A DNA stretch of 64,000 nt from a virus: positions 1 to 64,000 of IMG/VR virus record IMGVR_UViG_3300023174_004605, one strand, 5' to 3'. The notes under the pieces are model-generated. The model was not told where the DNA came from. It saw only the letters and a list, made by a program, of their open reading frames with translations, and did not search any database. Of this stretch, positions 1-64,000 are shown one piece after another. Within the stretch, counting starts at the first letter, position 1. Each line of letters opens with the position of its first letter. The position numbers were made by a program, and so were the translations under genes.

Positions 1-784
1 CTTCCGATCTGTGCAGTTATACAACAGCATTGCCGATCAAGTCAATGAAAGTTTTCCTGGATTCATGGAACAAGCATTTCATGTGCCCAGATCCATGGGT
101 GAAGTTATACGAGGCGGTCGTGAGATTGTGGCTTCAAAGGGCTTGTTCATTACCAAGAAACGTTATGCTGTCATGTACTATGACAAAGAGAACAAGCGTG
201 TGGACACACATGGCGAGCCAGGCCGAGTCAAGGCCATGGGCTTGGATTTGAAGCGCAGTGATACACCCAAGGTCATACAAGACTTCCTCAGCGAGATTCT
301 CAACGATGTGTTAACGGGTCGAACCCGTGAGCAAGTCATTGAAAAAATACGTGAGTTCAAGTATGCTTTCAAAGAGCGTCCAGGTTGGGAGAAAGGTAGT
401 CCCAAGCGTGTGAACAACCTGACCAAATACGCCAAAGAAGAAGAACGCTTGGGCAAGGCCAACATGCCCGGACATGTGCGTGCAGCCATCAACTGGAACA
501 ATCTACGCAGGATGAACTCGGACAAATATAGTATGCAGATCGTGGATGGCATGAAGACCATTGTGTGCAAGCTCAAGTCCAATCCACTAGGGTGGACCAG
601 CATTGGTTATCCCACAGATGAAACTCACCTGCCACAGTGGTTCCGAGAACTGCCGTTTGACGATTCAGAGATGGAAGCAACTGTGGTAGATCAAAAAATC
701 GACAACTTGTTGGGTGTGTTGGGTTGGGACCTAGCCAGTGCTACCAACACAGAGAACACTTTCCAAACTCTATTCGAGTGGTGA
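1..784 (+). CDS. DNA polymerase family B (T4 gp43-like), C-terminal part; 5' end lies outside the window
   Basis: KKRYA and KAMGLDLKRSDTP PolB thumb motifs. Confidence 0.93.
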   Translation, partial: FRSVQLYNSIADQVNESFPGFMEQAFHVPRSMGEVIRGGREIVASKGLFITKKRYAVMYYDKENKRVDTHGEPGRVKAMGLDLKRSDTPKVIQDFLSEILNDVLTGRTREQVIEKIREFKYAFKERPGWEKGSPKRVNNLTKYAKEEERLGKANMPGHVRAAINWNNLRRMNSDKYSMQIVDGMKTIVCKLKSNPLGWTSIGYPTDETHLPQWFRELPFDDSEMEATVVDQKIDNLLGVLGWDLASATNTENTFQTLFEW

Positions 785-785
785 T

Positions 786-1763
786 ATGAACTTTACAGAG
801 CTCATACGCCTTAACAATCAATTAGAAAATCTCACGTTTTCTGACATGCAACAGAACGCCGGCATGAGATTTAATTTGATAGAGCACAAGTCGGATGTTC
901 CATTGGCTGGTATCCCCACAAATTTTTATCAATCACTTGCTGACAAAAATCAAATTTTGCAGAAAGCGTTCGAGGATTTAGAACAAGCTGTGGATGATCT
1001 AAAAGGAGAAGTACAACGTAGGATCGAAGTAGAAGGTAGATCTTGGTTGCATAAAAGTTATACCTTGTATGAACAACAGCTAGAATCGAGAGACTCGCAA
1101 CGACCAGAAGCAGTTGGTATGCACCGTAACAAACCTGTAAAATTAGATGCAGAAGTCGAAAAAATGTTTAAAACCCGCGTGGCATCTTATAGTGATTGGC
1201 ATTATCCAGCTATGATAATACATCCTATGCAGGAATCTTTTGTACAGAACATGTTGGCCAGTGATCCTCTTTATCTTGTTGACGAAAGTCATTATCTGCT
1301 TGAACCGACACTGGCAAATTTCAATCCAGTTTATAAACATCGAGTGCGTCCTTATGTGATCGAAGAATCATTTGACCGTCCTATCTTGGTACAACTACCT
1401 GATCAACAAATAGGCTTTTGTCTGGCCTATAACTATTTTAACTATCGTCCTTTTGAAATTATCAAGATATATCTTAATGAAATATATGAAAAATTGTTAC
1501 CCGGGGGTGTTTTGGTCATGACATTTTATGACTGTGATCGTTATCAGGCCATGCAAGCTGTTGAGCAATATATCACTTGCTACACCCCAGGAACTTTGGT
1601 TCGAGGCTGGGCCAAATACATAGGATTTGAAGAAGTATTTTATCATCAGGATGATGGAGCCAGCACTTGGATAGAATTCCGCAAGCCCGGGAAGTTGAGT
1701 TCACTGCGTGGAGGCCAAGCCCTGGCAAAAATACTACCTAAACCTGTTGCAGAATCTAAATAA
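786..1763 (+). CDS. Protein with N-terminal coiled coil and C-terminal class I SAM-methyltransferase-like fold
   Basis: YLNEIYEKLLPGGVLVMTF typical of MTase motif; ATG at 786 follows the pol stop. Confidence 0.55.
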   Translation: MNFTELIRLNNQLENLTFSDMQQNAGMRFNLIEHKSDVPLAGIPTNFYQSLADKNQILQKAFEDLEQAVDDLKGEVQRRIEVEGRSWLHKSYTLYEQQLESRDSQRPEAVGMHRNKPVKLDAEVEKMFKTRVASYSDWHYPAMIIHPMQESFVQNMLASDPLYLVDESHYLLEPTLANFNPVYKHRVRPYVIEESFDRPILVQLPDQQIGFCLAYNYFNYRPFEIIKIYLNEIYEKLLPGGVLVMTFYDCDRYQAMQAVEQYITCYTPGTLVRGWAKYIGFEEVFYHQDDGASTWIEFRKPGKLSSLRGGQALAKILPKPVAESK

Positions 1764-1775
1764 AACCTGTATAAT
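1747..1775 (+). promoter_or_regulatory. Composite sigma70 / late-type promoter
   Basis: TTGCAG-17nt-TATAAT with CTAAATA in the spacer; near-copy at 11053-11080. Confidence 0.6.
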
Positions 1776-1796
1776 CAAACACAAGGAGAAACATCA

Positions 1797-2519
1797 ATGA
1801 GAGACCATTTATTAGACCTAGTAGAACATACACACGATCTGGGCGTTATCGACCTAGTTAAAATTACCGGTGATGACAAATCAACTGTTATCAACGGATT
1901 GGCCGAAGACCGTAGCGTGGTAGTAGAGGGCACATTTGCCCAGCCACACGCAGACTTTATTGGCAACTTTGGCATGCCCAACCTCAGCAAGTTGAAAATA
2001 CTGTTGAGTTTGCAGGAGTATAAAGAAAATGCACAGCTCGGCCTCACAAGAAAAGATACCGGAGCACCCGATGGCATCAACTTTGAAAATGCCACAGGCG
2101 ACTTTAAGAACAACTACAGATTCATGGCAAGTGAGATTGTCAACGAGAAACTGAAAACTGTAAAGTTCAAAGGTGTCAACTGGCATATTGAATTTGTGCC
2201 TACAGTAGCGGCTATCCAGCGTCTGAAGATGCAGGCACAGGCCAATGCTGAAGAGGTCAACTTCCAAGCCAAGACTGAAAACGGTGACTTGAAGTTTTTC
2301 TTTGGTGATCGTAGCACCCATGCAGGAAACTTTGTGTTCCATCCTGGTGTGACAGGCACGCTAAAACGTGCATGGTCGTGGCCAATCAAGACAGTTATTA
2401 GCATTCTGGATTTAACCGGTGACAAGACATTTAAAATCAGTGACGATGGTGCCGCCATGATCACCGTGGATTCAGGTCTTGCTGTTTATAACTATATCCT
2501 ACCAGCACAGAGCAAATAA
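1797..2519 (+). CDS. Sliding clamp (gp45-like)
   Basis: 240 aa, near polymerase, FGMPNLSKLKILL and C-terminal YNYILPAQ resemble gp45/PCNA; AGGAG SD. Confidence 0.7.
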   Translation: MRDHLLDLVEHTHDLGVIDLVKITGDDKSTVINGLAEDRSVVVEGTFAQPHADFIGNFGMPNLSKLKILLSLQEYKENAQLGLTRKDTGAPDGINFENATGDFKNNYRFMASEIVNEKLKTVKFKGVNWHIEFVPTVAAIQRLKMQAQANAEEVNFQAKTENGDLKFFFGDRSTHAGNFVFHPGVTGTLKRAWSWPIKTVISILDLTGDKTFKISDDGAAMITVDSGLAVYNYILPAQSK

Positions 2520-2635
2520 TGGACTTGTTGTTCGGAATCTTACTCAGCGTAGTTTTAATCTTTGGATTAATATTTCTCAGTGTAGGCCTTGGAAAGTTGG
2601 CCGGATGGTTTTCAGGACGCAATGACGCAAGATAA
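2519..2635 (+). CDS. Small single-TM protein (38 aa, MDLLFGILLSVVLIFGLIFLSVGLGKLAGWFSGRNDAR)
   Basis: Read by hand; TAATG coupling to clamp stop; fills the gap. Confidence 0.55.
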   Translation: MDLLFGILLSVVLIFGLIFLSVGLGKLAGWFSGRNDAR

Positions 2636-4172
2636 CTTAACTGCCAAGCAGAATGACTATGCAGTGTTTCTGCCGGCCATATCGGGCTTCTACGCCACAT
2701 TCATAGGCAAGCAACGTGATATTGTGGCGGGTCCTTATGTGGACCCTGCCAGGATGCCTGCGGGTATCCAGGACATGGAACAAATGAACTGGCTCAACAG
2801 CCAGAAGGCGTTGTTTCCATATCGGTGGAGTCTGTATTCGGGCGGACATGCCAACTTGGATCTCAACAAGCAAGACTGGTCGGAGGACATGGTGCGTAAC
2901 CGTGAGCCCGGTACTGTAATGCTAGGCGACTCGGGTGGATTCCAGATTGCCAAGGGCCTATGGGAAGGCGACTGGAAAGCCAACTCAGGTTGTCCCAAAG
3001 CACAGAAGAAGCGTGAAGCAGTGCTCAAGTGGCTGGATAGTATCGCTGACTATGGCATGATCTTGGATATCCCCACCTGGGTCATACATGACAAGAAGGC
3101 ATCGGCTGCATGCCAGATCACTACATTGGAAGAAGCAGTTGACGCTACCAAGTTCAACAACGACTATTTCATGCGGCATCGCAAAGGTGTTAAAAATGGC
3201 GGCGCCCGGTTCTTGAATGTGTTGCAGGGTGCCAATCATGCCGACGCCGATCGTTGGTATGAAACAATGAAGCACTATTGCGATCCTGCGGTATACCCAG
3301 ACACACACTTTGATGGTTGGAGTATGGGTGGCCAGAACATGTGTGATGTACATTTGGTCCTGAAACGCTTGGTAGCCTTGCGTCACGATGGTCTCTTACG
3401 TGAAGGCGTACATGATTGGATGCACTTCTTGGGCACAAGCAAACTGGAGTGGGCTGTATTGCTCACTGATATCCAACGTGCTGTAAGAAAATATGTGAAT
3501 CCTAGTTTCACTATCAGTTTTGATTGCGCCAGCCCGTTCCTGGCTACAGCCAATGGACAGGTGTATCATCACATTGACCTACCACACAATGACAAGTGGT
3601 GCTATCGCATGAGTCCCATCGTGGATGACAAAAAGTATGCCACTGACACACGTCAGTTTGGACCTGCGGTATTGGCTGACGGACTTATAAATCACTTTGA
3701 TGAAAGTCCAATTAGTCAACAGTTACAGATGAAAGACATCTGCATATACAAGCCCGGTGACCTAAACAAGATCGGCAAAGAAGGCAAAACGTCATGGGAC
3801 AGTTTCAGTTATGCCTTGCTCATGGGTCACAATGTGTGGATGCATATCGAAGCGGTACAACGTGCCAATCGCGAGTATGACTCGGGTTCATGGCCGGCCA
3901 TGATGTGGAATCAAAATGGTGATCATGCCCGATTCCGAGACATCGTTGATGCTATATTCGCTACTGACAGTCGTGAAGAATCAGAAGCCATAATCGAAAA
4001 TTATGATCGCTATTGGATGGACATCGTGGGCACACGTGGATTCAAAGGCAAGAAGGCCAAAAATGCACACAGCCAATTTAATACGCTTTTTGATGTTGAA
4101 AACGCTTCTGATGATTCAGACAATGAGTCAGAATTTGATCAATCAAAATTAGATGCACTAGAATCTCAATGA
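2622..4172 (+). CDS. dpdA: TGT/DpdA-family guanine transglycosylase, probably acting on DNA or nucleotides (7-deazaguanine insertion)
   Basis: LGDSGGFQ, LDIP, NVLQG, MHFLG, SFDCASP TGT-fold motifs; no C-terminal Zn-binding CxCxxC; folE/queD/queE in window. Confidence 0.8.
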   Translation: MTQDNLTAKQNDYAVFLPAISGFYATFIGKQRDIVAGPYVDPARMPAGIQDMEQMNWLNSQKALFPYRWSLYSGGHANLDLNKQDWSEDMVRNREPGTVMLGDSGGFQIAKGLWEGDWKANSGCPKAQKKREAVLKWLDSIADYGMILDIPTWVIHDKKASAACQITTLEEAVDATKFNNDYFMRHRKGVKNGGARFLNVLQGANHADADRWYETMKHYCDPAVYPDTHFDGWSMGGQNMCDVHLVLKRLVALRHDGLLREGVHDWMHFLGTSKLEWAVLLTDIQRAVRKYVNPSFTISFDCASPFLATANGQVYHHIDLPHNDKWCYRMSPIVDDKKYATDTRQFGPAVLADGLINHFDESPISQQLQMKDICIYKPGDLNKIGKEGKTSWDSFSYALLMGHNVWMHIEAVQRANREYDSGSWPAMMWNQNGDHARFRDIVDAIFATDSREESEAIIENYDRYWMDIVGTRGFKGKKAKNAHSQFNTLFDVENASDDSDNESEFDQSKLDALESQ

Positions 4173-5227
4173 GGAAAAACTTTTGTGCAGCACCATGGGC
4201 TGGACTTAGTTTGGATCCAGACGGTCAGGCCAAGATGTGCTGTATCAGTCAAAATCGTGTGTCATTGACTGAACTTGATAAAGCGAGCACTAATGCTGAT
4301 TTTATAGAAATTCGGCAAGCGTTTATACAAGATCAACAACATCCTAACTGTCAAACATGCTGGACTCGTGAGCAAGGTACATTAGAGTGGGAAAGTCGCA
4401 GAAGCATTTATCAATATGATTATTTTCATGACCTAACTGATAATTCTAAATTTAAACTTGAACATCTGGATCTAAGATGGAGCAATACCTGCAATCTAAA
4501 CTGTGTGTATTGTAATTCTACCTTCAGTAGCAAATGGGCAGAACTAGAAGATCTTAAAACCAAGTTCAGGATTTCTCCCACGATCACTGATGCTGATCTT
4601 GGGAATCTACGTGTGTTGCAATTGGCCGGCGGCGAACCCATGCTGATCAAAGAAAATTTAGACATTCTTACTCGGGTCAACAAAGTCAATCCCGACGTTG
4701 CAATTGAAATAACTACCAATCTTACACAAATACAAAACAACCCCATTTACAAAATGCTAAAAAATTTTGCCAATGTTAGATTTGTGGTCAGTTTTGAATC
4801 CACTGGTGCCAAGTTTGAATATATCCGTAACGGTGCCAAATGGAACTTGTTTCGGAAAAATTTAGATTTGTTGGCTATGGATTTTTTAGACATCCAATTC
4901 AACATGGTGTACTTTCCTTTGAGCAGTCTGGATATCGCCAGTGCCATGCATACCGCGTTGGATTACACTTTACCTGAAAATATTTTCGTGGTGACGCAAT
5001 CGGGTGGACATGGGTTTGACATGCTGAGTCAACATGTTGTACAATACATAAAGCAACTAAACTTAAATCAAGCCAAATCATTACCTAACATTTTACGACA
5101 AAGGTTTTTGGATCATGTCAACAAGATTGATTCTCAACTAAGGGATACTTTTTTGCCACAGTATGACAGATTTGATCAATTAACCAATCAGAATCACAAA
5201 CAGATATTTGCGGAATTATATCAATGA
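4169..5227 (+). CDS. Radical SAM protein with N-terminal SPASM/twitch domain
   Basis: CNLNCVYC motif, AGGEP, N-terminal FCAAPW...CC...CxxC. Confidence 0.85.
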   Translation: MRKNFCAAPWAGLSLDPDGQAKMCCISQNRVSLTELDKASTNADFIEIRQAFIQDQQHPNCQTCWTREQGTLEWESRRSIYQYDYFHDLTDNSKFKLEHLDLRWSNTCNLNCVYCNSTFSSKWAELEDLKTKFRISPTITDADLGNLRVLQLAGGEPMLIKENLDILTRVNKVNPDVAIEITTNLTQIQNNPIYKMLKNFANVRFVVSFESTGAKFEYIRNGAKWNLFRKNLDLLAMDFLDIQFNMVYFPLSSLDIASAMHTALDYTLPENIFVVTQSGGHGFDMLSQHVVQYIKQLNLNQAKSLPNILRQRFLDHVNKIDSQLRDTFLPQYDRFDQLTNQNHKQIFAELYQ

Positions 5228-5739
5228 ACCGAGACGGACACGAAGCAGTAAGCTTCTTTCTAGGAACCGAAGTAGAACACTCTCCTGCATTTGGACAGAA
5301 AACCCTGTTTGTAGTGGGAGTTCAAGATCCAACCAAGATCATGCATCTAGCTCGACTTAATGTCTGCTCTCACATATACTTTGGAGCCAATCAAAGTTTT
5401 ACTAAATTGGATGTCAACGACGGAGATGGTTGGCACCCATGGGAACGCATGATCTCTGACTGTCTTGATGCAGGTTTTTGGTGCACCTTGGATCTAGATG
5501 TAAGCTGTGCCGAAGGCCTACTGGAAAGCAGTCTAGTCGAACTTGATCGCTTTATACCTATGATCAGTGTTAAACTACCTTATATACGTCAGTTTGGTTA
5601 CAATGCCACACTCAAATTGGATGATCGAGACTTCCAAGCCACCAATCCAGGAGTATGGTGCCACAGCTTACATGCTTTACAAAGCAGGTCGGTGTTCACC
5701 GACTGGTCTAAATATACTCAAGACGAGGTTATAAAATGA
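5224..5739 (+). CDS. Hypothetical protein within the dpdA-dpdL region
   Basis: 171 aa ORF, ATGA-coupled on both sides. Confidence 0.7.
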   Translation: MNRDGHEAVSFFLGTEVEHSPAFGQKTLFVVGVQDPTKIMHLARLNVCSHIYFGANQSFTKLDVNDGDGWHPWERMISDCLDAGFWCTLDLDVSCAEGLLESSLVELDRFIPMISVKLPYIRQFGYNATLKLDDRDFQATNPGVWCHSLHALQSRSVFTDWSKYTQDEVIK

Positions 5740-5960
5740 ACGTAAAAGAATTAGCAGAACAAGCCATATATCGTGCTCAACATTTGCAGGAGTTTGAAGT
5801 CCTGCGTGACGAAAACGACATAATATTAGATGGTGTCATACGCTATGACATACATCATAGACCAGGTACACCATATCGCATCACAGTGCCAGCCATGGAC
5901 CAGGCCGAAGCCGAATCTCGTGTGGACGAGTGGATTGCGGAGATGAGGAACAAGTTATGA
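5736..5960 (+). CDS. Hypothetical protein
   Basis: Coupled ORF, GAGG SD. Confidence 0.6.
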   Translation: MNVKELAEQAIYRAQHLQEFEVLRDENDIILDGVIRYDIHHRPGTPYRITVPAMDQAEAESRVDEWIAEMRNKL

Positions 5961-6277
5961 TACGTTGGTTATGGAGCCGTGTCATGAAGTGGGGTTGGGA
6001 CTACGGTCGCGACATTGATGAACCAATACGAGGCCGTAGTCGTAAAGGCAGGTATGATGTAGTGTCCGTTGGCATTGATGACATAGATTCGACGATTGAA
6101 CTGCCAGATCCTATCACATTCCGTGTGCAGGCCATCACTGGTGGCACCTTGGTAGAAACACGCTGGTATAATCCCAAAAATGATGAGCCCATTAGAAAAC
6201 TGCACATAGTCAATGACAATGACAACTTGGCAGAAGCCATTGGCCGAATTGTAACCATGGAGTTGTTAAAGAAATGA
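5957..6277 (+). CDS. Hypothetical protein
   Basis: ATGA overlap at 5957. Confidence 0.6.
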   Translation: MIRWLWSRVMKWGWDYGRDIDEPIRGRSRKGRYDVVSVGIDDIDSTIELPDPITFRVQAITGGTLVETRWYNPKNDEPIRKLHIVNDNDNLAEAIGRIVTMELLKK

Positions 6278-6723
6278 TACAAGAACAAAGAGAAACCGTA
6301 GAAAGAATCAAAGAGCACGCAGAACGCAAGATCTGGGTGACCTTACGCCGCGAAGGCATACACTGCTATCCGGCAGCGGCCACAGATCCTAGATTAAATA
6401 CAGCAGGAGAGTATGATGTATCGTTTCTTGCTAGTCCTCATAGGCATATTTTTCATTTCCGGGTGTGGATCGATGTGTGGCACAATGACCGGGACATCGA
6501 GTTCATCCAGTTCAAACGATGGCTCGAGTCGTTGTATTCGGGTAACGATTCCGTTTTAGAACTAGATTTCAAATCCTGTGAAATGATCGCAGATGACCTG
6601 TACACTCAGATAGCCGATCGCTATCCCGAGCGTGCTGTATGGATTGAGGTGGCCGAAGATGGCGAGAACGGTTGCCTTATCAAGTATGAACTTTCTCGCC
6701 CTAATTTATTAATCAAATATTAA
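6274..6723 (+). CDS. dpdL: QueD-like T-fold protein, probable DpdL-type CDG decarboxylase
   Basis: FLASPHRHIF = LxxxHRHxF in place of the QueD CxxxHGH motif; SCEMIA and VAEDGENG T-fold motifs. Confidence 0.7.
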   Translation: MIQEQRETVERIKEHAERKIWVTLRREGIHCYPAAATDPRLNTAGEYDVSFLASPHRHIFHFRVWIDVWHNDRDIEFIQFKRWLESLYSGNDSVLELDFKSCEMIADDLYTQIADRYPERAVWIEVAEDGENGCLIKYELSRPNLLIKY

Positions 6724-6732
6724 GGAAACAAA

Positions 6733-6960
6733 ATGGGCAAGCGTGAACATCGCCTCAATCCCCGCAACATCCAGTGCATGGAAGATTTGTCGAACTTCCT
6801 AGAATTCTGTAGAGATTATGGTTACAGATTCCGTGAGGAAGATTTGTATAATTTTAAAGCCTATGCCTGGCAACAATACAACAAGTTCAGCCAAGGTAAG
6901 AATGCCAAGAATATGTGGTCTGAAGATTCACGCAGATTTTCAGGTTACCGTCGCGACTAA
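6733..6960 (+). CDS. Hypothetical protein
   Basis: AAGGA SD, 75 aa. Confidence 0.65.
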   Translation: MGKREHRLNPRNIQCMEDLSNFLEFCRDYGYRFREEDLYNFKAYAWQQYNKFSQGKNAKNMWSEDSRRFSGYRRD

Positions 6961-6963
6961 AAC

Positions 6964-7716
6964 ATGGACAAGTTGATAATTTTTGGATCTAGTTGGAGTG
7001 CAGGAGAATGGGCGATTGATGATTCCATTGGAACCGAGTTAAAATTAATACACCCTGGAATGTCAGAATATCTGTCCGACACTTTCAAAGTAGTGAATTT
7101 CAGCAAAGGGTCATCGAGCCTTTGGAAAATAATTTACTCTATCCACAATTATTGCGAAATGTCTTATGTTGATATAGAAAATACTGTTAATCCTGCCAAA
7201 ATTATTGTTTTTCAAAACGATCCGTTTATGTCAGCTCTAAGTGAAAAATTTAATGTAGATTATCAAAGAATTTTTTCAGAATGCACAGATCTAAAAAATC
7301 TATACCAAACTCTTACAGAAATATTTTATATTAAACTCAGTGAATTACAGCAAAAATATAAAATTGACATTTATCTCTGTGGCGGTGCATCTGACATAGA
7401 TATAAATTTACTTGCTCTTTATCCGAATCTCAAACTGCTTTGCGAAAGTTGGATTAAATTATTGGACGACTCTCATATTCCTAGCGTTATACCATTGCAG
7501 TGGTCTCGAGATAGTTTACCTATAACTAGAAAATATGGAAGATTAGATCTATGTGAACAAATCATTGATGCCAGTGACAATAATTTTGCATCATTACAAA
7601 AATTGCTTGAATCTAAATACATTGGTCCAGTTTTTGGTGATTATCATCCAAATCGTTTAGGACACGAAGTTATGGCAAATTACATTAAAAACTTTTTTAA
7701 AAAGACACAATTATGA
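6964..7716 (+). CDS. SGNH/GDSL-like hydrolase or acyltransferase (AT-rich)
   Basis: IFGSSWS N-terminal and GDYHPNRLGH C-terminal motifs. Confidence 0.6.
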   Translation: MDKLIIFGSSWSAGEWAIDDSIGTELKLIHPGMSEYLSDTFKVVNFSKGSSSLWKIIYSIHNYCEMSYVDIENTVNPAKIIVFQNDPFMSALSEKFNVDYQRIFSECTDLKNLYQTLTEIFYIKLSELQQKYKIDIYLCGGASDIDINLLALYPNLKLLCESWIKLLDDSHIPSVIPLQWSRDSLPITRKYGRLDLCEQIIDASDNNFASLQKLLESKYIGPVFGDYHPNRLGHEVMANYIKNFFKKTQL

Positions 7717-8918
7717 GAAAATTATATTACATGGGGCTCGAATCTTACGAAGCCCGCTATACTCTACAACTCACTGAGTGGAACCGTAGGGTATTTGAAC
7801 GACGTGGGTTGGAAGTTGTGTATGTTCCTGGAAGCACTATAGACAACACACAGAGTATCAGCGTTGGACAAGTGTTAGATGCACATGGTCGTAGTTATTT
7901 TTCAATGAGCCAAATGATGAATCTGGTGCAAATGATGAGGAATGGAGAAGTCACCTGTGAAGATATTATCTACTTTGAAGACATGTTTCAGCCCGGTATC
8001 GAGAGCTTACCTTATATTTTGGATCAAGTGCCTGAGTCTCAGCGTCCTCGCATTTATGTACGTTGTCTTGCTCAAGCCATTGATCCGGATGATTTCGTTC
8101 ATGTGTGGGGCATGGCGGAGTGGATGTCGACGTATGAAAAGATGGTTAACCAATTCGTGACAGGGGTCCTGGCCACCAACGAAGAAATGGTGGCTCATAT
8201 GCGTATTGCAGGTTGGACGGCTCCTATCTATAATATTTCTGGCTTGGCATTTGGCAAACAAGAAGTGTTAGAGCGTATAGGTGGCTCGCAAAATATTAAA
8301 CCGTTTGCAGAACGCAAGATGCGTGTGGGCTTTGCGGCCAGATTTGACCAAGAGAAGCAACCAGACTTTTACATGGACTTGATTGAAATGTATCTGGCTC
8401 AAGGACGACACAAGGATATCGAGTTCGCTGTGTTCCAGGGTGGTCCTTTACGCAGCAACAATGTGCGTTATATCCTGCGGGCCAGAGAGTTAGAATCACA
8501 AGGCCGACTTAAAATCTATGAGGACTTGAAGAAAAATGATTACTACAACCTTCTCAACGATACTCGTGTGTTGTTTAATTGTGCTTTACAAGACTGGGTA
8601 TCTAACACAGTATCAGAAGCTGATACTCTTGGTTGTAATGTGTTATATCCTGCTTATCGCAGTTTCCCTGAAACCTTTGCTGACGATCCTAATCGCCTGT
8701 ACGTTCCTTGGAGCATTGATGATGCCTTCCACAAGTTAGAAAACTTGTTGCAAGCCCCACATCATAACCAGGGCCTGATCTCGGACTGGACTGATGGTAC
8801 CGTGGATCGCATCGTGGACATCTTGGAAGGCAAAGGTGAATCTTGGAATCGTGCAGGAAATCGCTATCGTGACCATGTCAGTCAATCAAAGTATCCAGTA
8901 AGGAAGATCAACAGGTGA
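7713..8918 (+). CDS. GT-B (GT4-like) glycosyltransferase
   Basis: ARFDQEKQP, QDWVSNTVSEADTLGC, YRSFPE match the GT-B C-terminal domain. Confidence 0.8.
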   Translation: MRKLYYMGLESYEARYTLQLTEWNRRVFERRGLEVVYVPGSTIDNTQSISVGQVLDAHGRSYFSMSQMMNLVQMMRNGEVTCEDIIYFEDMFQPGIESLPYILDQVPESQRPRIYVRCLAQAIDPDDFVHVWGMAEWMSTYEKMVNQFVTGVLATNEEMVAHMRIAGWTAPIYNISGLAFGKQEVLERIGGSQNIKPFAERKMRVGFAARFDQEKQPDFYMDLIEMYLAQGRHKDIEFAVFQGGPLRSNNVRYILRARELESQGRLKIYEDLKKNDYYNLLNDTRVLFNCALQDWVSNTVSEADTLGCNVLYPAYRSFPETFADDPNRLYVPWSIDDAFHKLENLLQAPHHNQGLISDWTDGTVDRIVDILEGKGESWNRAGNRYRDHVSQSKYPVRKINR

Positions 8919-9535
8919 CCAAAAATATTTTGGTAATAGGAGCCACAGGTGGCATTGGATCATCTTGTTGTAAATTGTTGGAACAAAATCCTCAATACAA
9001 AACATGCTCTTGGAGTTCTAATGATTTAGATCTGAACCATCCTGACAGGATTTTTGAAACTGACTTGACTTCTTATGATCTGGTAATTAATTGTGCAGCA
9101 CATAATCAAGGCACCTATCTGGGATTTTTGAAAAATTCATGGCAAAATCAACTTAGTCAAATAATGGTAAATTATGTGTCAAATTTGTTTTTGCTCAAGC
9201 ACTATGCTAATTCAAGATCCAGTGGTCAATATGTTTGGTGTAGTACCGATCTTACTTCGGGCGTCACTCCCTACAAAAGTGTTTATTTGAGCACCAAGGT
9301 AGGCAGTCAGTTTGCTATAGATCTTATTAGACAAGAGGCCAGTCATATTTCTATACTAGAAGTGCAATTCAAATCAGTTCGCACAAATTTGAGATATCGC
9401 AACTTTGAAGGAACTCTTACCAAAGAACAGGTAGAAAAAACCTATAATGGAATTGAACCGTTGACTGCTGACTATGTATCTACTAAAATTATACAGGCGA
9501 TTGATAATAACTTAGAAAAGGTACTTATAGAATGA
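8915..9535 (+). CDS. SDR oxidoreductase (AT-rich)
   Basis: GATGGIG, INCAA, YLSTK. Confidence 0.75.
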   Translation: MTKNILVIGATGGIGSSCCKLLEQNPQYKTCSWSSNDLDLNHPDRIFETDLTSYDLVINCAAHNQGTYLGFLKNSWQNQLSQIMVNYVSNLFLLKHYANSRSSGQYVWCSTDLTSGVTPYKSVYLSTKVGSQFAIDLIRQEASHISILEVQFKSVRTNLRYRNFEGTLTKEQVEKTYNGIEPLTADYVSTKIIQAIDNNLEKVLIE

Positions 9536-10482
9536 GAGTGGTTGTTACCGGCGGTGCCGGATACATTGGTGGTCAGACTGTTTTACAACTGTTGGATGCT
9601 GGTCACAGCGTGTTTGCCATTGATCGCAATCTAGAGCCCAATCCTTTGTTTGATTGCGGTGCCAAGTGGTTGGTGGCGGATTTCGCCGGCGAAGTGGCCT
9701 TGGATGCTATACGAACATTCCAGCCGGATGCCATTATACACTGCGCTGGCACCAGTCTTGTGGGTCCCAGCATGACCGATCCTGACGACTATTACAACAA
9801 TAACTTTGTGAGGACCAAGATCCTGTGTGACTTCTTGGTCAAGCAAAATATCAAGACCAGACTGATTTTTAGTTCAAGTGCTGCTACCTATGGCAATCCT
9901 ATAATGACTCCTTGCCAAGAAGTAGATCCTGCAGAACCCATCAGTCCCTATGGCGAAAGCAAGCTCATGATCGAGTGGATGCTACGAGCCTATCAGCGTG
10001 CTTATGGCCTGGATTATGTGGCCTTCCGCTACTTCAATGCCTGCGGTGCAGACAGCCAGGCCCGACACGGACAACGTCCTGGTGCTACCCATATCATTGC
10101 TAGAGTGCTAGAAGCCTTGCGTGATAACTCGGGAGAGTTTGTACTCAATGGCACAGACTTTGAAACCGAAGATGGCACCTGCATCAGAGATTACATACAC
10201 GTAGAAGACCTGGCCGCAGCACACATACTGGCCACAGACTCTCGAATACTCGGCGGTGTATATAATCTTGGAACCAACACAGGCTACAGTAATCTACAGA
10301 TAATACATGGTGCTATTGGTGTGACCAAACGAGATTTGAGCTACATTACCGGACCAAAAAGAGAAGGGGATCCTGCCAGGCTTACTGCTGATGCCAGCAA
10401 GTTTATGACAACAAGTAGTTGGAAACCCAAGTATGGACTTGAAGATATCATACGTCACGCCTGGGCATGGTATACCAGATGA
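9532..10482 (+). CDS. galE: UDP-glucose 4-epimerase
   Basis: TGGAGYIG, FSSSAATYG, PYGESK, FRYFNACGA, DGTCIRDYIHV. Confidence 0.92.
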   Translation: MRVVVTGGAGYIGGQTVLQLLDAGHSVFAIDRNLEPNPLFDCGAKWLVADFAGEVALDAIRTFQPDAIIHCAGTSLVGPSMTDPDDYYNNNFVRTKILCDFLVKQNIKTRLIFSSSAATYGNPIMTPCQEVDPAEPISPYGESKLMIEWMLRAYQRAYGLDYVAFRYFNACGADSQARHGQRPGATHIIARVLEALRDNSGEFVLNGTDFETEDGTCIRDYIHVEDLAAAHILATDSRILGGVYNLGTNTGYSNLQIIHGAIGVTKRDLSYITGPKREGDPARLTADASKFMTTSSWKPKYGLEDIIRHAWAWYTR

Positions 10483-11066
10483 GTTTCAAAGCACTTTTTG
10501 ACTTTGAGGCCGCATTGGCTGACTACACTGGAGCACCCTATGTGGTCCTTACAGATGGTTGCACTCATGCTCTTGAACTGTGTTTTAGATATGATGCTGT
10601 GCGTCAAACCAGCTTTACTGCTTACACCTATTTGAGTGTTCCCATGCTTATGCATCACTTGAGCATCAAGTTTGAATTCACCGACGAGACCTGGACAGGT
10701 GAATATCAGTTTGGCGATACTAGAATCTGGGATAGTGCCCGTAGATTACAACCCGGTATGTATAGACCAGGACAGTTCCAATGTTTGAGTTTTGGATGGA
10801 CCAAACCTTTGCAATTGGGCAAGGTCGGTGCTGTACTAACTGATGATGTCAACGCATACAGACATTTCAGTCGTCAACGGTCAGATGGACGTGATCTGAA
10901 TATTCCTTGGCAGGATGAAAAGGAATTGATCATTGGCTACCATTACTGTCCAACTTTGGAAAGTTGTGAATGTGGTCTTGAATTATTGCCCACCGTCACC
11001 CCCCAAAGCCAAGATGCGGTGTATCCAGACTTGAGAAAAATTCCATTTGATCTTGCAAAAATCTAA
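10479..11066 (+). CDS. Short DegT/DnrJ-type PLP enzyme lacking the C-terminal small domain
   Basis: DGCTHALEL, IWDSA, LSFGWTKPL (PLP Lys); only about 195 aa. Confidence 0.7.
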   Translation: MSFKALFDFEAALADYTGAPYVVLTDGCTHALELCFRYDAVRQTSFTAYTYLSVPMLMHHLSIKFEFTDETWTGEYQFGDTRIWDSARRLQPGMYRPGQFQCLSFGWTKPLQLGKVGAVLTDDVNAYRHFSRQRSDGRDLNIPWQDEKELIIGYHYCPTLESCECGLELLPTVTPQSQDAVYPDLRKIPFDLAKI

Positions 11067-11080
11067 ATAACCTGTATAAT
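11053..11080 (+). promoter_or_regulatory. Composite sigma70 / late-type promoter for folE
   Basis: TTGCAA-16nt-TATAAT, shares AATCTAAATAA..CCTGTATAAT with 1753-1775. Confidence 0.6.
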
Positions 11081-11091
11081 TAAAGGAAAAT

Positions 11092-11925
11092 ATGACAACA
11101 TTTACTAGTGAAGATCTTAAAAACGCAATGAAAAATATAATCCCAGCAGTAGAAGTAGCGGATCACGCACAGTTGGTTCGTGAAGCACCGTATCACCCTG
11201 GCTATGAAGATGCTGTAGTAGACCCAGAATACGGAAGGCCCCTGAGCCAGGTTATCCGTGACAGCATGCGAGCATCGGGCAAACGTTTCTGGGCTGGAGA
11301 CAATATCAGTGAGTTTATTGAAACAGAACAAGAACGTGAGCAGTTGATCACGGAAGCCACTCAAGCATTTGAAAAAGTTTTAGATACATTATTAATTGAT
11401 AGAGAAACAGATCCTAATAGTAAAGGCACAGCACGCCGTCTTGCAAAAATGTATTTTAACGAGATCATGGCAGGTAGATATGAACCAAGACCCGACGCCA
11501 CTGCTTTTCCCAACGACTCGGAGGACAGATATGAAGGCATGCTTGTTGTTCGTAGCGAATTGCGTAGTATGTGCAGTCACCATCATCAGCCTGTATCTGG
11601 CGTTGCTTACATTGGTATCATTGCTGCCCAAAAACTTATTGGTTTATCTAAGTACACTAGGATTGCTCAGTGGTGTGCTCGTCGCGGTACTTTGCAAGAA
11701 GAACTAGCCAACGACATCGCCAGAGAGATTGCTAGAGCCACGGATTCAGAAAACATCGGGGTGTATATACAGGCCACACATGGTTGCTGTGAGAATCGAG
11801 GCATCATGGCACACAGTAGTTTGACCCAGACCACGGTGCTTAAAGGTGCGTTCCGTACTGATCCAGCAACTAAAAAAGAGTTCATGGACAATATCAAACT
11901 GCAACAAGAGTTTGCACCACGATGA
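11092..11925 (+). CDS. folE: GTP cyclohydrolase I
   Basis: SMCSHHHQP, GLSKYTR, LQEEL, HGCCENRG. Confidence 0.95.
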   Translation: MTTFTSEDLKNAMKNIIPAVEVADHAQLVREAPYHPGYEDAVVDPEYGRPLSQVIRDSMRASGKRFWAGDNISEFIETEQEREQLITEATQAFEKVLDTLLIDRETDPNSKGTARRLAKMYFNEIMAGRYEPRPDATAFPNDSEDRYEGMLVVRSELRSMCSHHHQPVSGVAYIGIIAAQKLIGLSKYTRIAQWCARRGTLQEELANDIAREIARATDSENIGVYIQATHGCCENRGIMAHSSLTQTTVLKGAFRTDPATKKEFMDNIKLQQEFAPR

Positions 11926-12350
11926 TCCAGCCACTCCGTGATGATCTCATGGTGCAACAGCAGTTGCCTGATGGTTTCAACTATACTCACGGCGCCTGGC
12001 AACATATGACTGCCGTGATCATGTTGAACCAGACTGGCCGCAAGCCTGTCAAAAACGTAGCACCGGTATTTTGGAGCAAATGGCGTGGACCCCGAGCGTT
12101 CTATGGTGCCACTGAAAAAGAAGTCAAAGATGTGATCTGGAGCCTGGGCATGGTTAATGTGCGTTATGAACGATTACGAAGAATGACCTTGGACTTTGCT
12201 ACCTGGGATGGGGTGGATGCCACCAAGTTACATGGCATTGGAAAATACGGTTCGGACAGCTACGAAATCTTCTTCAAACAGAATTATACCGTAGAACCCA
12301 CAGACAAAGAGCTGATTCGCTATTTAGAACAAGAAGTTAGTGTGTACTAA
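11922..12350 (+). CDS. MBD4-like HhH-GPD DNA glycosylase
   Basis: IMLNQT, LGMVNVR, LHGIGKYGSDSYEIF..PTDKEL match the MBD4 catalytic domain including the Asp. Confidence 0.8.
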   Translation: MIQPLRDDLMVQQQLPDGFNYTHGAWQHMTAVIMLNQTGRKPVKNVAPVFWSKWRGPRAFYGATEKEVKDVIWSLGMVNVRYERLRRMTLDFATWDGVDATKLHGIGKYGSDSYEIFFKQNYTVEPTDKELIRYLEQEVSVY

Positions 12351-12356
12351 CCTAGT

Positions 12357-12386
12357 TTGACATAAAAATACTCGTGGTATTATAAT
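12357..12386 (+). promoter_or_regulatory. sigma70 promoter
   Basis: TTGACA-18nt-TATAAT. Confidence 0.7.
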
Positions 12387-12419
12387 AGTTATATTATTAA
12401 TTACTCTCATGGGTGCTAT

Positions 12420-14861
12420 ATGCGTCGTAAACTGCTCTGGACAGCTCTTTTTGGTACAGTCGTAGTCATCACCGGTTGCGGTGGTGGCGGAGGCGGAGGT
12501 GGCGGAGGCGGTGGATATAATAGTCCATACAATAGCCCTAATCCTTATCTAAGAACTGAAGTTCCCTACAGCACACCGGTACGACAAGCCGTGGTTGATC
12601 CTTTGGTCAATGTCAACGATACTGGGTGGAAATGGGCAGTAGCCGATACCTTTGCCGCAGATGTGTCCGGCACAGGCAATCAAGACGTGCTGATAGCAGG
12701 ACGCATGACACAACCCACCGGCTCTGCCGATTGGGGCAACTTTCGACTCAGTATGTTTAGCTGGCAGAATGGCCGACTTGTAGACCGAACAGCTCAGTGG
12801 TTTCCTAATGACACAAACGTCATCATAGGCACCGAACCCGCTGTAAAATTTGCAGACTTTTTCAAGACAGGTCGCAACGACCTGTTTGTTGCTCCAGGCA
12901 CTGATACTACTATATATGGGCCTACTTATTTTTTCCGTAACACCGGCTCTAGTTTTGAACGTCAAACCTTGACTACAGCAAACATCTGGGCACACGATTC
13001 CGCGGTGGGTGACCTAGACGGTGACGGCTACAAAGACATTGCCATGGTTGGATATGGTGCCAACAGCATGACGTTTGCTATCAACAATCGAGTCAGCAGT
13101 TTCAATGTCTACTCCAGCAACAATGGTGGCGGCAGCGTGGCCATTGGCGACTTCATGCAAAACGGCCGTGGACAAATTATCGTCACAGATCAAAACAGAT
13201 CTGGCAACACTTCTCAAACCAATCTATATTCTTGGACCATTAATGCCAGCAACAATCTGGAATTTACCAAAATAAACACCTTGCCAACTCCTAGATTTGA
13301 ACTGCCCAAGTGGGCCGGATATGACTTTGGTGGCAATCACACTGTGAGATCTGTGGCCTATGACTTTAACAATGATAATGTTCCAGACGCTATCTTGTTC
13401 AGCAGACCGGCCAATTGGCAAAAATATCCCAACTACAGTGAAATACAGTTCTTGAAAAACAACGGTGGTGGCAACTTCGCTGATGTCACTGACACCACCT
13501 TGATCGGTTACAACAATCAGACAGCAGTGACTTACAATCCTAAGTTCCTGGATCTCAACGGTGACGGCTTGGAAGATATCTTGGTCAGTGGATCTGATTT
13601 TTCGGGCAAAAATACCAGCAATCAATTCTTGCTCAAAAGCCGAGACGGCAAGTATGTGGCTGCATACCAAAATATACTCACAGACTTCATGAACCAGGCC
13701 ACTGGACTACAAGGTGGCGACAATGGAGGCAATACAGTCAACGTTGTTAAGGGACCTGGAGGCAAACTATATTTGGTTACTGCTGTAAGCTTCATGAATG
13801 GTACAGACCGCCAATTAGCTCTATATATGAGTGAGATAGGCTCTCAAAGTACCACTACCGCACAAAACGCAGTAAACCTTATCCTGCAAAAGTGGCCTTA
13901 CATGACCGTGCCACAGGCCAATGCGGCTCTGGCACAGACTGCGGCTACATATTTCAACGGCGTGGCCATAATCAACGAAGAAGACATATTTAAACCCGTG
14001 GGCAGTTTGAGTTTGAGCACCATGGGTGGTTTCAAACCAATCTCGGGTTATTTGGCCGGTGTGAATCTCGGAGATGGAAATGTGGTGGCCTTGGACCAGT
14101 TGGGTCGCGGTTACAATCTTAATCTAGCTTCGATGAACGTAAACCGACTCAATGCATTTGGTTACAATACCGAACACAACGATCAATATGAGATGACCAG
14201 TCATGCAGAATACCTGGTCAACGGCGCACTGACCACGGTCAACGGCATGCGTGTGGGCACCGATTGGGCTGGCAGAGATAACGTAGGCATGGGCTTGAAC
14301 CGACCCACACAATACACCGTGGGAGTGCCAGGATGGTATAGAAAAGGTGCCTGGAGTCTGGGCACACAATATACCTATTTGAACACCAATCCTTGGATAG
14401 CGTTTGGTGGTGCCTGGGGTGAAGTAACCGGTTCTGGCATCATGGACAATGTAGTCTCATATCGCAATCGTGGATTCTTGGCACAGGCCAGTGCCATGTA
14501 TGTGAGCACCAACATTAATCCTGGGCTCATAACCCGAGTCAACAACATGTGGGGTACCTGGGCCGAAACTGGATATAGATTCGGCAATGTCAAACGCGAG
14601 GGAGATCTGGGTATTTTTGCCGGCATTAAACCTGTGGTTGTATCTGGATCGGTTGAAGCACGCATACCCACAGCCGTTGACATGTCAGGTAATGTAGTAT
14701 ATACTAACAAGAAGTTGATGGTGCAAAACCAAACCACTGGTTACGTTCGGGCACTATATACCAATCAATTGGACCGACGAACTCAGTTGAGACTGAGTGC
14801 TGTAAGTACTACCGCAGGACAGTATCGGGCCATGACTGAATTAAGATTTTGGGTTGATTAA
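12420..14861 (+). CDS. Lipoprotein with FG-GAP/VCBS repeats and a putative C-terminal beta-barrel (autotransporter-like)
   Basis: Signal peptide with ITGC lipobox, poly-Gly linker, GDLDGDGYKD / DFNNDNVPD / DLNGDGLED repeats, amphipathic beta C-terminus ending ELRFWVD. Confidence 0.75.
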   Translation: MRRKLLWTALFGTVVVITGCGGGGGGGGGGGGYNSPYNSPNPYLRTEVPYSTPVRQAVVDPLVNVNDTGWKWAVADTFAADVSGTGNQDVLIAGRMTQPTGSADWGNFRLSMFSWQNGRLVDRTAQWFPNDTNVIIGTEPAVKFADFFKTGRNDLFVAPGTDTTIYGPTYFFRNTGSSFERQTLTTANIWAHDSAVGDLDGDGYKDIAMVGYGANSMTFAINNRVSSFNVYSSNNGGGSVAIGDFMQNGRGQIIVTDQNRSGNTSQTNLYSWTINASNNLEFTKINTLPTPRFELPKWAGYDFGGNHTVRSVAYDFNNDNVPDAILFSRPANWQKYPNYSEIQFLKNNGGGNFADVTDTTLIGYNNQTAVTYNPKFLDLNGDGLEDILVSGSDFSGKNTSNQFLLKSRDGKYVAAYQNILTDFMNQATGLQGGDNGGNTVNVVKGPGGKLYLVTAVSFMNGTDRQLALYMSEIGSQSTTTAQNAVNLILQKWPYMTVPQANAALAQTAATYFNGVAIINEEDIFKPVGSLSLSTMGGFKPISGYLAGVNLGDGNVVALDQLGRGYNLNLASMNVNRLNAFGYNTEHNDQYEMTSHAEYLVNGALTTVNGMRVGTDWAGRDNVGMGLNRPTQYTVGVPGWYRKGAWSLGTQYTYLNTNPWIAFGGAWGEVTGSGIMDNVVSYRNRGFLAQASAMYVSTNINPGLITRVNNMWGTWAETGYRFGNVKREGDLGIFAGIKPVVVSGSVEARIPTAVDMSGNVVYTNKKLMVQNQTTGYVRALYTNQLDRRTQLRLSAVSTTAGQYRAMTELRFWVD

Positions 14862-15233
14862 ATGAAACTAAAACAAGCACAAGACGCTGGCATAGCACCC
14901 TGGGACAATCAAATAGATGAAAAGACCACAACTGTGGTGTATCTCGACCGATATCCATGCACACCCGGTCATCGATTGTATGTGCCCAAAGACGACGACA
15001 ACGCCAACTGGATAGTCAGGGCCTTTGAAGATGCATTAGCCGATGGCATGCACATGGTTGTACAAGGTGAATGTGATGCTTTCAACATCGGCTACAACTC
15101 AGGACAAGCCGCTGGTCAAACTGTGATGTATCCACACATACATCTTATTCCACGCAGGACCGGAGATGTGGAAGATCCAGTGGGTGGTGTGCGTAACACA
15201 ATACCTGGCAAAGGTAATTACAGAAAATGGTAA
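14862..15233 (+). CDS. HIT family nucleotide hydrolase
   Basis: PCTPGHRLYVPK, AAGQTVMYPHIHLIPR. Confidence 0.9.
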   Translation: MKLKQAQDAGIAPWDNQIDEKTTTVVYLDRYPCTPGHRLYVPKDDDNANWIVRAFEDALADGMHMVVQGECDAFNIGYNSGQAAGQTVMYPHIHLIPRRTGDVEDPVGGVRNTIPGKGNYRKW

Positions 15234-15406
15234 AATACATCAGCGAATTTGATCAGTGGTTAACACGGTATAAACAACAGCACCCCGACACCGAACAACA
15301 GCAGAGAGAAGGTCGCGCTAGACTTTGGGACAAACCCTCAAAAGAAATAGATCGACCTGGCGCAAACATAACTAATAAACAATCAGGATACGTTTACTAC
15401 GATTGA
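15227..15406 (+). CDS. DUF3460-like small protein (59 aa)
   Basis: Read by hand: MVKYISEFDQWL...QQQREGRARLWDKP...GYVYYD, with the WDK motif recalled for this betaproteobacterial family. Confidence 0.65.
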   Translation: MVKYISEFDQWLTRYKQQHPDTEQQQREGRARLWDKPSKEIDRPGANITNKQSGYVYYD

Positions 15407-15414
15407 GGACACAC

Positions 15415-15624
15415 ATGAGTCAACAAAGAAAATTCCAACTCCAATTAAAAAATGATCAGATCATTGAACTAGAATTCACCAGCATTGAGGTAGCTAACAA
15501 TCAACTTTGGCAGATGTTTGCTACTACACAAGCTCTTGATACTGTGCAACAACTCATTGACATGTCAGATACCACTCAAACCAAATCTGCTAGAAAAATA
15601 CCGCCAAAGAAAAATACCAAATGA
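15415..15624 (+). CDS. Hypothetical protein
   Basis: GAGGA SD before ATG 15415. Confidence 0.55.
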   Translation: MSQQRKFQLQLKNDQIIELEFTSIEVANNQLWQMFATTQALDTVQQLIDMSDTTQTKSARKIPPKKNTK

Positions 15625-15806
15625 TTTTTCTAACTGCTCTCATGTGTGCGTTGTTAACCTATCAAGTTACCATGCCGGCGATTGACAATGCCAAATATAC
15701 TTTCACGGTACATAAAGATCAGATAGTTAGAATGAACACTCAAAACGGCACATTTGAACGTTGTAACGAACATCTCAAATGTGAGCCAGTCAAGCAAGAT
15801 AAGTAA
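15621..15806 (+). CDS. Small secreted or membrane protein
   Basis: Hydrophobic N-terminus, two C-terminal Cys. Confidence 0.55.
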   Translation: MIFLTALMCALLTYQVTMPAIDNAKYTFTVHKDQIVRMNTQNGTFERCNEHLKCEPVKQDK

Positions 15807-15812
15807 CAACTC

Positions 15813-15880
15813 AGCGGTCTTCTTCGGCGTCATCCCGCTTTACAAACTCTGCCGCCTATGCTAAACTTAACATAGGAGAT
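15813..15880 (+). promoter_or_regulatory. Candidate preQ1-class-I-like riboswitch in the queD 5' UTR
   Basis: P1 AGCGG/CCGCT, loop ending CATC, A-rich tail TTACAAACT, P2 CGGCG/TGCCG, then a CCTATG/CATAGG hairpin overlapping the AGGAG SD; ATAAGTA late-type promoter at 15799. Confidence 0.55.
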
Positions 15881-15885
15881 TTAAC

Positions 15886-16410
15886 ATGGCAACTTACGTA
15901 TCAACAAAAACATACGGCACCGATCGCGGACTCAGCTGTTGCTTTCGACAATGGCGCAGCACTCACAGCCATTGCAGTTTATTGCATGGTTATTCGATTG
16001 GTATCACGTTAGTGTTTGAAAGCGAAACACTAGATGACCGTAACTGGGTCATGGACTTTGGTGGACTCAAGGCCTTCAAAGAGTGGAGCGAATATATGTT
16101 CGATCACACTCTAGTAGTGGCCGAGGATGATCCTCATCGAGGCATGTTTGAACAAATGGCTCGCATGGGCTTACAAGATCAGGGCGGGGTATGTGACTTG
16201 AGAATTGTAGAAGCAGTGGGTTGTGAGAAGTTTAGCGAACTGGCCTACAAAGAAATGGAACACATCCTACGCACATTCCAGGCCGGTCGTGAATACGGCT
16301 TACCAAACGGAAAGACGTTTTCGGCACGCTATCCTGTGGGTCAAGGTGTGCGCCTACGCAGTGCCGAAGTGTTTGAACACACCGGTAATTCGGCCATCTA
16401 TGAAGGATAA
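15886..16410 (+). CDS. queD: 6-carboxy-5,6,7,8-tetrahydropterin synthase
   Basis: HCSLLHGY, WVMDFGGLK, FDH, VFEHTGNSA. Confidence 0.88.
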   Translation: MATYVSTKTYGTDRGLSCCFRQWRSTHSHCSLLHGYSIGITLVFESETLDDRNWVMDFGGLKAFKEWSEYMFDHTLVVAEDDPHRGMFEQMARMGLQDQGGVCDLRIVEAVGCEKFSELAYKEMEHILRTFQAGREYGLPNGKTFSARYPVGQGVRLRSAEVFEHTGNSAIYEG

Positions 16411-16436
16411 GATTTGTTTGCCAAATAAACGGCTAC

Positions 16437-16444
16437 TATAAATA
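16437..16444 (+). promoter_or_regulatory. T4-type late promoter
   Basis: TATAAATA 7 nt before ATG 16452. Confidence 0.6.
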
Positions 16445-16451
16445 TCAGCCT

Positions 16452-17297
16452 ATGGCAAACGAATATCGAATAGCAGTTCTTTTACCTACACGTGGCAGGA
16501 CAACTGCACTAGATCGCAGTGTACAAAGTCTGGTTGAGCAGGCACATGATATTGACAGCGTACAAATCCTGCTGGGCTTTGACAATGATGATGTAGTTGG
16601 GATCAAACACTTCACAGAGCATTTACAACCTTGGTTGGATAATCATGGCGTGAACTACACTGCCATAACATTTGAACCAATTGGTTATATCCGGCTCAAT
16701 GAATATGTCAACACTTTGGCCCTCAACAGCTCAGCAGATTGGTTGGTATTTTGGAACGACGATGCGGTCATGCATACCCAAGGCTGGGATAACATAATTG
16801 CTGGACATACCGGCGAATTTAAAATATTGGCATTCCGCACACACAACGACCATCCCTACAGCATATTTCCTATAGTGCCACGTGAATGGTTGGATCTACT
16901 AGGACATCTGAGTCCACACCAAATATCAGATGCCTGGATCAGCCAACAGGCCTATTGTATGAACATACTTGAACGCATCAACGTGCATGTGGAACACGAT
17001 CGTGCCGATCTTACAGGCAATAATTTAGATGCAACCTACAAGAACCGACCCATGTTGGAAGGCAATCCTAGCAATCCAGGAGATTTCCATCATATTTCCT
17101 GGACTGCCAAACGCATGCGAGAATGTGATGTAATCAGTGACTATATGAAAAGTCGCGGCATAGATACCAGCTTTTGGGAAAATGTTAAATTACAAAAACA
17201 AGATCCCTGGGAACAGCTAAGAGCCAACGATACTAACAAACAAATGCGCCAGTTCCAGATCAGTCACGCCGATCCAAAACCACTGAACCAATTATGA
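16452..17297 (+). CDS. GT-A (GT2-like) glycosyltransferase
   Basis: VLLPTRGR, FDNDD, FWNDD. Confidence 0.75.
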   Translation: MANEYRIAVLLPTRGRTTALDRSVQSLVEQAHDIDSVQILLGFDNDDVVGIKHFTEHLQPWLDNHGVNYTAITFEPIGYIRLNEYVNTLALNSSADWLVFWNDDAVMHTQGWDNIIAGHTGEFKILAFRTHNDHPYSIFPIVPREWLDLLGHLSPHQISDAWISQQAYCMNILERINVHVEHDRADLTGNNLDATYKNRPMLEGNPSNPGDFHHISWTAKRMRECDVISDYMKSRGIDTSFWENVKLQKQDPWEQLRANDTNKQMRQFQISHADPKPLNQL

Positions 17298-18073
17298 CCA
17301 AGACTCTAGAGCAACGCATACAAGACTACTGGAACAATCAACCCTGTAATATTCGCCATAGTCGAGCACCGGTAGGTACCCAAGCTTACTTTGACGAAGT
17401 TACTGCTAAACGATACCGAGCCGAACCGCACATATTAGACTTTGCTGGATTCCATCTCTGGCGAGGTCGTCGTGTTTTGGAAATAGGTTGTGGCATAGGT
17501 TCAGATGCCGAACAATTTGCTAGACATGGTGCCGAGTATGTGGGTATAGACATAAGTCAAGAAAGCTTAGATATCTGTCGTCAACGGTTTGGTGTGTACG
17601 AATTACATGGCGAATTCCATCAGGGCAGTGTGACCGATTTGGACTTTTTGCAAAGTTTAGGTAAATTCAATCTGGTTTACAGTTATGGGGTGTTGCATCA
17701 CTTTCCAGGAATGGGGTCACACTTGAGCAATATTACCAACGTTCTGCCCCAAGGTGGAGAATTAAGATTCATGGTATATGCACGCAATTCGTGGAAATAT
17801 GCCATGATACAAAAAGGGCTGGATCAGTTTGAGGCACAGGCCGATTGTCCGTATGCCGAAGCATTTACCAGAGAAGAAATCACCAAATTGCTAGAACCCG
17901 ATTATCATATTGAGCGTGTACGGCAAGAACATTGTTTCATGTACAACATCCCTGCCTATAAACAGGGTCGATTTGAACTAGAACCTTGGTTTGAGGCCAT
18001 GCCCGAAACCATGCGGGCTGCTGTGAGAGAATATCTAGGTTGGCATCTCTTGATCAAAGCGAGAAAACTTTGA
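17294..18073 (+). CDS. Class I SAM methyltransferase
   Basis: VLEIGCGIG, GIDIS, YSYGVLHH. Confidence 0.9.
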   Translation: MTKTLEQRIQDYWNNQPCNIRHSRAPVGTQAYFDEVTAKRYRAEPHILDFAGFHLWRGRRVLEIGCGIGSDAEQFARHGAEYVGIDISQESLDICRQRFGVYELHGEFHQGSVTDLDFLQSLGKFNLVYSYGVLHHFPGMGSHLSNITNVLPQGGELRFMVYARNSWKYAMIQKGLDQFEAQADCPYAEAFTREEITKLLEPDYHIERVRQEHCFMYNIPAYKQGRFELEPWFEAMPETMRAAVREYLGWHLLIKARKL

Positions 18074-19020
18074 AAAAGATTGTATATGTAACCGGTTGTT
18101 TGGGATTTATAGGGGTTCATGTTACTCGCCAGTGCCTAGCACGTGGCTGGCACGTGATTGGTGTGGACAAAGGTACCTATGCCAGCAATTTTGATTTTTT
18201 AAATGAGTTTCAAAAATACGATACATTTAAGTTCATACACAAAGATATCAATGATCTTGATCGACTGTATGACTGCGATTATATAATAAACACAGCGGCT
18301 GAGACTCATGTGGATAACTCTATCATGAGTTCCGAAGTATTCCTGCGTAGCAACATCAACGGAGTGCACCGTCTGCTAGAACTGATCCGACAACAGCCTG
18401 TTCAAAAGCAACCAACATTGTTGCATTTTTCAACCGACGAAGTTTACGGCGACATTGATTTAGGCGCTCACACTGAAACTGATCTGTTAAAACCCAGCAA
18501 TCCTTATTCAGCATCCAAGGCAGCTGCCGACATGTTGATCCTGGCCTGGGCTAGGACCTATGGCATCAAATATGTGATTGTGCGCCCTACTAACAATTAT
18601 GGCATTGGTCAATATGTTGAAAAATTAATTCCCAAGTCAATCAAGTATCTTAAAATAGGAAAAAAAATTGACCTGCACGATCGTGGTGAGCCACAAAGAA
18701 CTTGGTTGCACGTTGAAGATACTGCTCGGGCAGTAATGACCGTGATTGATCACAACCGCATAAATGAAATCTATAACATTTCCGGCAATGCAGAAATGCC
18801 CAACAAAGAAGTTATTAAAAAGATTTTGCAACACTATCCCGGCGTCGGAGCCGGAGATCGTTGGGAAGATTACATCACTAGTAGCTACCGACAAGGCCAG
18901 GATGTGCGTTATGCAATCAACGACTCTAAACTCAAGGCCTTGGGGTGGCAACCCTTGGCCAACTTTGATCAAGAATTACAAAAAGTTATAGAGTATTACA
19001 TGTTAAATTTTATTTGGTGA
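18070..19020 (+). CDS. rfbB: dTDP-glucose 4,6-dehydratase-like
   Basis: AAETHVDNS, STDEVYG, PYSASK, NNYG..Q..EKLIP, GQDVRYA. Confidence 0.88.
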   Translation: MKKIVYVTGCLGFIGVHVTRQCLARGWHVIGVDKGTYASNFDFLNEFQKYDTFKFIHKDINDLDRLYDCDYIINTAAETHVDNSIMSSEVFLRSNINGVHRLLELIRQQPVQKQPTLLHFSTDEVYGDIDLGAHTETDLLKPSNPYSASKAAADMLILAWARTYGIKYVIVRPTNNYGIGQYVEKLIPKSIKYLKIGKKIDLHDRGEPQRTWLHVEDTARAVMTVIDHNRINEIYNISGNAEMPNKEVIKKILQHYPGVGAGDRWEDYITSSYRQGQDVRYAINDSKLKALGWQPLANFDQELQKVIEYYMLNFIW

Positions 19021-19023
19021 TCT

Positions 19024-19710
19024 ATGGGAACATATTACAAAGAAGTAGCACAATTTATGGATGCAATTGATCCAACCGGTGCCTGGGTTGAGATTGGTGT
19101 TGATCGTGGCGAAGGTAGCACTAAATTTTTTGCTGATATAGCAAAAACAAAAGGCGTTAAGTTTTATGGGGTTGACGCAGATGAAAATCAAATCACACGG
19201 GCCAGAACAGTATTGTCATCACAAGGACAGGCAGTATTGGGTGCAGACGGACAATTTCGATTGGCCCAAGGGCCTTTGCCCGATCATATAGAACTGGTAC
19301 ATGCATTTGGTGAAAACTTTCTGGAACAATTCTCACGCGATAATCCTGGAAAGAAATTTTCGTTGGTGTACCTCGACAACTTTGATTGGGACTATTGGGT
19401 GGGCGGTCAAGAAGAATCTTTCGTTCCAGCAGTAAAACAACACTATAGAGATTATATGGGCACTGAAATGACCAACATCAACAGCCAAAAAACTCACCTG
19501 TTACAGGCCATGCGACTAATGCCATTGATGTGCAATAATAGCATTATTGTATGTGACGATACCTGGTATCATCCCAATGAAGGAGTGTTCATTGGCAAGT
19601 GTTCCGCGGCTATTCCTTACTTGCTGTTACAAGGATATGAAGTATTGAACAGCCAAGGCTACAGACAAAACAGTGGTGCTATATTAGGCAGATTTACTAA
19701 AGCGAGTTGA
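19024..19710 (+). CDS. Putative methyltransferase, tandem paralog A
   Basis: VEIGVDRGEGS, LVYLD, IVCDD. Confidence 0.7.
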   Translation: MGTYYKEVAQFMDAIDPTGAWVEIGVDRGEGSTKFFADIAKTKGVKFYGVDADENQITRARTVLSSQGQAVLGADGQFRLAQGPLPDHIELVHAFGENFLEQFSRDNPGKKFSLVYLDNFDWDYWVGGQEESFVPAVKQHYRDYMGTEMTNINSQKTHLLQAMRLMPLMCNNSIIVCDDTWYHPNEGVFIGKCSAAIPYLLLQGYEVLNSQGYRQNSGAILGRFTKAS

Positions 19711-19713
19711 TTG

Positions 19714-20334
19714 ATGGGCACCTACTATCGAAATGTAGAAAATTTTATACATCAAATTGATCCAGGTGTGTGGATTGAGATTGGTGTTGATCGCGGCGAA
19801 GGCAGTACCAAGTTCTTTGCAGACTTGGCCAAAAACCGTGCCACAAGATTTTATGCTGTGGACTATGACCAAGATCAAATTGACGGGCTCAAACAAACGT
19901 TTGTGAACATGCCCGATCATGTTCGAGCCATACAGGCCAAAGGTGAAGACTTCTTGGACAACTTTAGAAACTTGGAACCCACTGCTCAAGTGAGTTTGGT
20001 GTACTTAGATAATTTTGATTGGGACTATTGGGTCAATCGAAAAGCCAAACCTTTTGTGCCAGCAGTAAAAGAACGCTACTTACAAAAAATGGGAATCGAA
20101 ATGACCAATCTAAACAGTCAACAAGCCCATTTAAAACAAGCAATTCGGTTTATGCCATTGATGAGCGACAATAGTATTATTGTATGTGACGACACTTGGT
20201 ACGAACCAGATGAAGGTGTATTCATTGGCAAGTGCTCGGCGGCTATTCCTTATTTGTTATCCGAAGGTTATCGGTTATTGCACAGTGAGGGGCATCGTCA
20301 TAACAGTGGTGCTATATTAGGCAGATCGAAATGA
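19714..20334 (+). CDS. Putative methyltransferase, tandem paralog B
   Basis: Same motifs as the preceding gene. Confidence 0.7.
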   Translation: MGTYYRNVENFIHQIDPGVWIEIGVDRGEGSTKFFADLAKNRATRFYAVDYDQDQIDGLKQTFVNMPDHVRAIQAKGEDFLDNFRNLEPTAQVSLVYLDNFDWDYWVNRKAKPFVPAVKERYLQKMGIEMTNLNSQQAHLKQAIRFMPLMSDNSIIVCDDTWYEPDEGVFIGKCSAAIPYLLSEGYRLLHSEGHRHNSGAILGRSK

Positions 20335-21068
20335 CCGTTAAAAATTATTTGGTATCGGCTGTGCGGCCAATCCAGAATGGATGGCACATGGAAAAGAATC
20401 AAGATCTGTACAAGGCCTACGGAGAAATGTACCAAATGAGGCTGGCCTCATTCCATAAATTTTGTCAAGAACCATTTGAGGCCGTGTTATGGACCGAACC
20501 CACCAACGACAATGACACTTATACAGAAGCCAACTGGAAAGCTATTAAAGAATTGTGGCATCAAGAACCCTGCAACATATTTTGGGCCGGGGCCGACACA
20601 TTTATGATCCGTCCTACCAGTCTATTCGGCGATCGTTTCAAAGAGTTCAGACTTTTCAACTACACTGAGCCCCGAAATCATAGAGAATTTCAACATCATT
20701 TTAACAACGACGTCATGTATTTCCCACATACCATGAAAAAAGAAATATGGGAACTGGGACAACAATACTGGGATGAACAACGAGAAACACACCCGGATCG
20801 CCATTGGGGGTTCGATCAACTAAGAAACAATGCCATGTTTTGGGCACAAGGTATACACGAAGATGATTGTTTACATCCTGAAATGAATTACATGTGTCAT
20901 AACTTGAGAAGTGATAGTCCAGCTGAACTAGAAGCTACCAGGATTTGGAATTCTGGATTGCCAATTGCAGATGCAAACATTTTGCATTTTTGTGCCAGCC
21001 GAGGCAGCATTCAAGTGGTCAATATGATGAAAGTATTATGTCAAGAACTGGAAGTCAAATATGGATGA
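20331..21068 (+). CDS. Putative GT-A-like glycosyltransferase
   Basis: FWAGADT, FNNDVMYF, FDQ, ILHF resemble the GT8-like pattern; sugar-cluster context. Confidence 0.45.
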   Translation: MTVKNYLVSAVRPIQNGWHMEKNQDLYKAYGEMYQMRLASFHKFCQEPFEAVLWTEPTNDNDTYTEANWKAIKELWHQEPCNIFWAGADTFMIRPTSLFGDRFKEFRLFNYTEPRNHREFQHHFNNDVMYFPHTMKKEIWELGQQYWDEQRETHPDRHWGFDQLRNNAMFWAQGIHEDDCLHPEMNYMCHNLRSDSPAELEATRIWNSGLPIADANILHFCASRGSIQVVNMMKVLCQELEVKYG

Positions 21069-22380
21069 AATTTTAACACAAATCAAGCATTACATTGAAC
21101 AAAAACAAGCTGCCAAGACTTGGGTGGCTGGCAAGGATTTTGTAAACTACGCAGGGCCACATTTTGATTCAGATGAATATGTGGCTGCTGCCGAGACTTT
21201 GCTGAATGGCTGGTTGGTCATGGGCAACAAAAGCCTGCGCTTTGAACAAAAATTTCCAAAAGAATTTGGCAAATCACGCGGGGTGCTTACCAACAGTGGT
21301 AGTTCAGCCAACCTACTTATGATGACAGCAATGAAAAGCAAGCGTGGCCACAATTTTCCACCTGGCACCAAAGTACTGATGCCAATTGCAGGATTCCCAA
21401 CCACGCTTAATCCGACCTTGCAAAACGGATTCGTTCCTGTGTTCTGTGACATTGAAATCGATACCTTGAACATTGACTTGAATCAAGCAGAACACATACT
21501 TGCCAACGATCCTGACATCCGAATCATGACCTTTGCTCATGTGCTGGGTAACCCACCCAACATGGATCAAGTAATGGAATTGGTCCAACGACATAATTTG
21601 GTCTTGTTGGAAGATTGTTGTGATGGACTTGGAACTACCTATGATGGCAAACCTTTGGGCAGTTTTGGTGAAATGGCCTCGTGTAGTTTTTATCCAGCGC
21701 ATCACATGACCATGGGCGAAGGCGGTATTGTGGCCATGAATGATCCGCAACACGAAATAATTGTGCGCAGTCTGCGTGAGTGGGGTCGCGGTTGCTATTG
21801 TGTAGGACCCGAAGCCAACAAACTCAAATGTGGCACATGTGGCAAACGATTTCAAGAGTGGATTCCAGAGATGCCTGGCGAAATCTTTGATCACAAATAT
21901 GTTTATGACGAGATTGGTTACAACCTCAAGCCCATTGAACTGCAGGCAGCTATGGGTCTGGAACAGATCAAAAAATTGCCAGAGATACACGCACTACGCC
22001 AACGCAATTATAATCTACTGTTCAAGATCTATGAAAAGTATGAAGAGTTCTTCCACCTACCACGTGCAAGAGAAAAGGCAGATGTCAGCTGGTTTGCTTT
22101 TCCTCTTACCATACGTGAAGGGGCACCATTCTCACGCATGGACATTGTTGACTACCTAGAAGAAAATTTGATACAGACAAGACCATATTTTGCCGGCAAT
22201 ATCATGTTGCAACCAGCATATTCACATCTGATGGATACAGCACAGGCCCGGGACAATTTTCCTGTGGCCACATTCACCATGAAGAACACATTCTTTCATG
22301 GATGTAGTCCAGTTATCACGCCAGAACAGATTGCCTACATTGGCGAGAAAGTCGATGGCTTCATGAGTTTATTTAAATAA
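21061..22380 (+). CDS. rfbH: CDP-4-keto-6-deoxyglucose 3-dehydrase (RfbH/DdhC, E1)
   Basis: NSGSSANL, EDCCD, SFYPAHHMTMGEGG (His in place of Lys), WGRGCYC, DHKY. Confidence 0.9.
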   Translation: MDEILTQIKHYIEQKQAAKTWVAGKDFVNYAGPHFDSDEYVAAAETLLNGWLVMGNKSLRFEQKFPKEFGKSRGVLTNSGSSANLLMMTAMKSKRGHNFPPGTKVLMPIAGFPTTLNPTLQNGFVPVFCDIEIDTLNIDLNQAEHILANDPDIRIMTFAHVLGNPPNMDQVMELVQRHNLVLLEDCCDGLGTTYDGKPLGSFGEMASCSFYPAHHMTMGEGGIVAMNDPQHEIIVRSLREWGRGCYCVGPEANKLKCGTCGKRFQEWIPEMPGEIFDHKYVYDEIGYNLKPIELQAAMGLEQIKKLPEIHALRQRNYNLLFKIYEKYEEFFHLPRAREKADVSWFAFPLTIREGAPFSRMDIVDYLEENLIQTRPYFAGNIMLQPAYSHLMDTAQARDNFPVATFTMKNTFFHGCSPVITPEQIAYIGEKVDGFMSLFK

Positions 22381-22389
22381 GGAATCAAG

Positions 22390-24147
22390 ATGAAAGGCAG
22401 TCAATACGTAGCGCAGTTTCTCAAAGCCGTAGGAGCCACCAATGTGTTTGTGGTGCAGGGCGGTGCATGTGCATTCATGCTGGATGCCGTGGCGCTGGAA
22501 CCTGGCATGCGGTATACATGTTTTCAACACGAACAAGCAGCGGCCATGGCTGCAGATGCGTTGTGGCGCACCAACAAACAACTGGGTGTGACCTTTTGTA
22601 CTAGTGGTCCCGGGGCCAGCAACTTGATAACTGGCATCGCCTGTGGCTACTATGATTCCATACCCAGCCTGCACATCACCGGGCAGGTCAACTACGAAGA
22701 GCAAAAACTCTACAGGAATGCACCAGTACGCCAGGCCGGCTTCCAGCAGATGGACATAGTAAGCATGGTACGGCCAGTGAGCAAATATGCTGTAGCTGTT
22801 ACAACACATGACGAAATGCGTCGCGAACTCAAACGTGCAGTAGAAGAGGCCTACGCTGGTCGCATGGGACCAGTGGTAGTAGACATTCCCATGAATCTAC
22901 AAAATGCCGAAATGGACAACAGTGAACTGTTGTTGCCCAAAGCAGTGGTTCCGGTAGATACACAAGTTTCTATCACAGAATTGGCCAATCGTATAACAGA
23001 ATTTTTTTCCGAAGCACAAAGACCCTTGGTGATATTTGGTGCTGGTGTGGGCCTGGCAGGCACCGAGACAGCTCTGGAATCATGGTTGAACAAAAATCAT
23101 ATGCCCTTTGTGGCCACCTGGGCCAGCCTAAATTATTTCAATCATGATACAAGCAACTATATTGGACACTTTGGTGTGTATGGCAATCGTGGTGGAAATT
23201 TTGCTGTTCAAAATGCCGACCGTGTCTTGGTCTTGGGATCAAGGCTGGACAATCGTCAACGGTCTGGTAATCCCAACAACTTTGCACCGCAGGCGGACAT
23301 ATTTGTTGTAGATCTTGATCCTGCTGAACTAGAAAAACTTGATCCAGAAAAATATCAGTATCAGGCCTGCTTTGATCTAAGACGTCTTGCAAAGGTGTTG
23401 GATGGCGTGCAAGTACCCGAGATATCATCCACATGGGCAAGTTATCTATATTTAATGAAATCACGGTACTTCAACAAAGACACTAGTAGCTACAGTCTCA
23501 ACAAAGGCACCATGAGTCCTTATCTTGTAGTCGAACGGTTACAAGAGCTTGCTGATTCGGATGCCATCATCACCACAGATGCTGGTGCCAACCACTGCTG
23601 GGTGTATCAAACGTTTTATAAAAACAGTAATCAATTGCTTATGACCAGCAGTGGACACTATGCCATGGGCTATGCTTTGCCGGCCAGCATAGGAGCTGCC
23701 TTAGTAGAACCTGGCCGCCAACAGATCTGTTGCAATGGTGATGCAGGTATACAGATGAACCTACAGGAACTGCAAACCGTCAAAGAATATGATCTTGACA
23801 TCAAGGTTGTAATTTTTAACAATCATGGTCTGGGCATGATCAAACAATTCCAAGACACCTACATGGGTGGGCGTTATGCAGGAACTGATCAAGGGCCAGG
23901 TCGGCCTGATTTTGTCAAGATTGCTGGTGCCTTTGATTTTGATTATGCTCGAGTGGTCGGCTTGGACCAGGTTACTGCGGATTTGTTGAGACCCGGTCGC
24001 AGAATCATAGAAATCATGATCGACCCAGGTTGTCAGATTGAACCCAAATTAGAAATGGGTCGTCCTATCAATGATCAAAGCCCTTTGGTTTCTGACGAGG
24101 CATTTGCCGAGGGCAATCCTTTCTTCCACTACGAGCGACGCCGTTGA
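22390..24147 (+). CDS. ThDP-dependent enzyme (acetolactate-synthase-like, YerE-like)
   Basis: HEQAAAMAA, TSGPGASN, NGDAGIQMNLQEL, NNHGLGMI. Confidence 0.85.
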   Translation: MKGSQYVAQFLKAVGATNVFVVQGGACAFMLDAVALEPGMRYTCFQHEQAAAMAADALWRTNKQLGVTFCTSGPGASNLITGIACGYYDSIPSLHITGQVNYEEQKLYRNAPVRQAGFQQMDIVSMVRPVSKYAVAVTTHDEMRRELKRAVEEAYAGRMGPVVVDIPMNLQNAEMDNSELLLPKAVVPVDTQVSITELANRITEFFSEAQRPLVIFGAGVGLAGTETALESWLNKNHMPFVATWASLNYFNHDTSNYIGHFGVYGNRGGNFAVQNADRVLVLGSRLDNRQRSGNPNNFAPQADIFVVDLDPAELEKLDPEKYQYQACFDLRRLAKVLDGVQVPEISSTWASYLYLMKSRYFNKDTSSYSLNKGTMSPYLVVERLQELADSDAIITTDAGANHCWVYQTFYKNSNQLLMTSSGHYAMGYALPASIGAALVEPGRQQICCNGDAGIQMNLQELQTVKEYDLDIKVVIFNNHGLGMIKQFQDTYMGGRYAGTDQGPGRPDFVKIAGAFDFDYARVVGLDQVTADLLRPGRRIIEIMIDPGCQIEPKLEMGRPINDQSPLVSDEAFAEGNPFFHYERRR

Positions 24148-24953
24148 AGGTCCTGATCACAGGTGCTGGAGGATTCCTGGGCACTTATTTTGCCCAGCAT
24201 CTTGATCATGATGTTGATGCACCGAATCGGCAGGACTTGAATCTTACCAACAGTGCAGAGGTTGCCAAACAACTGAGATCAGGTCATTACGATGTCATAC
24301 TGCATTGTGCCAGTGCCGGGCGCAACACAGCTAAATCCATGGATGCAGATATTGCCACCAACAACCTTGTTGGTTTTTCCAACCTAGTAGCCAATCGGCA
24401 TGAATTTGGCATGTTGATCAATTTCGCAACAGGTGCCGAATTCGACATTGATACTGATATCAACTGTGTGAGCGAAACAGAGATTTGGTCACGTAACCCA
24501 ATACACAGTTATGGCCGTAGCAAAAATATCATAGCACGCCAGGCACAGATGTTGACTGACTTTTATAATTTAAGAATTTTTGGTTGTTTTGATTCCAGCG
24601 AGTCAAACCATCGTCCATTGAAGACATTTATAAACAAAGCCAAATTAGGACAAACATTTTCGATTCCTGCAGACAAAGAATTTGATATGATCAGTGTGCC
24701 AGACATTTTAACTGTGACACAGGCAGTTATGGCCAAACAAATCAGTGACAAAGACATAAATTTAGTTTATAATACAAAATATAAACTCAGCGATTTCATT
24801 ATCATGTTTGCAGAATTGCACAATCTGGATACAAAACTTGTGAGTGTTGGCGCAGTCGATCAAAACTGCTACACCGGCGACGGTTCCAAATTGTCTGCAC
24901 TTGGTCTTGAGTTATTGGGACTCGAAAAATCTTTGAAAAATTACCAAATATGA
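24144..24953 (+). CDS. NAD-dependent sugar epimerase/reductase
   Basis: TGAGGFLG, YGRSK, LRIFGCF. Confidence 0.8.
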   Translation: MKVLITGAGGFLGTYFAQHLDHDVDAPNRQDLNLTNSAEVAKQLRSGHYDVILHCASAGRNTAKSMDADIATNNLVGFSNLVANRHEFGMLINFATGAEFDIDTDINCVSETEIWSRNPIHSYGRSKNIIARQAQMLTDFYNLRIFGCFDSSESNHRPLKTFINKAKLGQTFSIPADKEFDMISVPDILTVTQAVMAKQISDKDINLVYNTKYKLSDFIIMFAELHNLDTKLVSVGAVDQNCYTGDGSKLSALGLELLGLEKSLKNYQI

Positions 24954-25486
24954 AGAAAATTTATTATTCGTGGCAGGATACCGAACGTCAAACACACGAA
25001 TTATTGCGTCAAATAAATCTGGACAGATGGCGCCCTGACTATGTAGTAGGACTTACTCGTGGCGGCTTGGTTCCTGCTAACCTGATCAGCCAATACCTTG
25101 ATTGCAGGATGGAAACACTAAAGGTCAGTCTCAGAGATGGTAGTCAACAAGAAACCAACTGCTGGATGGCCGAAGATGCGTTTGGTTATGGCGGTGCAGA
25201 CGGTTACCCAGCCGACTCACTGAAAAAAAATATCCTAATCGTAGATGACATTAACGATTCGGGTGCTACCTTAAATTGGATCAGGAAAGATTGGATGAGC
25301 AGTTGTTTTGCTACCAGTCCAGTGTGGGACCACATCTGGGGCCACAATGTGCGTGTGGCAGTGTTGGTTGATAACGAATCAAGCAAGTCGGAAATTCCTG
25401 TCAGTTACAGTGCAGTTGATCTAAATAAAGCCGAAGAAGATTGTTGGATTGTTTTTCCATGGGAATCATGGTGGCAATCTAAATAA
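24950..25486 (+). CDS. Type I phosphoribosyltransferase (purine PRT-like)
   Basis: GLTRGGLVPA, ILIVDDINDSGAT PRPP loop, WIVFPWE. Confidence 0.88.
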   Translation: MKKIYYSWQDTERQTHELLRQINLDRWRPDYVVGLTRGGLVPANLISQYLDCRMETLKVSLRDGSQQETNCWMAEDAFGYGGADGYPADSLKKNILIVDDINDSGATLNWIRKDWMSSCFATSPVWDHIWGHNVRVAVLVDNESSKSEIPVSYSAVDLNKAEEDCWIVFPWESWWQSK

Positions 25487-25490
25487 GCGT

Positions 25491-25688
25491 ATGAAAATAA
25501 AATATCGTAAACCCACTCTACAAGAACAAATGACCGAGGCTATAGAAACGGCCAAACAACCCATAGACTATTTTGAACTCACGCAAACAGAATTTCAATC
25601 TATCTTTCACAGTCTAGACAAGTCCAAATCCGGTAGCACAATAACATATTCTTACAAAGGTATCTCTATAAAGGTGTTAGATGAGTAA
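25491..25688 (+). CDS. Hypothetical protein
   Basis: ATG 5 nt after CTAAATA. Confidence 0.55.
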   Translation: MKIKYRKPTLQEQMTEAIETAKQPIDYFELTQTEFQSIFHSLDKSKSGSTITYSYKGISIKVLDE

Positions 25689-26559
25689 AATAAAAGTTTC
25701 AGAAGTATTTTATAGTTTACAAGGCGAAGGTCGCTTTGTAGGTGTGCCAAGTGTGTTTTTACGCACATATGGTTGTAATTTTACCTGTGCAGGATTTGGT
25801 TGTGCTCCAGGAGAAAAATCAAAGGGCGCCGATGAAGTGGCTGAAGTAGTACATCTGTATAACAAATTTGAAGAGTTGCCTTTGGTGGAAACCGGCTGTG
25901 ACAGTTATGCGTCGTGGCATCCTGCATTCAAACACTTGAGTCCTACGCAGACCACAGAAGAGCTAGTCGAACGCATGTTAGCACTCACACCCAACAATCA
26001 ATGGATGCAGAACAATGGCAATGATGTACACTTGGTAATCACTGGTGGCGAACCATTGCTGGGTTGGCAACGTGCCTATGCAGAACTGCTGAGTCACCCA
26101 AGAATGGCAGACTTGAAAAACATCACGTTCGAGACAAATGGTACTCAAGAGTTGCACAAAGATTTCCAACATTTTTTGTTGGACTGGACCTTGAATCCCA
26201 GACTGGGCAAAAAAGGCCCGTCAGCTTTGACATTCAGTGTCAGTGCCAAACTCAGTGCGTCGGGCGAAAAGTGGGAAGAAGCCATATGTCCCGACGTCGT
26301 TATGAGCTATGCCAATATTGGACACACTTACTTGAAGTTTGTGGTAGAAACCGACGAGCATATTGCGGATGCCATACGTGCCACGGATGAGTATCGTCGT
26401 GCAGGATTTAAAGGAGTGATTTACTTGATGCCACAGGGCGGAGTTGTTGAGCCGTATGATCGCAACAAGTTACGAATCGCAGACATCTGTGTCAAGCATG
26501 GCTGGAACTACAGTCCACGCTTGCATGTGGATCTCTGGGGTAATGGCTGGGGCAAATGA
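25681..26559 (+). CDS. queE: 7-carboxy-7-deazaguanine synthase (radical SAM)
   Basis: EVFYSLQGEG, FLRTYGCNFTC...CDS, ITGGEP, ETNGT, SPRLHV. Confidence 0.92.
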   Translation: MSKIKVSEVFYSLQGEGRFVGVPSVFLRTYGCNFTCAGFGCAPGEKSKGADEVAEVVHLYNKFEELPLVETGCDSYASWHPAFKHLSPTQTTEELVERMLALTPNNQWMQNNGNDVHLVITGGEPLLGWQRAYAELLSHPRMADLKNITFETNGTQELHKDFQHFLLDWTLNPRLGKKGPSALTFSVSAKLSASGEKWEEAICPDVVMSYANIGHTYLKFVVETDEHIADAIRATDEYRRAGFKGVIYLMPQGGVVEPYDRNKLRIADICVKHGWNYSPRLHVDLWGNGWGK

Positions 26560-26789
26560 GCCCGATACCCGAACGTATCGAGCGCCCCAATGGCAGTTTT
26601 TACATTCGAGCCGAATGGAAATTGTGCAGGGTTATATGGCCCAAGACCTGTGAGATCACAGGACGTAGATTATGGCCAGGAACTTTGGCCTATCGTGGAA
26701 TCGCTACCTGGACCGGTCCGGGTAAACCCGTGATTGAATACAAATGGCATGATCGACAGGAACATTTAATGTGGCAACTAAAGGAATAA
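26556..26789 (+). CDS. Hypothetical protein
   Basis: Coupled ORF. Confidence 0.55.
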   Translation: MSPIPERIERPNGSFYIRAEWKLCRVIWPKTCEITGRRLWPGTLAYRGIATWTGPGKPVIEYKWHDRQEHLMWQLKE

Positions 26790-26793
26790 AATT

Positions 26794-27549
26794 ATGAAAG
26801 AACTCGCAAACGACATATCCGCATGGATCAAAAACTACGCTTCCGAAAATAACATTGAATGGTTGGTAGTAGGTATTAGTGGGGGAATAGATTCTAGTGT
26901 GGTCAGCACCTTGTGTGCCAGAACCGGTATGCCAGTCACGGTTGTGTCCATGCCCATACGACAAAGACCCGAACTGCATGATCTCAGCATGAGACACGGT
27001 GTTTGGCTCACCAAAAAATTCAGCAATGTCAAACACGAAACAGTGGATCTCACACCTGTGTTTGATCAGTTCGAAATCACACTAGGACAGTATAACAACT
27101 TGTTGGGCATGGCCAACAGCCGTGCTCGACTGCGTATGGCATGCTTGTATCAGATAGCACAGCACAACCACGGCATTGTGGTGGGCACAGGCAACCGAGT
27201 CGAAGACTTTGGTGTGGGCTTTTATACCAAATACGGCGACGGTGGAGTGGATATCAGTCCCATTGGTGACTTGATGAAAACCGAAGTATGGGATCTGGGA
27301 CGCGAACTGGGTATTATACAGGATATCATTGATGCAGCGCCCACAGATGGACTCTGGACCGACGGTCGCACTGATCAAGATCAACTGGGCGGTCTTACTT
27401 ATACACAGTTAGAGCAGGCCATGCTTTGGGACGAACAGGGAGTTGACCCTGCTTATGACGCAGATTACAACCTGTTGTTGCAATATCGCAGAATCCGTGC
27501 CCGTAGTCTACACAAGATGTTGCCCATACCTGTGTTTAAAAAATCCTAA
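26794..27549 (+). CDS. nadE: NH3-dependent NAD+ synthetase
   Basis: GISGGIDS, ARLRM, GFYTKYGDGG, PIGDLMK, PTDGL. Confidence 0.92.
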   Translation: MKELANDISAWIKNYASENNIEWLVVGISGGIDSSVVSTLCARTGMPVTVVSMPIRQRPELHDLSMRHGVWLTKKFSNVKHETVDLTPVFDQFEITLGQYNNLLGMANSRARLRMACLYQIAQHNHGIVVGTGNRVEDFGVGFYTKYGDGGVDISPIGDLMKTEVWDLGRELGIIQDIIDAAPTDGLWTDGRTDQDQLGGLTYTQLEQAMLWDEQGVDPAYDADYNLLLQYRRIRARSLHKMLPIPVFKKS

Positions 27550-27606
27550 AGGCCACACAGATACCAGATAAATTAGTCTGTAGTACTCTAAGAATAAAGG
27601 ACTCGC

Positions 27607-28845
27607 ATGGCTAAAATAGGATTCATTGGTATAGGTAAACTTGGGCTAGATTGCGCCGAAGTATTTGCAGAAAAGCACGAAGTACGCGGTTACGACATTT
27701 ATCCACGCACCAGCGACAGTGTAAAAGTATGTGATATTCAAGAATTAGTCAACGAAAGCGAGTGGATCTTTATTGCTGTGCCCACTCCGCATGCCGAAGG
27801 CTACGATGGCAGTGTTCCGTCAAGCCATATGACTCCTCGAGATTTTGGTCATGATGCAGTTATTGACGCTATCGACAAAGTCAATGCTTATTCTCAAACC
27901 AGTAAAAAAGTCGTGCTGATCAGTACAGTATTGCCTGGCACCACACGCAAAAAATTCATAACACGTTTAGATCCTAAACACGAGTTTGTTTACAACCCTT
28001 ACTTGATTGCCATGGGTTCAGTCAAGTGGGACATGGTCAATCCAGAGATGATCATGTTGGGCACGGAGGATGGTAGTTTAACTGGTGTTGCTGGCGAACT
28101 CCGAGCACTGTACGAAACAATCATGCAAAACGATCCACGCTATGAAGTTGGTACCTGGGATGAGTGCGAAGCTATCAAGATTTTCTACAATACATTTATC
28201 AGTGCCAAGGTAGGTCTGGCCAACATGATCCAAGACTTTGCGCTGAAGATTGGCAACATCAATGTAGACGTGGTAACCAATGCCTTGGCCAAATCAACCA
28301 TGCGTATCATGGGACCCAAGTACATGACAGCAGGCATGGGAGATGCCGGAGCATGCCATCCCAGAGACAATATTGCCTTGCGTTGGTTGGCCGAGGAGTA
28401 TGATATTGGTTATGACTTGTTTGACACAATCATGCACGCTAGAGAAATCCAAGCAAAAAATCTGGCTCTGTTCTTAGTAGATCAGGCTCAACGTCATAAC
28501 TTGCCTATCGTCATACATGGCAAGGCCTACAAGCCAGATGTAGAATACTGCATTGGATCTTATTCAACCCTAGTTGGGTTTTATGTCCGAGAGGCCGGAT
28601 TGCCGGTGGTCTATGTTGATCCTTTGGCTGATGATCGCAACGGGTGTTTGGATTCCATTGATGGACCTGCGGTGTTCCTTTGGGCACACAATCGTAAAAT
28701 CACCTACGAATACACCGGAGATCAGGCCGACACACAACCTTACTGCCAAATCCAGCCCGGCAGCGTGATTGTGGATCCATGGCGCAAATTACCCATTGAC
28801 ATGCCAGGTATTTCTGTAGTACACTATGGTAATACCAGACTTTGA
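27607..28845 (+). CDS. UDP-glucose/GDP-mannose dehydrogenase family
   Basis: GIGKLG, IAVPTP, IKIFYN, GACHPRD, AYKP. Confidence 0.88.
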   Translation: MAKIGFIGIGKLGLDCAEVFAEKHEVRGYDIYPRTSDSVKVCDIQELVNESEWIFIAVPTPHAEGYDGSVPSSHMTPRDFGHDAVIDAIDKVNAYSQTSKKVVLISTVLPGTTRKKFITRLDPKHEFVYNPYLIAMGSVKWDMVNPEMIMLGTEDGSLTGVAGELRALYETIMQNDPRYEVGTWDECEAIKIFYNTFISAKVGLANMIQDFALKIGNINVDVVTNALAKSTMRIMGPKYMTAGMGDAGACHPRDNIALRWLAEEYDIGYDLFDTIMHAREIQAKNLALFLVDQAQRHNLPIVIHGKAYKPDVEYCIGSYSTLVGFYVREAGLPVVYVDPLADDRNGCLDSIDGPAVFLWAHNRKITYEYTGDQADTQPYCQIQPGSVIVDPWRKLPIDMPGISVVHYGNTRL

Positions 28846-29246
28846 TAAGGAACACTGTGGGATTATTTGATCGTTTTTTAAAAAAGAAAAAAACTGAACC
28901 CAAGGTCGATGCAAGGCCCAAAAAAGTTGAAAAAACTGAAAAGGAATTGGTCACCGAACGTGGCGAACCTTATGTGGCCGTAATCAGCATGGAGATCGAT
29001 CCCAACAACGTGCAAAATGGTGCCTTTGAATTAGACTGGAATGACAAATTTGTGGCCAATCTAATTCGTGCCGGATATCAGATGGATACCAAAGACACTG
29101 ACGCAGACATTGTAGATCGTTGGTTCACTGCGGTGTGTCGCAACGTGGTATTGGAAACCTTTGAGCAATATGAAGCCATGAATCCCGAACGAGATCGAGT
29201 TGTTAAAACTCGAGACCTCGGCGATGGCAGATCAGAAGTATCGTGA
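28842..29246 (+). CDS. Hypothetical protein
   Basis: Coupled ORF; start uncertain. Confidence 0.65.
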   Translation: MIRNTVGLFDRFLKKKKTEPKVDARPKKVEKTEKELVTERGEPYVAVISMEIDPNNVQNGAFELDWNDKFVANLIRAGYQMDTKDTDADIVDRWFTAVCRNVVLETFEQYEAMNPERDRVVKTRDLGDGRSEVS

Positions 29247-29893
29247 TCTTAGCCATTGGCGACAGCAACATGTACCCGGCCTGCACCGAAGTGCCGGACA
29301 CCCCGGACACCAACAACATGGTCCCGGTATTCAGCAATTACGTAGATCAACCTTTCCGCTGTTGGAGCAAAAATGGCGCCAGCAATTACTGGATTGAAAC
29401 TCATATAGAATATTTTTTGGCCGATACTAGCTGGCCTGCAGACACGTTTTTGTTTGTGGGTTGGACCAGTGCTGAGCGTGAAGAATGGCCTTGGTTATAT
29501 AGTAATATAAGCGTATGCGGCGGGCCCGACTTTGGCATCCCGGAACCTATAAAGGCCAAATACAAGCAATGGCAACAAACGCTTACTGAAGAATATCAAC
29601 AACAGTGTATTGATCTCTGGCACGATCGTATCTATGCCATGCATCTAAAACTCCAGGCTCGCAGTATCAGACACTTATTTTGGATGACCTATGACAATTT
29701 TAAATCCATCAAAGATTGTCGCGACTGGAATGGAAATTTTTTCCAACCCTATGACCAAGATGGTTGTATGGTCAGATTCTTAAATTCAAAAAGTATTAAA
29801 CCCATTGCAGGGGATCCTTTTCATTACGATGCTTCGGCTCACAAGTTCTGGGCGCAGACCTTGAGCAATTACGCAAAAGAAAAACAACTATGA
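29243..29893 (+). CDS. SGNH-like protein
   Basis: IGDS, GASN, WT..EREEW, C-terminal FHYD..H. Confidence 0.6.
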   Translation: MILAIGDSNMYPACTEVPDTPDTNNMVPVFSNYVDQPFRCWSKNGASNYWIETHIEYFLADTSWPADTFLFVGWTSAEREEWPWLYSNISVCGGPDFGIPEPIKAKYKQWQQTLTEEYQQQCIDLWHDRIYAMHLKLQARSIRHLFWMTYDNFKSIKDCRDWNGNFFQPYDQDGCMVRFLNSKSIKPIAGDPFHYDASAHKFWAQTLSNYAKEKQL

Positions 29894-30594
29894 TCTTGTA
29901 TGTGAATGGTGACAGTCATGCTGCGGGCGCCGAAGCAGTGAACCCCCATGCGTTTGCTGAGGATGATTCACAGTATTTTTATTTAGGACGAGCTCCACAT
30001 CCTGAAAATCTAGAAGTAACCTGGGGGAAACAATTGAGCATGTCATTAAAAGCAGGATTAAAATGCGATGCTGAAAGCGCCAGCTCTAACACAAGAATAT
30101 TACGCACCACCCGAGAATGGTTGGCTGGATACGGACAAGATTACAACGACAAATTAATTATCATACAATGGAGCACCTGGGAGCGTGAAGAATGGTTGTA
30201 CAACGGAACCTATTATCAAGTAGGTGCCAGTGGAACTGATAGTGTTCCTGCAGAAGCTGCAGAGAGATATCGCAATTATATCGTTGGTGTCGATTGGAAA
30301 GTAAAAACCCAGGAAGCGCACCGTGAAATTTGGGAGTTCCATCAGGAATTAAATGATCAAGGTGTTGCCCATATTTTTTTTAACGGTAACAATGATTTTG
30401 GTAAAATTTTAGATAAAAAAGAGTGGGGGATCAATTACATTGGACCTTACGACAGCAAGTACACTTTTGATGCTATCATAAGATCAAAGGGCATAGAAAC
30501 GGTCATGCCTAATTCTTGGCATTTTGGACGGGATGGACATTCGGCATTCCATCGTTTTTTATTGAACTATATCATAACCAACAATTTTATTTGA
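29890..30594 (+). CDS. SGNH-like protein, paralog of the preceding gene
   Basis: NGDSH, SSNTRI, WSTWEREEW, WHF..DGH. Confidence 0.65.
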   Translation: MILYVNGDSHAAGAEAVNPHAFAEDDSQYFYLGRAPHPENLEVTWGKQLSMSLKAGLKCDAESASSNTRILRTTREWLAGYGQDYNDKLIIIQWSTWEREEWLYNGTYYQVGASGTDSVPAEAAERYRNYIVGVDWKVKTQEAHREIWEFHQELNDQGVAHIFFNGNNDFGKILDKKEWGINYIGPYDSKYTFDAIIRSKGIETVMPNSWHFGRDGHSAFHRFLLNYIITNNFI

Positions 30595-30619
30595 CTTTTG
30601 GTTGATTTAATGTTATACT
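30591..30619 (+). promoter_or_regulatory. sigma70 promoter giving a leaderless rnh transcript
   Basis: TTGACT-17nt-TATACT, ATG 7 nt downstream. Confidence 0.6.
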
Positions 30620-30625
30620 AATAGC

Positions 30626-31642
30626 ATGAAATATGTTCTCATTGATACCGCCAATATGTTCTTTCGGGCCCGACACGGCGCTTTCCGTGCCGCAGACACC
30701 TGGGAAAAGCTGGGCTTTGCCTTGCATGTCACGCTGATGGCTGCCAACAAGGTGGCCCGTCGTTTTGAAGCTGATCACATGGTTTTTGCCCTGGAAGGGC
30801 GAAGCTGGCGCAAGGACATGTACAAACCCTACAAAAATAACCGCGCAGTAGCACGCCAGGCCCTTACAGAAAACGAACTGGAAGAGGACAAGCTGTTCTG
30901 GGAAACCTATGATAATCTGACTAAATACTTGTCTGAAAAGACCAATTGCTCAGTCATTAGGTGTCCAACAGCAGAGGGCGATGATATCATAGCCCGCTGG
31001 ATCGCATTACATCCCCAAGATGAACATGTTGTTATCAGCAGTGATACTGACTTTGTTCAACTAGTAGCACCCAATGTCAAGCAATACAATGGAATCACCG
31101 ACGAACTGATCACCATAGAAGGAATCTTTGATGCCAAAGGTAAACCAGTTATTGACAAGAAAAGCAAGGAGCCCAAGACGATACCTGATCCGCAATGGCT
31201 ACTGTTCGAGAAGTGTATGCGTGGCGACAGCTCAGATAACGTGTTCTCGGCATTCCCGGGCGTTCGGACCAAAGGCACCAAGAACAAGGTTGGCTTACAA
31301 GAAGCGTTTGCTGACAAGAATAAAAAGGGTTACAACTGGAACAACATGATGTTACAACGCTGGACGGATCCAGATGGTGTAGAGCATAGAGTGTTGGATG
31401 ACTATGAACGCAATAGAACCTTGATTGACTTGACAGCACAACCAGACGACATCAAGGCCAAAGTGGATGCGGCCATACGTGAACAGATCAGCCACAAGGA
31501 TGTGGGTCAGGTGGGTGTGCGATTCATGCAATTCTGTGGCAAATATGAATTAAACAAATGCAGTGAATCAGCCGAAAGTTTTGGACGCTGGATGAACGAA
31601 ACATACAAAGGCGTGTTAAATGACAACTCAAATGATAACTGA
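30626..31642 (+). CDS. rnh: T4-type RNase H / 5'-3' exonuclease
   Basis: LIDTAN, SWRK..YK, AEGDDIIA, SSDTDFVQL, RGDSSDNV. Confidence 0.88.
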   Translation: MKYVLIDTANMFFRARHGAFRAADTWEKLGFALHVTLMAANKVARRFEADHMVFALEGRSWRKDMYKPYKNNRAVARQALTENELEEDKLFWETYDNLTKYLSEKTNCSVIRCPTAEGDDIIARWIALHPQDEHVVISSDTDFVQLVAPNVKQYNGITDELITIEGIFDAKGKPVIDKKSKEPKTIPDPQWLLFEKCMRGDSSDNVFSAFPGVRTKGTKNKVGLQEAFADKNKKGYNWNNMMLQRWTDPDGVEHRVLDDYERNRTLIDLTAQPDDIKAKVDAAIREQISHKDVGQVGVRFMQFCGKYELNKCSESAESFGRWMNETYKGVLNDNSNDN

Positions 31643-32648
31643 TAAGGCTAAATTTTTAAACTTAGTTTGTCAACAAAAAATTACTCCAGCATTGAAATCA
31701 TATGCTGACACAATTTTGTTTTATTATTTAGGATTCCTATCTGCAAACAAAAATAATGGTGAGATTTCGGAAATCGGAGTAGGTGGTAGCACCTATGTGT
31801 TGACAGAACTATCCGAACTCTTGGACAAAACATTTTTTATTTTTGATATTGATAAAGAATATACAGATATAGTCGTTAACAATGTTCACTTTTGGCCAGG
31901 CGCAAAGTTAAAAATTTGCATAGACAACAGCACGAATTTGCACAATTACCCAGATATTCCTAAATTATCATACTGTCATGTTGATGGTGCTAAAGAATTT
32001 GACATTACTGTATCTGATTTGCAATTTTATCTTGACCATCTGTCCGTAAACGGCTTGATATGTCAAGATGATTACGGTAACAATAAATGGCCCACAGTAA
32101 CTGATGCAATTAAACATTTAGAGCAAACAAACAAGATAAAGATTGTTATGATTGGTGACTCAAGTGCCTGGGTGACCAAACCAGAGTATTATGATTATTG
32201 GATGGACATTTTAAATAATGACTATGAATTTTCTTTATTAACAGCATTGTGTAGTGTTTCTAGTTCAGAAAAATTAAACAAAGTTCCAAAATATTTTTTT
32301 TTACAATCTATCTTTAACTATAGTTTATTGACTGGCTACACTGAATCAGAGAAAAAATATTTTAAAAATATTTTAGCGGCAAAGAATCATCAAAATTATC
32401 TAACAATGCCGTATTATGCACAAAGTGAAATAGGCTTTGCTTTAGATAATAATGTTGACGATGGATATATTTTAACTGTGGCATGGGATAGCATCAAAGG
32501 ACCAGACTGGCCACAAGAAGCTCCGGTTCTCAGAGAAGAAATTGAAAGATTGCCTGATTGGATAAAACATGAACTTTTTCATGTTCACAACTTCAATGAT
32601 CTTTTTAAATGTGTTGTAAAAAAAACAAATTTTGAAATAAAGGAATAA
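31620..32648 (+). CDS. Putative methyltransferase (AT-rich)
   Basis: EIGVGGS, HVDG, GLICQDDY. Confidence 0.65.
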   Translation: MTTQMITDKAKFLNLVCQQKITPALKSYADTILFYYLGFLSANKNNGEISEIGVGGSTYVLTELSELLDKTFFIFDIDKEYTDIVVNNVHFWPGAKLKICIDNSTNLHNYPDIPKLSYCHVDGAKEFDITVSDLQFYLDHLSVNGLICQDDYGNNKWPTVTDAIKHLEQTNKIKIVMIGDSSAWVTKPEYYDYWMDILNNDYEFSLLTALCSVSSSEKLNKVPKYFFLQSIFNYSLLTGYTESEKKYFKNILAAKNHQNYLTMPYYAQSEIGFALDNNVDDGYILTVAWDSIKGPDWPQEAPVLREEIERLPDWIKHELFHVHNFNDLFKCVVKKTNFEIKE

Positions 32649-32660
32649 TAAACAAATAAA

Positions 32661-33119
32661 ATGACACTAATAGCCAAACCAGTAATAGACAAACAGTTTT
32701 GGATCTTACAAGAAAACGATCGCAAGATCGGTAATATCGAAGCCTGCAACGGAGGGTATCAAGTCAAGATCAACAATCAAGTAGCACAATTCCGAACAAT
32801 CAAACTGGCAGCAAAATATATTAATATTGAATTCGAAGCTCCAGTGAAAAAAATCAAGTCCAAGATCCACTCAGATCATGTGCATGGATATCCGGTATCG
32901 GGGCGTATGCATAATCCCATGTGGGACGTGCCACAACAGTTACCAGTGTACACTAAATCAGTCAAGAGCAAATCGTGGTTTGCCGCAGGATGGTACAATG
33001 TGCGCCGGGGACGGCATTGGCGCACAGTGCAGTGCCCAAAATTAATCGTTCTACAGCGATATGCCTACCAAGGTCCTTTCTATACCGAACAAGAAGCCCA
33101 TGACCATACATCTAAATAA
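32661..33119 (+). CDS. Hypothetical protein
   Basis: 152 aa ORF. Confidence 0.65.
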   Translation: MTLIAKPVIDKQFWILQENDRKIGNIEACNGGYQVKINNQVAQFRTIKLAAKYINIEFEAPVKKIKSKIHSDHVHGYPVSGRMHNPMWDVPQQLPVYTKSVKSKSWFAAGWYNVRRGRHWRTVQCPKLIVLQRYAYQGPFYTEQEAHDHTSK

Positions 33120-33309
33120 ATTCATAGAACGTGTACTGGGACACGAAGCACGTGGTGCTCGTGATTTTGTCATGAGCATGAAAGACGCACGAGACCTACA
33201 TGCAGATATTACCAGATTATTGCTGGAATTGAACAATCTGCGTGAACAAGACACCAAACACAGCCAAGAAGAAGTGATCACTGTACAGGTCACCGGAGGC
33301 ACATTCTAA
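33100..33309 (+). CDS. Hypothetical protein
   Basis: ORF from ATG 33100. Confidence 0.55.
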   Translation: MTIHLNKFIERVLGHEARGARDFVMSMKDARDLHADITRLLLELNNLREQDTKHSQEEVITVQVTGGTF

Positions 33310-33354
33310 AACTACCTATATTTTCTGATAAATAAAATATAGGAGTTTAATGAC

Positions 33355-33642
33355 ATGAGTCGCCCAAAACCCAGCGTATTAATTGAGCATATCAACAAGA
33401 CCACCTACAAAACCGAGCAGGTCTTGGCCAGTGAAGGTGTGTGGGCCGTGTTCTATGATGCCAAACCCATCAACTTAAAAACATCAAACATGTTGGTGCA
33501 GTATCCTGGCCCAAAATACAAAAAGGTTTCATTTAGCAATCCGGGGCATGCCAAAAATCTGGCCAAAAAACTCAACACGCAATTTAAAACAGATCGATTC
33601 ACAGTGGTGTTGTTAAGAGCCGGGGATCAGGTCTATCCCTGA
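33355..33642 (+). CDS. Hypothetical basic protein
   Basis: ATAAATA element and AGGAG SD upstream. Confidence 0.7.
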   Translation: MSRPKPSVLIEHINKTTYKTEQVLASEGVWAVFYDAKPINLKTSNMLVQYPGPKYKKVSFSNPGHAKNLAKKLNTQFKTDRFTVVLLRAGDQVYP

Positions 33643-33646
33643 TGAT

Positions 33647-34018
33647 GTGCGTGACAAACATCTACTGACACAACAACTCATCGAGCTCTTGCCCGAGGCC
33701 GATCGTGTGCCTATAGATGCGGCCTTGCCAGCCTGGTGGTTCAACATCCGACGTACCGGTGGCATGCGATTGACAGGCATTGGATATGATGTATTGTCTC
33801 GTCGGTTGGACCTCGAAAACTACGAGTATGCCATCACAGATCCTTTGACTTTCAACAAGCGTCTCATGCTCAAATTGGATAGGAAAATGCAGATGCCCTA
33901 CTATATTTCGGCCACCAAAGGCATACCCAAAAAGATCGTGTTTTTTGGAAGCCGAGAAGCGGTCATGGTCAATCTCTACGGTAATTTGGAACAATTTCTT
34001 GACAACTACGGGCCTTGA
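33647..34018 (+). CDS. Hypothetical protein
   Basis: 123 aa ORF. Confidence 0.6.
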   Translation: MRDKHLLTQQLIELLPEADRVPIDAALPAWWFNIRRTGGMRLTGIGYDVLSRRLDLENYEYAITDPLTFNKRLMLKLDRKMQMPYYISATKGIPKKIVFFGSREAVMVNLYGNLEQFLDNYGP

Positions 34019-34027
34019 TGCTATACT
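33999..34027 (+). promoter_or_regulatory. sigma70 promoter for the tRNA(CAU)
   Basis: TTGACA-17nt-TATACT. Confidence 0.7.
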
Positions 34028-34035
34028 GTAATCAA

Positions 34036-34123
34036 GGGCCGAACGCCGTATTGGTTGCAGGCAGCGGACTCATAATCCGCCTCAGAAATGACACTGTGGG
34101 TTCAAATCCCTCTCGGCCCACCA
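34036..34123 (+). tRNA. tRNA(CAU), probably Ile2 (or elongator Met), with a long variable arm
   Basis: GGGCCGA/TCGGCCC-A-CCA; GCGGA-CTCATAA-TCCGC; about 15-nt variable region; TTCAAAT T-loop. Confidence 0.85.
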
Positions 34124-34140
34124 GTTAAAAGGTAAATATC

Positions 34141-34320
34141 ATGACCGTGGAACAGCAAAAGAAACCGCCTGTAGAACGCTATTACTACTCGGAAGACGAG
34201 TGGGCAAGACTGGGTTGTGGTCCGTTGCCACCCGAAAGAGATCGTGCTCGGCAACTAGAAAATGTTATGGCAAAAGGAAATCCCCGGATTGACGGCAAAA
34301 ACATCAAAGGGTATAATTAA
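34141..34320 (+). CDS. Hypothetical protein (59 aa)
   Basis: Read by hand: MTVEQQKKPPVERYYYSEDEW... Confidence 0.5.
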   Translation: MTVEQQKKPPVERYYYSEDEWARLGCGPLPPERDRARQLENVMAKGNPRIDGKNIKGYN

Positions 34321-34321
34321 C

Positions 34322-34710
34322 ATGTGGTTGATATTTTTTGCATTCATGGCCATAGTGATTTGCTATGGTATTATGTGGTTGAATGAACATCAGGACGAAC
34401 AATGAACATATTGAAAAACATTCCCTGGGCAGCTATAGCTGCCCTGGCAGTATTTGTGGCCATGGGAATAGTGGCTCACTTGTTTGGTAAATGACATGAA
34501 TCAAGACTACAGTTTTGCCATTGGTGTAGTAGTAGTGGCTATTGTGTTTTTATTGCTTTTTTAGTTTCCAATTTTGATCAAAATTGGTGGTAGGACGGGT
34601 CTATGAATAAAATACAAGTTTTCACACTGGGCACAGGACTAGTGATCATGTGGTTGTTTTACAAATTAACTTTGGAAATTTGGTGCTGGATTTATGGTCT
34701 ATTCTATTGA
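34322..34710 (+). other. Four tandem single-TM micro-ORFs (34322-34405, 34402-34494, 34496-34564, 34603-34710)
   Basis: 27, 30, 22 and 35 aa hydrophobic ORFs; the first three are tightly coupled. Confidence 0.55.
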
Positions 34711-34759
34711 CAACGAACTTGAAAAATATCATCTAACCGGTGGCCTATGTCGTTTTTAT

Positions 34760-34767
34760 TATAAATA
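34760..34767 (+). promoter_or_regulatory. T4-type late promoter
   Basis: TATAAATA. Confidence 0.6.
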
Positions 34768-34795
34768 ACACTATTAACCAAAAAAGGAAAAAAAT

Positions 34796-35068
34796 ATGGC
34801 ATTCGACACTTTAACAAGTTTTGCTCGACAGCTAACAACTGCAGAAGAGACTTCAGTCCAAAACTATGTGACGACTCAAATGGGGTCAGGAACAACCAAT
34901 GGTATATCGTATAGTGTTCAACGAACCGGAGTAACCACCGCAGAAGGTCAACCCTTAGCACTCATTCTTCGCGGGTGGGTTGATGAAAGCTCAGCCAACG
35001 CCTATATAGCATTTTTGAATACTTTTAGCCCGGCGCCGGTTTATGCACAGACGGTGCAATCTGTATAA
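34796..35068 (+). CDS. Hypothetical protein
   Basis: AAGGA SD, late promoter. Confidence 0.65.
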   Translation: MAFDTLTSFARQLTTAEETSVQNYVTTQMGSGTTNGISYSVQRTGVTTAEGQPLALILRGWVDESSANAYIAFLNTFSPAPVYAQTVQSV

Positions 35069-35108
35069 TACCTAGACTGGCAAAGTAAAATTGTAGTATA
35101 ATGCCTTG

Positions 35109-35420
35109 AAAGAAAGGTGTTGCGGACCTGGGGGCAGAACCCAGCAGGTCCACCATAAAGAAATTACATAGACATTGATCATAGTTGTAATTGCATTGGT
35201 CTTCCATGTATTGAACAATTAGTTTCTTTATGATGGGCCTGACACAGTTTCGACGTGGCAACAAGTATGGACAGGATCTACACGGCAAAGCAGAAGCCGT
35301 AGGACTGGGGATTCCTGGTCGTAGAAGCAACCTTATTAAATGCAAACGCATCTAATGACGAGGTTTTTGCCTTAGCGGCATGATCTCCGGGGCAACTATG
35401 CCTTGTCACCCAAACTAGTC
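35109..35420 (+). ncRNA. ssrA: Circularly permuted (two-piece) tmRNA; tag (A)ANASNDEVFALAA*; outer ends approximate
   Basis: Acceptor piece first: T-arm CTGGG-GGCAGAA-CCCAG, CAGGTCC-A-CCA ending 35155. Hairpin spacer 35156-35234. Coding piece starts GGGCCTG..TTCGAC at 35235 (G3.U70 pair). Tag ORF 35342-35383 after the TAAAT resume context. TATAAT at 35097. Confidence 0.9.
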
Positions 35421-35421
35421 T

Positions 35422-35448
35422 AAAAAGCCTGAGAAATCAGGCTTTTTT
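35422..35448 (+). terminator. Intrinsic (bidirectional-type) terminator
   Basis: AAAAAGCCTGA-GAAA-TCAGGCTTTTTT. Confidence 0.85.
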
Positions 35449-35525
35449 GTTGGCCACTAAGTAAAAACCACTAAATAAAGAGTTGGGTGATCACCCAGCA
35501 TTCTTTTAAAAGGAAAATCTCAAGC

Positions 35526-36266
35526 ATGAAAAAATTATTAATCGCATTAGCCTTGTCCGCTGGCTTGGTTGCCTCGGCTCAAGCTCAACTCACCGGCAAT
35601 TTAGGTTTGACCAGCGACTACCGTTTCCGCGGTGTTAGCCAAACTCAAAATGCTCCTGCAGTTCAGGGCGGCATCGACTATGCACACAAGAGTGGCTTCT
35701 ATGTTGGTAACTGGAACAGCTCGGTCTCTAGCCAAGTCTACACCTCAGGTGCAGGTTTAGAAAGTGACTTGTATGCTGGTTACAAGAAAGAAATCTTCAA
35801 GGGCATTAGTATTGACGTTGGTAGCTACAATTATTTCTATCCACGTGCAACCACTTCCGCAAAAACTGGTTCAAACTTTGACACCTATGAAGGCTATGTC
35901 GGATTGGGTTACAAAGATATCATCTCTGCCAAGTATAGCAGAACCTTAGGCGAAGGCTACTTTGGTACAGCCAATGCACAAGGCACAACTTACATGCAAG
36001 CAGATGGCAAGTTGCCAGTTCCTGTAGTAAAAAATCTAGCTGTTGTTGCGCACTATGGTCGCACCAATGTGGCCAACAGCACAGCATATGATTACAATGA
36101 CATCAATGCTGGTTTTGTTTACAGCTTACCAAAAGACTTTGACTTGAGCGTGAAGTATTTTACCAATACTGGCACAACAAGAACTTTCGAAACTGCAAAC
36201 ACTGTGAGCGGTCAAAAGCTATACAAAAACGCAGTGGTAGTTGGCTTGACAAAAACTTTCAATTAA
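35526..36266 (+). CDS. TorF-family putative outer-membrane porin
   Basis: Signal peptide AQA, LTSDYRFRGVSQT..PAVQGGIDY, DLYAGY, C-terminal TKTF. Confidence 0.85.
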   Translation: MKKLLIALALSAGLVASAQAQLTGNLGLTSDYRFRGVSQTQNAPAVQGGIDYAHKSGFYVGNWNSSVSSQVYTSGAGLESDLYAGYKKEIFKGISIDVGSYNYFYPRATTSAKTGSNFDTYEGYVGLGYKDIISAKYSRTLGEGYFGTANAQGTTYMQADGKLPVPVVKNLAVVAHYGRTNVANSTAYDYNDINAGFVYSLPKDFDLSVKYFTNTGTTRTFETANTVSGQKLYKNAVVVGLTKTFN

Positions 36267-36281
36267 TTCCGAAAGTGATAC

Positions 36282-36309
36282 AAAAAAAGCTCCTTCGGGG
36301 GCTTTTTTT
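36282..36309 (+). terminator. Intrinsic terminator with UUCG loop
   Basis: AAAAAAAGCTCC-TTCG-GGGGCTTTTTTT. Confidence 0.85.
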
Positions 36310-36324
36310 GTTGACCCAACCCGG

Positions 36325-36353
36325 TTGACAAGATATAAATAGATCTATATAAT
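36325..36353 (+). promoter_or_regulatory. Consensus sigma70 promoter with an embedded TATAAATA late promoter
   Basis: TTGACA-17nt-TATAAT; TATAAATA at 36334-36341. Confidence 0.8.
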
Positions 36354-36359
36354 ACTATT

Positions 36360-36461
36360 ATGTTGAATCGCAAAGTCGACCATCTCGTACCACAGCCCAA
36401 TTTTGCAGGGAGCGTGGTTCTATGGACAATTTGTAAAGAAGGAATTCAGGGTATTGAATAG
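36360..36461 (+). CDS. Leaderless 33-aa ORF (possible leader peptide)
   Basis: ATG at the predicted +1; followed by a terminator. Confidence 0.4.
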   Translation: MLNRKVDHLVPQPNFAGSVVLWTICKEGIQGIE

Positions 36462-36484
36462 TATAAAACATCATACAATATTCA

Positions 36485-36520
36485 AAAACCCTGGAACTAA
36501 ACACTCCGGGGTTTTTTGTT
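36485..36520 (+). terminator. Intrinsic terminator or attenuator ahead of the tRNA cluster
   Basis: AAAACCCTGGA..TCCGGGGTTTTTT. Confidence 0.7.
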
Positions 36521-36538
36521 TAGAAAGAAAGGAAAAAG

Positions 36539-36712
36539 ATGTCAATTGATTATGAAAAATTAAACGATCAAATCGTAAAACAGGCCTGGGACCACACTTC
36601 GGTATTTTTGAACGAGGCACAAAAGCAACGGCTGTTTCAGAACAAGATCGATCGTGCGGCCGCAATGATCCGGGCGCAGGAGCAGTTCCGTATGATGCAA
36701 CAAGAACAGTGA
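36539..36712 (+). CDS. Hypothetical helical protein (57 aa)
   Basis: Read by hand; AAGGA SD. Confidence 0.55.
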   Translation: MSIDYEKLNDQIVKQAWDHTSVFLNEAQKQRLFQNKIDRAAAMIRAQEQFRMMQQEQ

Positions 36713-36718
36713 AACAAT

Positions 36719-36794
36719 CGCGGGGTGGAAAAGTTGGCATTTCGTCAGTCTCATAAGCTGAAGGTCGTCGGTTCGAATCCGACCCCCGCAACCA
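36719..36794 (+). tRNA. Initiator-type tRNA-fMet(CAU)
   Basis: CGCGGGG start, C1:A72 mismatch, CTCATAA loop, encoded CCA; anticodon stem lacks the 3 G-C pairs. Confidence 0.9.
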
Positions 36795-36795
36795 A

Positions 36796-36957
36796 TTATG
36801 ATCTGGGACGGCAAGCGGCAAAGGCTGTCACAGCAGGATCTCGAAAGTTGAGGCCGTTGCTGAGTTGTTGACATACAGCCGCAGAGGCCACTGGTTGTTC
36901 CAGTTTACGGATAAGATCTCCGTTGAGGTAAACGAATAAGGTCAAAATGTATTCCAT
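36796..36957 (-). CDS. Small protein (53 aa) antisense within the tRNA cluster
   Basis: AGGAG SD; MEYILTLFVYLNGDLIRKLEQPVASAAVCQQLSNG...AACRPRS. Confidence 0.55.
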   Translation of the reverse strand: MEYILTLFVYLNGDLIRKLEQPVASAAVCQQLSNGLNFRDPAVTAFAACRPRS

Positions 36958-37040
36958 GTGTATAACTCCTAGTAATATATATCGCAGTTTATATGCGATT
37001 TTTCAAGGGATCCAATACATTTTTGTTATGAGCTTATTAC

Positions 37041-37118
37041 AGTGAGGTGGCAGAGTGGCCCAATGCAAGGGACTGCAAATCCCTAAAGCCGTGAGTTCGA
37101 ATCTCACCCTCACTTCCA
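37041..37118 (+). tRNA. tRNA-Cys(GCA)
   Basis: AGTGAGG/CCTCACT-U73-CCA; AGGGA-CTGCAAA-TCCCT. Confidence 0.9.
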
Positions 37119-37124
37119 AGTTTG

Positions 37125-37198
37125 GTCGGTCTGGTATAATGGCATTACAGCGGTCTCCAAAACCGTTAATTGAGGTTCGATTCCTTAGACCGGCGCCA
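37125..37198 (+). tRNA. tRNA-Trp(CCA)
   Basis: GTCGGTC/GACCGGC-G-CCA; CTCCAAA loop. Confidence 0.9.
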
Positions 37199-37223
37199 TG
37201 TTTAGAAAAGAAAGGAGGCACGT

Positions 37224-37814
37224 ATGCCAGCAGTATTTTTAGTCAGCGACACACACTTTGGTCACGCAGGTGTATGTCGCTTTACCCGTAACGATGGTGT
37301 GACCAAACTCAGACCATGGACTGATCCAGATGAAATGGACGAGGCCATGGTAGCAGCGTGGAATGATCGTGTGCGTCCAAATGACAAGGTTTACCACTTG
37401 GGCGATGTTGTTATCAACCGCAAGGCCTTGGGCATCATGCGCAGGCTCAACGGTGAAAAGGTCTTGATCCGCGGCAACCACGATATTTTTAAAGACGAGG
37501 ATTATACACCTTATTTCCGTAGCCTACGTGCCTACCATGTGATGAATGGCATGATCTTGAGTCACATGCCTATTCACAGTGAAAGCCTGGGTCGCTTTGG
37601 TGTCAACATCCATGGACATTTGCACGCCAATCGTGTGATGTTGCCCGGATTCAATGGCAAGATCACCGACATCGTTGATACTAGGTATCATTGTGTGTGC
37701 GTGGAGCAGACCGACTTTGCGCCAATCCTGTTTGAAGATGTGGTCAAAAGAATCGAAGCAGAAGGTGGTGTAATAGGTTTCAAGAATGGCAATGGAACCA
37801 CGCAAGCGACCTAG
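37224..37814 (+). CDS. Calcineurin-like metallophosphoesterase
   Basis: SDTHFGH, HLGD, RGNHD, IHGHLH. Confidence 0.9.
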   Translation: MPAVFLVSDTHFGHAGVCRFTRNDGVTKLRPWTDPDEMDEAMVAAWNDRVRPNDKVYHLGDVVINRKALGIMRRLNGEKVLIRGNHDIFKDEDYTPYFRSLRAYHVMNGMILSHMPIHSESLGRFGVNIHGHLHANRVMLPGFNGKITDIVDTRYHCVCVEQTDFAPILFEDVVKRIEAEGGVIGFKNGNGTTQAT

Positions 37815-37821
37815 TAGTTCG

Positions 37822-37898
37822 ACCCCGGTGGCGCAACAGGCAGACGCACTCTCCTCAGAAGGGAGCTGTTGAAGGTTCGAATCCTTCCCGGGGGACCA
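37822..37898 (+). tRNA. tRNA-Leu(CAG) with a short variable loop
   Basis: Leu-type D arm GGCAGACGC, CTCAGAA loop, 5-nt variable loop, A73-CCA, A1:G72 mismatch. Confidence 0.85.
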
Positions 37899-37927
37899 TT
37901 GACATCATTGATCTTTTGTAGTATAAT
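37899..37927 (+). promoter_or_regulatory. sigma70 promoter for rpoZ
   Basis: TTGACA-17nt-TATAAT. Confidence 0.8.
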
Positions 37928-37948
37928 TGTTGTTCACAAGGAGAAGCC

Positions 37949-38170
37949 ATGAGTGTAAGAATTGAAAGTCGTAGCAGTGAAATTGATACCGAACGCTGTG
38001 TAGAGCATGCTGGTGGCCGTTATGATCTTGTGATCGCCGCCGCACAACGCTTAAGAGAAATGAAACGCCGAGCCAGAGAAACCAACTCTTGGGTCACGCC
38101 CATTGATGCACTCAAAGAAGTACAGAGTGGAACTTTTAATATGACTGATTATTTGGTAAAGGTAAAATAA
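37949..38170 (+). CDS. rpoZ: RNA polymerase omega subunit homolog
   Basis: CVEHAGGRYDLVIAAAQRLREM ... ALKEVQSG match omega CR1/CR3. Confidence 0.8.
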   Translation: MSVRIESRSSEIDTERCVEHAGGRYDLVIAAAQRLREMKRRARETNSWVTPIDALKEVQSGTFNMTDYLVKVK

Positions 38171-38172
38171 AC

Positions 38173-38331
38173 ATGGCAAAACGTCAAAGTGCAGGTGAAC
38201 TAAGTCGAACCATTGCTGGACAATGGTCAAAAAGCGAAAAGCGTTCAGCGGCCAGTAGAAGCATCACAGAAGCCAACAAGAAAGCACATCAAACTCTCAA
38301 AAAAATTGCTCAACAAATGAGAATGAAGTAA
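38173..38331 (+). CDS. Small basic protein (52 aa)
   Basis: Read by hand: MAKRQSAGELSRTIAGQWSKSEKRSAASRS... Confidence 0.55.
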   Translation: MAKRQSAGELSRTIAGQWSKSEKRSAASRSITEANKKAHQTLKKIAQQMRMK

Positions 38332-38334
38332 CAT

Positions 38335-38410
38335 GCACCCATCGTCTAGAGGCCCAGGACTCGGCCCTTTCACGGCTGCAACAGGGGTTCGAATCCCCTT
38401 GGGTGTACCA
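38335..38410 (+). tRNA. tRNA-Glu(TTC)
   Basis: GCACCCA/TGGGTGT-A-CCA, CTTTCAC loop. Confidence 0.9.
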
Positions 38411-38415
38411 ACATT

Positions 38416-39009
38416 TTGAATATGTCAACATCAGTTTTAGTCACCGGAGGTAATCAAGGGCTTGGCATAGACTTGGCTCAATACTTTGATGCTCATAGTG
38501 TCAGCAGAAGCACAGGGCACGACATCTTGGCAGGTCGTGAAGCCATCGCCGAACTCAGTGCCAATTATGATGTGTTCATTAACAATGCATATGATGGGTT
38601 GTTTGGGCAAAGCAGAACAGCATATGGCCAGGCACAGTTGTTGACCGAAGTGGCCATGCTGTGGCGTGATCAGGGCAAAGCCGGGCACATCATAAACATT
38701 GGTGGAGTAGGCAGTGAAGACACTGGTGTACCGTATCCAGGCTGGGAAAGTTACAATGCCAACAAGGCCGCACTCAAACATGTGAGTCTACAGTGGACGC
38801 AGGCCTTCCGTGCCAATCAGGTCTTATTCCGTACTAGCTTGATCACTGTGGACAGATTGGACACACCAGCAGGTCGTGCCAGACCTACCTGGACTGGCAA
38901 TGGAGTTGCGTCTCAAGATATCATTGGCATGATCAAACTCTGCCTAAACACTCAACCAAATACCTGTATAGGCGAAATAACTAGCTGGGTTAATCTTGAT
39001 TATAAGTAG
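38416..39009 (+). CDS. SDR oxidoreductase
   Basis: TGGNQGLG, FINNA, YNANK. Confidence 0.8.
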   Translation: MNMSTSVLVTGGNQGLGIDLAQYFDAHSVSRSTGHDILAGREAIAELSANYDVFINNAYDGLFGQSRTAYGQAQLLTEVAMLWRDQGKAGHIINIGGVGSEDTGVPYPGWESYNANKAALKHVSLQWTQAFRANQVLFRTSLITVDRLDTPAGRARPTWTGNGVASQDIIGMIKLCLNTQPNTCIGEITSWVNLDYK

Positions 39010-39033
39010 ACATACAAAATCAGGATCACAATC

Positions 39034-39249
39034 ATGTCAAACAAACTCATCCGCAAAAAACCTGGCTACACCCGAAGTGGCGAAGTCAAGATCATCAGTC
39101 TCGGCATCAAGCAGTTGATGGATCTCAAAGAAAAAACACAAACCAATAAAAAACGGGCCAAGATACAGCGTCGCATAGACTTGCTGAAACGTAGATCTGG
39201 ATATGTGGAACCTGTGGTCGAAGTCACAGAAGAAACACAGCCGGTTTAG
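39034..39249 (+). CDS. Small basic protein; stop codon lies inside tRNA-Thr
   Basis: TATAAGTA element upstream; 71 aa. Confidence 0.6.
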   Translation: MSNKLIRKKPGYTRSGEVKIISLGIKQLMDLKEKTQTNKKRAKIQRRIDLLKRRSGYVEPVVEVTEETQPV

Positions 39250-39314
39250 CTCAGCGGTAGAGCAGTGGTTTTGTAAACCAAAGGTCGGGAGTTCAATCCT
39301 CTCAACCGGCACCA
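39240..39314 (+). tRNA. tRNA-Thr(TGT)
   Basis: GCCGGTT/AACCGGC-A-CCA, TTTGTAA loop. Confidence 0.92.
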
Positions 39315-39331
39315 TTAACAAGGAAATAACT

Positions 39332-39496
39332 ATGAGCAAAATGAGCGATTTCTTAAAGAAAGCCGCAGACAAGAAAAAAGGCATCCATCACATTGAAAAT
39401 GAAGATGCGCCTGTGGTAGAACGAAAAACAGCCAAACAACGTGCACCGGTAATTGGAAAAAAACCACCCACACGATCGGCTGGCAGGGGAAGATAG
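39332..39496 (+). CDS. Small basic protein (54 aa)
   Basis: AAGGA SD before ATG 39332. Confidence 0.6.
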   Translation: MSKMSDFLKKAADKKKGIHHIENEDAPVVERKTAKQRAPVIGKKPPTRSAGRGR

Positions 39497-39529
39497 ATTA
39501 CTAAAAAAATTATTTGGCCTATCTGGGCA

Positions 39530-40450
39530 GTGGCAGTACTGAGCACTTGGCTGTACTTGATCTTGACCGGTCCAGGGTTTGAGTTGTATGAAACACATTG
39601 GCTCTATGCTCTAATGATGGTGTTTGGTTCGGCTGTAGCCGGCTTTACTCCCGAAGGCGGCGGCGCTGTGGCGTTCCCTATCTTGAGCTTGTATTTTAAC
39701 ATACCACCAACAGCGGCCAGAGACTTTAGCTTGGCCATACAAAGCATTGGAATGGTATCAGCGGCCATATGGATCCTAACAAGGAAAGCACATGCCCTAA
39801 GAACATTTAGACACATACCGTTTTATGCGGCTGTGAACATGATTGGTTTTGTGCTCATGACTGCTGTAGCAGGAGCCTTTGCTTTCAAAACCATACAGAT
39901 GTTGTTTGTGGGCTTGGCCCTGGCATTTATTGTAGCTTACCTAGTCAGCCGTGGGCGTGGAACGGTAGATGACGTGGAACTTTCTGGAACTAGATTTGTG
40001 ACTTTTGCTGTGTTTTCATTCATAGGTGGCTGTGCCTCTGCCATGTTTGGAACTGGAAGTGACATGTTGATCTACATAGCCTTGACCTGCTACTATGGTA
40101 TGAAAGAAAAGATCAGCACCGACATCAGCATTGTCCTCATGGCAGTGGTCACAGTGTTTGGTATTGCTTATCGTAGTTTGTTTTTAGACGCGGTGCATCC
40201 AGATGTTTATTTGATGTGGTTAGCGGCCGCACCGGTGGTGTTGTTCTTTGCTCCATTTGGTAATATCTTGTTAGGCTGGGCACGCAAAGAAACTATGCTT
40301 TACACCGTGCTGGCCATGAATGCAGTGAACTATTTTTATTTTATAAGTAAAAATATGAATTTGATTGTGCCAACCTTGATTACACTTGTTGTGTTTACAG
40401 CAATGTTTGTTTCAAGTTTTTATGTCAAAAACAAACTAAAACATGATTAA
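39530..40450 (+). CDS. TauE/SafE-family membrane transporter (start may be ATT at 39497)
   Basis: Multi-TM; AGFTPEGGGAVAFP, IQSIGM, GTGSD. Confidence 0.8.
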   Translation: MAVLSTWLYLILTGPGFELYETHWLYALMMVFGSAVAGFTPEGGGAVAFPILSLYFNIPPTAARDFSLAIQSIGMVSAAIWILTRKAHALRTFRHIPFYAAVNMIGFVLMTAVAGAFAFKTIQMLFVGLALAFIVAYLVSRGRGTVDDVELSGTRFVTFAVFSFIGGCASAMFGTGSDMLIYIALTCYYGMKEKISTDISIVLMAVVTVFGIAYRSLFLDAVHPDVYLMWLAAAPVVLFFAPFGNILLGWARKETMLYTVLAMNAVNYFYFISKNMNLIVPTLITLVVFTAMFVSSFYVKNKLKHD

Positions 40451-42077
40451 AAAAATTGTGATAGTAGGTGGCGGATTTGCTGGGTGGTATACAGCAGTTT
40501 CGTTGCAATACAACCTTCCAGAATTAGAAATCATTATCGTCGACAGCGAAAAGCATCCTACCATTGGAGTTGGAGAAACTGTGGGCTGGGATGCCCCGCT
40601 CAACTTACAAAGATTATGCGGCTTATCAGACGACCGACTTTTTATGTACGAGACCGGAGCCGTATACAAGTTCGGTGTAAGAGGCATTAACTTTTTTTCT
40701 GATAATTCGATTCACCGATGGGGGAAATTCCTAAACCTCAAAACATCAGCGTTGTGCAATTACTATAACGAATTTGATTATTCTGATTTTGATGAACCTT
40801 GGAATCGATCTCCCAATGACATTGGCACAATGAAAGCATGGTTGATTCGGTATCATGCCATGAAAAATTATGAAGATTTGTGTCTTGACTTAGGAGAATT
40901 AAATCATTTTTTAACCGAACCGGTGGCTCCTTTCAATCGCAACAACAAATACGTTTTGCGATCAGCACCAGGTCATGCATTTGGATATCATATTGACGCA
41001 GAAAAGTCAGGGGTTTTCTTGAAAAAAATAGCCTATCAAAGAAACACTGGTAAACTTAAACACATCACCAGCAGTGTTGTCAATGTTGCACTTGCAGATA
41101 ATGGTTCAATAGAAAAAATACAATTAGAAAACGGAGAAAATATCACCGGCGATTTATTCATTGATGCCTCTGGACTGCAACGAGTGATTGTGAGTCGCAG
41201 CACAAACTACAGTTGGACCGGCAAGGACCATAGATATTCTAATGCAGCATGGGTATGTCCTAGTCGCTACACTGATCCAACCAAAGAATTAATAGGTGCC
41301 ACTGAATTTATCGGCGACACATGGGGATGGCGATTCAAAATTCGATTGTTTCATCGTATAGGCAATGGTTATGTTTTCAATTCCGATCAAGTTGATCCAG
41401 AGAAACCATTGGCCACTATAAACGCCGCAACTAAAACAACACAACTCAAGGAGCCTAAACTTATAAGATGGTCTCCTGGCGAGTATGTGCATCATTGGCA
41501 TAAAAATCTTATTCCCGTAGGTATGGCAGCGAGTTTTATTGATCCTTATGATGCTCCAACTTTTGATGCGCACAGTCGATCACTTGATGATTTGTTAGAT
41601 TTGTTAAAAAATCCAAACAAATATAAAAACCCTGCAGAAGAATACAACAAACGCAGATCTTATACCGCAGAAGAAAGGAATCTACGTTTAGATATAACAT
41701 TCGGTATATCTCAACGTTCCGGTCCATATTGGGATTTACGTCGACAAATAGCACAGGAAAAAAATTGTTTGCGTGAACTAAAAAACATTATTTTAGAAAA
41801 AAGACTAGACCTCGAATCAAGGATGACCTGGCACTGGCATCAACAATATATTAGATCCGCTATGGCGGCCAAAGTAGACATGACCGATTGGGAGTTTCCT
41901 AAAGTGCCCGATAAAGACCTCGACATGCTGACAGCATTTTATAATTTCAATAGGCAACGCAACAAACACATTACACAACAAGAATGGCCAAATTACTCAA
42001 CATGGTTGCAACAAAACCGATTTAATGATCAGACCAACCAACAGGTTTTGCAAAGACTACAACCACAGCTTTGTTAA
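40443..42077 (+). CDS. Tryptophan-halogenase-family flavoprotein (divergent)
   Basis: VGGGFAGW, IGVGE, YKFG, FIDASG, RIGNGYVF, FIDPYDA. Confidence 0.8.
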   Translation: MIKKIVIVGGGFAGWYTAVSLQYNLPELEIIIVDSEKHPTIGVGETVGWDAPLNLQRLCGLSDDRLFMYETGAVYKFGVRGINFFSDNSIHRWGKFLNLKTSALCNYYNEFDYSDFDEPWNRSPNDIGTMKAWLIRYHAMKNYEDLCLDLGELNHFLTEPVAPFNRNNKYVLRSAPGHAFGYHIDAEKSGVFLKKIAYQRNTGKLKHITSSVVNVALADNGSIEKIQLENGENITGDLFIDASGLQRVIVSRSTNYSWTGKDHRYSNAAWVCPSRYTDPTKELIGATEFIGDTWGWRFKIRLFHRIGNGYVFNSDQVDPEKPLATINAATKTTQLKEPKLIRWSPGEYVHHWHKNLIPVGMAASFIDPYDAPTFDAHSRSLDDLLDLLKNPNKYKNPAEEYNKRRSYTAEERNLRLDITFGISQRSGPYWDLRRQIAQEKNCLRELKNIILEKRLDLESRMTWHWHQQYIRSAMAAKVDMTDWEFPKVPDKDLDMLTAFYNFNRQRNKHITQQEWPNYSTWLQQNRFNDQTNQQVLQRLQPQLC

Positions 42078-42100
42078 TTAATTTTGATTTTAATCAGCAC

Positions 42101-42250
42101 ATAAATACCTTTCGCAACGCCGGGTTCTTCCGACGTCGGCATTCAAATCGACGCTTGACATTGTGATGTCTTTACTGTATTATAATACATAACGCCGAGC
42201 CGTAGCAGAGTTCTTCTGCAAGCTCTTAAAAATTAAAAATTTAGGAGATC
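42101..42250 (+). promoter_or_regulatory. Structured 5' leader/promoter region of the Bug gene
   Basis: ATAAATA, several hairpins, TTGACA-17nt-TATTAT, AGGAG SD. Confidence 0.45.
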
Positions 42251-42254
42251 TAAC

Positions 42255-43181
42255 GTGATCAAAAAAATAGCCTCTCTGTTGGTTGTTCTGGCTGTTTGCA
42301 CCAGTGCCAGTGCCCGAGAAATAATTACTGTATATTCCCCTTACAGTCCCAGCCATGCTGGAACCACAGCCACTAGAAAAGTGTTTGAAGTGGCCAATGC
42401 CGCTCAAAACAAGTATCAATTTATTTTGGAATTCAAAGCCGGTGCACAAGGTGTATTGGCCTTGAAGGAAATCGAAGACAATCCTGCAAACAAACTGGCC
42501 ATTATCTTTGCGGCCTTTGTTGACAATGTTGAAAAGAAATTGATCAACGAGTCAGATTATGTGCCAGTACATGCACTGGGAGACGCTTGCTGGGCTGTGG
42601 TCAGCCTTGAAGGTGATCCCAGACAGGGAATAGCCAGTCTGGCCAGTGCCCGTGAAATAGTAGTGGGCAGCGTGGGATTTGGCAATGCCACCCATCTTAC
42701 GGCCTTGCAGATTGGATCCAGGTACAACGTACCAGTGCGTTTTGTGCCATTCAAGTCTAACTATGACAGCATGATGGCCATGGTGGGCGGGCACGGGATA
42801 ACCTTTAATTTAGAACGTGTCAGTGTGATTGAACAGTTCCGAGACAAAAATCCCAATCTCAAAATCTTGGCCATGAGTTGTCCTGTGCGCCATCCAGATG
42901 CTCCCGGTATAAAAACTTTAAAAGAACAAGGCATCACAGCTCCTTATGTGTTTAACACCATAGTGGCACACCAACGCATGTCTAGAGAGCGAGCCAAAGA
43001 GCTAGGTGCCATCTTGGATCAAGCCACGCTGACAGTGGGTGTTGACGAACTACGACGACTAAGCGATTTCCGCCCTGCTGTTTTTGACAAGATTTCTGCT
43101 GAAGAATTTACACGTAGCAGAATATCCATGGTCAAGCAGTTGAGACAGCAACATCGCAGTGCCATCGAAGAAAGCCGCTAG
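42255..43181 (+). CDS. Bug/TctC tripartite tricarboxylate transporter solute-binding protein
   Basis: Signal peptide, PYSP, KAGAQG, GSVGFGNATHL, VPFKS, PDAPGIKTLKEQG. Confidence 0.8.
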   Translation: MIKKIASLLVVLAVCTSASAREIITVYSPYSPSHAGTTATRKVFEVANAAQNKYQFILEFKAGAQGVLALKEIEDNPANKLAIIFAAFVDNVEKKLINESDYVPVHALGDACWAVVSLEGDPRQGIASLASAREIVVGSVGFGNATHLTALQIGSRYNVPVRFVPFKSNYDSMMAMVGGHGITFNLERVSVIEQFRDKNPNLKILAMSCPVRHPDAPGIKTLKEQGITAPYVFNTIVAHQRMSRERAKELGAILDQATLTVGVDELRRLSDFRPAVFDKISAEEFTRSRISMVKQLRQQHRSAIEESR

Positions 43182-44335
43182 TGAGCCAATATCTCTATCA
43201 CAACAAAGGTATCTACACCTGTAATGGTCGACATTTCCACAACAAGATAGATGCCATATTTGAAGCCAACACGTCCGGACGTCACGTGGAATGGGATTAT
43301 CATCATGCAATTTTTGATCAGCATCAATGGCATGTAGATCCACCAGTAGAGCTGGAAGAATTGTACAAACAACGTGCCCTTCAATTGAGAGAGGCCTATG
43401 ATCACTTGGTGCTGTTCTACAGCGGTGGCGTGGATTCCTGGTACATTCTCAAAATGTTTATCAAGTACAACATTCGCTTGGATGAAATCTACATGTACGG
43501 ACCTTTCAAGGCCGAGGAAAAAATGTATGATCAACTGGGATTGGATCGCAGTCCAGGGTACTACACCAGAGAAATCCGACAAAGTTTGCCACTGTTAAAA
43601 AAACTAGTGGCCGAGTACCAAATCAAAATCAATGTTTTTGATTGGACCGAACACATAATCAAAGCAGCCGATGATCGCGACTGGTTTTACACGGCCGGAG
43701 TGCGGTTTGATCCCACCTGCATGGTTCGCTCAAAATTCCATAAAATTTTTAGAGAACACAGTGAGCTTAGACACCGAGGTAAAAAAGTTGGATTTGTGTA
43801 TGGTATCGACAAGCCCAGATTGATCAGAGATGACAACGCCATCTACTTTGCATTTTTAGATGTAATCTTTACTACCAGTGTTTTGCCAACCAATGACATC
43901 CAGGGTGAGTTTTATGAAAATGATGAGTTTTTTTATTGGACTCCAAACATGCCCGAACTGTCAATCAAAATGAGTCACGAAGTCGTCAAGTATTTGACCT
44001 CGATCAATCAAATCAATTTGATCAAACACGTAAAAAATATCGCAGCCTTTCATGATGAGTCCTACTACCGCCAGGTCAATCGTGCAATTTATCCACTCTG
44101 GGATCACAATATCTGGCAGGTCAAAAAACCAACCAGTGCCATTTACAATGAACAGAGCAAATGGTTTTTAGACAGTGATCTTGAAGCCAAACTCAAATGG
44201 GAATCCAGTATCTATGAACTAGAAAGACTGTGCGGCAAACAATGGTTCAATGAAAATTCTGTCAGAAATGGGCTTAAAGGTCATCTCAGTCCAATGTATA
44301 AAATCGCTAATTATCAGGAGAAAATAATATCATGA
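43181..44335 (+). CDS. PP-loop (adenine nucleotide alpha-hydrolase-like) protein
   Basis: LVLFYSGGVDS; GIDKP. Confidence 0.6.
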   Translation: MSQYLYHNKGIYTCNGRHFHNKIDAIFEANTSGRHVEWDYHHAIFDQHQWHVDPPVELEELYKQRALQLREAYDHLVLFYSGGVDSWYILKMFIKYNIRLDEIYMYGPFKAEEKMYDQLGLDRSPGYYTREIRQSLPLLKKLVAEYQIKINVFDWTEHIIKAADDRDWFYTAGVRFDPTCMVRSKFHKIFREHSELRHRGKKVGFVYGIDKPRLIRDDNAIYFAFLDVIFTTSVLPTNDIQGEFYENDEFFYWTPNMPELSIKMSHEVVKYLTSINQINLIKHVKNIAAFHDESYYRQVNRAIYPLWDHNIWQVKKPTSAIYNEQSKWFLDSDLEAKLKWESSIYELERLCGKQWFNENSVRNGLKGHLSPMYKIANYQEKIIS

Positions 44336-45108
44336 GCAAGACAATCAAACAAGGCAGTTACAAATTAACAGTGTATGACAACGAAATAGATCCTGCGTTG
44401 CAATCTCTAGTATCTAATTTTTTAATGGACAGTGAATATTGTGTGAATTTTTACGATCACAGCCACAGCCTTTGGTATCCTAGAGAAGATAAATTAGTAA
44501 CTCCAAGGCACTTTCCCAGCCAACCCAGATTACCAATAGCCTGGGATGAGGAAAGTCTGTCTCACCGGGCACCAGTGATCAATGAATTGTGGACCACGAT
44601 CAACAATTTGCTGGACAATCAATTTGAAATACAAGGAGTTCCCGAAGGAATGCCTCGTTATATGACTGGAATTAGCCCTGTGGCTGGTTTAGATAAACCC
44701 AACGGCAACCCCGGCACTCCTGGCATAGGCTGGAGAGTTTATGGCAGTGGCAACGAGCGTGAACTTCAACAAGCAAGAACCAAAAGCATACATAGAGACA
44801 GTCCGTTGTTGGATCAAGAACAATACTTCAATTTGGTTTATTTTGCCAATCCAGAATGGCATCCGCAATTTTACGGAGAAACATTATTTCACAGTGATCA
44901 TGCAGACACCGGCGACTATACCGGCAAATTTGAGAACGATCAGGCCCGAAATTTTCCTATCGGCGATGTAGAAAACGTAGTGGCTCCAAGACCGGGGAGA
45001 TTTATGTTGTTTGATGCCAGATACATGCATCAAGTCAAACCCAGTGCGCATTATGCCATGCCCATCATGGGTGTGGTATTTAGATTACGGTTAAAAACAG
45101 CTGGTTGA
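44332..45108 (+). CDS. 2OG-Fe(II) oxygenase
   Basis: IHRD, YFANPEW...GETLF, PRPGRFMLFD..YMH. Confidence 0.8.
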   Translation: MSKTIKQGSYKLTVYDNEIDPALQSLVSNFLMDSEYCVNFYDHSHSLWYPREDKLVTPRHFPSQPRLPIAWDEESLSHRAPVINELWTTINNLLDNQFEIQGVPEGMPRYMTGISPVAGLDKPNGNPGTPGIGWRVYGSGNERELQQARTKSIHRDSPLLDQEQYFNLVYFANPEWHPQFYGETLFHSDHADTGDYTGKFENDQARNFPIGDVENVVAPRPGRFMLFDARYMHQVKPSAHYAMPIMGVVFRLRLKTAG

Positions 45109-45133
45109 CCATTAATTCATCATGTTGTAAAAT
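45105..45133 (+). promoter_or_regulatory. sigma70 promoter
   Basis: TTGACC-17nt-TAAAAT. Confidence 0.6.
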
Positions 45134-45176
45134 GTAGTTTAGTAGTTATTTTTAATCATAATTCAAGGACACAGCC

Positions 45177-46262
45177 ATGTCAGATACAAGAACAGTAACC
45201 TCGGTGCAGGCCCGCAAGAGCTTGCTCAAAGCATTTGCAAAAAAACGCCCGTTATTTCTCTGGGGTCCTCCTGGTATCGGCAAAAGTGAATTGGTAGCAG
45301 ATATTGCCCAAGAACTTGGTGGCCACATGATCGACCTCCGACTTGGTCAGATGGAGCCCACCGACATTCGTGGTATTCCGTTCTACAACAAAGATTCAGG
45401 CAAAATGGACTGGGCCGAACCAGTTGATCTGCCAACTGCGGAATTCGCCAAGCAGTATCCCATCGTGGTCTTGTTCTTGGACGAGATGAACTCGGCAGCT
45501 CCGTCGGTGCAGGCCGCGGCCTATCAGTTGATCCTGAATCGCAGAGTAGGCAAATACTTCTTGCCCGACAACGTGGTCTTGGTTGCCGCCGGTAATCGCG
45601 AGTCAGACAAAGGTGTGACCTATCGCATGCCCACGCCCTTGGCCAATCGTTTCATACACCAAGAAATGCGTGTGGACTTTGCCAGCTACCAAGAATGGGC
45701 AGTCAACAACAACATCCACAAGGACGTGGTTGGTTATTTGAGTTTTGCCAAGCAAGATCTCTATGACTTTGATCCTAAATCAGCGAGCCGTGCCTTTGCT
45801 ACACCTCGTTCATGGACATTCGTCAGCCAGATTCTTGAAGATGAAGACGGCGATGATGACACCATCATGAACTTGATTGCAGGTACTGTGGGCGAAGGTC
45901 TTGCTGTGAAATTCATGGCTCACCGCAAGATTGCTGGTCGCATGCCCCGGCCCGAAGATATTTTAAGTGGCAAGGTCAAGGACCTGGATGTCAAAGAAGT
46001 GTCGGCCATGTATTCATTGGTCATTGGCATGTGCTACGAACTCAAGGCGGCCATTGAGAAGAAGGTGCCGGACAAACAGTTCCATGAAATGGCTGATCAT
46101 TTCTTCAAATACATGATGCAGAATTTTGAAACTGAGCTTGTGGTCATGGGTGCTCGTATTGCACTTACTACCTACAACTTACCGTTCCAGCCTACCAAGC
46201 TCAAGAACTTTGATGAGTTCCACAACCGCTACGGCAAGTATATCTTGCAAGCTTCGGCCTAG
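45177..46262 (+). CDS. MoxR-type AAA+ ATPase
   Basis: GPPGIGKS, LFLDE, AAGNR, LANRF, TPRSW. Confidence 0.9.
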   Translation: MSDTRTVTSVQARKSLLKAFAKKRPLFLWGPPGIGKSELVADIAQELGGHMIDLRLGQMEPTDIRGIPFYNKDSGKMDWAEPVDLPTAEFAKQYPIVVLFLDEMNSAAPSVQAAAYQLILNRRVGKYFLPDNVVLVAAGNRESDKGVTYRMPTPLANRFIHQEMRVDFASYQEWAVNNNIHKDVVGYLSFAKQDLYDFDPKSASRAFATPRSWTFVSQILEDEDGDDDTIMNLIAGTVGEGLAVKFMAHRKIAGRMPRPEDILSGKVKDLDVKEVSAMYSLVIGMCYELKAAIEKKVPDKQFHEMADHFFKYMMQNFETELVVMGARIALTTYNLPFQPTKLKNFDEFHNRYGKYILQASA

Positions 46263-46272
46263 AAATAGGCCC

Positions 46273-46315
46273 GGAAGGCTGTGGTCATCACAGGCTGTGT
46301 CCATCACAGCCTTCC
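46273..46315. repeat. Inverted repeat built from two tandem CTGTG-N5-CACAG palindromes
   Basis: GGAAGGCTGTG...CACAGCCTTCC; units GGCTGTGGTCATCACAG and GGCTGTGTCCATCACAG. Confidence 0.75.
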
Positions 46316-46332
46316 ACCTTTATTGAGATAAT

Positions 46333-46677
46333 ATGAACTATACTGTTACCCGACTGGATCGTAGATACGCTTACTGGGAAGAATTTAACTACATGATTGA
46401 GTTTCATAAAAATCGTGAGTGGGGCATGGGCACAGGTGTGCTAGACTTTGACCGTGCTAGAAAATGGTTCAATGAGACCTATGGGTGGAGCCAGGAAGTG
46501 GACACCCGCAGAGAAATGGTTGCCAGCAAGGTGCGTATGAACATAGACATACACGATTTCAGTTACCTCAACACTGACTGGGCCTGGAGTTGTAGATATC
46601 AAGAATACAGGATCTATGTCAGCGATTCAGCCCTGACCATGTTTGAACTCCGTTGGAGACAGCATGCGCCTGCCTGA
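46333..46677 (+). CDS. Small protein, FxLxW-tail paralog family
   Basis: C-terminal ALTMFELRW. Confidence 0.65.
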   Translation: MNYTVTRLDRRYAYWEEFNYMIEFHKNREWGMGTGVLDFDRARKWFNETYGWSQEVDTRREMVASKVRMNIDIHDFSYLNTDWAWSCRYQEYRIYVSDSALTMFELRWRQHAPA

Positions 46678-46882
46678 TCCAGAATGGCCCTACATCTGTT
46701 ACACCAGCCATGACTGGCAGGAAGTGTGTGACTGGTGTGACAAGACCATTGGTGTATTTGATCAGGATTGGTATAAACTGGGTGAGGACATCGCGGCACA
46801 GAGCATCAATCCTGACTACAAGAGCACCTACATGTTCCGTGACGAGCGACATGCTGTGCTGTTCCGGTTGAGGTGGGAATGA
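46664..46882 (+). CDS. Small protein, FxLxW-tail paralog family
   Basis: WC...YMFRDERHAVLFRLRWE. Confidence 0.65.
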   Translation: MRLPDPEWPYICYTSHDWQEVCDWCDKTIGVFDQDWYKLGEDIAAQSINPDYKSTYMFRDERHAVLFRLRWE

Positions 46883-47049
46883 GAGTGGCCAGTGTGATGG
46901 CGCCAGGAAACATCCGGTATGTGGGCTGGTTGCCATGTATCAAGTGGTGTGATCAACACTGTGAAGGCGCCTGGCGCTTTGTCAGCGAAGGTGTGTTTGA
47001 GTTTGCTTTGGATTCGGACTACACCATGTTTATGTTGAAGTGGGCATGA
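46879..47049 (+). CDS. Small protein (56 aa), FxLxW-tail paralog family
   Basis: Read by hand: ...KWCDQHCEGAWRF...FEFALDSDYTMFMLKWA. Confidence 0.6.
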   Translation: MRVASVMAPGNIRYVGWLPCIKWCDQHCEGAWRFVSEGVFEFALDSDYTMFMLKWA

Positions 47050-47258
47050 TCAGGATCTTGGTTCAAAACGCACAACAGGCTTTAGAGCTCAAGGAGCAGA
47101 TCTTGACAGCTGGATTACGACTCAATGAAGATTTTACCTGGGAATATAGACCAGATCCTTACGATGGGTGGGATGACAGCTCACATGCACATCCTGAAGT
47201 CAGATTTATATTCCGTGACCCTGCTCAAGAAACTTTTTTCCGCATGCGGTTTGAATGA
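47046..47258 (+). CDS. Small protein, FxLxW-tail paralog family
   Basis: FIFRDPAQETFFRMRFE. Confidence 0.6.
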   Translation: MIRILVQNAQQALELKEQILTAGLRLNEDFTWEYRPDPYDGWDDSSHAHPEVRFIFRDPAQETFFRMRFE

Positions 47259-47485
47259 CTCAGTTAGAAACATGGCCGCCACCTGACTGGACAGAAGTTG
47301 TGATTTCCTGGGATACCATGTTAAACAACGCTGACCGAAGCCCCAACACTATAACCAAGTGGTGCGATCATTATCCTGGTCATGGTCGTTGGCACTTGCA
47401 TGGCTGGAAGAAAACTGAAGGATTTGCGTTTCGTTTTGAAGATGCCCGAGACGCTACTACATTTAAATTGGTCTGGGATCGATGA
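47255..47485 (+). CDS. Small protein, FxLxW-tail paralog family
   Basis: KWCD..GRW...FRFEDARDATTFKLVW. Confidence 0.65.
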   Translation: MTQLETWPPPDWTEVVISWDTMLNNADRSPNTITKWCDHYPGHGRWHLHGWKKTEGFAFRFEDARDATTFKLVWDR

Positions 47486-47763
47486 ACTACTACTACGAAC
47501 TTGATGAACGCACACAAAAGGCCAACTTGGAACAGTGGCACCTGTGGTGCATGCCCAACTGCTCGCCGGCAGAAGGTGGCAGGATGTGTTTCAAGACCCA
47601 CGATGACTTCATGTCCAACAGCCGTAGAGTTTGGTTGGAAAATGCCAATGGGGTTTACTTGGTCAAACCGCACTGGGGTATATACAGGGGTCGTGTGGAT
47701 GATCGTGAGTTTATCATGATCAAACTGCGTGCCCGGACTATCAAATGGTGGGAAGATGAGTAA
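47482..47763 (+). CDS. Small hypothetical protein
   Basis: Coupled ORF; DDREFIMIKL. Confidence 0.6.
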   Translation: MNYYYELDERTQKANLEQWHLWCMPNCSPAEGGRMCFKTHDDFMSNSRRVWLENANGVYLVKPHWGIYRGRVDDREFIMIKLRARTIKWWEDE

Positions 47764-48079
47764 AGACGATATTCGAACTCGTGTGTATGAATTTGGCCAA
47801 CGCTTGGTGGACAAGGCCAAGGATGAATACTACGCCACACCCGAAGCCAGGATTGATACCATATTGGGTGAAAATCAAGATATCTACCGACGTCTAATGA
47901 AAGTCAAACAGGAATGGGATCAGCGTTGGAAGTCTGGTGTTCATGACATGAGTTTTCCGGGATACCTGCGTGAAGTTTATGGCATAGAAATGACCATACA
48001 GCCCGAAGGTGTGGATTTACGCTATAAAATATTGGATGAACAGAGGCACACCTTGTTCTTGTTGAAGTTTGGCACATGA
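47756..48079 (+). CDS. Small protein, FxLxW-like tail
   Basis: YKILDEQRHTLFLLKF. Confidence 0.6.
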   Translation: MSKDDIRTRVYEFGQRLVDKAKDEYYATPEARIDTILGENQDIYRRLMKVKQEWDQRWKSGVHDMSFPGYLREVYGIEMTIQPEGVDLRYKILDEQRHTLFLLKFGT

Positions 48080-48285
48080 TCAACTGGGCCTACATTGTCG
48101 CTAGATTGGTTGGTGCTATTGGATCATGGATCGAAGCCAGCAACTTGCGAAACCGTTGCTTCAAGATGGCCGAGGAAGCCGAAATCATGATGACAGCATT
48201 GGAAGATATAGAACGCATGAGTCAAGAACCTCGGATTAAACAGTATGCTCGCAGGGCCATTGACACCGTGAAGGGCTTGCCATGA
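48076..48285 (+). CDS. Hypothetical protein
   Basis: Coupled ORF. Confidence 0.55.
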   Translation: MINWAYIVARLVGAIGSWIEASNLRNRCFKMAEEAEIMMTALEDIERMSQEPRIKQYARRAIDTVKGLP

Positions 48286-48614
48286 AAGTAACCATCAAAC
48301 CTGGCCTGATCATATTCCATAATCCTAAGGATTGGGAACCCATACAATACCGACTTGGAATTGACCACGGAACCCGTGTGTTGATCAGTTATGTTTGCAA
48401 GCGAGAGTTGGGATTCACTGTGCGCAGACACAAGGCCTGGGTACCCTGTAGTGAAAAATACAGCGATGACGAAAATGAGTTTCTTTCCAGCATTGGTCGG
48501 GATTTGTATGGTCGTTATACCCATCAGATGGAAATACACCTGGATTTCTATGATCAAGCCCAACAAACTTGGTTTGTGCTAAAATATCTAAATAACTGCA
48601 CGGTTGACCAATAA
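48282..48614 (+). CDS. Small protein, FxLxW-like tail
   Basis: LDFYDQAQQTWFVLKY. Confidence 0.6.
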   Translation: MKVTIKPGLIIFHNPKDWEPIQYRLGIDHGTRVLISYVCKRELGFTVRRHKAWVPCSEKYSDDENEFLSSIGRDLYGRYTHQMEIHLDFYDQAQQTWFVLKYLNNCTVDQ

Positions 48615-48632
48615 ATCCGTTTTTGCTATAAT
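48604..48632 (+). promoter_or_regulatory. sigma70 promoter
   Basis: TTGACC-17nt-TATAAT. Confidence 0.7.
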
Positions 48633-48661
48633 ATTATATACAGTCAGATAATAGGAGCAGT

Positions 48662-49954
48662 ATGAGCACAGCCGCTACAAGTCAGAACAAGAAAGAAGCC
48701 GACAAGTTCAAAGACTTGATTGGACCCATGGATCCTAAACTGGATCGCGAGGTGCGTGAAAAACTGATCACAGCTCGTGTGGGATTATTGCTCCGTGCCA
48801 GTTTTTTTGGTAACTTGGCTACTCGACTCAAACTAGTCAATGCCGACGAATGGTGTGGCACAGCTGCCACAGATGGCCGAAACTTCTATTATAACAGCAG
48901 ATTCATTGACATGCTCCGACCCAAAGAGATCGAGTTCTTGTTTGGTCATGAGGTCTTGCATTGTGTGTATGATCATTTTGGTCGCAGAGGAGACCGTGAT
49001 CCCATGTTGTTCAACGTGGCCAATGACTATGCTGTCAATGGTGACTTGAAAAAACATAGAGTGGGTGAGTTTATTACGTCGGTACCTTGCCTGTACGATT
49101 CCAAGTTCGAAGGCAAGAGCAGTGAGGAAATCTATGACATCCTGTATGAAAATGCTGAAAAAATCAACCTGTCAGATCTTGTAGACAAGCTCCTAGATGA
49201 TCATCTGGATGGCGAAGGTGACAGTGATAGCGATGATGATGGTGATGAAAAGGATGGCAAGGGCAAGAAGCCCAAGCTGAGTGCCGAAGAGCGTCAAAAG
49301 ATCCGCGATGAAATCAAAGAAGCAGTGCTATCAGCAGCCGCAGCGTCGGATGGTGCTGGCAACTTGCCTGCAGGTGTCCGACGCCTGATCCAAGACATGA
49401 CTGCACCCAAGATGAACTGGCGTGAGTTGTTGCGTATGCAGTTGGAAAGTACCATCAAGAGTGACTTTACTTGGATGCGAGCCAGCCGACGTGGCTGGCA
49501 CATGGATGCAGTAATGCCAGGTATGAAGAATGACGAGCTGATCGATATTGCCATAGGCATTGATGCATCAGGGTCGATCGATGAACGCATGCTCCGAGAC
49601 TTCTTGGCAGAAACCCAGGGTATCATGGATCAGTTCCAGAGCTACAGGATCCATATCTTTACCTTTGATACTAGGGTGTATAATCCTGCACAATACAATT
49701 CAGACAATCTAGACACTATCTGCGATTATGAAGTCAAGGGCGGTGGTGGCACAGACTTTGACGCTATCTTTAACTATTTAAAAGAAGAACAGATCGAGCC
49801 CAAGCGGCTGATCGTGTTCACAGACGGTTACCCATTTGGATCCTGGGGTGATGAAAACTATGCCGACACGGTATGGATTATTCATGGTAACACGACTGTA
49901 GTTCCGCCCTGGGGTCAGTATGCTTACTATGAAAAGGAAACAGCACATGCTTGA
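48662..49954 (+). CDS. Metallopeptidase plus vWA-like protein (DUF2201-type), MoxR partner
   Basis: TAATDG, HEVLH, acidic linker, IDASGS MIDAS, GGGGTDF, VFTDGY. Confidence 0.88.
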   Translation: MSTAATSQNKKEADKFKDLIGPMDPKLDREVREKLITARVGLLLRASFFGNLATRLKLVNADEWCGTAATDGRNFYYNSRFIDMLRPKEIEFLFGHEVLHCVYDHFGRRGDRDPMLFNVANDYAVNGDLKKHRVGEFITSVPCLYDSKFEGKSSEEIYDILYENAEKINLSDLVDKLLDDHLDGEGDSDSDDDGDEKDGKGKKPKLSAEERQKIRDEIKEAVLSAAAASDGAGNLPAGVRRLIQDMTAPKMNWRELLRMQLESTIKSDFTWMRASRRGWHMDAVMPGMKNDELIDIAIGIDASGSIDERMLRDFLAETQGIMDQFQSYRIHIFTFDTRVYNPAQYNSDNLDTICDYEVKGGGGTDFDAIFNYLKEEQIEPKRLIVFTDGYPFGSWGDENYADTVWIIHGNTTVVPPWGQYAYYEKETAHA

Positions 49955-50117
49955 ACGTTTTAGACATTGGTATTTGGCCAACGCCACAGAAATCACTTGG
50001 TTTATTATCGGGGCCATGATCATGAGTGGCATGATCTTCTTTGGTCAGGAGCAGTACGTAAATGCAGTACTTTGCTGGTTTGTAGCTGCGGCCAACTACT
50101 GGTTCCGCAACAAATAA
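49947..50117 (+). CDS. Small two-TM protein
   Basis: AAGGA SD; hydrophobic. Confidence 0.55.
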   Translation: MLERFRHWYLANATEITWFIIGAMIMSGMIFFGQEQYVNAVLCWFVAAANYWFRNK

Positions 50118-50133
50118 GCCCGTCAGTTTAGCC

Positions 50134-50160
50134 AAAACACCCCACTTTGGGGTGTTTTTT
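50134..50160 (+). terminator. Intrinsic terminator
   Basis: AAAACACCCCA-CTT-TGGGGTGTTTTTT. Confidence 0.8.
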
Positions 50161-50205
50161 ACGGCAAAAATAAATCATTGGCTGTGCCTAGTCGTAAATA
50201 TCTGC

Positions 50206-50415
50206 ATGGACAACTCACAAATAACAATCGCAGATCTTGATACCATCAAGAACATTATAGACCTGGCCTGCACTCGCGGAGCCTTCCGTGGTGCAGAAAT
50301 CAGTCAGGTAGGTGCCGTTTATGACAAGCTATCAGCATTTTTAGAAGCAGTCATAACTCAGGCTCAAGAACAAGAAGCAAACAACGCTGGTAACAACGAA
50401 CCCAAAGGAGAATAA
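50206..50415 (+). CDS. Hypothetical protein
   Basis: ATG 5 nt after GTAAATA. Confidence 0.65.
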   Translation: MDNSQITIADLDTIKNIIDLACTRGAFRGAEISQVGAVYDKLSAFLEAVITQAQEQEANNAGNNEPKGE

Positions 50416-50416
50416 C

Positions 50417-51148
50417 ATGGCATTTATGAAACACGTAGGCAAACACGGAGACCGCAAGGTTTGTATCCTGTTCCGTCAGGTACCCGGTGAAGATCACATG
50501 TGTTTGTGCATTTATCCTGAAGTCATGCCAGCACATTGGCAAGACAGCGTACAGAAGGCCCTGGAAAGCGAAGTGGCACAGCAGAGTGAAGAGTTGGCCG
50601 ATGCCCTACATAGAACCTTCCTGCCCGACGGTCGTCCCGTGTTGGAAACCTTGCATCAAGAGCGCATGATCAAGAAACTACGCACTGCCGATGTGATTGT
50701 AACACCCACATCAACAGCTACCATTCGTCTTGATGAACTTAACAAAATGCTAAATGAGATGAAAACTGGCGAAGCTGCCATCAAGAAAATGGCTGAGAAT
50801 GATGCTAGCCGCGGCCTAGTTGCTCCTGAAGTCAAGCGTAAAGCTGAAGCCGAATTCAAAGCAACACAGGCAAAGAAAGATTCTGCAGTCACAGCACCTG
50901 TCTTGCGTGCTGGACAAGATGGCGCACTTTCAGATCGTGATATTGCCGCAAACATGTTGTCACAGGCCAAGGCCATGGAAGCCAATGCACGTTCTATGAT
51001 AGCTGAAGCTGGTCGCATGAAGAAGGAAGCTGAGAAATTGGATCCTACTGTGTCAGCCAAAGCCGCAGTTCCAGTCACTGAAGACGCACCTGCCGCCAAG
51101 GCACGCGGTCGTAAACCCAAGTCAGTGATGGCCGATGTTGCACAATGA
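50417..51148 (+). CDS. Hypothetical protein
   Basis: AAGGAG SD, 243 aa. Confidence 0.75.
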   Translation: MAFMKHVGKHGDRKVCILFRQVPGEDHMCLCIYPEVMPAHWQDSVQKALESEVAQQSEELADALHRTFLPDGRPVLETLHQERMIKKLRTADVIVTPTSTATIRLDELNKMLNEMKTGEAAIKKMAENDASRGLVAPEVKRKAEAEFKATQAKKDSAVTAPVLRAGQDGALSDRDIAANMLSQAKAMEANARSMIAEAGRMKKEAEKLDPTVSAKAAVPVTEDAPAAKARGRKPKSVMADVAQ

Positions 51149-51437
51149 TGAATTTTTGACACACTGGGAACGCATAGTAGCAGAAGTAAACAAGACCGAT
51201 GTTCCCTTGGAGTGTATAAAAAAGGTTGTTGTTAAACTGGCAGGCGGTCGTCAAAAGACCATAAATGTTCATACTTTATTAAAACAAGGTCTTGAATTAG
51301 AAGAAGTCGAATCCATGTTGACTAGATTCTTCAACGACAACAACGAGCAGATACGTGACGTAGACTTTGTAGTTGATGTTACCTCTGTGGCTAATCTAGT
51401 ACAACCCGAGACAGATAAATTACTAGGTAAACTGTGA
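51135..51437 (+). CDS. Hypothetical protein
   Basis: Coupled ORF. Confidence 0.65.
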   Translation: MLHNDEFLTHWERIVAEVNKTDVPLECIKKVVVKLAGGRQKTINVHTLLKQGLELEEVESMLTRFFNDNNEQIRDVDFVVDVTSVANLVQPETDKLLGKL

Positions 51438-52096
51438 AAGTAACATTGGTAAGCAGTAGTGAGCCAAGCAAGGAACTGGTAGAACAGGGCATAGTTAATG
51501 CCCAAGAACTAGTTGCTTACTGCGCTAGGGTTAGCAATCCATCTAACCAAACCAACACAGACACTAGCGAGAAGCTGATCCGCTATCTTATCAAGCACCA
51601 GCATTGGTCACCACTTGAAATGGTATCAGCTTGTTTGGAAATTGAAACCACACGCGATATTGCCAGACAGATTCTACGTCATCGTAGTTTCAGCTTCCAA
51701 GAGTTCAGCCAGCGTTATGCTGTAGCTGACTTAGGTATAGAGTACAAAGAAGCTCGACTACAAGACGTTAAGAATCGCCAGAACAGTATTGAAGTTGACA
51801 ATCCTTACTTACAAGAGTTGTGGGAAGAAAAACAGGCACAGGTTGTATCAGCTAGTAATCAAGCATACAAATGGGCACTAGATAACGGTATTGCCAAAGA
51901 GCAGGCACGTGCTGTATTACCCGAAGGTATTACCACTAGTCGCTTGTACATGCAAGGTACACTTCGCAGTTGGGTACACTATATCGAATTGCGTAGTGGG
52001 CCAGAAACGCAAAAAGAACATAGAGAAATTGCACAGGCCTGTGCTGTCGCACTTGAATCTATCTTTCCAATGGTCTCCGAATTCCTTGTAACCTAA
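51434..52096 (+). CDS. thyX: FAD-dependent thymidylate synthase
   Basis: HWSPLE, QILRHRSFSFQEFSQRY, EQARAVLP. Confidence 0.95.
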   Translation: MKVTLVSSSEPSKELVEQGIVNAQELVAYCARVSNPSNQTNTDTSEKLIRYLIKHQHWSPLEMVSACLEIETTRDIARQILRHRSFSFQEFSQRYAVADLGIEYKEARLQDVKNRQNSIEVDNPYLQELWEEKQAQVVSASNQAYKWALDNGIAKEQARAVLPEGITTSRLYMQGTLRSWVHYIELRSGPETQKEHREIAQACAVALESIFPMVSEFLVT

Positions 52097-52120
52097 TAGA
52101 CTTTCTGTTATAATAGCAGT

Positions 52121-52588
52121 ATGATATTCAATCACATTCGAAAATTAAAAGCCGAAGGCAAGACCATAGGTATTACCTTCTCGACATTTGATATGTTACA
52201 TGCCGGTCACATTGCCATGTTGGCCGAAGCCAAGAATCATTGCGATTACTTGATTGCTGGCTTACAAACAGATCCAACCATTGATCGTCCTGATACCAAG
52301 AACAAACCTGTTCAAAGTATTGTAGAACGTCAGATACAATTGGCCGCGTGTCGGTATGTAGACGAAGTAGTAGTGTATCAAACAGAACAAGACTTAATTG
52401 ACTTGCTACTAATACTTCCATTGGATATTCGTGTGCTAGGTGTTGAATACGAAAGTAAAGAATACACTGGTAAAAAAGAAGGCGCAGTTCGAGGTATTGT
52501 ACCAATTTTCAATGGGCGTGACCATTCATTCAGTAGTTCTGGATTACGTCAGCGTGTAGTCTCAGCAGAAGCACACAAAAAGAAATAA
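52121..52588 (+). CDS. Cytidylyltransferase (TagD-like); leaderless behind TTGTAA-17nt-TATAAT
   Basis: STFDMLHAGH, R.HSFSSS.LR. Confidence 0.85.
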   Translation: MIFNHIRKLKAEGKTIGITFSTFDMLHAGHIAMLAEAKNHCDYLIAGLQTDPTIDRPDTKNKPVQSIVERQIQLAACRYVDEVVVYQTEQDLIDLLLILPLDIRVLGVEYESKEYTGKKEGAVRGIVPIFNGRDHSFSSSGLRQRVVSAEAHKKK

Positions 52589-52828
52589 GTGCGAAAAATC
52601 GACTTCCACTCTTTTCGTATGGGCGATGTGGAGGATCCAGAAATCTATGCCACACAACCGTTGTATGAGTGGCAACAAACAGAACAAGGGCAGTGGGTCA
52701 TGGAGAATTGCCAAGACCCACGATATATTGTGCGACCCGATGAACAAAATTGGGGTCACAAAATCATTGTCTACGGTGAAGTAGATGATAAGTTGGCAAC
52801 AGAATACTTATTAAGGTGGGGCAAATGA
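52589..52828 (+). CDS. Small protein with a YLLRW tail
   Basis: ATEYLLRWGK. Confidence 0.6.
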   Translation: MRKIDFHSFRMGDVEDPEIYATQPLYEWQQTEQGQWVMENCQDPRYIVRPDEQNWGHKIIVYGEVDDKLATEYLLRWGK

Positions 52829-53790
52829 AAATATTAGTAACCGGCGGATTGGGTCTTATTGGACATAACATTGTGCAACGTCTTGAAGAGCAAGGACATG
52901 AAGTTTATATCACAGATATTCGAACCAACTACGGACTAGTTCCTCAGGCGGAATTAGATTACCTGCTGGCGGAACGTCGTAAAAAAATTAAAACAAGTCG
53001 CATACACGCTATTGATATCGCAGATCGCGAAGGCGTAGACTGGTTGATAAAAACATATCAACCCGATACTATCTTACACTTGGCTAGCTTTCCTAGACAA
53101 AAGGTAGTCAATGTAAATCCACAGCTTGGTAGCAAAACCATGAGTGAAGGCTTGCTTAATCTATTAGAATCTGCAAAAAATAATCAGGTGGGCAAATTTG
53201 TTTATATTAGTAGTTCAATGGTCTACGGCGACTTTGACGATGATGTCTGTGAAGATGCGGAATGTCGACCACAAGGGCAGTACGGTATTATGAAACTGGC
53301 CGGTGAATGGTTGGTTAAAGACTATGCTCGTAGGATCGGAATGAGTTACATCATTATTCGACCCAGTGCTGTGTATGGACCGTTGGATGTTGAGGATCGT
53401 GTTATTAGTAAATTCATTCTTACAGCCATGCGTGGTGGTGTTATTAAAGTAAACGGTGCAAACGAAACCTTGGACTTTACCTATGTTGACGATGCCGCCG
53501 ACGGTATTGTTGCTGCTACACTGAGTGAACATCAAAACAAAATATATAACATTACAAAGAGTCATTCTAAGACCCTACTTGAAGCAGCTAAATTAGCTGT
53601 ACAAATTGTCGGTCAAGGAACTATAGAAGTTCGCGACAAAGATGCAGACTTTCCTAGTCGCGGTGCACTGAATATCGATGCAGCACGTAGAGACTTGGGA
53701 TTTGATCCCAAGGTGGACATAGATGAAGGGTTTCAACGCTATTATGAATGGCTTAACAATTCCGTTTACTGGGCTAAAAAAACAGTATAA
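52825..53790 (+). CDS. NAD-dependent sugar epimerase/dehydratase
   Basis: TGGLGLIG, SSSMVYG, YGIMK, DFTYVDD. Confidence 0.88.
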   Translation: MKILVTGGLGLIGHNIVQRLEEQGHEVYITDIRTNYGLVPQAELDYLLAERRKKIKTSRIHAIDIADREGVDWLIKTYQPDTILHLASFPRQKVVNVNPQLGSKTMSEGLLNLLESAKNNQVGKFVYISSSMVYGDFDDDVCEDAECRPQGQYGIMKLAGEWLVKDYARRIGMSYIIIRPSAVYGPLDVEDRVISKFILTAMRGGVIKVNGANETLDFTYVDDAADGIVAATLSEHQNKIYNITKSHSKTLLEAAKLAVQIVGQGTIEVRDKDADFPSRGALNIDAARRDLGFDPKVDIDEGFQRYYEWLNNSVYWAKKTV

Positions 53791-54823
53791 CAATCTCCGC
53801 ACCGAGATACTAGATGCCACTGATGTGGTCCTAAGGTCTGGCCATCTCATGGATGGCAACTACACAGCCGAGTTCGAAAGCTGGTTGGCCAAAAAGAACG
53901 GCGTCAAATATGCGGCCACTTGTCACTCGGGCACACATGCCTTGGAGATCATTGCCGAATACTATGCGTCACAGAAATTCTGGCCCAACCCTCCCCGAGT
54001 GCTGGTTCCTGCCATGACCTATCCGGCCACTATCAATGCTTTCATGCGTGTGGGTTGGGATGTCGTTATCGTTGATACCGACTACTACGGCATCATGGAT
54101 CTGCGTAAAATTGATCGCAACATGAGTGTACAGGCCTTGGTGGCCGTGGGCTTGTATGGACATGCACTCAACAAGCATGAGTGGCTCAACAACAATGGAT
54201 CTGTGGTCATAGAAGATGCTGCACAGCACTGGTTGGGTTATGGATGCAGGCGTGTGGCCAATTCAGCCGCTATCAGCTTCGATCCCATGAAGAACTTGAA
54301 CAACTACGGCAACGGTGGTGCCATTGTGACCGACGATGTAAACTTGTTAGAGTACGCTAGAACCACACGCAACAATGGCAAACCCACACACATGGACACC
54401 GGATCAAATAGCCGTATGAGTGAAATAGATTGTGCGCAAATGTTGGTCAAGGCCAATCACATTGATGCCTGGCAGGCTCGTAGAGCCAAGATCAGTGCCT
54501 ACTGGATGCAACGACTACAAGGCACTGCGGCACGTAGTTTGATCGATGAAGGCAATCATAAGTATCATGCCTACCACAAGTTTGTGATCGAAGTGTCAAA
54601 TCGTGATATCCTACAACGTAATCTGGCCTTGCACGGCATAGAAACACGGATACACTACAGAGAACCTTTGCACGAGTTACCGGCCTATCAGCACTTGACA
54701 GGACCCGACATTCTAAGTGCGGCATCGGCCATGGCACGTAGAGTGCTGACCTTGCCCTTGTACCCTGAACTAACTGATTTAGAAGTTGAATATATCGTGG
54801 ATCAAGTGTTGGACAACATTTAA
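53744..54823 (+). CDS. DegT/DnrJ sugar aminotransferase
   Basis: SGTHAL, EDAAQ, SFDPMKNL..GNGG, NSRMSE, LPLYP. Confidence 0.9.
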   Translation: MNGLTIPFTGLKKQYNNLRTEILDATDVVLRSGHLMDGNYTAEFESWLAKKNGVKYAATCHSGTHALEIIAEYYASQKFWPNPPRVLVPAMTYPATINAFMRVGWDVVIVDTDYYGIMDLRKIDRNMSVQALVAVGLYGHALNKHEWLNNNGSVVIEDAAQHWLGYGCRRVANSAAISFDPMKNLNNYGNGGAIVTDDVNLLEYARTTRNNGKPTHMDTGSNSRMSEIDCAQMLVKANHIDAWQARRAKISAYWMQRLQGTAARSLIDEGNHKYHAYHKFVIEVSNRDILQRNLALHGIETRIHYREPLHELPAYQHLTGPDILSAASAMARRVLTLPLYPELTDLEVEYIVDQVLDNI

Positions 54824-56418
54824 TCTGCCACAAGATTCCTTTTTAACAACGCATACGAGGCTAACCAAGCCCAGTCATAACTCTTGCGTAGTTCTGCCCG
54901 GTCCCCATTGACTGCCTCGTAGTATTCCACAGCATCTTCGGCGCCCCAACGACTCCATTCCGAGTTGATCAAGGCCTCGGGTACTGGTCCAAGCCACTTG
55001 TCTAATCTATACTGACTTTCCACATCGGTTTGTCCACGCAGTTTCACACACTCACGGAATGCAGTGCGCCAGGCCATCCATGGTGTGTAGGCATAGTCAG
55101 CTGTGCCTGATAGGACGGGAACAACTTCATGAGCACTATCTAATGTAAAGTCTAGACCTTGACCTGGATTCTCTAACACCAGACGACGGTTGTATGCTAT
55201 CATAGCTTGATGTCCATACGTCAATCTGTTTATAGGGTTGAACGCATGGAAGATATAGTGCTTGGGTTCTTGTAGTCGATCAGGTTGCCAAGCCCAATCA
55301 AATTTTTCATTGACTCGGAGCTTGGCAAACACAGCAAAGAACCAGGGTGTGGTGCTCATTTCCGCTGCGGCATGATATGCGGCCACACGTCCAGTTACGC
55401 CGCGGCTGACAAACACTTGATTGTCTAAACTGGCTGTGGCCGCTGACAATGCACGCAAGTTATCTAACGCATTGGGCTCGCCATTTTCTATAAACACTAT
55501 ATCCAACAAAGGGTCCTGCCCATGGCGCCAGGTTTTGTCTATGTAGGGATAATCATATACCTGCCGACTTATGTGATTTTTTGCTTCTCTAGGCACAATC
55601 ACAACACTAGCGCCTGGTGTTAGTGGTGTCACGGTCTTGGTTTTTTCTCTCCACAAGGCCACAGTGGGCTCAAAGGCTGTGCGGCCACCGGTGCTGAACA
55701 TAACCAAAGGATCGCGAAATTCGTATTCTCGTATGGCCGCCACATGAGTGTCATGAGCATGATCGACCACGGGCATAGGCAATCTTGGCACAGAGACGTC
55801 TTCTACAAAGTGTATGGTTTCAAACCATTCCAACAATTTTATGTCTTTGGATTTTTCCAAGAACGTGGGCACATGCACGTAGAATGTGTCCCCAAACTTT
55901 TGTGTGCCACTTGCAAATACATGCAACATGTCGGCTTGCCATTCCGACGGATGCCAGGTAAAGTCAAAGTTGGTGTAATTGCACACACTACTCACTACCC
56001 ACACATATTCATGATCAACTTTAGCTAGAATTCTACGCAGGGTACCTAGATAGTCACTGATGTATCTAGTAGACAGTTCACACTCTACACTTACTCCGGT
56101 TCCATGGTCAATGCCTATGCATGGTACCGAAGATTTTCTTGGTAACACAGTATGAGTTCGATTTACATCAAATCCACCTTGTCTAGGAACCAAAAGAGTT
56201 CCGCCGTTGTCTTGATGTTGGCTAGGCCAAGCATGCGTTTGATTGGCTTCCCATGGAACCGGCTCCCAAAGAAAATCATGATCACTATAGTCAGTTAAAT
56301 AGTTCGTCCACCAAAAATATCTTGTTTTCGAAAGTTGCCGTGCCTGTTCCACAGATTCCGCTGCCTGTTCATGGGCAAATAGATTTGGTTTTGTTCCAGA
56401 ATAAAAAACGTCAAACAT
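54820..56418 (-). CDS. Conserved-looking phage protein with repeated units and a GT-A-like C-terminal domain
   Basis: Repeated DFxWxP..W....H.F units; DIVFI, AAYHAAA, AWRTAFRE. Confidence 0.65.
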   Translation of the reverse strand: MFDVFYSGTKPNLFAHEQAAESVEQARQLSKTRYFWWTNYLTDYSDHDFLWEPVPWEANQTHAWPSQHQDNGGTLLVPRQGGFDVNRTHTVLPRKSSVPCIGIDHGTGVSVECELSTRYISDYLGTLRRILAKVDHEYVWVVSSVCNYTNFDFTWHPSEWQADMLHVFASGTQKFGDTFYVHVPTFLEKSKDIKLLEWFETIHFVEDVSVPRLPMPVVDHAHDTHVAAIREYEFRDPLVMFSTGGRTAFEPTVALWREKTKTVTPLTPGASVVIVPREAKNHISRQVYDYPYIDKTWRHGQDPLLDIVFIENGEPNALDNLRALSAATASLDNQVFVSRGVTGRVAAYHAAAEMSTTPWFFAVFAKLRVNEKFDWAWQPDRLQEPKHYIFHAFNPINRLTYGHQAMIAYNRRLVLENPGQGLDFTLDSAHEVVPVLSGTADYAYTPWMAWRTAFRECVKLRGQTDVESQYRLDKWLGPVPEALINSEWSRWGAEDAVEYYEAVNGDRAELRKSYDWAWLASYALLKRNLVAD

Positions 56419-57529
56419 GATTAGAATAGATGAAATTTATAATAACACATTTTGGCCCTGGTTGCAACACAATCGGCCAGGCACAAGATTGTTTTTCTGT
56501 GATCCATTTGGTCATACTGATCCAGAACATCTATTTAATCTAAGCACCGGCACCGGAAAAGAAACCAACTACGTTTTTATGCATGATCAAGAACCGGCGG
56601 ATGCTGACCTGTTTGATGCTTTGTTCCAAGACGTGCTTAGGAGAAATACCGATGTATGGTGGCCCAACAAACCCAATCCGTTTGGACATGTTATAGTCAG
56701 CGAACAAGGTGAACAAGTACAACAGTTGTGTGCAAAATATGATTGGACTGCTCACTATTATTTCTTTCATGGATGGGCCTGTCTAGATTGGTTCCGCGGA
56801 TATGATCGAACATTTTTAATTCCACGTGCCCAAGATAGAACACCAACAAAAACTTTTATGAGTCCCAACAGGATCATAGGAGGCCAACGTGATCACAGGG
56901 TGTTATTCCTTTACCATATATTTAAAAATCAAATATCCAATATGAATATCAGTGCCCCACGTGTGTGTCCTTGCGAAGATATAGACATCTCTGTGATAGC
57001 AAGAAAGTATTGTAATCAATATCCTGACATTGCAAATGTATTAGACAACGCCGGACTACCTCGACTGTTCGACGGTGAGGCCCAACAACAGATGTCATCG
57101 TGCTGGCTAACTAATTTTGCAGAAGCTGCAGACAGCTTAGTTTATGTGCCAACTGAAACTGTGTACTTTGGACGTAGGTTGCACATCACAGAAAAAACTT
57201 TCAAGGCTATAGCTTTAGAAATGCCTTTTGTATTGGTAGCTCCCGGGGGCAGTTTAGAATACATGAAACGTTACGGGTTTCAAACTTTCGACTCGGTGTT
57301 TGACGAAAGTTATGATACTGAGTCCAATGACTTGTTACGTGTAGAACAAGTAGCAAAACTCTTAAAAGATCTAGACAACTTGACCGAAAAAGAACGACAA
57401 CAAATACACCGAGCATGCTTGCCAATGGTTGAACACAACTATAATCATTTCTATCGTGGTGGCTTTGCTGACATTTTGTGGCACGAATTGAATACCATGT
57501 TAAATAATCTGAAAACCAAATTACAATGA
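56417..57529 (+). CDS. Putative glycosyltransferase (GT10-like C-terminal motif)
   Basis: PTET...ITEKTFKAI...PF, GFQTF...DESYD. Confidence 0.55.
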   Translation: MIRIDEIYNNTFWPWLQHNRPGTRLFFCDPFGHTDPEHLFNLSTGTGKETNYVFMHDQEPADADLFDALFQDVLRRNTDVWWPNKPNPFGHVIVSEQGEQVQQLCAKYDWTAHYYFFHGWACLDWFRGYDRTFLIPRAQDRTPTKTFMSPNRIIGGQRDHRVLFLYHIFKNQISNMNISAPRVCPCEDIDISVIARKYCNQYPDIANVLDNAGLPRLFDGEAQQQMSSCWLTNFAEAADSLVYVPTETVYFGRRLHITEKTFKAIALEMPFVLVAPGGSLEYMKRYGFQTFDSVFDESYDTESNDLLRVEQVAKLLKDLDNLTEKERQQIHRACLPMVEHNYNHFYRGGFADILWHELNTMLNNLKTKLQ

Positions 57530-58545
57530 TAAATTCTTATACCAGCTGGCAACCACTTGAAGAGGTCATAGTAGGACGAGCCTTTCCGCCTGACTACTTT
57601 GATTTTATTGACAACGCACAGGTGCGAAATCAATTACAACAAATCTTGGCAGAAACCGAAGAAGATTTATTAAATCTACAACGCATCATCGAACAATATG
57701 GTGCTCGGGTGCGACGACCAGATCTACCCAACAAAGACAATTTTACTCAACAACAAATATATAATAATGGTGCATCTTTGCCACCACTGACTCCAAGAGA
57801 TTGGCAAATTACCTTGGGTCAAAAATTATTGCGTGTATTACCTATTCCTGAATTAGATCAAATTTGTTCTGAGTATAAAACTCAAGTAATCAATCCACAC
57901 GGAGAAACCTGGAGTCCAGACTGTGTGTTAAATGGTGCAAGTGCATCATGCATCGTGCGTGTAGGGCGTGACATATTCTTTGATAATAGTGATTTTTTAC
58001 GCCCAGAGCAAACACGCTGGATCGTGGACAATGTGTTGGGGTCGGAATACAGAATACATGAAGCTGTAACTGATGGCCATGGCGATGCTGTATTTGCTAT
58101 ATTGAAACCCGGGGTTATACTAAGCAGCAAACATGACATGCATCTGCATCTAGCCCAGGATTTTCCAGGATGGGAAGTTTTAAAAATTTGGGACAGCTCA
58201 ATTTGGGCTGCTATGGAAGTTGGAAAATTTAAATGGGAAGCGAATCCAGGTGCATGGTATGTACAAGGACAAACACCTACACCCGAATTTACTGAATTTG
58301 TAGATTTATATCTTAATAAGTGGACAGGGTTTGTGGCCGAAACAGTATTTGATGTGAACTGCTTGGTGCTGGACGAAGAGAATGTGATCTTCAGTGCCTA
58401 CAATCGAGATGTTTTTGATTTTTGTAAAAAGCATAGAATCAATCCTATTATTTCAGAATTACGTCACAGTTATTTTTGGGATGGTGGAATCAGTTGTTGC
58501 ACCCAAGATCTTAGAAGACGTGGAGGATTGGAAACTTATCTATGA
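57526..58545 (+). CDS. Amidinotransferase (glycine/inosamine amidinotransferase-like)
   Basis: SWQPLEEVIVG, PRD, GHGDA..LKPG, DGGISCCTQD. Confidence 0.85.
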   Translation: MINSYTSWQPLEEVIVGRAFPPDYFDFIDNAQVRNQLQQILAETEEDLLNLQRIIEQYGARVRRPDLPNKDNFTQQQIYNNGASLPPLTPRDWQITLGQKLLRVLPIPELDQICSEYKTQVINPHGETWSPDCVLNGASASCIVRVGRDIFFDNSDFLRPEQTRWIVDNVLGSEYRIHEAVTDGHGDAVFAILKPGVILSSKHDMHLHLAQDFPGWEVLKIWDSSIWAAMEVGKFKWEANPGAWYVQGQTPTPEFTEFVDLYLNKWTGFVAETVFDVNCLVLDEENVIFSAYNRDVFDFCKKHRINPIISELRHSYFWDGGISCCTQDLRRRGGLETYL

Positions 58546-59801
58546 ATAAAAAATTGCAAGTCAAAAAACTTTATGACAAATATGGAGATAAAATTTGTTT
58601 GGCTCCATTTCTTAATAATTTTTACACTACAAGTCACATAGTTGGAAAAGATCAGACAGCTATAAATCAGATAAAACCTTGCACAGTTATAAAATCAAAT
58701 AACGAATGGAACATACAGAATTCAAGTATCAGTGACTCAAGAAATAATATTCACTGGAAAAATCTTCGGTCAGCAATGTTAAATGGACAATTAGATCAGC
58801 TACACGGTTGTCGAGATTGTAGTGGTGCTGAAAAACTTGGAGCTTCCAGTTCACGTCAACTCAATAATGAATATCTATTCGAGCATCTTGACCTAGATAT
58901 CATGGCCGAAATAGAAAAAATTATCAACAATGGACTAACTGTAGATAGTGTTCATGCATTAGACTACATGCCCAGCAATTATTGTAACTATGCCTGTGTT
59001 ATGTGTATTGCCGGTGCCAGTAGCCAACGCCATGTATTTGAAATAAAAAATGGTGCGAAAACAAAAAATGTAACAAATCCAGTTGAGTCTGATTTTTTTG
59101 ACCTACTAAAAGATGTAAAAATATTGGGTTTTACCGGCGGAGAAACTATATTGCAACCCGAGGTTCATAAAGTAATAGATCAAATAATTGAAAAAGATCT
59201 TGCTAAAAATATGATAATAACCATGCTAACCAATGCAAGTGATTTTCCCGACGAGATGGTTGAGAAGTTTAAACATTTTAAAAAAGTTTTATATACAGTT
59301 AGCATTGACGGAATTGGTGAGATTATTGAATATCAGCGCCGTGGAGCTGATTGGAACACTGTAGAAAAAAATACAATAAAGATACATCAAACTCCGGTGG
59401 TTCATGAGATTGTTAATCATGTGGTATCTGCTATTAATATTTTACATGCCATGGATTTCGTCGATTGGTGTCATGCCAATGACATGAAATTTATTGCCAT
59501 AAGCCCAGTCTATCAACAAAATACCTTGGGCGTAGCTGCGTTGCCTCCTGAATTGAGAACCGTGGCCCTTGAAAGATTAAAAAATGGTAGAAAAAGATAC
59601 GAGCATTACAGAACTGGATACACCAACCATGAAAAAAACTGGTTAGATACTATAGACCGTTTAATAAGTAGTGTTGAAAATGTAGAATTTAGTCCAGATG
59701 CTTTGCAAAAATTTATTAAACATATTGAACTAGAAGATATGTTTAGTAAAAGACCGCTCAGAGAAGTGGTTCCAGAATGGGCTCCTTGGTTTGTTAACTA
59801 A
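58542..59801 (+). CDS. Radical SAM protein with SPASM/twitch domain (AT-rich)
   Basis: CNYACVMC, TGGE, SIDG. Confidence 0.85.
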   Translation: MNKKLQVKKLYDKYGDKICLAPFLNNFYTTSHIVGKDQTAINQIKPCTVIKSNNEWNIQNSSISDSRNNIHWKNLRSAMLNGQLDQLHGCRDCSGAEKLGASSSRQLNNEYLFEHLDLDIMAEIEKIINNGLTVDSVHALDYMPSNYCNYACVMCIAGASSQRHVFEIKNGAKTKNVTNPVESDFFDLLKDVKILGFTGGETILQPEVHKVIDQIIEKDLAKNMIITMLTNASDFPDEMVEKFKHFKKVLYTVSIDGIGEIIEYQRRGADWNTVEKNTIKIHQTPVVHEIVNHVVSAINILHAMDFVDWCHANDMKFIAISPVYQQNTLGVAALPPELRTVALERLKNGRKRYEHYRTGYTNHEKNWLDTIDRLISSVENVEFSPDALQKFIKHIELEDMFSKRPLREVVPEWAPWFVN

Positions 59802-61269
59802 ACACTTTTACATTATACTTCTGTTCAAATCTATTGGCATCTGCACGATCATTGACCATGGGTTCGCCACGTATGTTTAATGAAGTATTCAGCAACATAG
59901 GACAACCTGTACGTGCATACCAAGCTTCTAAGAGTGCTCTAATGCCGCTTCCGTCAGCTTCGACAGTCTGTACTCGGCTAGTGTTATCCACATGACAGAT
60001 AGCAGGGTATAAGTCAGGACTGCGACAAGTTGCGATTGACTGCATATAAGGACTGCTACTCCAACCCCGGGGCATATCAAAAAATTCATCCACATGCTCT
60101 GCCAGGATAACCGGCGCAAACGGTCTAAACTTTTGCCTACGTTTGATCTCATTGACTTGATCCTTTATATCTGATCCTCGGGGATCGGCAAGGAGACTTC
60201 GATTTCCAAGGGCTCGGGGTCCAAATTCTGCTCGACCGCTAGCGACACCGACGATTCTATCACTTTGTAAATGATCAACGAGGGCGCGAACAGGATATTC
60301 TCCTGGGATTTCGTGGCCAAGGTACGCATCTGTCCAGCGTAGACGTCTTCCATGGGCCAGTGCGGCAGCACCAATGCTATTGCCAGCATCGCCAGGACAA
60401 GGCATGATCCAAATGTTTTCAAAATATTCACCGAGTTTTCTATTTGCAAGACAGTTCAAAGCCACGCCGCCCTGGTAAACTAGATTTGAGCTCCAGTCAA
60501 ATTCCTGGGCACGACGCATAACACTATATATCAATTCTTCTGTTAAAACCTGAGCACTGGCCGCAATATCTTCATTGTCGGCCAGCCACAGCCAATCTGG
60601 ATCAATGCCTATGTGCAGGTTGTCTTCCAACAAGGCCCGGCATTCTTCAACGTACAGTGGCTTGCCCCAAGCTGCCATGCCCATGGTGATGTATTCTTCA
60701 TCTAGCGGGTGTAGGCCAATTCGCTGAGTAATTGCACTATAAAAGAGCCCGATACTCCGCGGATAACTTTGGCTCCAAAGTTTTTTATACGTTGCTTTAT
60801 TTTTTGTATCATATTCTGCTCCCCAGATGCTGACAGTGTCAAACTCACCAATGGCATCTATGATCACACAGGTGGCTCGATCGTATGGGCTTGTTTGAAA
60901 ACCTGCAGCCGCGTGGCACAGGTGATGACTGTAAGTTTTTATCTGTCTAGGCGGATGTTGCAACCATGCGCCCAATTGATTCCTTAGAACTTGATTGACC
61001 GTAACATTTCGCCAGTCTATGCCTTGCCCTGACACAAAATTGCGGGCTTGTTTCAACCAAGGACGTTCATAGTAGGCAATGGTATCTATGTGGTAATCAC
61101 AAAATTCTTCCAAAAGACCCTGACACAGATTGGCATCATTTTTGCGGCCACTGTAGCGTTCACTGTGACCAGCAAAAACTATTTCCCCATCACTGCGTAT
61201 CAGTGTGGCGGCTGCATCATGAAATCCGGCACTGATACCCAGTATATGTTTAGTTGGTTCCAACTTCAT
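59794..61269 (-). CDS. Carbamoyltransferase (NodU/CmcH family)
   Basis: FHDAAA, HHLCHA, GGVALNC, EFGPRALGNRS, FRPFAP, LNTSLN. Confidence 0.93.
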   Translation of the reverse strand: MKLEPTKHILGISAGFHDAAATLIRSDGEIVFAGHSERYSGRKNDANLCQGLLEEFCDYHIDTIAYYERPWLKQARNFVSGQGIDWRNVTVNQVLRNQLGAWLQHPPRQIKTYSHHLCHAAAGFQTSPYDRATCVIIDAIGEFDTVSIWGAEYDTKNKATYKKLWSQSYPRSIGLFYSAITQRIGLHPLDEEYITMGMAAWGKPLYVEECRALLEDNLHIGIDPDWLWLADNEDIAASAQVLTEELIYSVMRRAQEFDWSSNLVYQGGVALNCLANRKLGEYFENIWIMPCPGDAGNSIGAAALAHGRRLRWTDAYLGHEIPGEYPVRALVDHLQSDRIVGVASGRAEFGPRALGNRSLLADPRGSDIKDQVNEIKRRQKFRPFAPVILAEHVDEFFDMPRGWSSSPYMQSIATCRSPDLYPAICHVDNTSRVQTVEADGSGIRALLEAWYARTGCPMLLNTSLNIRGEPMVNDRADANRFEQKYNVKVFS

Positions 61270-61367
61270 TTGTAGATAAACGGATCTCGTTTACGCAGTT
61301 CTTTAAGCTTCTTACGATAACGTAGCTCTAGTCGTATGCGACTGATTATGTTTTTTATCCAAGACAT
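61266..61367 (-). CDS. 33-aa basic peptide coupled to the carbamoyltransferase
   Basis: MSWIKNIISRIRLELRYRKKLKELRKRDPFIYK; ATGA overlap. Confidence 0.6.
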   Translation of the reverse strand: MSWIKNIISRIRLELRYRKKLKELRKRDPFIYK

Positions 61368-62458
61368 TTGATTTGTTTCTCCATGTAATCTGAATCTGCC
61401 CATGAGTAAGTGTACTCAGCACTGGCTGTGCTGGTTCTAACTGCTGTCACATCAAGATGGGTATTTAACTGAGCCCATATCTCTCGGTAATCTTCTGTGC
61501 CAAAACTACGAACTAGATCTACTTGTCCAATTTGTGGGTGCCCAATGGTCAATGTTTTGTCATTGGGATCAAAATTGTTAGCCGCTAACCATTCTCTAAA
61601 TTCTTTTAATCTTATTTTTTGCCAATGAAATTCTCCTGGATTGTTGCCCCATTCAATGTCGAAATCACCAGCGGCTTCGGTCTGTGCTTTGAGACTGGTT
61701 GTAGTTAGTTCACCAAGTCTTGACTCACGTCCTTCGTCCTGGAATACTTCCCAATGGTGTTTGCCCACTGCTTTGTTCACACCTATATAAACTCCGCCTA
61801 AACTGCGATTGATAGTTTCTATGCCGAACAGCTCATAGTCTTCCTCGTCCAAAACAAATCTTGGGGCCCTTAGCCAACACATGAGTTGGCTTGGACGTTG
61901 CCATTCAGGGGCGGTGTATTTTTTCCTCCAGCTCAGTTGCCAGCTTTCGAATTCATGGCACAAGAGATTCAATTGGCGGATATGCCATCGTGTGACATTA
62001 TCTGCCCGCCAGTAGTAATCACTGATATGGCCGCTGCCGCCTTGTAGGTCTTCAAAGTATCTGTGCAACTGATTGAAATGAGCATGATTGATACCTCCGC
62101 TATCGTTTACACTATTGCTCATGTCAAAATGATCATTGATACGATATCCTAGATTGCTGTCATTGATAGCCTGTATACTACGATTTATTTGATCAAGCAA
62201 ATAGTTTCCATTCCTCGGACCATCTGGAAATCCAAAAAAACAGTAATTTTTTTCTAGATGATATTGGTTGGCCAACAGGTTGTTCAAGGACGTCAACCAT
62301 TTGCGACTGAGACTGTTATCGTAGATGTTGGCATATACACGCAAGGTATCATCTGGCGTGCCTAGATCTATTTCCACTACATCAAGTAGATATTTTCTGG
62401 TACCAATCATATATGTCCGGGTCTTTTTTGAGTATTTGATCCATGGTAAATGTGTCAC
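61355..62458 (-). CDS. Hypothetical protein (true start probably near 62410 or further in)
   Basis: Long ORF; LHRYFE, LNLLCHEFE. Confidence 0.7.
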   Translation of the reverse strand: MTHLPWIKYSKKTRTYMIGTRKYLLDVVEIDLGTPDDTLRVYANIYDNSLSRKWLTSLNNLLANQYHLEKNYCFFGFPDGPRNGNYLLDQINRSIQAINDSNLGYRINDHFDMSNSVNDSGGINHAHFNQLHRYFEDLQGGSGHISDYYWRADNVTRWHIRQLNLLCHEFESWQLSWRKKYTAPEWQRPSQLMCWLRAPRFVLDEEDYELFGIETINRSLGGVYIGVNKAVGKHHWEVFQDEGRESRLGELTTTSLKAQTEAAGDFDIEWGNNPGEFHWQKIRLKEFREWLAANNFDPNDKTLTIGHPQIGQVDLVRSFGTEDYREIWAQLNTHLDVTAVRTSTASAEYTYSWADSDYMEKQIKCLG

Positions 62459-63695
62459 CTCGGATGTTTTCTAATTTTAACATACGTTGTTTGCCTTTTG
62501 CAAGACCTTCCTGATAAGTTTCTGGCCATTGTTCGGCAAAAGTTGGGCGAGATTTCAATTGCAATAGAACGTCTTGTAAGGCACCCGCTGGTAAATTGGA
62601 AATTATAAGATCTACAGTTTTGTTTAATAATTCTCTGGGCAAGGCCAGGGGACTCATTATGATGTCTGGGCCAAAACTGAACACAACCTTGGCCAAGATG
62701 TCTACGCCCAACTCGCTGGCCAGTTTTTGTATCGATTCAACTTCAAATAGCCCGGGCAAGGTCAAAGTAAAATCGATACGCATCTGACGACGATGGCGGG
62801 CAATATCCACGCCCTGTTGAAAATTTATCAACCAAGAGTTATAGTTTAAACCAGTTCTTATGTATTCTCCTACAGCACCAGTGCCGTCTAGGCTGGCACA
62901 AATCTGCCAGTCACGCATGTGTGCCAAAATGTCCTTGTAGAGATTTATTCCTTTGTACTCGATTCGGCTAAGATTGGTGTTATATCGGGCATACACACGT
63001 GGCCCATCACCCAACTCAATGATACGTTTCATGTAGCGCCAATGTTGTTCGTACATTAGAGGTTCGCCGCCTACCCAATAAACTTCTTCCACACGATGTT
63101 GTTCCACAGCCAAGGCAAATTCAGCTTCAATCTGGCTGTCTTGATAGGCCGAAATCTGTTCACGTACTTCCGGAAGCATCCAGGTGTTCTTGGAATTTGA
63201 CCAGTCGATCATGTTGTGTTGCCGTTGTTCCGTTTCCCAACTACTGCTGAGCATGTCTCCACACATACGACATTTGAAGTTACAAAGATTGCTGAATCTA
63301 TAATCCCAACTCACAGGGCGTACCTTGGTAAATCCATAGCGGTCTGTGGCTCTTACACATTCTTCGTACTTGTGGGCAAACAATCTATTGAAATAGTCTC
63401 TATATACGTCGGTGTTCAATAGTTTGTTGTTGCAGACTTCACATTCTGGCAAGATTTCGCCTTTCATCATACGCAGTCGCACGCTTCGCATGTGAGGACT
63501 ATTCCAGTGTTCATCCAGGCTCACAGGTTTGTATTGCCCAGAACCAGTGGCAGTGTCTATGTATTGCTCAAAGTTTTGAGCAGGTTCACGGCTGGCACAA
63601 CACATTCGCCGTTCAGTTTGTGGGCTGAGATAGGTATGTGTCCAAGGTGCCATGCACAGGGTATCTGGTCGTTCAGGTGGGGCCGGCATAATCAA
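62382..63695 (-). CDS. Radical SAM protein with SPASM/twitch domain
   Basis: LCMAPW, MCC, CNFKCRMC, GGEP, SLDG. Confidence 0.88.
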   Translation of the reverse strand: MIMPAPPERPDTLCMAPWTHTYLSPQTERRMCCASREPAQNFEQYIDTATGSGQYKPVSLDEHWNSPHMRSVRLRMMKGEILPECEVCNNKLLNTDVYRDYFNRLFAHKYEECVRATDRYGFTKVRPVSWDYRFSNLCNFKCRMCGDMLSSSWETEQRQHNMIDWSNSKNTWMLPEVREQISAYQDSQIEAEFALAVEQHRVEEVYWVGGEPLMYEQHWRYMKRIIELGDGPRVYARYNTNLSRIEYKGINLYKDILAHMRDWQICASLDGTGAVGEYIRTGLNYNSWLINFQQGVDIARHRRQMRIDFTLTLPGLFEVESIQKLASELGVDILAKVVFSFGPDIIMSPLALPRELLNKTVDLIISNLPAGALQDVLLQLKSRPTFAEQWPETYQEGLAKGKQRMLKLENIRGDTFTMDQILKKDPDIYDWYQKIST

Positions 63696-64000
63696 TCAGT
63701 TGTGCAAATTCTGGTTCTACCACTGCTAGATTTTGATTGCGTTTACGATCCAAATCTGCCACTCTCATGCGCAGAATAAAACCATCTAGGCTGGTTCCGT
63801 TATTCATAAAATCTGCAATTTGATCAAATTCTTTTCTGGTTGCTGGATCCACTTGAGCCGAGCAAAGTTTTTGCGTGATAGCTTTTTTGGCCGATTCTGG
63901 AAGAGTAGCTATACTAAAATAATAGGCATCATGCATCATGTTCCAGTATACAAAATCAAAATTTTGTTGTCTAATCCATTCAGCCACGTGTTGCAGGTAA
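63673..64000 (-). CDS. C-terminus of another probable radical SAM/twitch protein (truncated by the window edge)
   Basis: LPESAK...LDRKRNQNL..PEFAQL resembles the C-termini of the paralogs. Confidence 0.55.
   Translation of the reverse strand, partial: YLQHVAEWIRQQNFDFVYWNMMHDAYYFSIATLPESAKKAITQKLCSAQVDPATRKEFDQIADFMNNGTSLDGFILRMRVADLDRKRNQNLAVVEPEFAQLIDYAGPT

Follow-up and report, generated by a model that had tools for sequence, protein, structure and literature searches.

The leader of a queD-like gene in an uncultured jumbo phage contains a conserved H-type pseudoknot, precedes one enzyme family in divergent phages, and carries a strand that is complementary both to its partner in the pseudoknot and to the ribosome-binding site (RBS) of the gene that follows. 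We conclude that this leader is almost certainly a conserved cis-regulatory RNA. With considerably more reserve, we lean toward the view that it acts as a metabolite-binding riboswitch that turns translation on. The stretch of DNA analyzed here, referred to as the window, comprises 64,000 nucleotides and makes up the first 64 kb of an IMG/VR virus record that is 95.7 kb long and has an estimated completeness of 28%. An upstream open reading frame (ORF) of 61 codons ends with its stop codon at 15804–15806 and the queD ORF starts at 15886, leaving a gap of 79 nt. Read against the sequence, the leader quoted in the initial annotation matched letter for letter, and the quoted stretch corresponds to positions 15813–15888.

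When the window leader was folded alone, the minimum free energy had a z-score of −0.79, which is not significant; folding a single sequence is uninformative in this case, because it does not model pseudoknots. The pseudoknot was evaluated in two alignments. The first (A1) included 52 distinct copies collected by protein homology and has gaps in L1 only, with P1 in columns 3–7/26–30 and P2 in columns 14–20/44–50. The second (A2) included 100 copies aligned with the covariance model R1, of which 92 are distinct. In A1, 88.7% of the cells paired, as opposed to 35–57% when the partners were slid. The covariation score was 0.50, compared with at most 0.15 in the controls, and was reached by none of 500 shuffles, a statistic that overstates independence, as the copies share ancestry. 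Over the distinct copies of A2, 87.5% of the cells paired compared with 35–55% in the slid controls, and the covariation score was 0.47 compared with at most 0.11. The second set was collected by a pattern that fixes L2, P1b, and L3; independent evidence from it is thus limited to P1a, L1, P2, and the gene context.

Both helices covary. In P1, pair 1 alternates between AU and UA, and pair 3 between CG, AU, and UA. Each of the five core pairs of P2 takes three to five pair types in A1 and three to six over A1 and A2. The window has GGCG/CGCC, and other copies have GGUG/CACC, UGGUA/UACCA, AGCAA/UUGCU, GACAU/AUGUC, GGCAU/AUGCC, or GACUU/AAGUC. Conservation and covariation among homologous leaders, which the initial annotation had named among the checks of its proposal, were thus found in P1 and P2, and its H-type pseudoknot with P1 AGCGG/CCGCU is real. 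The P2 register that it had put first, CGGCG/UGCCG, did not hold, since only 42% of its cells pair; GGCG/CGCC, which it had listed as an alternative and which lies 3 nt further 3′, pairs in 90% of the cells. A hairpin that masks the Shine-Dalgarno (SD) sequence had also been proposed, and it is present, with arms CCTATG (15855–15860) and CATAGG (15871–15876). It is invariant within the subtype of leaders named CTATG, to which the window belongs, so that covariation cannot test it and is mute either way. Of the 18 invariant columns of A1, 11 belong to L1, L2, or L3, and the remainder to P1. The invariant loop bases are C-U in L1, U.A.C in L2, and A.A.A.UCU.C in L3, a pattern that would be expected of an aptamer. 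L3 measured 13 nt in all copies seen. The positions of all features are given in Table 1.

Table 1. Segments of the queD leader and genes of the predicted pathway in the window
Feature	Position	Strand	Remarks
P1 5′ strand (P1a), AGCGG	15813–15817	+	Partner 15835–15839; paired in 100% of the 52 copies of A1 and 98.9% of the 92 distinct copies of A2
L1, UCUUCUUC	15818–15825	+	Positions 2–3 (C, U) invariant, C9/T10 of A1
P2 5′ strand (P2a), GGCG	15826–15829	+	Partner 15853–15856; register fixed by covariation
L2, UCAUC	15830–15834	+	Last C invariant, at the position of the preQ1-I specificity cytosine (PMC11625349)
P1 3′ strand (P1b), CCGCU	15835–15839	+	From covariation counts
L3, UUACAAACUCUGC, 13 nt	15840–15852	+	Alternating invariant A's, then invariant UCUKC
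P2 3′ strand (P2b), CGCC	15853–15856	+	Also part of the alternative structure that masks the RBS
Hairpin CCUAUG-loop-CAUAGG	15855–15876	+	Masks AGG of the SD; first CC common to P2
SD AGGAG (15874–15878), spacer, ATG (15886)	15874–15888	+	Read from the sequence
Nested sigma-70-like promoter, TTTACA-17-TAAACT	15839–15867	+	Predicted; −35 in L3, −10 in the hairpin loop
queD-like T-fold gene, 174 aa (regulated gene)	15886–16410	+	Motifs LSCCFRQWR and Cx3HGY
GT-A-like glycosyltransferase, gene after queD	16452–17297	+	phrog_14945, 9e-11
DpdA-like (TGT-fold) gene	2589–4172	+	GDSGGFQ motif; AlphaFold model
DpdL-like T-fold gene	6274–6723	+	LASPHRHIF fits the LxxxHRHxF signature (PMC10516641)
folE (GTP cyclohydrolase I)	11092–11925	+	Homology searches
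Purine phosphoribosyltransferase, beside the QueE-like gene	24950–25486	+	Pfam Pribosyltran, 3e-16
QueE-like radical SAM gene	25681–26559	+	N-terminal matches to QueE models and structures

Conservation of this kind could in principle reflect DNA rather than RNA, in the form of a promoter (−35 TTTACA, −10 TAAACT) whose −10 box is surrounded by a palindromic operator, CCTATG/CATAGG. An internal sigma-70-like site is found in 46 of the 48 leaders of the CTATG subtype, with a −35 of TTTACA, TATACA, or TCGACA in L3 and a −10 of TATAAT, TAAAAT, or TAAACT in the hairpin loop. The −10 thereby keeps TAnnnT and the −35 keeps ACA, and the inverted repeat, being invariant, is indistinguishable from an operator. 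This reading leaves the compensatory changes in P1 and P2 unexplained, along with the G-U pairs, which are numerous in P2 of A2; such pairs would be A-C mismatches on the other strand, and the structure is accordingly one of RNA made from the sense strand. Moreover, the knot is also found in 80 leaders of other subtypes, among which the internal site occurs once (1/80) and a promoter lies upstream instead. A sigma-70-like promoter within 90 nt upstream was predicted for 45 of these 80 leaders, with a score of at least 10 of 12 in 34 of the 45, compared with 3 of the 48 CTATG leaders; in the coding-sequence control, promoter-like sites were found in 4 of 128 cases, none at 10 of 12 or above. 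We therefore consider conservation at the DNA level very improbable.

The nested promoter cannot explain the covariation and can only coexist with the RNA element. Its transcripts would begin at about the SD and would not include the aptamer. No terminator was predicted between 14862 and 15886, so read-through from upstream genes would include the aptamer. In the leaders of other subtypes, the −10 box mostly ends 6–9 nt before P1a (range 3–55 nt), so that many of their mRNAs would begin with the knot or shortly before it. The leader subtypes could not be told apart by whether an ORF on the same strand ends shortly upstream.

The association of the element with queD was assessed by two routes. 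A protein-based search found 80 IMG/VR loci whose QueD is 73–88% identical to that of the window, and the motif is upstream of queD in 74 of the 81 sources, window included. A pattern scan of IMG/VR yielded more than 120 matching stretches, which is a lower bound. Among the pattern matches listed, a matching P1a was present in 80 of the 80 loci examined. A homologue of the PTPS family follows P2b by 25–110 nt in 80 of the 80 viral loci examined, with one at 395 nt; these proteins are 31–87% identical to the window protein. Since the motif is kept even ahead of proteins with no more than 31–45% identity, the RNA is more conserved than the protein. Two loci have a different gene order: in one (L045) the motif is followed by a second PTPS paralogue and then by queD, and in the other (L022) by a methyltransferase and then by queD. 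The model R1 found exactly one copy in the record of the window. Four relatives likewise have one copy each, among them a 343-kb genome that is 99% complete; R1 found none in a relative that is 92% complete, whose queD is without the motif.

Outside IMG/VR, scanning 185,579 species genomes with the pattern gave 13 matches, of which five are real, all on small contigs of metagenome-assembled genomes (MAGs). The other matches were rejected as chance; two of them (L118 and L119) are inside coding sequence. No copy was found among GenBank phages by blastn, nor by covariance model in five cultured jumbo phages that carry related pathway genes. The motif was thus found only in uncultured phage contigs and the five small MAG contigs, and our literature search returned no published description of it. 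With over 120 pattern matches and about 600 queD relatives in IMG/VR, the element occurs widely among contigs of uncultured phages, many of which have jumbo-sized genomes.

The product of the regulated gene matched Pfam PTPS (PF01242, 8e-11) and the PHROG annotated "QueD-like" (phrog_2389, 3e-32). It is 44–49% identical to the QueD proteins of cultured phages, with 49% identity to that of Achromobacter phage Motura, with which it has the motifs LSCxFRQWR, SHCxxxHGY, FDH, and GCE in common. In Motura, the QueD gene is the first of a queD-queC-dpdA-queE-folE cluster. The glycosyltransferase 3′ of queD is conserved in 53 loci and present in both main leader subtypes, and it is probably co-transcribed with queD.

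The strand that closes P2 has a second possible partner. In the window, GCCG (15851–15854) is complementary to UGGC of AUGGCA, and CCUAUG to CAUAGG of the SD; the predicted duplex consists of GCCG/UGGC plus CCUAU/AUAGG, and both C's of P2b are common to P2 and the SD-masking hairpin. In other subtypes, GUCAUC pairs with GAUGGC where the protein starts with Met-Ala, UUGCUAUC pairs with GAUGGCAA, and GUCAUUGUU with AACAAUGGC. In leaders whose protein starts with Met-Val, the pairing is between UACCAUAU and AUAUGGUR, so that compensation extends into codon 2. The P2b segment was modeled as a duplex with its own RBS in 130 distinct leaders; this duplex had a mean energy of −8.2 kcal/mol and covered the AUG in 112. 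The corresponding mean was −4.9 kcal/mol for shuffled segments (own P2b better in 122/130) and −6.6 kcal/mol for P2b of other leaders (own P2b better in 101/130). In a partition-function model of the apo state, the probability that P2b pairs with the region from the SD to AUG+8 exceeded 0.5 in 43 of 60 leaders and was 0.97 in the window. When the aptamer nucleotides were blocked, the unpaired state of the SD rose from a mean of 0.49 to 0.70 (0.39 to 0.71 in the window), and the opening of the AUG was modest (mean 0.22 to 0.31).

Because P2b is shared with the helix that masks the RBS, P2 and masking are mutually exclusive and formation of the knot should correspond to the ON state. A separate expression platform, as the initial annotation had suggested, is therefore borne out; its further idea that the switch throttles synthesis is not supported by this wiring, which reads ligand as ON. 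Throttling would follow if the element were a preQ1-I-like OFF switch under feedback, in which a product or intermediate (7-deazaguanine, CDG, or preQ0) stabilizes the knot. End-product feedback is the simplest metabolic logic, and every preQ1 riboswitch characterized to date turns que genes off (PMC11625349). In detail, the adjoining hairpin would stack on P2, mask the SD, and throttle queD; in some subtypes (L057, L078, and L083) a helix masking the AUG starts immediately 3′ of P2b and might indeed stack coaxially on it instead, which makes an OFF reading more plausible for those few. However, P2b contributes nucleotides to the masking helix (CC of CGCC in the window, GUCAU or UACCA elsewhere), so that the two structures exclude each other; the SD is never in P2, unlike in preQ1-I; and the modeled accessibility of the RBS rises with the aptamer formed. 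We regard this OFF reading as unlikely.

Under the ON reading that we favor, the aptamer, an H-type pseudoknot that spans about 44 nt (P1, L1, P2a, L2, P1b, the 13-nt L3, and P2b), would be followed by the expression platform. As long as the knot is unformed, P2b and its flanks would pair with the SD and the start codon, and initiation would be blocked. Once the knot is stabilized, P2b would be held in the aptamer, and queD, probably together with the glycosyltransferase gene, would be translated. The stabilizer would most likely be a small guanine-like ligand, either a purine, a 7-deazapurine, or a pterin, which the invariant loop bases would recognize together with the invariant C that precedes P1b. 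We infer stabilization by a small ligand from the invariant loops, the association with a single enzyme, and the preQ1-I-like geometry; the identity of the ligand and the direction of the switch are likewise inferred.

The same pseudoknot could serve as a structured translational operator or RNA switch that works with no small molecule, being bound by a protein of the phage or the host or responding kinetically or thermally. Protein-bound regulatory pseudoknots are known in phage leaders, the leader of T4 gene 32 being an example, and the present element is confined to phages. Against such an operator, the element accompanies one enzyme family across divergent phages (31–88% protein identity) and no regulator gene, and a pocket for a purine-like ligand would suit its invariant loops, its preQ1-I-like geometry, and the invariant C that occupies the specificity position. 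We judge this alternative to be rather unlikely.

The genes around the element point to the pathway it would serve. The initial annotation had noted a gene set for 7-deazaguanine modification of DNA with neither QueC nor QueF, and this was upheld: DpdA-like, DpdL-like, FolE, QueD, and QueE-like genes are all found in the window. The AlphaFold model of the DpdA-like protein, built with 11 homologues, had a pLDDT of 70 and a pTM of 0.76. Each of its 50 best PDB matches is a tRNA-guanine transglycosylase (TGT; E about 5e-7), with TM-scores of 0.32–0.38 over the query length and 0.41–0.51 over the target. A homologue of this protein adjoins QueE in Pseudomonas phage PA5oct, and in Vibrio phage 2.275.O another has QueF, a YhhQ-type transporter, QueC, and FolE as neighbors. 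No Pfam TGT match was found at E ≤ 10 in the record of the window, the 99%-complete relative, or four other related phage records. Distant DpdA subfamilies are known to escape such searches, giving false negatives (PMC10516641). A phage lacking DpdA was ruled out by the GDSGGFQ motif in ORF 2589–4172 and by the model matching only TGT structures.

The DpdL-like ORF (6274–6723) had no Pfam match; its signature, LxxxHRHxF, is assigned to DpdL, a predicted CDG decarboxylase with no biochemical validation (PMC10516641). The N-terminus of the QueE-like protein matched five NCBIfam models of QueE (1e-11 to 7e-10, below their cut-offs) and three QueE structures in the PDB. The PDB matches of the neighboring phosphoribosyltransferase (PRTase) are purine/xanthine-guanine PRTases. 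Two other candidates were discarded: a "QueC-like" match at 26866 is an NAD synthase, and the radical SAM protein encoded at 4169–5227 is a twitch-domain enzyme rather than QueE. No QueC was found in the phage records searched. In 1.63 Mb of sequence around 199 motif loci (window included), we counted 51 homologues of FolE, 43 QueE-like, 31 PRTase, 23 DpdL-like, and 13 DpdA-like, with one QueC and no canonical TGT. These counts place the motif in a QueC-less, DpdL-type pathway. The gene content matches the DpdL pathway of the Cellulophaga phage phiST type, which is without QueC (PMC10516641), and the predicted product of the pathway is 7-deazaguanine in DNA.

The ON wiring argues against simple end-product feedback. 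Speculatively, an ON switch on a biosynthetic gene would need a ligand other than the end product. As hypothetical ligands we propose guanine from DpdA exchange, dihydroneopterin triphosphate (the substrate of QueD), and competing 7-deazaguanine of the host, chosen because they are consistent with a guanine-like face read by a cytosine and with the ON logic. DpdA would release free guanine from DNA when it swaps G for 7-deazaguanine. If guanine were the signal, QueD would be raised when guanine competes with the modified base, and the adjacent purine phosphoribosyltransferase could recycle guanine into GTP for the same pathway. The full conjecture, namely a riboswitch class found only in phages, derived from the preQ1-I fold, and turned on by a non-product ligand, with guanine the most attractive and dihydroneopterin triphosphate another, is one to which we assign little probability.

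Viral riboswitches that run the virus's own metabolism are barely documented. The element is absent from Rfam and is tied to QueC-less, DpdL-type hypermodification, the regulation of which is undescribed. If it binds a ligand, it would be a new class or a sharply diverged subtype within the smallest riboswitch fold known, with the switch rewired to ON instead of OFF, and its compact aptamer, about 45 nt long, would recognize a purine- or pterin-like compound. The element is also a starting point for identifying the products of the orphan T-fold and glycosyltransferase genes behind it.

The initial annotation had called the leader a preQ1-I-like variant, of which the layout was borne out and membership in RF00522 was not. 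No family of Rfam 15 matches the leader. RF00522 (preQ1-I) had no match at gathering score in the window or in 29 related loci, and none even at E ≤ 10 in positions 15600–16100 or in the leader of a related locus (L040). Matches to the mgtC leader, dfrA-dnaX, and preQ1-II models, at 13–20 bits, were dismissed as chance. PreQ1-I riboswitches are known as types I–III, with examples in B. subtilis queC, T. tengcongensis, C. antarcticum, and E. coli; their specificity cytosine lies directly 5′ of the P1 3′ strand and is preceded by U in type I and by A in types II and III (PMC11625349). Like preQ1-I, the phage element is an H-type pseudoknot; in each, P1 is 5 bp long and closed by G-C, P2 is short, and L3 is A-rich and positioned to follow the minor groove of P1. 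Each has a gene of 7-deazaguanine biosynthesis downstream under translational control, which for the phage element is predicted. The phage element also has an invariant C immediately 5′ of P1b, whose role in binding is putative; the base ahead of it is U in 69, C in 13, and A in 10 of 92 copies.

The two elements differ in several respects. L1 of preQ1-I starts with a conserved U or UU, whereas that of the phage element starts with N-C-U; its first base is A in 34, U in 32, and C in 26 of 92 copies, and the next two are invariant. In preQ1-I, the A-rich L3 runs directly into a P2b that holds the SD, whereas the phage L3 has an additional invariant UCUKC and P2b lies 18–30 nt upstream of the SD. 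The phage P2, with 4–7 canonical pairs, is longer and does not include the SD. Finally, preQ1-I is an OFF switch, whereas the phage element has a separate platform in which P2b competes with the helix masking the RBS and AUG, and is predicted to be ON. As it fails both the RF00522 model and three defining sequence features, we filed the element as a variant rather than as a member of preQ1-I. Since no Rfam family matches, what it has in common with preQ1-I is its architecture alone.

The two may be connected by a miniature preQ1-I-like element, known from a single sequence, that lies ahead of QueC in the cultured Vibrio phage 2.275.O and to which R1 gives a weak score of 15.7 bits. Like the window element, it has P1 AGCGG/CCGCU and the specificity C, and its L3 begins with AUAUAAAUUC, as in copies of the L026 type. 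It differs in that L3 runs straight into the SD (AGGAG), which serves as the P2 3′ strand in the classical OFF layout, in its 9-nt loop with no UCUGC insertion, and in its gene, a QueC of a QueC/QueF-type pathway.

The phage element has the general layout of a riboswitch, with a structured candidate aptamer in the 5′ untranslated region, metabolically coherent genes, and an expression platform. Its predicted wiring has a counterpart in the add adenine riboswitch of Vibrio vulnificus, which is a translational ON switch. In the apo form of add, part of the aptamer pairs with the RBS and start region; the ligand captures the strand that pairs with the RBS and thereby frees initiation. The logic of the two is alike, whereas the fold of add, a three-way junction, is unrelated and the class of gene that it controls is different.

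The 527-aa DpdA-like product combines the TGT motif GDSGGFQ with a structure model whose sole matches were tRNA-guanine transglycosylase structures. Searches of Pfam, NCBIfam and PDB returned zero sequence matches for this protein. Phages with a homologue, labelled "hypothetical" there, include Pseudomonas phage PA5oct with its relatives, Sinorhizobium phage Phosso and Vibrio phage 2.275.O; in PA5oct and the Vibrio phage the homologue adjoins que genes. The protein is probably a member of an unannotated DpdA subfamily. The 149-aa ORF had no match in a Pfam search; LxxxHRHxF, which it fits, is the DpdL signature (PMC10516641), and 22 other motif loci have a homologue of this ORF.

The predicted pathway genes are enclosed by a sugar-modification island (window 4169-5227 and G000 58-72 kb), to which the twitch-domain radical SAM protein and seven further radical SAM ORFs belong. 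Epimerases, methyltransferases, a TPP enzyme and a DegT aminotransferase are encoded there as well. Behind queD, the two main leader subtypes use glycosyltransferases of two different families. Since a glycosyltransferase directly follows queD in both, the arrangement hints that the product bears a sugar. The purine phosphoribosyltransferase was seen again close to the motif at about 30 loci, and could serve either to salvage the guanine released by DpdA or to ribosylate a 7-deazapurine base.

Features of the window and of the compared loci (L-numbers)
Feature	Location	Strand	Remarks
DpdA-like gene, 527-aa product	window 2589-4172	+	TGT motif GDSGGFQ; structure model
Twitch-domain radical SAM protein	window 4169-5227	+	NF033640, score above its cut-off
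DpdL-like ORF, 149 aa	window 6274-6723	+	LASPHRHIF fits LxxxHRHxF
Sigma-70-like promoter nested in riboswitch candidate	window 15839-15867	+	-35 inside L3, -10 inside hairpin loop
GT-A-like glycosyltransferase	window 16452-17297	+	directly 3' of queD
Purine phosphoribosyltransferase and QueE-like gene pair	window 24950-26559	+	phosphoribosyltransferase immediately 5' of QueE-like gene
NAD-synthase-family gene	window 26794-27549		downstream of QueE-like gene
Seven tRNA genes and the permuted tmRNA of the next row	within window 34036-39311	+	
Permuted tmRNA	window 35092-35383	+	106 bits
Motif, DUF1698-type methyltransferase, queD	L022:2208-3525		in this order
GT-A-like glycosyltransferase	L040:3542-4243		directly 3' of queD
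Motif, second, diverged PTPS paralogue, queD	L045:2429-3525		in this order
Compact preQ1-I-like element	L247:13549-13592 (MG592671.1 about 334845-334888)		gap 5' of QueC, Vibrio phage 2.275.O

A nested sigma-70-like promoter was present in 46 of the 48 leaders of the window's subtype, from which an upstream promoter is almost absent, while the remaining subtypes have the opposite pattern. Separately, the leader of one relative, at L059:2880-3003, shares its downstream untranslated region and start context with the subtype of locus L020, and has a promoter (TTGACT-17-TACTAT) at the position where the aptamer would be expected. It looks like a natural version of the leader without the aptamer.

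Rfam did not report the element in the QueC leader of Vibrio phage 2.275.O, and R1, the covariance model of the motif, gave it 15.7 bits. Carried by a cultured jumbo phage, this preQ1-I-like element has P1 AGCGG/CCGCU; the last bases of its 9-nt loop are AACC, and its A-rich tail leads into AGGAG.
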